Source: an uncultured virus (IMG/VR IMGVR_UViG_3300031758_003913) (lineage: Duplodnaviria; Heunggongvirae; Uroviricota; Caudoviricetes). From it: a stretch of DNA of 20,000 bases. The notes under the pieces were generated by a model that made no database searches, was not told the DNA's origin, and was given only the letters and a program-made list of their open reading frames with translations. Every line of letters starts with the position of its first letter. Positions within the stretch are counted from its first letter, which is position 1. Location of the stretch: the IMG/VR virus record IMGVR_UViG_3300031758_003913, positions 58,600 through 78,599 of that record. The stretch is one strand, 5' to 3'. Made by a program: the position numbers and the translations under genes. Below are positions 1 through 20,000 of the stretch, one piece after another.

Positions 1-712
1 TAAATTTTTTCCAATAATCTAATACATTGTCTTTATCTCTACCTAACGTGGTCCCATTGGTACTGTATCTTAATTCAATGTCATATTTTTTACGTTCATC
101 AAGTAGTTTTAAAATTTTCCAATGTTCAGGCATCATTAGTGGTTCGCCACCTGCAAAATGTATCTGCTTCATTGTATCTAAATTTTGTGCAATGTCGTCC
201 CAAAATAAATCTGCTTTTTCTAAATCAATTAATCTTGTTTCAGAATATTTGTCGTATCCAGGATGTAGTTTAATCCAATCAGATGCCCACTGTGTACTAA
301 ACAGTGGTGAACATGTTGTGCAAGCTAGATTACAATAGTTACTAAATCTAAAATCCCAGTATTTTAATTGCAATGAAGGAATGGCACCGTCTATATCTGT
401 TTGTTCAATTAACGGTTGCATTTCTGCATACCATCTATCATTAAAGCCTGTTCGCATACTATTAAGTCCAACAGCTTCTTTAGAAGTACATCTTTCACAA
501 GCAGTAGGCAGAGGCTTGCCTTCAAGCATATTTTTCCTCATTACTTTAGCTTGATCACTATTAACAATTTCTATAAGTTTTTGAGTTTTTACATTTCCAA
601 AACTATTTTCGTTTTTTAATGGGGTTTGACAACATGCAAAAGCTCTACCGTCGTTGATGACGTGCAAGTGCATCCAGGGTGCTACACAAAAATTATTAAA
701 ATCTTTATTCAT
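1..712 (-). CDS. Radical SAM enzyme with N-terminal twitch/SPASM-like domain (rSAM-1), 3'-truncated by window edge; not in ORF track
   Basis: Manual translation from ATG at 712 (overlaps upstream stop, ATGAATAA): MNKDFNNFCVAPWMHLHVINDGRAFACC...GN...CERC...WDFRFSNYCNLACTTCSP...HFAGGEPL...YSTNGT...DYWKKF, open to the edge. CxxxCxxC at 311-334 plus GGEP and TNG motifs. Confidence 0.93.
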   Translation of the reverse strand, partial: MNKDFNNFCVAPWMHLHVINDGRAFACCQTPLKNENSFGNVKTQKLIEIVNSDQAKVMRKNMLEGKPLPTACERCTSKEAVGLNSMRTGFNDRWYAEMQPLIEQTDIDGAIPSLQLKYWDFRFSNYCNLACTTCSPLFSTQWASDWIKLHPGYDKYSETRLIDLEKADLFWDDIAQNLDTMKQIHFAGGEPLMMPEHWKILKLLDERKKYDIELRYSTNGTTLGRDKDNVLDYWKKF

Positions 713-1997
713 ATTGCATTTCTTTGAAAAGGTCGTAAAATTTCCAAGTGTGTTTTTTATCATAAAACTTTTTCTTATTGGCCTCGATAAATGGTTTTGT
801 TAAAATTATACGATCATTAATTTCTTCTTTAGACAATTTAGATAATCTGTCAACTTCAGTCATTATTAAATTTAATTTAATTTTTAAATCACTAACACTA
901 TCATATGTTTCATTAAACAGATCTACATAACTAAAATATCCTTCGTTATTAAGATAACGCATAGTAGATAAACTTCCTACTACCATAAAAGGATAACCTT
1001 GAGCAATAGCGTTCCATATATTTGGCGATACCCATAGTGCATTTGTTTCTGACAGATACGTTTTATCCATCATAGGTGTGAACGGCTCTGCTACAATTGC
1101 AAATAGACTGTCTTCTAATGACTCCGATATATTTGCGATAGTTGTCTCAGATGATAATAAATTATTAATTATATCTTTTTTTGACTGTTTGTTATTTAAC
1201 AATGACTCATTAGTAAATATTTTACTATCTAAATTTAGATTTTTGTTTTTCTTAACATTAAATTCATAGCAACCTTTATCTAATAATTCTCTAGATTCTA
1301 GTTCAGTAATAGTAGCCAGTGAATGCATTGACGATTCACCAGTTAATGCTGTAAATAGTAAACTGGGATTATTCCAATTATTGATATCAAAACTTTCACG
1401 CACTTCATCATCTAGTAAAAATGTGACCCAATGATAATCAATATTTTGATACTTAGATTTACAAGTTAGTTGATAAGCAATTTGCCACCAATCAATACCA
1501 AATACTTTAACCTTGTCAAATAATTCCTGATAGGAACAATTAATATCACCGGTTATTAAATAAATTTGATCAGTAGGAACTCCGTTTCGAATTAATACAT
1601 CAATTCTTTCTTTAAGATTTTGCATAAAGTTATAATCACCTATCCATTGTTGATAAAGTAATAATAATTTCATTTTTCGTTTTTTAATACGAGTTAATGT
1701 CTTTTCCGGAATAATATCAATAAGACGATTCCGTATTGCTGTTTTTGAAAGCTCCAATGGATAAAATAAATTTGACGCCATATCTCTTTTAGTAAACAAA
1801 TTAACTGTGACTTCGTTTGCCTTCATTACATTATAAAAATACGTAGTTTTAAGGACTTGATCACTGTATTCTAAACTAGACATCACTGGAATATCGTACT
1901 GTTTATTAATTTTATATCGTGTTATGCCGTTAGGAACAGGTATTCCGTTAACAATATTATCGTAATATAAATTAATTGTAGGTCGCAATAGGATCAT
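705..1997 (-). CDS. Hypothetical protein with C-terminal GT10 (fucosyltransferase)-like region, degenerate motif
   Basis: 430-aa ORF; ATG at 1997 preferred over TTG at 2000 because AAGGA lies 6 nt upstream. C-terminal SLFAIVAE...WVSPNIWNAIAQGYPFMVVGS...YLNNEGY...FNETYD resembles the spacing of the GT10-type motif F.L.FENS...Y.TEK...A....P.V.G. Confidence 0.5.
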   Translation of the reverse strand: MILLRPTINLYYDNIVNGIPVPNGITRYKINKQYDIPVMSSLEYSDQVLKTTYFYNVMKANEVTVNLFTKRDMASNLFYPLELSKTAIRNRLIDIIPEKTLTRIKKRKMKLLLLYQQWIGDYNFMQNLKERIDVLIRNGVPTDQIYLITGDINCSYQELFDKVKVFGIDWWQIAYQLTCKSKYQNIDYHWVTFLLDDEVRESFDINNWNNPSLLFTALTGESSMHSLATITELESRELLDKGCYEFNVKKNKNLNLDSKIFTNESLLNNKQSKKDIINNLLSSETTIANISESLEDSLFAIVAEPFTPMMDKTYLSETNALWVSPNIWNAIAQGYPFMVVGSLSTMRYLNNEGYFSYVDLFNETYDSVSDLKIKLNLIMTEVDRLSKLSKEEINDRIILTKPFIEANKKKFYDKKHTWKFYDLFKEMQYE

Positions 1998-3420
1998 CAA
2001 TGTTCCTTGAGTCAGGTGTTAACACCCAGCCTTCTTTGTCTGCTAACTCTTTTATTGCTATGTCTGTATCAGGTATAGTATCAATCCAATCTGTTAAAAT
2101 TTTAGGAAATACATATATGGATTTTGATCTGCGCTGATCGTACTGCTGATAAAAAGTTTTAAAGTCTCTCCACAGTGTAATAGGATTACTTGTTCTGCGA
2201 TGAGGTGCATCTACTGTAACAAGATAATCAATTAATCTTTCAATACTTGCACGTTCAAATTCGTGCCAACCTGGTAGGTCTTTATTTTGCGCATACCATG
2301 TTGACAGCTTTTTATGGCAATGATCTTTAATATGATTAGGTAGTGCCAACGGACTTTGAAAACTAGGAAATCTTAACAGATTTAAACTAACAGTAGGAGT
2401 TCTACTTTGTGTCATTTCTTTTAGCTGGTACATTTCGTCAAGAAATTCAGTAATACTAAACAAAGATAAACTATTAATAGTCATCATTATGTGTACACCT
2501 TTATAGTTTGCTTCTGTAAGAATTCTTTTTAGATTTGTTTTCCATAGTTGATAATCTAGACCATCACGTATGTATTCTGCTTGATCGCCTACTGCTTCGC
2601 AACTTGTGTACAAATCAAAGTGTTTAATATTTTTTGATTTAGCAATTAACTTATCTATAATATCAGACTTTGCAATTAAGTTACTGTTAATAGCAAATCT
2701 CATATCACTGTTTTGCGCTTCAAACCAATCAAATAATTTCCATGTGTTACCACTCATTAGAGGTTCGCCGCCTGTGATTCGTAACTCTTGTAGACTTTCT
2801 GATAGTCCGTTATCCCACCATTTCCAAAATGCTTGTACATAGGGATTATCTTCATCGTCTTTGTAAGGCTGTGCCCAAGATCCATCGTGATGAAATGCGC
2901 CTGCGCCGTCACTTACAAGATTAATATAAGGACCGTTGTTTTTAATATCCTTTGCCCATGTAGTTGAGAAACTAGCATTACAATATGAACAGGCAAGATT
3001 ACATACCCTATCAAATGCAATTTCAAAAGTTTTTAAATTAGTATTTTCGTTTATGTCTGCATCAAACGCCTGTTGTAGTTCTTCATCAGTATAAATGATA
3101 CTTTTAAATGTTCGATCACTAACAGCATCTTTGCCCATGTCTTCCATTTTCCAACAGTACTCACACTCGCGAGGGCGTTCGCCAGACTGCATCATTCGAC
3201 GCATTTCTTTTTTATGTTCAGTATTATGAATAGCAGTGTAATTACGTTTAATTTCCTCTATTGGAATTTTATGTGCTGGAGGATGATGGCAACTTGCTGT
3301 GGTACCACTACCTAGCCATGTAGTAGCATTATACCATTTTGCTCCGCAGAAGCTGGTGCTCTTAGTGTCTAGAACACGTTCTCTATATTGCTTTAAATCT
3401 TCTTCAGGCTTCTTGGGCAT
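1972..3420 (-). CDS. Radical SAM enzyme with N-terminal twitch-like domain (rSAM-2)
   Basis: 482 aa; N-terminal FCGAKW...SCHH...CEYCW; CNLACSYC at 2980-3003; RITGGEPL; INSNL. Confidence 0.93.
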   Translation of the reverse strand: MPKKPEEDLKQYRERVLDTKSTSFCGAKWYNATTWLGSGTTASCHHPPAHKIPIEEIKRNYTAIHNTEHKKEMRRMMQSGERPRECEYCWKMEDMGKDAVSDRTFKSIIYTDEELQQAFDADINENTNLKTFEIAFDRVCNLACSYCNASFSTTWAKDIKNNGPYINLVSDGAGAFHHDGSWAQPYKDDEDNPYVQAFWKWWDNGLSESLQELRITGGEPLMSGNTWKLFDWFEAQNSDMRFAINSNLIAKSDIIDKLIAKSKNIKHFDLYTSCEAVGDQAEYIRDGLDYQLWKTNLKRILTEANYKGVHIMMTINSLSLFSITEFLDEMYQLKEMTQSRTPTVSLNLLRFPSFQSPLALPNHIKDHCHKKLSTWYAQNKDLPGWHEFERASIERLIDYLVTVDAPHRRTSNPITLWRDFKTFYQQYDQRRSKSIYVFPKILTDWIDTIPDTDIAIKELADKEGWVLTPDSRNIDDPIATYN

Positions 3421-4786
3421 CCCATTCCTTTAATAAGTTTTTGAATTCAGGAAATATCTTAGTAAACGATTTGTTTCTTCTAAAATTATACTCTTGTATG
3501 TATCTTACAAAGTCCTGTCTGTGTTCTACTGCTGGTTCTGCTGTGCGTAAGTAATCACAAAATCTTTGTATTTGATCCCATTCTTCTAAATAGATTCGAG
3601 CATACTTTTCTAAGCTATAATATTTCAGCCATTTTTCACAAGCTACATAGATATCATCTGCATACTGCTGTCTTTCTTCTTTATCTAAAAGAGTGCATTG
3701 CAAATGTGGTGGCCATCTTAGATAATTTATACTGAGCGGAATTCGATTATGTTCAAAGTTTGTATTGTAATCTTTACGTAACTGCATTACTAGTTCTATA
3801 AAATCTACAAAGGTAGGTAAACTTAATATGTTAACAGTGGTCATTATAGCCACTGTTGATTGCGTATTATCTAATACTTTACAAACATTCTGCTGCCATA
3901 CACTGATGTCTAATCCGTCTCTTGCATATTCTGCCTGAGATCCAGTGCTTTCAAGACTAGTGTAAATATCTAAACGCTTTATCACACCTCGTAAGCTATT
4001 AATTTTATTAATTAATTTTTCAATTAATACATCAGGCACACACATGTTAGTGTTAATAGCTAATTCTAATTCAGGCTGCGGGTTTTCAATTAAGTAATCT
4101 AATAATTTCCATAAGTCTTTACTCATAGTTGGTTCACCGCCTGTAATACGCAACACTTTTAAATGCGGTAACGTTTCTGGAAACCATTTCCAGAAAGCGT
4201 CTACATACGGATTCTCATCGTGATGTGCATACGGATAACGTCCCACTTGTTTTAACCAGCCTAAATGATGAGCTCCATTCTTAACTGGGTAAGACCCGTT
4301 CTGTTGTATATCTTCCATCCATTTAGATGAAATTTCAGGACTACAGTAAATACACGCAAAATTACATGCATTGGAAAAACTAATTTCTAAATAACTAGGA
4401 TAAACATTATCATTAGGGTCGCTGTTAGCAATTTGATCAAATTTATCCCATGCCCAGTAATCCGATGTTTTATAATGCCTATCGCTAAAATAATCTTTAT
4501 TTAAATCTTCTATGTTCCAACAATAATCACACTCACTAGGTCGCTCGCCTTTGAGCATCAGTTCACGTTGGCTTTTTTTAAATTTACTGTTATGCAATGC
4601 CGCAGGATCTGCTAGTACTTCTTCGAGAGGAATCTTATGAGGAGCAGGATGATGGCAACTGTGATTGTAACCGTTTTGCAGATATAAAGTTGTTTGTAAC
4701 CATTTAGCTGTGCAAAAACTACAACTTACTGAGTTAATTTTATCTCGTTTATCTTTGAGTATTTGTATTTTTTGCTCGTTGCTCAT
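3404..4786 (-). CDS. Radical SAM enzyme with N-terminal twitch-like domain (rSAM-3), paralog of rSAM-2
   Basis: 460 aa; CSFCTAKW...SCHH...CDYCW; CNFACIYC at 4343-4366; RITGGEPT; INTNM. Shares HKIP.EE, GERP.EC.YCW, NPYV.AFWKW and AEY.RDGLD with rSAM-2. Confidence 0.93.
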   Translation of the reverse strand: MSNEQKIQILKDKRDKINSVSCSFCTAKWLQTTLYLQNGYNHSCHHPAPHKIPLEEVLADPAALHNSKFKKSQRELMLKGERPSECDYCWNIEDLNKDYFSDRHYKTSDYWAWDKFDQIANSDPNDNVYPSYLEISFSNACNFACIYCSPEISSKWMEDIQQNGSYPVKNGAHHLGWLKQVGRYPYAHHDENPYVDAFWKWFPETLPHLKVLRITGGEPTMSKDLWKLLDYLIENPQPELELAINTNMCVPDVLIEKLINKINSLRGVIKRLDIYTSLESTGSQAEYARDGLDISVWQQNVCKVLDNTQSTVAIMTTVNILSLPTFVDFIELVMQLRKDYNTNFEHNRIPLSINYLRWPPHLQCTLLDKEERQQYADDIYVACEKWLKYYSLEKYARIYLEEWDQIQRFCDYLRTAEPAVEHRQDFVRYIQEYNFRRNKSFTKIFPEFKNLLKEWDAQEA

Positions 4787-5676
4787 TTTGCCCTTTTAAT
4801 TATTCTTGGCGTGTTTTGATACACCGTCTTGAAAAATTTTGAACCGTCACTATCAATATTGGAAACTTCTAAACCGCACTTGTGTTTAAGTTCAGTACCT
4901 AACCAATTAAAATAATCAGAAGTATCTGTTGTAGGACCGTATCCCTTTTCTTTCCAATACTCAGTTAAATATTCAAAGTCGCGCACCTGTGCATAATCCC
5001 AGTCAGTACAATTAGTCATGTAACAACCTTCTCGAGCACCTATTGTACTCCAAATGCCGTTATCAACGTCTACACCAATATTGCACCATATAAGTAATCG
5101 TTGATAATTTTGCCACCACACCTTTTTTATATCAGTAGTTTTAGTGCCTTGGTTGAGGCTCATTTTAACACCTTCGCGGAATCCTGCTCGCCAGGCTTGA
5201 AAAGGTGTTGCATTAGTAAAACTTTCTGAATAACTGTCGTTGAACTGATAATACTTTTCGTCAAAACAAAATTCTACTTTTCCCTTTTCGTCGTCAACTG
5301 CTGAATTTTCGTGTGTACGCATATTATTAACAAATTTACGTGTCCACATTTTTAAACCACCATTGCCATACATAAGGCCGTTGACGTGAACTTTTCCGCA
5401 CCAACTAAACACATGCTCAGTAGTGAGACCTAATTCTGCTAAGTCTACTTCAATGTCAAGAAATTTTGGATCAATTATATTATCAGCATCTACAGTAACA
5501 AAGTATTCTGTTTCGCTTAGTGCGGCACATGCTTTGTGTGCGGCGTCGCTGCCCTTAACTCCATGAACTCTTTTTGCCCAAGGAACTTTTGCACATAGGT
5601 CAGCATAATTTTTTTCAGCATTAGGTTCGTCATAACTAAGGAAAATAATGTCCTGTTCCGCTACTTTAATTTTCAT
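4783..5676 (-). CDS. GT-A fold (GT2-like) glycosyltransferase
   Basis: 297 aa; N-terminal IIFLSYDE strand, helix AAHKACAA, then EYFVTVDADN with a DxD motif (5482-5490), the layout of a GT-A nucleotide-sugar binding domain. Confidence 0.7.
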   Translation of the reverse strand: MKIKVAEQDIIFLSYDEPNAEKNYADLCAKVPWAKRVHGVKGSDAAHKACAALSETEYFVTVDADNIIDPKFLDIEVDLAELGLTTEHVFSWCGKVHVNGLMYGNGGLKMWTRKFVNNMRTHENSAVDDEKGKVEFCFDEKYYQFNDSYSESFTNATPFQAWRAGFREGVKMSLNQGTKTTDIKKVWWQNYQRLLIWCNIGVDVDNGIWSTIGAREGCYMTNCTDWDYAQVRDFEYLTEYWKEKGYGPTTDTSDYFNWLGTELKHKCGLEVSNIDSDGSKFFKTVYQNTPRIIKRAK

Positions 5677-6244
5677 AATTTTTTACCAAATGATAATAAT
5701 TTTCAAATATCTTACCACAATACAAACTTACATTTAATCGTTGAGCAACTTTTACTAATTGATTAGGCAGCACAAACGATTTATCGAATAGTATATTATA
5801 CAACTTTACTTCTATTGTGTCTAGTAAAATATTTGGGTCGTCTTGATCAGTAACATATATCAGCTGAGTTTTATCTTTATAATATGCAGTCTGAGTTAAT
5901 AACGCTCGTAGTTGTTCGGTCATACTGATTGTCCAAACTCCCTGTTTAACATCTTGTTCGATTACAACTGCATTATTAGTATTAACATTATCAACTTTTT
6001 GAATTTGATGAACGCTTGTATCTACGTCAAATGTTAATAGATCTTGATGTTTCAATTGCAATTCATATTTTAAATCTGTCTTGCCAGTAGGAACAATAAT
6101 GTAGTCTTGCATTCGCTTTTGTTCAGTTGAAAACTCTTTATAAAGTTCGGCTTCTACTTCTATATACGGAGTTGACTCGTCAAGCTCATTGGTTATTTTC
6201 CATATCTCGCCTCCAGGATCTTTAAAATTAAAATACCATTTCAT
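5666..6244 (-). CDS. Hypothetical protein (about 192 aa)
   Basis: ORF fills the gap between epimerase and GT. Start revised from 6262 to ATG 6244, which gives an ATGA overlap with the epimerase stop. No recognisable motif. Confidence 0.75.
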   Translation of the reverse strand: MKWYFNFKDPGGEIWKITNELDESTPYIEVEAELYKEFSTEQKRMQDYIIVPTGKTDLKYELQLKHQDLLTFDVDTSVHQIQKVDNVNTNNAVVIEQDVKQGVWTISMTEQLRALLTQTAYYKDKTQLIYVTDQDDPNILLDTIEVKLYNILFDKSFVLPNQLVKVAQRLNVSLYCGKIFENYYHLVKNYEN

Positions 6245-7158
6245 TTTAATTTTTCTTTCCAAATTTCAATAGTTTTGTCAAGACCGTCACTTAAACTTAC
6301 TTTAGGTGTCCACCCGGTTAGCTTGGTAAGTAAATTATGATTACTATTCAACCAATAAATTTCTCCTGGACGGTGTAGTTTGCGATGCCAATGTATTTTA
6401 CCATCCCAATTAAGTTTCTTTGCAATTATAGTTGCATATTCTCTAATCTTAATTGGATTATCTGGACCAATAGTTAAGATTTTTCCTGTGTTTACTAGTG
6501 CAGGATTATTGATAATAGTAGTCCAAGCACTTAGCATGTCATCGATAAAGATAAAGTTACGATATGGCTCTGCATATCCAAACTCTGCTTCATACGGATT
6601 AGCCAGCATCTGACTAATAATTTGTTCAGTAACAAAAAATTCATTATCCTTGCGGCCATAACAGTTTGTTTGTCTAATAGCAGTAAATGGTAGTTCTAAA
6701 CAACGATGTGCATATTCTAAATATTTTTCAACTCCATACTTAGCCACAGCATAAGGCGCATTAGGATTGGGCGGTGTGTTTTCGTCAAAAGCTTCAAATA
6801 TTTCCGGAACTCTACCAGATTGGACAATATCACTAATAGGTTGCCAACCATACACTTCCATAGTACTTGCAAACACGAAGTTTTTAAGATTAGGAATTTT
6901 TGTTGCAGTTTCAATTAAATTGACACTACCTACATAATTAATTTGACTAAATGTTATTTGTTCGTAAAAACTTTTTTCTACTTCTGTACGTGCGGCAAGG
7001 TGTACAATAATGTCAGGCTGAAAGTCTAAAACTTCTTTTGTAACTGCATCAAAATCTAGTAAGTCGCTTTTTAAAGAATAAATCTCGTGTTGTTCTTTTA
7101 ACAACGGTTCTAAATGTTGACCTATAAAGCCGCTTGTTCCAGTCATTAAAATTTTCAT
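6241..7158 (-). CDS. NAD-dependent NDP-sugar epimerase/dehydratase (extended SDR)
   Basis: 305 aa; Rossmann TGTSGFIG, HLAA, FASTMEVYG, catalytic YAVAK (YxxxK), RQTNCYG, RNFIFIDD, RPGE and GWTPKVSL..GL..T; AAGGA Shine-Dalgarno upstream. Confidence 0.93.
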   Translation of the reverse strand: MKILMTGTSGFIGQHLEPLLKEQHEIYSLKSDLLDFDAVTKEVLDFQPDIIVHLAARTEVEKSFYEQITFSQINYVGSVNLIETATKIPNLKNFVFASTMEVYGWQPISDIVQSGRVPEIFEAFDENTPPNPNAPYAVAKYGVEKYLEYAHRCLELPFTAIRQTNCYGRKDNEFFVTEQIISQMLANPYEAEFGYAEPYRNFIFIDDMLSAWTTIINNPALVNTGKILTIGPDNPIKIREYATIIAKKLNWDGKIHWHRKLHRPGEIYWLNSNHNLLTKLTGWTPKVSLSDGLDKTIEIWKEKLK

Positions 7159-7171
7159 TATTATTTTCCTT

Positions 7172-7993
7172 TTATATTAATTTCTCAATAATATTATCTG
7201 TTAGAAACTCGTCTTCCACATAATGTAATAAACCTTTTTGAACATAATTACCCAGAATTAATGTACCATCAGGTCTATAATATTTTCCAATAACTTTAGT
7301 CCATTGCTCTGGAGTTTGTCTCCATCCTTGCACATGAGGTTTCATATGCGTAAAGGTAATAAAACTATTAGGATCAGTTATTTCTGTTTCGTTACCTAAT
7401 ATTTTACTTGCAAGAGCACAGCTAACATCCATTGAACACCATTTTTGATATTCTTCTGACGCAAATTTACCATAGAATAATTGCCAATTATTTGTAATCA
7501 TTTCAACTAGATTATAAAACTCCTTAGCAACATCTCCCTTTTTAAAATAATGACAGGCACTATAAAGATTAGGAAGTTTATTAGCAATAAAAGTTTTTCT
7601 ATAATAAGCAGAAGTTACTAATTCGTCTCGATATGTGCGGACATTACTTACAAAAAATAAATCTCGCTTGCCTAGTTCTTGCCACCAATGTGTAATGTCA
7701 GTTAGTATTAACATGTCTGCTTCTAAGACAATTGTTTCGTCGTAGGGACTAGCATGATATACCTTCCAACGATTCTGTATTTTCCATTGTGCATCTTTTG
7801 CACTATCGTCCCACGGAATTGGAAGTATTTGATCAAAGACATTTTTGTATTCTGTTGGAACTGTGTCGTTTGTAATTAACGAAATTTTTTGATCTTTGTT
7901 ATACTTGTGAAGACTCAATGCTAAAGCATATGCCTGTTTTACATAATCAGTAGTTTCATTATTTTGTGCAAGTAAACAAAATCCTTTATTCAT
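7172..7993 (-). CDS. GT-A fold glycosyltransferase-like protein (GT8/GT71/GT77-like), ExD variant
   Basis: 273 aa; GFCLLAQN...YVKQAYALALSL...ITND...FDQI...SPYDETIVLEADML (EAD at 7715-7723) and late FTHMKP. Confidence 0.7.
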   Translation of the reverse strand: MNKGFCLLAQNNETTDYVKQAYALALSLHKYNKDQKISLITNDTVPTEYKNVFDQILPIPWDDSAKDAQWKIQNRWKVYHASPYDETIVLEADMLILTDITHWWQELGKRDLFFVSNVRTYRDELVTSAYYRKTFIANKLPNLYSACHYFKKGDVAKEFYNLVEMITNNWQLFYGKFASEEYQKWCSMDVSCALASKILGNETEITDPNSFITFTHMKPHVQGWRQTPEQWTKVIGKYYRPDGTLILGNYVQKGLLHYVEDEFLTDNIIEKLI

Positions 7994-8846
7994 TTGTCAA
8001 GGCCTCATCTATTGCACGATTAAGGCTAAACTTATTCATGATATGAATATTAGTATCTTTAATGTATCCGGCGGTATAATGCCCTACCCACTCTTTTTTA
8101 TCTAATAAAAATGTATAACTCTCATCTTCCATTTTTATTAATACGTCAGCGTCAGTAGTAAACCATAATTTTCCAGGTAATGCTTTAGGCCAGCTAGTAC
8201 GCTGAAACCCATTTAGCATATGAATTGCTATACTAAACGTATAATCATTACGAAACAATTTAAACGGAATTTGATATATTAATCTATAGAAATGCCAATT
8301 TTCTTTAATGTGATCTAGTAATTCAAAAAAACTTTGCATAAACTCTGTTTTTTTAAAATAAAAAACAGTAGCCCAATACATATCAATACTTCTGTCACTA
8401 ATTTTATTAAATTCGTGACCGTCAGGCCTATCTTGATTTAAATCTTCAACATTTCTATATATGAAAAACTCTTCGTCGGTACCAAAACAATTTAAAAGCA
8501 AATTGTTACCTATGATAAAATCAGTATCCATAACAATAGTTTCGTCAAACGGCGTTATATTGTATGCACTTGATCTATTATGATTCTTCCATTCTAGATC
8601 ACGCTTGCTCATTGTACCGTCACGAAACCTTCGAGTTTGAGTGGTTGTATAAAAATCTAACGGGATTATATGTTGTATGTATTTTTCATAATACGGAAAT
8701 TGACTTTTTAGATAGTCAGGATTATCTGTTGCAAGAGCTACAGGAATGCCTAAATGTTTCTTAATTTTTTTTGCACAATAGATTGCTTGTTTAATATAAT
8801 CAATTGTAGAATTATTAAGAGCAAACAGTAATACTCCCCTCGTCAT
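7986..8846 (-). CDS. GT-A fold glycosyltransferase (GT8/GT71/GT77-like), paralog of downstream gene
   Basis: 286 aa; GVLLFALN...YIKQAIYCA...ATD...TPFDETIVMDTDFII (DTD at 8520-8528), RND and IHIMNK. Confidence 0.75.
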   Translation of the reverse strand: MTRGVLLFALNNSTIDYIKQAIYCAKKIKKHLGIPVALATDNPDYLKSQFPYYEKYIQHIIPLDFYTTTQTRRFRDGTMSKRDLEWKNHNRSSAYNITPFDETIVMDTDFIIGNNLLLNCFGTDEEFFIYRNVEDLNQDRPDGHEFNKISDRSIDMYWATVFYFKKTEFMQSFFELLDHIKENWHFYRLIYQIPFKLFRNDYTFSIAIHMLNGFQRTSWPKALPGKLWFTTDADVLIKMEDESYTFLLDKKEWVGHYTAGYIKDTNIHIMNKFSLNRAIDEALTNE

Positions 8847-9190
8847 AAATTAACAAGTCCCTTTACTGTTCTATTTTTTTTGATTTCGTTGTACTTATTA
8901 AGGTATTCATTTGAGTTAGTAAAATAAATGTCAGTTATGTCATCTAAAAATTTTTCTAGATCAGATACTTCAACCGGAGCATCGTTGTCATCTATAAGAA
9001 CAATATTAGCGTGACCTCGACTTTGCATTAAACTGCAAAAATTGATCAGTTCTCTAGTAACTGAAAATTTACCGCCATTAAGATAATGTATACAATTTTC
9101 TAAAAATTGTTCACGAATGACTCTGCGCTGATTATTCAGCGTAGTCATAAAATTTGAAAATTCAAGTGCTTTTTCTAAACGATCGTCCAT
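8843..9190 (-). CDS. Hypothetical protein, first gene of the glycosylation/rSAM operon
   Basis: 115 aa; perfect AGGAGG 5 nt upstream; ATGA overlap with the next gene. NGGKF...LIDDNDAPVEV.DL loosely recalls DUF4376-type tail-fibre-associated proteins (weak). Confidence 0.8.
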   Translation of the reverse strand: MDDRLEKALEFSNFMTTLNNQRRVIREQFLENCIHYLNGGKFSVTRELINFCSLMQSRGHANIVLIDDNDAPVEVSDLEKFLDDITDIYFTNSNEYLNKYNEIKKNRTVKGLVNL

Positions 9191-9195
9191 TGAGA

Positions 9196-9201
9196 CCTCC
9201 T
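9196..9201 (-). promoter_or_regulatory. Shine-Dalgarno sequence AGGAGG
   Basis: Minus strand reads AGGAGG-TCTCA-ATG(9190). Confidence 0.9.
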
Positions 9202-9208
9202 ACACACT

Positions 9209-9237
9209 ATTATATAACAAAATGTGCAGGATGTCAA
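9209..9237 (-). promoter_or_regulatory. Consensus sigma70-type promoter
   Basis: Minus strand TTGACA (9237-9232), 17-nt spacer TCCTGCACATTTTGTTA, TATAAT (9214-9209); 12/12 consensus match in the largest intergenic gap of the window. Confidence 0.9.
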
Positions 9238-9240
9238 TGA

Positions 9241-10353
9241 TTATGTGAATAATTCGTCTGCTACTATTGCTACAGGAGTAGGGACTGAAACAAAACTGCC
9301 AGTGGCTCGTCTTAGATCTAACCCAATCTGTAATGTACCGTCAACTGGCTCGTCAACTCCTGGCCCTGTACCTGTTTGGTCGCCTAAATCGTTATCAGTT
9401 AATTCAATTGATATAGTAATAATGTCGCCAGTAAGGTTTCGTCGTGCATACATTGTAATGGTATTTTCAGCATAGTTTGCACTTTCCCCGCCGCCATTAC
9501 GTTGAAAAATTAATTGATAACTTGTTGTTAATTGAAAATTTCCTATGCTACTATCAACAATACCATCTAGGTTAACATCAGTAACGCCGTCTCTTGCTCT
9601 TCCTGTGCCAGTCACAGTAGTCTTATTTTTACCAAGTACTACTGCTCCCATATTTTGAAGCATCACTGCCCAGTCTGACCCTTTAACTTGACTAGTACTA
9701 GTATTTGCGCCTGAAATTCTTATTTCGCCGCCTGTATTAAAAAAGTGTCTTCTATGATCTGCTCCAGTTGCTGTGACTGTAGCACCGGTAGTAGAATCAG
9801 AAACTTGATACCCGCCTTCAAAAACTATTTCAAATATACAATTTACTGTTTGTAGCTGTCCAGCGCCGCCCCATGATGCAGTACGTGTACTCGATGCAAA
9901 TACCCTAGTATTTGTTAATGTATTTTGTATAGGATGAACTGTAGGAGTGACTGCATCAGATATAGTTTTTACGTTTGCAACGGCTGTAATAAAATCGTTA
10001 ACTCCCATAGTAGTGTCAGAACTATTATGAGTAAATGTTATGGTTCCACCAGTATCTACCCGTGTTACACTAGTACCTGATTCATCTGCACCAATAATTC
10101 TACCGGTAGTAAGAGCACCAATACTTTGATCAGTATTTTGCTGATGTCTAGAAATTCTATTAATTTGTGTTCTAAGATTGTTCCATTCTGTAATGGCTAT
10201 ATCTTTTGTAGAACTTCCAGTTACTGTTGTTAAGTTAGAAATTAATTGACCGTACCCTGCTGCACCAACACCGTTGCCTAAGATATTTCTTATCTCAGAA
10301 ACTAAATTATTATAGTCTGTGTTTTGTGCTACATTACCAATACTTACTGTCAT
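9241..10353 (-). CDS. Putative virion structural (tail-associated) protein, paralog B
   Basis: 370 aa, Thr/Gly/Ser-rich; shares YN.L...ILG.G...GYGQ, RR.FFN.GGEI, KG.DW..MLQNMG, SIGN.Q.T.SYQ.IF.RNG, YAEN and DE.V.GTL with the adjacent 301-aa gene; lies at the end of the tail module. Confidence 0.65.
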   Translation of the reverse strand: MTVSIGNVAQNTDYNNLVSEIRNILGNGVGAAGYGQLISNLTTVTGSSTKDIAITEWNNLRTQINRISRHQQNTDQSIGALTTGRIIGADESGTSVTRVDTGGTITFTHNSSDTTMGVNDFITAVANVKTISDAVTPTVHPIQNTLTNTRVFASSTRTASWGGAGQLQTVNCIFEIVFEGGYQVSDSTTGATVTATGADHRRHFFNTGGEIRISGANTSTSQVKGSDWAVMLQNMGAVVLGKNKTTVTGTGRARDGVTDVNLDGIVDSSIGNFQLTTSYQLIFQRNGGGESANYAENTITMYARRNLTGDIITISIELTDNDLGDQTGTGPGVDEPVDGTLQIGLDLRRATGSFVSVPTPVAIVADELFT

Positions 10354-10365
10354 AGTTTAACCTTG

Positions 10366-11271
10366 TTAAGCGCCGCTGGCGAGATCAACTTGATTAGAAT
10401 ATGATGGAGATGTAATTGATACGTAACTTCCGGTTGGACGGAGTTGTTTAACTAAACTAGTAAGTGTTCCAAAGACTGATTCGTCGTTTCCTGGATCTCC
10501 GCTATCAGCATCTAAAAATTCTATTCTAAACTGGATCGCTCTAGTACTTATTTCTTTTGCTGACACGTAGTATCTGTTTTCGGCATAAGTGCTAAGTTGT
10601 CCATTTCTTTCAAAAATTCTTTGATAAGAAGATGTTATTTGGTAATTTCCAATTGAATAAGCTGTTCCGCCACTACCTGTTTTAGTTGTAGCATTTTTGC
10701 CAAATTTAATAGTACCCATGTTTTGAAGCATGGCATTCCAATCTAAGCCTTTTGATGTTGTATCTCCAGCAATTTCAGCAGATACGTGTATTTCGCCGCC
10801 AGCGTTAAAAAATGCTCTACGCTGATCTTGGCTATTCCAAGTTACTGTAAAAGAATGTACTGGCTGACCGTTCCATGGACTATATCTAACACTTGTAATA
10901 GCTGTTTCTATTGTAACTTGTGTAGGATCTACTATTTGAGCATTTGGTTCAAGAACATTCATTAGTGAAACATAAGCGTTAAAACCTTTAGTTGGATCAC
11001 CATTTACTGCGTTAGCACTAATTTTGTCGCCAGAATCTAATTCTGAAAGATTTGAGAGACTACCAGTTTGATGTACACAAATTCTATTAAGATCAGTTCT
11101 TAATAATTCCATATGTTCAGCTGTTATTAACGTCTCAGCATCAACTAAACTACTAACTAATGACTGTCCGTATCCAGATTGATCAAAGCCTTGCCCCAAT
11201 ATGTTGGCAACCCTACTTTGTAAGGTATTATAATTTGCTGCTGTAATCTTTGAGCCGACTGTTACTGACAT
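10366..11271 (-). CDS. Putative virion structural (tail-associated) protein, paralog A
   Basis: 301 aa; collinear paralog of 9241-10353; preceded by TATAAATA and AGGA. Confidence 0.65.
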   Translation of the reverse strand: MSVTVGSKITAANYNTLQSRVANILGQGFDQSGYGQSLVSSLVDAETLITAEHMELLRTDLNRICVHQTGSLSNLSELDSGDKISANAVNGDPTKGFNAYVSLMNVLEPNAQIVDPTQVTIETAITSVRYSPWNGQPVHSFTVTWNSQDQRRAFFNAGGEIHVSAEIAGDTTSKGLDWNAMLQNMGTIKFGKNATTKTGSGGTAYSIGNYQITSSYQRIFERNGQLSTYAENRYYVSAKEISTRAIQFRIEFLDADSGDPGNDESVFGTLTSLVKQLRPTGSYVSITSPSYSNQVDLASGA

Positions 11272-11295
11272 GTTATTTCCTATTAAATACTACTA

Positions 11296-11303
11296 TATTT
11301 ATA
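11296..11303 (-). promoter_or_regulatory. T4-type late promoter motif TATAAATA
   Basis: Exact T4 gp55 late consensus, overlapping the upstream TAA stop, 24 nt before ATG 11271. Confidence 0.65.
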
Positions 11304-12801
11304 ATACTAGTACACACTCGATTAATTTTTCATTTTCTAAAGAATTACTTTCTAATGCTACACCAATTTTATAAGGGCCTGATAATGATCCTACGCCGTG
11401 GTCTCCTGCATATATTATATCACCCTTTTTAACAGCGCCTATAATTCTTACTGGAACTCTGCCTTTTAGAGCAATGGCTTGACCATCAGCTTCGGCATTC
11501 ATTGTAAATGCTGGCGCTGTTGACACAACACCTACAGGAAAGCCAGTGCTTTGACATGCTTCTAACTCATGATCTGGATGTTCACATACCATCATAATAG
11601 TTCCTGGAATATGTTCTTGATCAGTTGTATATTTTTCTGCTAAGTCAGCATATCGTGCTTCAGCTGCAACTCCTTGAAATACATTTGCAAAAATATCTCC
11701 ATCATTATTTCTAATAGCAACAGTGTTAGGTGTTGCTGTTAATGAACCAAGTCTATTTTCGCCTGCTACTACAAGAGCACTAGCACGTTGAGCTAAACCT
11801 GTAAATGTGTCTGCATATATGTTTAGCCAAGGATAATCAGCTGTACCAATTGTTGAACCTAATCTAGTTGGATTTGGAGTAAATTCAGTACCTGCAACAA
11901 ATCCTGGTATAATATTATCAGCAAATATACGCATTGGATTTTTGATGTTGCCTAAAAGATCCTTTGCTTTAAAAACAATTTGATTACCAACTTCGTTTGC
12001 AATTATAGCATTAGTAGTTGTTGATTCAACACTGATTCTAAAATCTCCAGAATCACCTACTAATATACCTGCATCTCTAAAAGATGCTAAAGAGTTAAAT
12101 GTTGGATTGTCAGATCGAACATAATTAGCCGCAGGTTGACCACCTAATTTTTCAGTGTTAGATGCAGTTCCCCAGAATCTCCAATCGCCTGATGTAACTC
12201 CGCCTGAGCTATTTAACGTATTCTTTAATGTAATACCTTGTTTGATTCTGTCAAATCCAGAAATGTTACTAGCAACATCACTAGTGTCAATAGTAAAATC
12301 TTGATTGCTTATGACAAAAATAACTTCATCATTAACAACTGCTGTAATAATGCCTCTTGATCCACCACCGGTATCTCTAACTGTACGACTTACAATCTGT
12401 GTTTGTCCTGATCCTGCACTTTGTGGTCCAATAAGTACAAAATCAATACCGTTGTATGTATACAACTGTTCATTAGCTGTATCCCACCAAAAATCGCCTC
12501 GCTTTAGACCGGTTGGAACATTACTACTTACTTCAGCACCGCCTGTGGTTCTCCACTGGAATCCGTCATAAAATTTAAGTTTGCTATTTGCACTGTCAAA
12601 CCAAAGCTGTCCGCTTACTGCTCTAGGAGGCGCATTTGTTCCTGAAAAGTTTTCAAGTAAAAATACAAAGTTTTCGTTTTGTATTTCACCGTAACCTGCA
12701 TAATTCTTACCTACTAATTTTAAGTCGGTGCTTTGATCAATAGTACCGTCTTCAATTACGGTTAGTTGACCTTTATTATATCTATCAATTGTATATGCCA
12801 T
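11299..12801 (-). CDS. Tail fibre-like protein with C-terminal peptidase G2 / intramolecular-chaperone-like domain
   Basis: 500 aa; shared N-terminal module (DGTID..TDLKLVGKNYAGYGE..NENF..LLENF...GQLWFD); C-terminal ARYADLAEKY...GVVSTAP...IALKGRVPVR..G.VKKGD...IGVALE. Confidence 0.7.
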   Translation of the reverse strand: MAYTIDRYNKGQLTVIEDGTIDQSTDLKLVGKNYAGYGEIQNENFVFLLENFSGTNAPPRAVSGQLWFDSANSKLKFYDGFQWRTTGGAEVSSNVPTGLKRGDFWWDTANEQLYTYNGIDFVLIGPQSAGSGQTQIVSRTVRDTGGGSRGIITAVVNDEVIFVISNQDFTIDTSDVASNISGFDRIKQGITLKNTLNSSGGVTSGDWRFWGTASNTEKLGGQPAANYVRSDNPTFNSLASFRDAGILVGDSGDFRISVESTTTNAIIANEVGNQIVFKAKDLLGNIKNPMRIFADNIIPGFVAGTEFTPNPTRLGSTIGTADYPWLNIYADTFTGLAQRASALVVAGENRLGSLTATPNTVAIRNNDGDIFANVFQGVAAEARYADLAEKYTTDQEHIPGTIMMVCEHPDHELEACQSTGFPVGVVSTAPAFTMNAEADGQAIALKGRVPVRIIGAVKKGDIIYAGDHGVGSLSGPYKIGVALESNSLENEKLIECVLVL

Positions 12802-12827
12802 TATGTTTAACCCCTAAAGCGATGTAG

Positions 12828-12835
12828 TATTTATC
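12828..12835 (-). promoter_or_regulatory. Late-promoter-like motif GATAAATA
   Basis: Intergenic GGATAAATAC, 26 nt before ATG 12801, followed by an AGGGG SD-like sequence. Confidence 0.55.
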
Positions 12836-12837
12836 CA

Positions 12838-14721
12838 TTATAGTGGGTTTGTACGAACCCATTGCCAAACTCCGCTGTTTACTGTAAATTCCATAGTTGC
12901 TCTGCTTGGACTTAGATTTGCAATACCCGAAACTGTAGCAAAGTTAATATCCTGCAATACGCTTTCTAGCTGTGGAGTAGTACTGTCATCAGGATCTATA
13001 TAGACTGAAACATAAGATTTATTAGATGCTGCTGTAACATCGATCCCTGAAACTGTTGTTCCTGTATAAGAAATACAATAAACTCTAGCAATTGTTCCTG
13101 GTTGTTTTTCTATTGCAGGATACATAAAATTGAGAATCCCAATAACATCATTATAAGGACCATCTGATGCAAAAGATGCATTAGGATTTGATAACCCTGT
13201 TAAGTCTAAACTCATTACAAGAGGTTCTGATGCAACTGTTTGATCTACATAGCGTTTATTTGCTACGTCAAAGTTAGTAGTTGGATCTAACACTCCTGTA
13301 ATATTTTGATTGTTTATGACTATTGTGCCCGTTGACGAAATTCCTAGTGGGCCCGATACTACCATATTAGAACCGTTAAAATTAAAATTGTCAACATTTA
13401 ATTCTACTAAAGTACCAATACTAATTAATCCTTCAGCATATAAAATGCTATCATCTAATCTGTTTGTTGATAATTTAGTAACATTACCTATTTTATAAGA
13501 TTTTCCGGCTACTAAATTAAGATCTTCACTAAATGTCCAAGCGCCAGTCTCATATTCCCAAGTTAATGTTTTACTATCACCTTGCATTCTTACAATAATT
13601 CCAGCGCCGTCGGCTGCTTCAGGAGTAAGTAATGTGCTGTCAGATGTAGAAGCTAGTTCAATTGTTTTATCTTCAATTCTTAAATTAGATACATCTAAAA
13701 ATAAAGTTTCACCTTTAACTGTAAAATTACCTTCAACTTCAAGATCTCCAGTAATTCTAGTGCTTCCGTTTATGTCAAGATCAGTTGACGGAGTTACTGT
13801 CCAAATGCCGGCACGTTTATTTGTAGCATCAATATATAACGCATTATCAAAAGAGTTTCCTCGACGTGTTCTAATTGTAAAATCTTTATTAGATCGTTGA
13901 GTTTCAATAGTGCTTATTTCGCTTGCAATTTTTAAAACAAGAAATTCTGTATCACTAACACCAATACTTAAACCACCACTATTTCTAATTTTAATATTAC
14001 CAGTAGTTGTAGTATTTCTGTCTGTTTTCATGAAGTTGGCTTCAGTAAATTCTTCGCCAGCATCACTGATTAGAGATCGTGTACTCTGTGATGTTCCTCT
14101 AAACCAAAAATCTAAATTTACAGGATTAAGACCCTGTTTAACAATTTGTCGTCGAGGTGTACTTAGGTCATCCGGGTTTAATGGATATCCAACAATATTG
14201 ATTAGAGGAACAAATGTAGTTCTAGATATGATTCCAGTTAATTGGCCAGCAACATACATGAATAATACTGTTTGGTCTTGACTATTTCTATCTAAAATAG
14301 TAACTGCTTCAAATCCTGTTCTTCCCTGTGCTGCGTCATAATTAGGGCCTACTAATACTAGATCCGAACCATCGAAAAAATACAACTTGTTATTTTCACT
14401 ATCAATCCATAAGTCACCAACTACTAGATTAGGTCTTACATTACTTACTACTGGTCCGCCTGCAGCCTTAAATGTTTCTCCGTTGTAAATCTTTAGTCGT
14501 TCTTCTGCGGTATCATACCACAGTTGTCCAGTTAAAGGCTTGCCTGGAGCACTTGTCTTTGCAAAATTTTCAAGAAGCTTAATATAGTTTTCGTTTAAAA
14601 ATTCACCAAAGCCTTTATAATTTCTTCCTACTAAAACTATATCCGTTGAAGTAGCATCAATTTGTCCGTCTACTAACTCTATTAGTAGTTCGCCGTTGGT
14701 TTTATTAAGTCTGTAACTCAT
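12838..14721 (-). CDS. Tail fibre/baseplate-attached structural protein
   Basis: 627 aa; same N-terminal module (LVGRNYKGFGE..NENY..LLENFA...GQLWYD...GDLWID); fibre-shaft-like segments (LDINGSTRITGDLEVEGNFTVKG; DPTTNFDVANKRYVD). Confidence 0.7.
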   Translation of the reverse strand: MSYRLNKTNGELLIELVDGQIDATSTDIVLVGRNYKGFGEFLNENYIKLLENFAKTSAPGKPLTGQLWYDTAEERLKIYNGETFKAAGGPVVSNVRPNLVVGDLWIDSENNKLYFFDGSDLVLVGPNYDAAQGRTGFEAVTILDRNSQDQTVLFMYVAGQLTGIISRTTFVPLINIVGYPLNPDDLSTPRRQIVKQGLNPVNLDFWFRGTSQSTRSLISDAGEEFTEANFMKTDRNTTTTGNIKIRNSGGLSIGVSDTEFLVLKIASEISTIETQRSNKDFTIRTRRGNSFDNALYIDATNKRAGIWTVTPSTDLDINGSTRITGDLEVEGNFTVKGETLFLDVSNLRIEDKTIELASTSDSTLLTPEAADGAGIIVRMQGDSKTLTWEYETGAWTFSEDLNLVAGKSYKIGNVTKLSTNRLDDSILYAEGLISIGTLVELNVDNFNFNGSNMVVSGPLGISSTGTIVINNQNITGVLDPTTNFDVANKRYVDQTVASEPLVMSLDLTGLSNPNASFASDGPYNDVIGILNFMYPAIEKQPGTIARVYCISYTGTTVSGIDVTAASNKSYVSVYIDPDDSTTPQLESVLQDINFATVSGIANLSPSRATMEFTVNSGVWQWVRTNPL

Positions 14722-16793
14722 TATGCTCTTCCTGTATAAATGATATAATTTAGTGTTATAGTTGGAGGCATAACATTGAACGGTTCTCCTAACCCTACAC
14801 TAGAAATAACGCCGCCGCTGTTTGAAAGAGCCTGACCTAACCCTGTGCCAGTAGGAGCATCATATATCTGAACATTATCGTCAGTAGGTGTGCCTAATAC
14901 GTCTGCGATAGCATAAAATTGCTGACGTGTGCTGTCTCGTAAATCATGCTTATGTTCTGGTAGGTTTGCAAGTGTAATTGGTTTAGTTTCTGTTCCATCA
15001 AACGTACCAATGTTATCTGCAGATTCAGCAACAATAATATTAGCACTTGCGCCGCCCATATTATCAGCGCCTAAAGGTAATCTACCTCTAAGATCTGGGA
15101 TTTTAAAAAAGCCTGGAGTAACTGAACTTCTACTACCAAATTTAAATCCAATTACTGCAAATAATTCTTTAAATGATTCTTGTTCATACTCTTTGCCATC
15201 GCACAATAACCAACCAACCGGTGCTGCATCTCCTGCGTACGGCACTAGTACGCCTGGTGGATTGACAGGAACCGACTTTAAAAGATTTTCTCTAGTTATT
15301 TTCTTTAAACCAATATCCCCTGATACAGAGTTAATAATTAATTCATCTTTGCTGTCTGACTCTGTTATTGCAGTTTTATCGGCAATGAATGTATTTGATA
15401 TTTCTGTTCTTAAAACTTTACGTAACGGCAACTCGCCAGCCGGTACTCCTGTACCGTTATTAAATGTTGGGTCTTGGAACTGCCCGTCAAACACTACATC
15501 AACAACTGATTCAACGTCTCCTCTAATAGCAAACGTTGTTCTAGAAGTTAATCTGTCTGAAGATGTAGAACGTCCAGTAATTGTACCACTAACGTTACCT
15601 ACTAAATTTCCTGTAAATGTTGAAGCATAAATATTTCTATATTTAAATGCCGGTGATCCAATATCTCTTATGTTATTATCGTCTGGGGATATTTGCGCTG
15701 ATGTTAATGTTCCAGATATTCTACTGTTGCCACCAACATTTAAATTTTTAGCAATACCAGTACCACCTTTAATTATTACAGCACCGTTGTTAAACACTGT
15801 TGATTCTGTAGTGCCATTAACTAATAACGATCCACTATTTTGAATATCACCAGTAACATCTAATTCTTTTTCTGGCGCTTCGTTATTAATACCAACACGT
15901 AACGCACTATCTAATCGCATCAACGTTCGAGTAACATCGTTATTTCTTACACGAATGTCAATGTTTGCGCCACCAATATTTTGTTGTATAATGCCGGCGT
16001 TACCTTCAACACCTACAGTTAATTCTGCATTAATACCAACACTTAAACCTTGATTATTTTGTACGTTTAAAGGAAAACTTGTAGTACTGGTGCTATCGCC
16101 TCTTAAAAAGTTTGCTGCTGATATACTTTCGTTTGCTACAATTAAATTTTCAGCTTTTTCCGCAGTACCGTAAAATTTAAAATTGCTTTGACCGTCATTA
16201 TCAGTATCTTTATTAATTAAATTTACACCAGGATTAATAGTTGCAAATCCTGCAACAGTTGCTTTTGGACTAAACGGTATATTATTAGAAATGATTGCTA
16301 TAATTTCAGATCCAACTTCAATCTGTAATACATTATAGGATACGTTATCAGAACCTAAAATCTGTGCAGGAGTTGCTCCTGTTGAAAGACCTTGTGAAAA
16401 ACTAGGACCTACTAAAATCCAACCACCGCCTGTAAATAGATATAATTGTTGATTGTCTGTATCAACCCATAAATCACCAATCTGTGCAATTGCTGGAGTA
16501 TTGATCTGTTTAATAATACCTGATGCAGGTACCCAATTAGTTCCGTCATATACTTTTAATGTTTCGGTTCCTAAGGTATTATCATACCATAACTGCCCTT
16601 CCGAAGGATTGTTAGGTTCTGTTGAATTTGCAAAATTTTCTAAAAGATGTAAAAAACTTTCTGCAATAACTGCACCATAAGCAGTTGTATTTCTTCCAGG
16701 GATACCTATACTAGTTTCTGTATTAACAGTACCGTCTTCAACTACAATAGTACCTTTATTAGCAACGTCTGTATATGAAATTGTATAGCTCAT
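14721..16793 (-). CDS. Tail fibre protein with C-terminal phage tail-collar domain
   Basis: 690 aa; shared N-terminal module; collar motif PPGVLVPYAGDAAPVGWLLCDG...LFAVIG..FG...FKIPDLRGR (about 15070-15260); LANLPEHKH and terminal NVMPPTITLNYII typical of short-fibre tips. Confidence 0.85.
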   Translation of the reverse strand: MSYTISYTDVANKGTIVVEDGTVNTETSIGIPGRNTTAYGAVIAESFLHLLENFANSTEPNNPSEGQLWYDNTLGTETLKVYDGTNWVPASGIIKQINTPAIAQIGDLWVDTDNQQLYLFTGGGWILVGPSFSQGLSTGATPAQILGSDNVSYNVLQIEVGSEIIAIISNNIPFSPKATVAGFATINPGVNLINKDTDNDGQSNFKFYGTAEKAENLIVANESISAANFLRGDSTSTTSFPLNVQNNQGLSVGINAELTVGVEGNAGIIQQNIGGANIDIRVRNNDVTRTLMRLDSALRVGINNEAPEKELDVTGDIQNSGSLLVNGTTESTVFNNGAVIIKGGTGIAKNLNVGGNSRISGTLTSAQISPDDNNIRDIGSPAFKYRNIYASTFTGNLVGNVSGTITGRSTSSDRLTSRTTFAIRGDVESVVDVVFDGQFQDPTFNNGTGVPAGELPLRKVLRTEISNTFIADKTAITESDSKDELIINSVSGDIGLKKITRENLLKSVPVNPPGVLVPYAGDAAPVGWLLCDGKEYEQESFKELFAVIGFKFGSRSSVTPGFFKIPDLRGRLPLGADNMGGASANIIVAESADNIGTFDGTETKPITLANLPEHKHDLRDSTRQQFYAIADVLGTPTDDNVQIYDAPTGTGLGQALSNSGGVISSVGLGEPFNVMPPTITLNYIIYTGRA

Positions 16794-16795
16794 GA

Positions 16796-17410
16796 TTATA
16801 CCTCGTTAAAACCAGTTAAGCTCTGAACACGGACTGTATAATCAATTTGAATTAGTCTGTTTAAACTTTTTTGTATAGGGTGAAAAATTACATGTGTTAA
16901 TAGTCGTCCTGAACCTGTAGGATTAAATGCTTTAAGACCAAGTTCGTCAAAAACATATAAACTCTTAACATCTGTTGCTGTATCAAACGCTTCTTGTCCG
17001 TTTGGCTCGCCATAATCTAATAAACAAGTAACTAGAATATCTGTATAATTTGTTCCGCTTACATGACGAGTTTCAATCTTATTTCTTACAGGATCAATAT
17101 TGTTTACACTTCTGTCATCAACAACTTTAGTAAATGTTTGGTTATATAAACTTGCATTAGCACCGGTTGAGTTAGGTGTTAGATACGTAATAATCCCTGT
17201 TGGGTCTATACTAGTACCTCCATTGCCAAAACTCATTTCATAAATCCAACCCTGTCCAGCATTTGCTAAACTTTCTGCTAAAGAAATACTCATATTTTCG
17301 TAATGTATAGCATTACGCTTATTGATGAGTACTTCTCCACTAATCGGATCGTGAATTTTTATGTGACCTTGGAGTAAAATTCCGTTATTTTCTTTAAAGT
17401 TATCTGTCAT
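16796..17410 (-). CDS. Putative baseplate / fibre-junction structural protein
   Basis: 204 aa; GHIKIHD...NKRNAI...FGNGGT...FDELGL...LLTHVIF.P..KS..R.IQIDYTVRV resembles the N-terminal anchor domains of contractile-tail fibre proteins; sits between the giant virion gene and the fibre genes. Confidence 0.55.
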   Translation of the reverse strand: MTDNFKENNGILLQGHIKIHDPISGEVLINKRNAIHYENMSISLAESLANAGQGWIYEMSFGNGGTSIDPTGIITYLTPNSTGANASLYNQTFTKVVDDRSVNNIDPVRNKIETRHVSGTNYTDILVTCLLDYGEPNGQEAFDTATDVKSLYVFDELGLKAFNPTGSGRLLTHVIFHPIQKSLNRLIQIDYTVRVQSLTGFNEV

Positions 17411-17428
17411 GTTTATGTCCTGTACATG

Positions 17429-17436
17429 TATTTATC
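17429..17436 (-). promoter_or_regulatory. Late-promoter-like motif GATAAATA
   Basis: CGATAAATAC overlapping the TAA stop of the giant gene, 18 nt before ATG 17410, followed by AGGA. Confidence 0.55.
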
Positions 17437-20000
17437 GCGGTAAATCAATAGTTTTCTCGCGTAAGAAAGTGGCTATTTCTGTAGAACTTTGTCTCAATGA
17501 GACCCCTGGTTCATTCCATAATAATCCTGTACGTTTCTGTACAACGATTTTAGTTCCTGGTGCAGGCGGAGTAGTAAATCGCACATAAGTACCTAATACT
17601 CTATTAACAGCGTATTCTGCTTCTAATGTAATATCGCCCGTTGGACTATCTTGTCCTACTGTAGAATCCCATATTGTTAATGGATTCTTACGTAGTCTAC
17701 GACCACTAATGAATATATCAATGTCCATGCCTTCCCAATATTCATATGGTATACTGCTATAGTCGTAAACTGTGCCTGTTCCTGTACCGGTCGCTGTTGC
17801 TCTAAAGTCGTATCCTACTACGCTTGCGCCGCCTACATTACTCCATCTTGTATTGCCTATTTTGCTAACTGTATAGTATCTGCCAGGTATAATACTTGAA
17901 ACATTTATTTCTCTAAGTTCTTTATACCAACCAGTTTCTGTTCTTGGGTTAGGTAACGGAGCAAATGGCAATAATAATTGTACATATTTAATTGCTTTTG
18001 GTACCACTAAACTTGTAGCAGGAATTAAGAAAGGATCTGTTTCAGTTGGATTTACAATTACTAGATCGTATGCTCCTACTGACATTGCAGGCAATCGGAA
18101 ACGAATTTCTGTATCGTTAATATATTCTGTTATTAGTTCAACATTTGTTTGAGTATTTTCATCTGCAAGTGTTCCTTGCATAATAACTTTTACAACTGGT
18201 CTAAATCCGCTACCTTTTATAACACACTTTTGACGGAGACCTAGACCTAAATTATCAAGTTCTTCGTATCCTAAAGGAAATGCCGTGTTATTATTAGCTG
18301 TATATGTTATACTGTTTACACTTATTGCACCTATATTGTTGTAGTCAACACTCATATCCTTATAGTTGCCTGAGAACGCTTCAAATGTTACTACTTCATC
18401 CTTATAAGGAATATTAGAATCTATGCTTTGATCATAAACCCTGTCTCCTAGACTATGAACTGTTTTAACTCCAGTACCTAACGTACCTCTGCGTAGTTGT
18501 TTTAATACATTTCCCTCTCTGCGGAAATATTCAATACGTTCTCCGTTAATAAAAATTACACCAGGTATACGACTACGTACCGCAGGAGTTGGTAGACCTT
18601 CAGCATTGTCAAGAGTAATTATTTTATCATAATATTGTAAAGGTTCTGCTAATGTATATCGAGCATCATTACCTAATCTCTTATAGTGATATCTGTTTAG
18701 CATATCCTTAAATATTCTCCAACCGTATTTGTTTGATACAGGCGGATTACTAAAATGTATAATATCAACTACATCATTATCATTAAGTGGTGTAATCATC
18801 TTAATGTAACGTTTATTTTCTAATAAGATGTAATCAGCTGTAGGAGTTAATAAGGTACCATTTACAGATACCCATATATATGCTACATCTACTGCTTGCT
18901 CACGTAACTGAATTAGTCCATTTTTAAGTGTTCTGTATTCATGATAACCGTCTGACGCTTCACTCATTTGTGTACGTTCAATTACATCAAATTTTTGTCT
19001 TTCGATGCCTTGACTGTCGTGATTACTAAATTGATATACACGAATTTTAGTGCCTGCAGGGTAAGTATCATCAAAATAAATTGTATCAGGCGTTCCTACA
19101 AACGTGTCACTTGAATCTTCACCTATTTCAAAATACCCAAATCTATACTCGCCGTCAGCTATTAAATGCACACGCAATGTGTCGCCTGGAACTCCAACAC
19201 CGCTATTTAAAATAACTGTACTACCCTCTTGTGCATCAGGACTAATAGCAGGATTAAAAGATCCTGCACCTTCATAAGTCCACTCTTGTAAAAGACTTAG
19301 TTTTCTATTGTTTAAGTAAACATCAATCTTATCACCTGTTATTGAACCTACAGGCACTTGCCATTTTTTCAATTGATACTGTCTAGAGGTAGTGACATCA
19401 AATCGTTGAACGTAACCAGCATTTAGAACTTTGTCGTTTACAGTTACAAGGGTATAAAATTGTACTGGTTCTTGATTAAACGGTGCTTGACTAATTTGAT
19501 ATGACGTTGAACTGCCGTCGGCAATAAAATCGTCTACTGTTACTTGACTAAACGTAATTGCTGAACTTTCAAACAGTGCAAACTGTATTTTAGTTCCAGC
19601 TAACGGTGGCTGTACAAATTTAATTACAACGTTATTAGCTACAGCGTAACTGTCATCTGATTCAAATAATTCAAAAGGTTTTACTTCACCGTTTACAGTT
19701 ACATATCCGTTAATGTTATCTGTCCATCTTACATTTGTTAAGAATTCAGCCACAGAACCGTTGGCTGTAAACTCATCATAGTCCAGTATATTATCACCAG
19801 ATAGTCCCATAGCTAATAAATGTATCTCAGAACCGGCAGTAGGTGCTTGATAAAATACAACACTCTTTTTGTTCCAATCGATTCTAAAATCAGATTGCTG
19901 TGTCAAAATTTCATAGTCTACTTTAACTAACATAGAACTAAACGAGAAAGGCAATCCTTGCATAAAAAATTCTTTTGTCACACCATCGCCTCGATGATTA
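17432..20000 (-). CDS. C-terminal part of a very large repeat-containing virion protein (baseplate wedge-like), 5'-truncated
   Basis: Frame stays open upstream of the track's GTG 19981 to the edge (NHRGDG-VTKEF), so the true start is outside the window. Recurrent units (G/A)(D/N)G....(F/Y)...V.VNG...F..PP.AGT.I and an IPT/TIG-like segment. Confidence 0.75.
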   Translation of the reverse strand, partial: NHRGDGVTKEFFMQGLPFSFSSMLVKVDYEILTQQSDFRIDWNKKSVVFYQAPTAGSEIHLLAMGLSGDNILDYDEFTANGSVAEFLTNVRWTDNINGYVTVNGEVKPFELFESDDSYAVANNVVIKFVQPPLAGTKIQFALFESSAITFSQVTVDDFIADGSSTSYQISQAPFNQEPVQFYTLVTVNDKVLNAGYVQRFDVTTSRQYQLKKWQVPVGSITGDKIDVYLNNRKLSLLQEWTYEGAGSFNPAISPDAQEGSTVILNSGVGVPGDTLRVHLIADGEYRFGYFEIGEDSSDTFVGTPDTIYFDDTYPAGTKIRVYQFSNHDSQGIERQKFDVIERTQMSEASDGYHEYRTLKNGLIQLREQAVDVAYIWVSVNGTLLTPTADYILLENKRYIKMITPLNDNDVVDIIHFSNPPVSNKYGWRIFKDMLNRYHYKRLGNDARYTLAEPLQYYDKIITLDNAEGLPTPAVRSRIPGVIFINGERIEYFRREGNVLKQLRRGTLGTGVKTVHSLGDRVYDQSIDSNIPYKDEVVTFEAFSGNYKDMSVDYNNIGAISVNSITYTANNNTAFPLGYEELDNLGLGLRQKCVIKGSGFRPVVKVIMQGTLADENTQTNVELITEYINDTEIRFRLPAMSVGAYDLVIVNPTETDPFLIPATSLVVPKAIKYVQLLLPFAPLPNPRTETGWYKELREINVSSIIPGRYYTVSKIGNTRWSNVGGASVVGYDFRATATGTGTGTVYDYSSIPYEYWEGMDIDIFISGRRLRKNPLTIWDSTVGQDSPTGDITLEAEYAVNRVLGTYVRFTTPPAPGTKIVVQKRTGLLWNEPGVSLRQSSTEIATFLREKTIDLPR

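Follow-up and report, generated by a model that had tools for sequence, protein, structure and literature searches.

A conserved operon of glycosyltransferase-fold and N-twitch radical SAM genes beside the tail-fibre genes of an uncultured jumbo phage, a likely glycan pathway

The first 9190 nt of the window (the whole 20,000-nt stretch of DNA analysed here, to which coordinates refer unless given as genome positions) hold ten genes that we tentatively read as the promoter-proximal part of a soluble-enzyme operon, which would make a glycan edited by radical SAM (rSAM) enzymes, with the fibre proteins encoded upstream as the likeliest acceptor. That the genes constitute a glycan pathway is likely, and they probably build and edit an unusual sugar decoration; its attachment to the fibres, as candidate acceptor, is plausible. 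New are the dedicated promoter of the operon, an island of 15 rSAM genes, a conserved core gene order, and P5-rSAM clusters in contigs binned as Bdellovibrionota. The initial annotation had proposed a pathway of this kind; a conserved block of soluble glycosyltransferase-fold proteins with N-twitch rSAMs is supported, the GT10 label is unconfirmed, and the epimerase is accessory.

Operon layout, promoter and fibre genes

The ORF coordinates agree with the initial description of ten same-strand genes, all on the minus strand at 1-9190, that overlap at each junction save for one 13-nt gap (7159-7171):

2-763, minus: rSAM 3 (partial ORF), running off the left edge of the window
705-2000, minus: P2-family ORF (431 aa); likely true start 1997, giving 705..1997 (430 aa)
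1972-3420, minus: rSAM 2 (482 aa)
3404-4786, minus: rSAM 1 (460 aa)
4783-5676, minus: P5 (297 aa)
5666-6262, minus: P6 ORF; likely true start 6244, giving 5666..6244 (192 aa)
6241-7158, minus: extended SDR (305 aa)
7172-7993, minus: P8 (273 aa)
7986-8846, minus: P9 (286 aa)
8843-9190, minus: P10, first operon gene (115 aa)
9209..9237, minus: sigma-70-type promoter (TTGACA-17 nt-TATAAT); AGGAGG and the start ATG of P10 come next
9241..11271, minus: pair of fibre-like paralogues (370 and 301 aa), the operon's immediate upstream neighbours
11299..16793, minus: three paralogous fibre proteins with a common N-terminal module (PHROG tail fibre/collar families)

As initially surmised, the operon extends beyond the left window edge, the same-strand run reaching genome position 49874. 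It forms the right end of a ~45-kb island that contains the 15 rSAM genes and also encodes an ADI/amidinotransferase-like protein, an aminotransferase-like protein, a methyltransferase, two Asp/Arg-hydroxylase-fold proteins and a 2OG oxygenase. The 78.6-kb contig (22% complete according to CheckV) comes from an uncultured freshwater jumbo myovirus whose DNA polymerase is nearest to those of Phosso, Atu_ph07 and Rak2-like phages, and it also carries the 7-deazaguanine pathway genes FolE and QueE. The 62 proteins checked (genome 20.7-78.6 kb; island, fibre and baseplate genes) each contain at most one hydrophobic segment, and no lipid-linked export machinery was found among them. Nine of the ten operon proteins are without any such segment, and in rSAM 1 the only one is marginal (1.66 at residue 312).

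Judged from its sequence, the operon is predicted to be driven by its own promoter, which is conserved in relatives. This promoter is the sole 12/12 consensus match in the 20-kb window and sits in the 50-nt gap past the last fibre-like gene. TTGAC[AT]-17-TATA[AC]T occurs at the equivalent position in all five diverged relative loci inspected, with differing spacers; upstream of the core of the cultured Ralstonia phage RsoM2USA no sigma-70 consensus was seen, and a hairpin occupies that site. The same promoter class precedes FolE, an ATPase, an HNH gene and a second P5 paralogue on the contig. With a sigma-70-type promoter of its own, the operon is more than an extension of the fibre transcript, and co-expression with the late fibre genes is not required, a point against the reading that we favour.

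The operon abuts tail-fibre genes wherever flanking sequence is available, in relatives as well as in the window, for which this had been noted before. The paired fibre-like proteins share 34% identity, consist of 22.4% and 20.9% Ser+Thr, and have homologues at the equivalent position in relatives. The last of the three fibre proteins carries a tail-collar domain (Pfam Collar, 1.5e-14).

Glycosyltransferase-like proteins

Three GT-A-like proteins had been proposed, and all three hold up: P8 by profile, P9 by paralogy to P8, and P5 by model. All 19 PDB matches of the P8 family profile are glycogenin-1/2 (GT8; best E = 1e-4), with an alignment over residues 15-105 that spans the DAD motif, and P8 was not matched by Pfam PF01501. 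From these sequence comparisons, P8 is predicted to be a glycogenin-like (GT8-like) glycosyltransferase. P9 shares 27% identity with P8 across 192 residues, has the motif DTD and found no match in a Pfam search. It is likewise predicted to be a GT8-like paralogue of P8; the P8-family HMM detects it in relatives, always adjoining P8. The P8 of the window reads EAD at 91-93 in place of the family DAD, which speaks against the favoured reading. In bacteria, GT8 enzymes are mostly LPS-core transferases, a further point on that side.

P5 is confidently modelled as a GT-A-fold (GT2-like) protein (AlphaFold pLDDT 93.8, pTM 0.92). The fold spans residues 2 to ~160 (VIA Z 10.0, rmsd 3.1 over 141 residues), E17 and D63xD65 (DxD) are invariant, and hhalign aligns P5 to a GT2 profile with P = 3e-4. 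Foldseek returned 26 PDB matches at E <= 1e-3, the best being the PBCV-1 capsid glycosyltransferase A64R and the S-glycosyltransferases SunS/ThuS; collagen galactosyltransferase and a Che8 phage glycosyltransferase rank among the best structural matches as well. These PBCV-1, SunS/ThuS, collagen and Che8 matches make a protein acceptor plausible, as do the Sel1/TPR repeats of two P5 homologues and the fact that the structural prototype of GT8 is the self-glucosylating glycogenin. All six tested P5 homologues of 715-809 aa have an N-terminal GT-B domain. Sugar nucleotidyltransferases share the fold of P5 (Z 8.4-9.0), again a point against the favoured reading.

Radical SAM enzymes

All three rSAMs of the window exceed the cut-off (170 bits) of the NCBIfam model NF033640 (N_Twi_rSAM), scoring 324.7 (rSAM 1), 301.8 (rSAM 2) and 249.9 bits (rSAM 3, partial protein), as do four others on the contig. 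Their initial assignment as CxxxCxxC radical SAM enzymes is thereby upheld: this motif and four N-terminal cysteines are invariant in 21 orthologues (in rSAM 1, C141, C145, C148 and C25, C44, C86, C89). In the window rSAMs, as in the NF033640 family, the twitch-type Cys cluster precedes the CxxxCxxC core; NF033640 itself is defined at subfamily level and specifies no reaction. We know of no characterised member of this family, and a literature search found none. rSAM 1 (model pLDDT 93.0) is 45% identical to RsoM2USA_349. Its paralogue rSAM 2 (39% identical) is retained in 14/14 diverged viral loci at 77-83% identity. The full rSAM 3 gene (genome 58052-59362) encodes 436 aa, of which the window holds the first 254 residues, and Pfam SPASM at 26-93 (3.5e-11) precedes Radical_SAM at 140-249. 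Among Atlas clusters, the nearest ones are 88-100% viral.

Twitch/SPASM rSAMs such as BlsE, BtrN-type sugar enzymes, SkfB, anSME and MoaA share with the operon rSAMs a partial TIM-barrel core and one auxiliary 4-Cys cluster, and the rSAM model fits solved enzymes of this type with VIA Z 12.6-13.7 over 221-226 residues; their auxiliary domain is C-terminal, whereas that of the operon rSAMs is N-terminal. The nearest solved structures are split evenly between peptide-modifying enzymes (SkfB 13.7, anSME 12.6, CteB 12.6, and SuiB) and sugar- or nucleotide-modifying ones (BlsE 13.4, MoaA 12.6, viperin 12.2), and the sugar-/nucleoside-tailoring rSAMs AprD4 and DesII are listed alongside BlsE. Since none stands out, the substrate class is not readable from the fold, and the term sugar-tailoring is owed to context rather than to the enzyme. 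The model's equal closeness to peptide maturases and to nucleoside/nucleotide enzymes is also an observation against the favoured reading.

SDR, P2, P6 and P10

The extended-SDR gene, for an NDP-sugar epimerase/dehydratase, was correctly recognised (PF01370 4.4e-37, PF16363 1.2e-33, phrog_540), and no NCBIfam equivalog reached its cut-off. Its proposed part in the pathway as an NDP-sugar epimerase is reduced to an accessory one: the gene occurs in 4 of 18 viral loci, namely the four identical ones. The GT10-like label of 705-2000 was not confirmed, an Atlas lead (GT10 at 0.79) being its sole support; P2 has no match in Pfam (including PF00852), PHROG or NCBIfam, and P2 profiles found nothing among GT-A profiles or in the PDB. 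In relatives, genes of the P2 family and rSAM genes follow one another in alternation, and the contig has two further P2 paralogues elsewhere.

For P6 and P10, which the initial annotation had left unnamed, no recognisable family was found in Pfam or PHROG, nor for P10 against the PDB. P6 homologues have 192 aa (versus 198 aa in the ORF), and the P6 family profile detects RsoM2USA_351 (E = 1.6e-9). A weak NCBIfam lead to PqqD was discarded, with PqqD matches in 0/24 P6 family members. P10 has orthologues in 13 aligned loci including RsoM2USA_354; its even conservation along the length shows no leader/core pattern, and it lacks a core rich in Cys, Ser or Thr.

Conservation in relatives

Of 14 diverged viral loci, 12 preserve the order P10-GT8-GT8-P6-P5-rSAM, the remaining two being contigs that begin at the rSAM; the order recurs in genes 354-349 of RsoM2USA, adjoining the fibre-like gene 355. 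Co-conservation of rSAM and GT-like genes, on which the earlier pathway proposal had been staked, is thus seen both in diverged viral loci and in RsoM2USA. In diverged aquatic phages as in the Ralstonia phage, this core follows fibre genes, and fibre homologues lie upstream in 18/18 phage-like MAG loci with the GT8 pair. Within the ±10 kb fetched around P5, an N-twitch rSAM is found in 33 of 80 genome loci, often overlapping P5. Clusters of P5 and N-twitch rSAM genes also occur in contigs binned as Bdellovibrionota, where P5 neighbours GT2, GT4 and GT28 genes; Asp/Arg-hydroxylase-fold genes are found in one such cluster as well as in the island. No fibre homologues were detectable in these bacterial-bin clusters, so the product is not intrinsically tied to phage fibres.

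Possible functions

In the pathway that we favour, soluble cytoplasmic enzymes would first assemble a short glycan and then edit it by radical chemistry. The GT8-like pair and P5 would transfer sugars from NDP-sugars to a soluble acceptor, and the N-twitch rSAMs, each of which often has a P2-family protein or another rSAM as its partner, would abstract an H atom from the sugar or linkage, which could then be epimerised, oxidised, dehydrated, decarboxylated or cross-linked. Gain and loss of rSAM cassettes may be the source of product diversity between phages. The likeliest acceptor would be the phage's own fibre proteins, encoded immediately upstream; if so, the operon would be a virion-decoration pathway. 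Speaking for this reading are the enzyme identities, the co-conserved gene order, the P5-rSAM linkage, the glycan context of P5 (its GT-B fusions and bacterial GT neighbours), the plausibility of a protein acceptor and the lack of lipid-linked export machinery among the 62 proteins checked.

The same enzymes could instead remodel the host surface, altering the infected cell's precursors of LPS core/O-chain or capsule and thereby blocking superinfection or keeping progeny off debris, as proposed for glycosyltransferases of the pelagimyophage host recognition cluster (HRC). We consider this unlikely. In the available text of their paper, the pelagimyophage authors tie GT8 to LPS synthesis and on that ground propose modification of the host O-chain (PMC7029224). 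A sigma-70-type promoter would let the host RNA polymerase, still unmodified, transcribe the operon as soon as infection begins, which is when superinfection exclusion would be expected to act, and the GT2, GT4 and GT28 genes around bacterial P5 homologues are typical of envelope glycan loci. However, no flippase, polymerase, bactoprenol transferase or other multi-pass membrane protein is among the 62 checked, and the module is fixed beside fibre genes in very distant phages with necessarily different hosts (freshwater, marine, soil Ralstonia). Rather more doubtful is a soluble small molecule made during infection, aminocyclitol-/aminoglycoside-like or a nucleoside-sugar, from the GTs, twitch rSAMs, oxygenases, amidinotransferase-like protein and methyltransferase. 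The further enzymes of the island and the neighbours BlsE, AprD4 and DesII are consistent with it, and a similar cyanophage trio is called 'antibiotic synthesis genes' in the available text of PMC12801897. Yet no exporter or resistance gene was seen, no cyclase or other scaffold-forming enzyme belongs to the core (P10, two GT8-likes, P6, P5, rSAM), and the constant site behind fibre genes is left unaccounted for.

We give still less credence to RiPP-style maturation, in which the rSAMs would act on a protein (possibly one of the fibres) by cross-linking, epimerisation or methylation, with P5 as a SunS-like peptide glycosyltransferase. Structurally, the rSAM comes closest to the RiPP maturase SkfB, P5 has SunS and ThuS among its best matches, and Asp/Arg-hydroxylase-fold genes occur in both island and bacterial-bin cluster. 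Against this, the rSAM Z-scores are flat over substrate classes, a RiPP recognition element was not detected (the lead from P6 to PqqD having failed), the conservation of P10, the sole small protein, is not that of a precursor, and the overlapping junctions with their one 13-nt gap leave no room for a hidden precursor gene. DNA hypermodification, with transferases glycosylating a modified base and rSAMs remodelling it, is highly improbable. Phage glycosyltransferases are known to act on DNA (a general statement in the available text of PMC7029224), FolE and QueE are already on the contig, and the operon shares its promoter class with FolE, a DNA-modification gene. But the module is anchored at fibre genes, far from the polymerase/FolE/QueE block, Pfam and NCBIfam revealed no base hydroxymethylase or DNA-binding domain in the operon, and the same P5/rSAM clusters lie amid envelope-type GT genes in bacterial-bin contigs.

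Comparison with known systems

A literature search found no characterised phage pathway with this rSAM and GT combination, in line with the initial annotation. Virus-encoded virion glycosylation of the mycobacteriophage Che8/Corndog type was reportedly described by Freeman et al. in 2023. That type and A64R of chlorovirus PBCV-1 (PDB 2p73) resemble our operon in comprising soluble GT-A enzymes encoded beside structural genes, but are not known to include radical SAM enzymes. TM-scores of P5 against A64R are low (0.27-0.38), indicating a common fold only.

Similar islands have been noted, without explanation in the available text, in pelagimyophages (PMC7029224, Zaragoza-Solas et al. 2020). The HRC of pelagimyophages and cyanomyophages is likewise a large variable island joined to tail-fibre genes; the phages of that paper are T4-like and of about 150 kb, and annotation is all that it gives, whereas the present phage is a jumbo myovirus, and the available text defines no conserved core, N-twitch family, P5 family or promoter (PMC7029224). 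Among 50,697 phage records, RsoM2USA alone has P5, P8 or a close rSAM. Its genes 348-354 (MG752970), on which the available text of its published description is silent (PMC8504454), are all annotated 'hypothetical protein' and share the core and its order at 33-45% identity. They differ in having one rSAM, versus three or more here, no adjacent SDR, and a second P5 paralogue past the rSAM.

Organization of the operon and its conserved core

All genes of the window lie on the minus strand. The ten open reading frames of the operon, with overlapping junctions and a single 13-nt gap, are arranged as the initial annotation had given them:

2-763, minus strand: rSAM 3, radical SAM enzyme, partial, running off the left edge
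705-2000, minus strand: 431-aa protein (P2 family)
1972-3420, minus strand: rSAM 2, radical SAM enzyme
3404-4786, minus strand: rSAM 1, radical SAM enzyme
4783-5676, minus strand: P5, GT-A-fold protein
5666-6244, minus strand: P6
6241-7158, minus strand: SDR, epimerase/dehydratase-like protein
7172-7993, minus strand: P8, GT8-like protein
7986-8846, minus strand: P9, paralogue of P8
8843-9190, minus strand: P10
9241-16793, minus strand: fibre-like genes, upstream of the operon

A search with rSAM 1 located 18 viral loci: four match the window exactly, and the other 14 have diverged to 67-73% identity. In 12 of those 14 the gene order is fibres, P10, P9, P8, (P6), P5, rSAM 1, rSAM 2; the other two contigs start at the rSAM gene. 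As far as rSAM 1, the core also recurs in order in Ralstonia phage RsoM2USA, so that the radical SAM and GT-like genes, grouped in the initial annotation from one locus, prove syntenic across relatives. Around this core the gene content varies: the SDR gene is confined to the four identical loci among the 18, the 431-aa gene keeps its position in three, and the number of rSAM genes per locus among relatives ranges from 1 to 6. Among 50,697 phage records, RsoM2USA is the sole carrier of P5, P8 or a close rSAM. It holds the full core in order (genes 354, 353, 352, 351, 350 and 349), followed by a second P5 paralogue (gene 348), and the core adjoins a fibre-like gene (355); the portion of its published description considered here does not discuss the core genes (PMC8504454).

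We also scanned a genome collection with the P5 family, which gave 80 loci, and counted an N-twitch-type rSAM wherever a gene within the fetched ±10 kb reached at least 100 bits against an HMM of the contig's paralogues. By this measure, 33 of the 80 loci have such an enzyme close to P5. Eighteen of the 80 lie on phage-like contigs that had been placed in MAG bins, and these have both the GT8 pair and homologues of the fibres; 13 of the 18 contain an N-twitch-type rSAM, and four of the five without one end at P5. Among the other 62 loci the enzyme occurs in 20, nearly all binned as Bdellovibrionales or Bacteriovoracaceae. Four bacterial-bin P5/rSAM loci have radical SAM counts of 4, 7, 9 and 7; also present there are GT2 genes and genes for a QueC-like protein, an Asp/Arg hydroxylase and a B12-rSAM. 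Other contigs with P5/rSAM clusters bear MoxR, DUF58 and SppA-type genes. A scan with a single rSAM protein for bacterial context found no relative. In Rhodobacterales isolates (L056, L071, L078), P5 lacks an rSAM partner and has GT4 and GT28-C genes as neighbours.

Two side observations concern the contigs outside the phage-like set. One contig of 349,524 bases from an unclassified 'bacterium' bin (L093) packs P5, an Asp/Arg hydroxylase gene and nine radical SAM genes, one of them B12-binding, into 20 kb; its length suggests that it belongs to a jumbo phage binned in error, not to a bacterium. In the Rhodobacterales loci, large caspase-domain/Sel1-repeat and protein-kinase genes adjoin P5.

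Promoter of the operon

The 50-nt gap between the last fibre-like gene and the operon contains, in order, TTGACA-17 nt-TATAAT, AGGAGG and ATG, and this is the sole 12/12 match to the sigma-70 consensus in the window. At the equivalent site, TTGAC[AT]-17-TATA[AC]T was present in all five diverged relative loci inspected, with differing spacers; RsoM2USA has a hairpin at this position instead. The T4-type late motif TATAAATA occurs once in the window, against 4.4 matches expected by chance, and is absent upstream of the operon. Because it has its own sigma-70-type promoter, we regard the operon as a separate transcription unit, which is not demonstrably 'late'. On the contig, this promoter type also precedes FolE, an ATPase, an HNH gene and a second P5 paralogue.

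The last of these instances (TTGACA-17-TATAAT, genome 54487-54515) stands immediately before the paralogue (53797-54480, 227 aa, 34% identical to P5), which is flanked by SPASM-type radical SAM genes. This suggests a second, smaller module of like design.

P5, a GT-A-fold protein, and the GT8-like pair

None of the GT-like genes of the operon receives a Pfam or NCBIfam name. P5 belongs to an unnamed family of at least 8000 clusters at 90% identity (1239 representatives at 50%), in which E17, D63 and D65 are invariant across 44 sequences. Its AlphaFold model is confident (pLDDT 93.8, pTM 0.92) and has a GT-A fold over residues 2 to ~160, which, with the invariant DxD, upholds the earlier description of P5 as GT-A-like. 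At E ≤ 1e-3, Foldseek gave 26 matches in the PDB; the ones listed comprise GT-A transferases plus a few nucleotidyltransferases, with A64R, the capsid glycosyltransferase of PBCV-1, and the S-glycosyltransferases SunS and ThuS at the top. In the VIA comparison, 112 chains reached a Z of at least 8, with B4GALNT1 at Z 10.0 (rmsd 3.1, 141 residues), and in a viral structure library the closest matches are two uncharacterised proteins of phages, after which comes a Che8 glycosyltransferase.

With hhalign, the DxD regions of the P5 family and of a profile of 45 GT2 domains align (Prob 40%, P = 3e-4, 69 columns), and the values against a single GT2 sequence (4.6% probability) and the P8 family (0.3%) are both too weak to use. 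The window protein matches no Pfam GT2 model, and a single-sequence PDB search with it gave no match; its 44 relatives show weak Pfam matches only, to PF00535 in seven (best E 0.03), PF13641 in four (0.0041) and PF13704 in one (0.034). P5 may transfer a sugar rather than a nucleotide; nucleotidyltransferases of the same fold score only slightly lower (Z 8.4-9.0, against 9.3-10.0 for transferases). Domain fusions favour a glycan role: all six of the 715-809-aa homologues tested have an N-terminal GT-B domain. Two other homologues have Sel1/TPR repeats.

A profile of the P8 family (25 members) matched only glycogenins in the PDB (19 of 19 matches, best E = 1e-4), over residues 15-105 and with the family DAD aligned with the glycogenin DAD; in the window, the DxD-type motif reads EAD in P8 and DTD in P9, which is a paralogue of P8 (27% identity). 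The Pfam GT8 model (PF01501) matches none of the 25 family members and nothing on the contig (E ≤ 10), neither P8 nor P9 has a Pfam match above gathering score, and a single-sequence PDB search with P8 gave no match. Since PF01501 fails to match, we describe P8 as GT8-like and not as a member of Pfam GT8.

Radical SAM enzymes and the remaining operon proteins

All three operon rSAMs exceed the 170-bit cut-off of NF033640 (N_Twi_rSAM), with 249.9 (partial gene), 301.8 and 324.7 bits. Across 21 orthologues, the CxxxCxxC cysteines C141, C145 and C148 and the upstream C25, C44, C86 and C89 are invariant. In rSAM 3, Pfam SPASM (26-93) precedes Radical_SAM (140-249); the label 'twitch' was therefore correct, and what is unusual is the N-terminal placement of the auxiliary-cluster domain. 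The predicted structure of rSAM 1 (pLDDT 93.0) resembles SkfB (Z 13.7), BlsE (13.4), anSME, MoaA and CteB (12.6), viperin (12.2) and DesII (11.4). In this flat list of model comparisons, peptide, nucleoside-sugar and nucleotide enzymes appear equally near, and the substrate is unreadable from the predicted fold. A single-sequence PDB search with rSAM 1 gave no match.

As a separate observation, locus L037 (7038-9242) encodes one 735-aa protein in which an N-twitch radical SAM is fused to a radical SAM of a second type; homologues of the two halves are adjoining separate genes on the phage contig (genome 44930-46177 and 46170-47057).

The SDR assignment was borne out by PF01370 (128.2 bits, cut-off 20.9; E = 4.4e-37) and PF16363 (117.4 bits, cut-off 27). 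No NCBIfam equivalog over its cut-off names the reaction, the best-scoring model, LegB-like, giving 105.3 bits (cut-off 475) and dTDP-glucose 4,6-dehydratase 98.5 (cut-off 365.1). For the 431-aa protein, the nearest named Atlas clusters are GT10 at 0.79/0.78, below the 0.9 trust level; at E ≤ 10, PF00852 matches only genome 36490-36600 in another gene (11.7 bits), and the family profile found no relative among GT-A profiles or in the PDB. In related phages several paralogues of this protein alternate with N-twitch rSAM genes, and two further ones stand beside rSAM genes on the phage contig. In gene order the protein behaves as a partner within rSAM cassettes.

Two candidate functions were not supported. 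P6 was considered as a PqqD/RRE protein (NCBIfam 16.4 bits), and none of 24 family members matches PqqD, nor did a PDB profile search give anything relevant. For P10, the candidates were a RiPP precursor and a fibre chaperone; its conservation is even, and no relative was found in the PDB.

A probable glycan pathway and its possible acceptor

We consider glycan building combined with glycan editing the best reading of the operon, because a glycosyltransferase context is common to the phages, the bacterial-bin clusters and the fusions, and the operon probably encodes a glycan pathway. The full statement, in which this pathway also has a virion (fibre) acceptor, corresponds to the initial proposal of a radical-SAM-modified glycan on Ser/Thr-rich tail proteins; we regard it as plausible and somewhat on the doubtful side. 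A fibre acceptor would fit the constant place of the core behind fibre genes in phages from freshwater, the sea and soil, and the protein- or peptide-directed enzymes among the closest P5 structures. It would also fit the 62 proteins checked (genome 20.7-78.6 kb, covering the island, fibre and baseplate genes), which include no membrane or export component: none has more than one hydrophobic 19-mer, and within the operon the sole instance is a marginal one in rSAM 1, the other nine proteins being free of any. The Ser+Thr content of the fibre-like neighbours (15-22%, against 9-14% in the enzymes) is suggestive only. Two observations speak against a fibre acceptor: the operon has a sigma-70-type promoter of its own, and P5/rSAM clusters also occur in contigs that lack fibre homologues.

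The closest described setting is the host-recognition cluster of pelagimyophages. In the sections of that report considered here, these clusters are fibre-linked variable islands rich in GT8 transferases, their radical SAM cassettes differ among close relatives, and the authors suggest that they modify the host O-chain (PMC7029224). The phage studied here likewise has a variable, fibre-joined island holding GT8-type transferases and radical SAM cassettes. The pelagimyophage island lies between VrlC and gp14 of a T4-like genome; the present contig is a fragment of a genome, and its polymerase is nearest to those of jumbo phages. Another paper mentions in passing 12 radical SAM genes in an environmental T4-like genome (PMC5332604). 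We found no literature combining 'radical SAM', 'jumbo phage' and 'glycosyltransferase', and no characterisation of twitch-domain rSAMs in phages; supplementary tables may list such genes in either case.

For the phage, the island is an outlay of about 45 kb, with 15 iron-sulfur enzymes that are sensitive to oxygen. If the fibres are decorated, this would add a new level at which host range is determined, and the radical chemistry on carbohydrate would be new as well; if the host surface is changed, the result would be a new route of superinfection exclusion. Given the size of the P5 family and the almost wholly viral nearest rSAM Atlas clusters, the module ranks among the more common of the gene sets in large aquatic phages that still lack an explanation. 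A bolder proposal, which we think rather unlikely, is that the N-twitch rSAMs and P5 constitute an undescribed class of machinery for radical glycan editing, found both in jumbo phages of aquatic habitats and in the predatory Bdellovibrionota. With it, the phage would cover its own host-recognition fibres in a hypervariable sugar layer edited by radical chemistry, and gain or loss of rSAM cassettes would tune adsorption or shield the fibres. The question becomes testable now that a minimal conserved core, a promoter and a GT-A protein with a confident fold have been defined and the module has been located in a cultured phage.

Genome setting and the wider island

The contig, an IMG/VR virus record, comprises 78,599 bases, of which the window takes up the last 20 kb on the right (58600-78599), and a CheckV completeness of 22% implies a genome of roughly 350 kb. 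Its DNA polymerase is closest to those of the jumbo myoviruses Sinorhizobium phage Phosso (48%) and Agrobacterium phage Atu_ph07 (45%), followed by Rak2-like phages. The exact sequence is present in lake and other freshwater metagenomes; none of the 23 runs listed was an RNA run, and near-identical DNA was absent from the phage collection searched.

The minus-strand run reaches genome position 49874, and the island, of which the operon is the right end, goes further, to about 22.8 kb. Between genome 25.5 and 63.4 kb we counted 15 radical SAM genes, of which seven exceed the NF033640 cut-off, the remaining ones being generic or SPASM-bearing. A QueE-like rSAM outside the island brings the contig to 16. 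Other island genes encode two Asp/Arg-hydroxylase-fold proteins, an ADI-like protein, a methyltransferase and a fusion of a cold-shock DNA/RNA-binding domain to a 2OG-Fe(II) oxygenase domain (genome 40114-41145).

Several further features of the contig were noted in passing. The fibre-like genes at window 9241-16793 are five in a row and form two paralogue sets; similarity among the three large ones is confined to the N-terminal ~260-450 residues, as though a common attachment module bore differing distal parts. At the far end of the island (genome 21658-22803), a 381-aa protein has an Mtd_N domain (major tropism determinant N-terminal domain, E = 2.3e-9) and could be a receptor-binding protein of the diversity-generating-retroelement type. 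A FolE-like GTP cyclohydrolase (phrog_2197), with its own sigma-70-type promoter, and the QueE-like radical SAM (phrog_2076) at genome 11824-14674 point, by homology, to a putative 7-deazaguanine DNA-modification pathway in the phage. Finally, a second nucleotide-sugar epimerase-like gene (genome 2905-3630; phrog_540, E = 2.3e-45) adjoins the DNA polymerase, far from the island.
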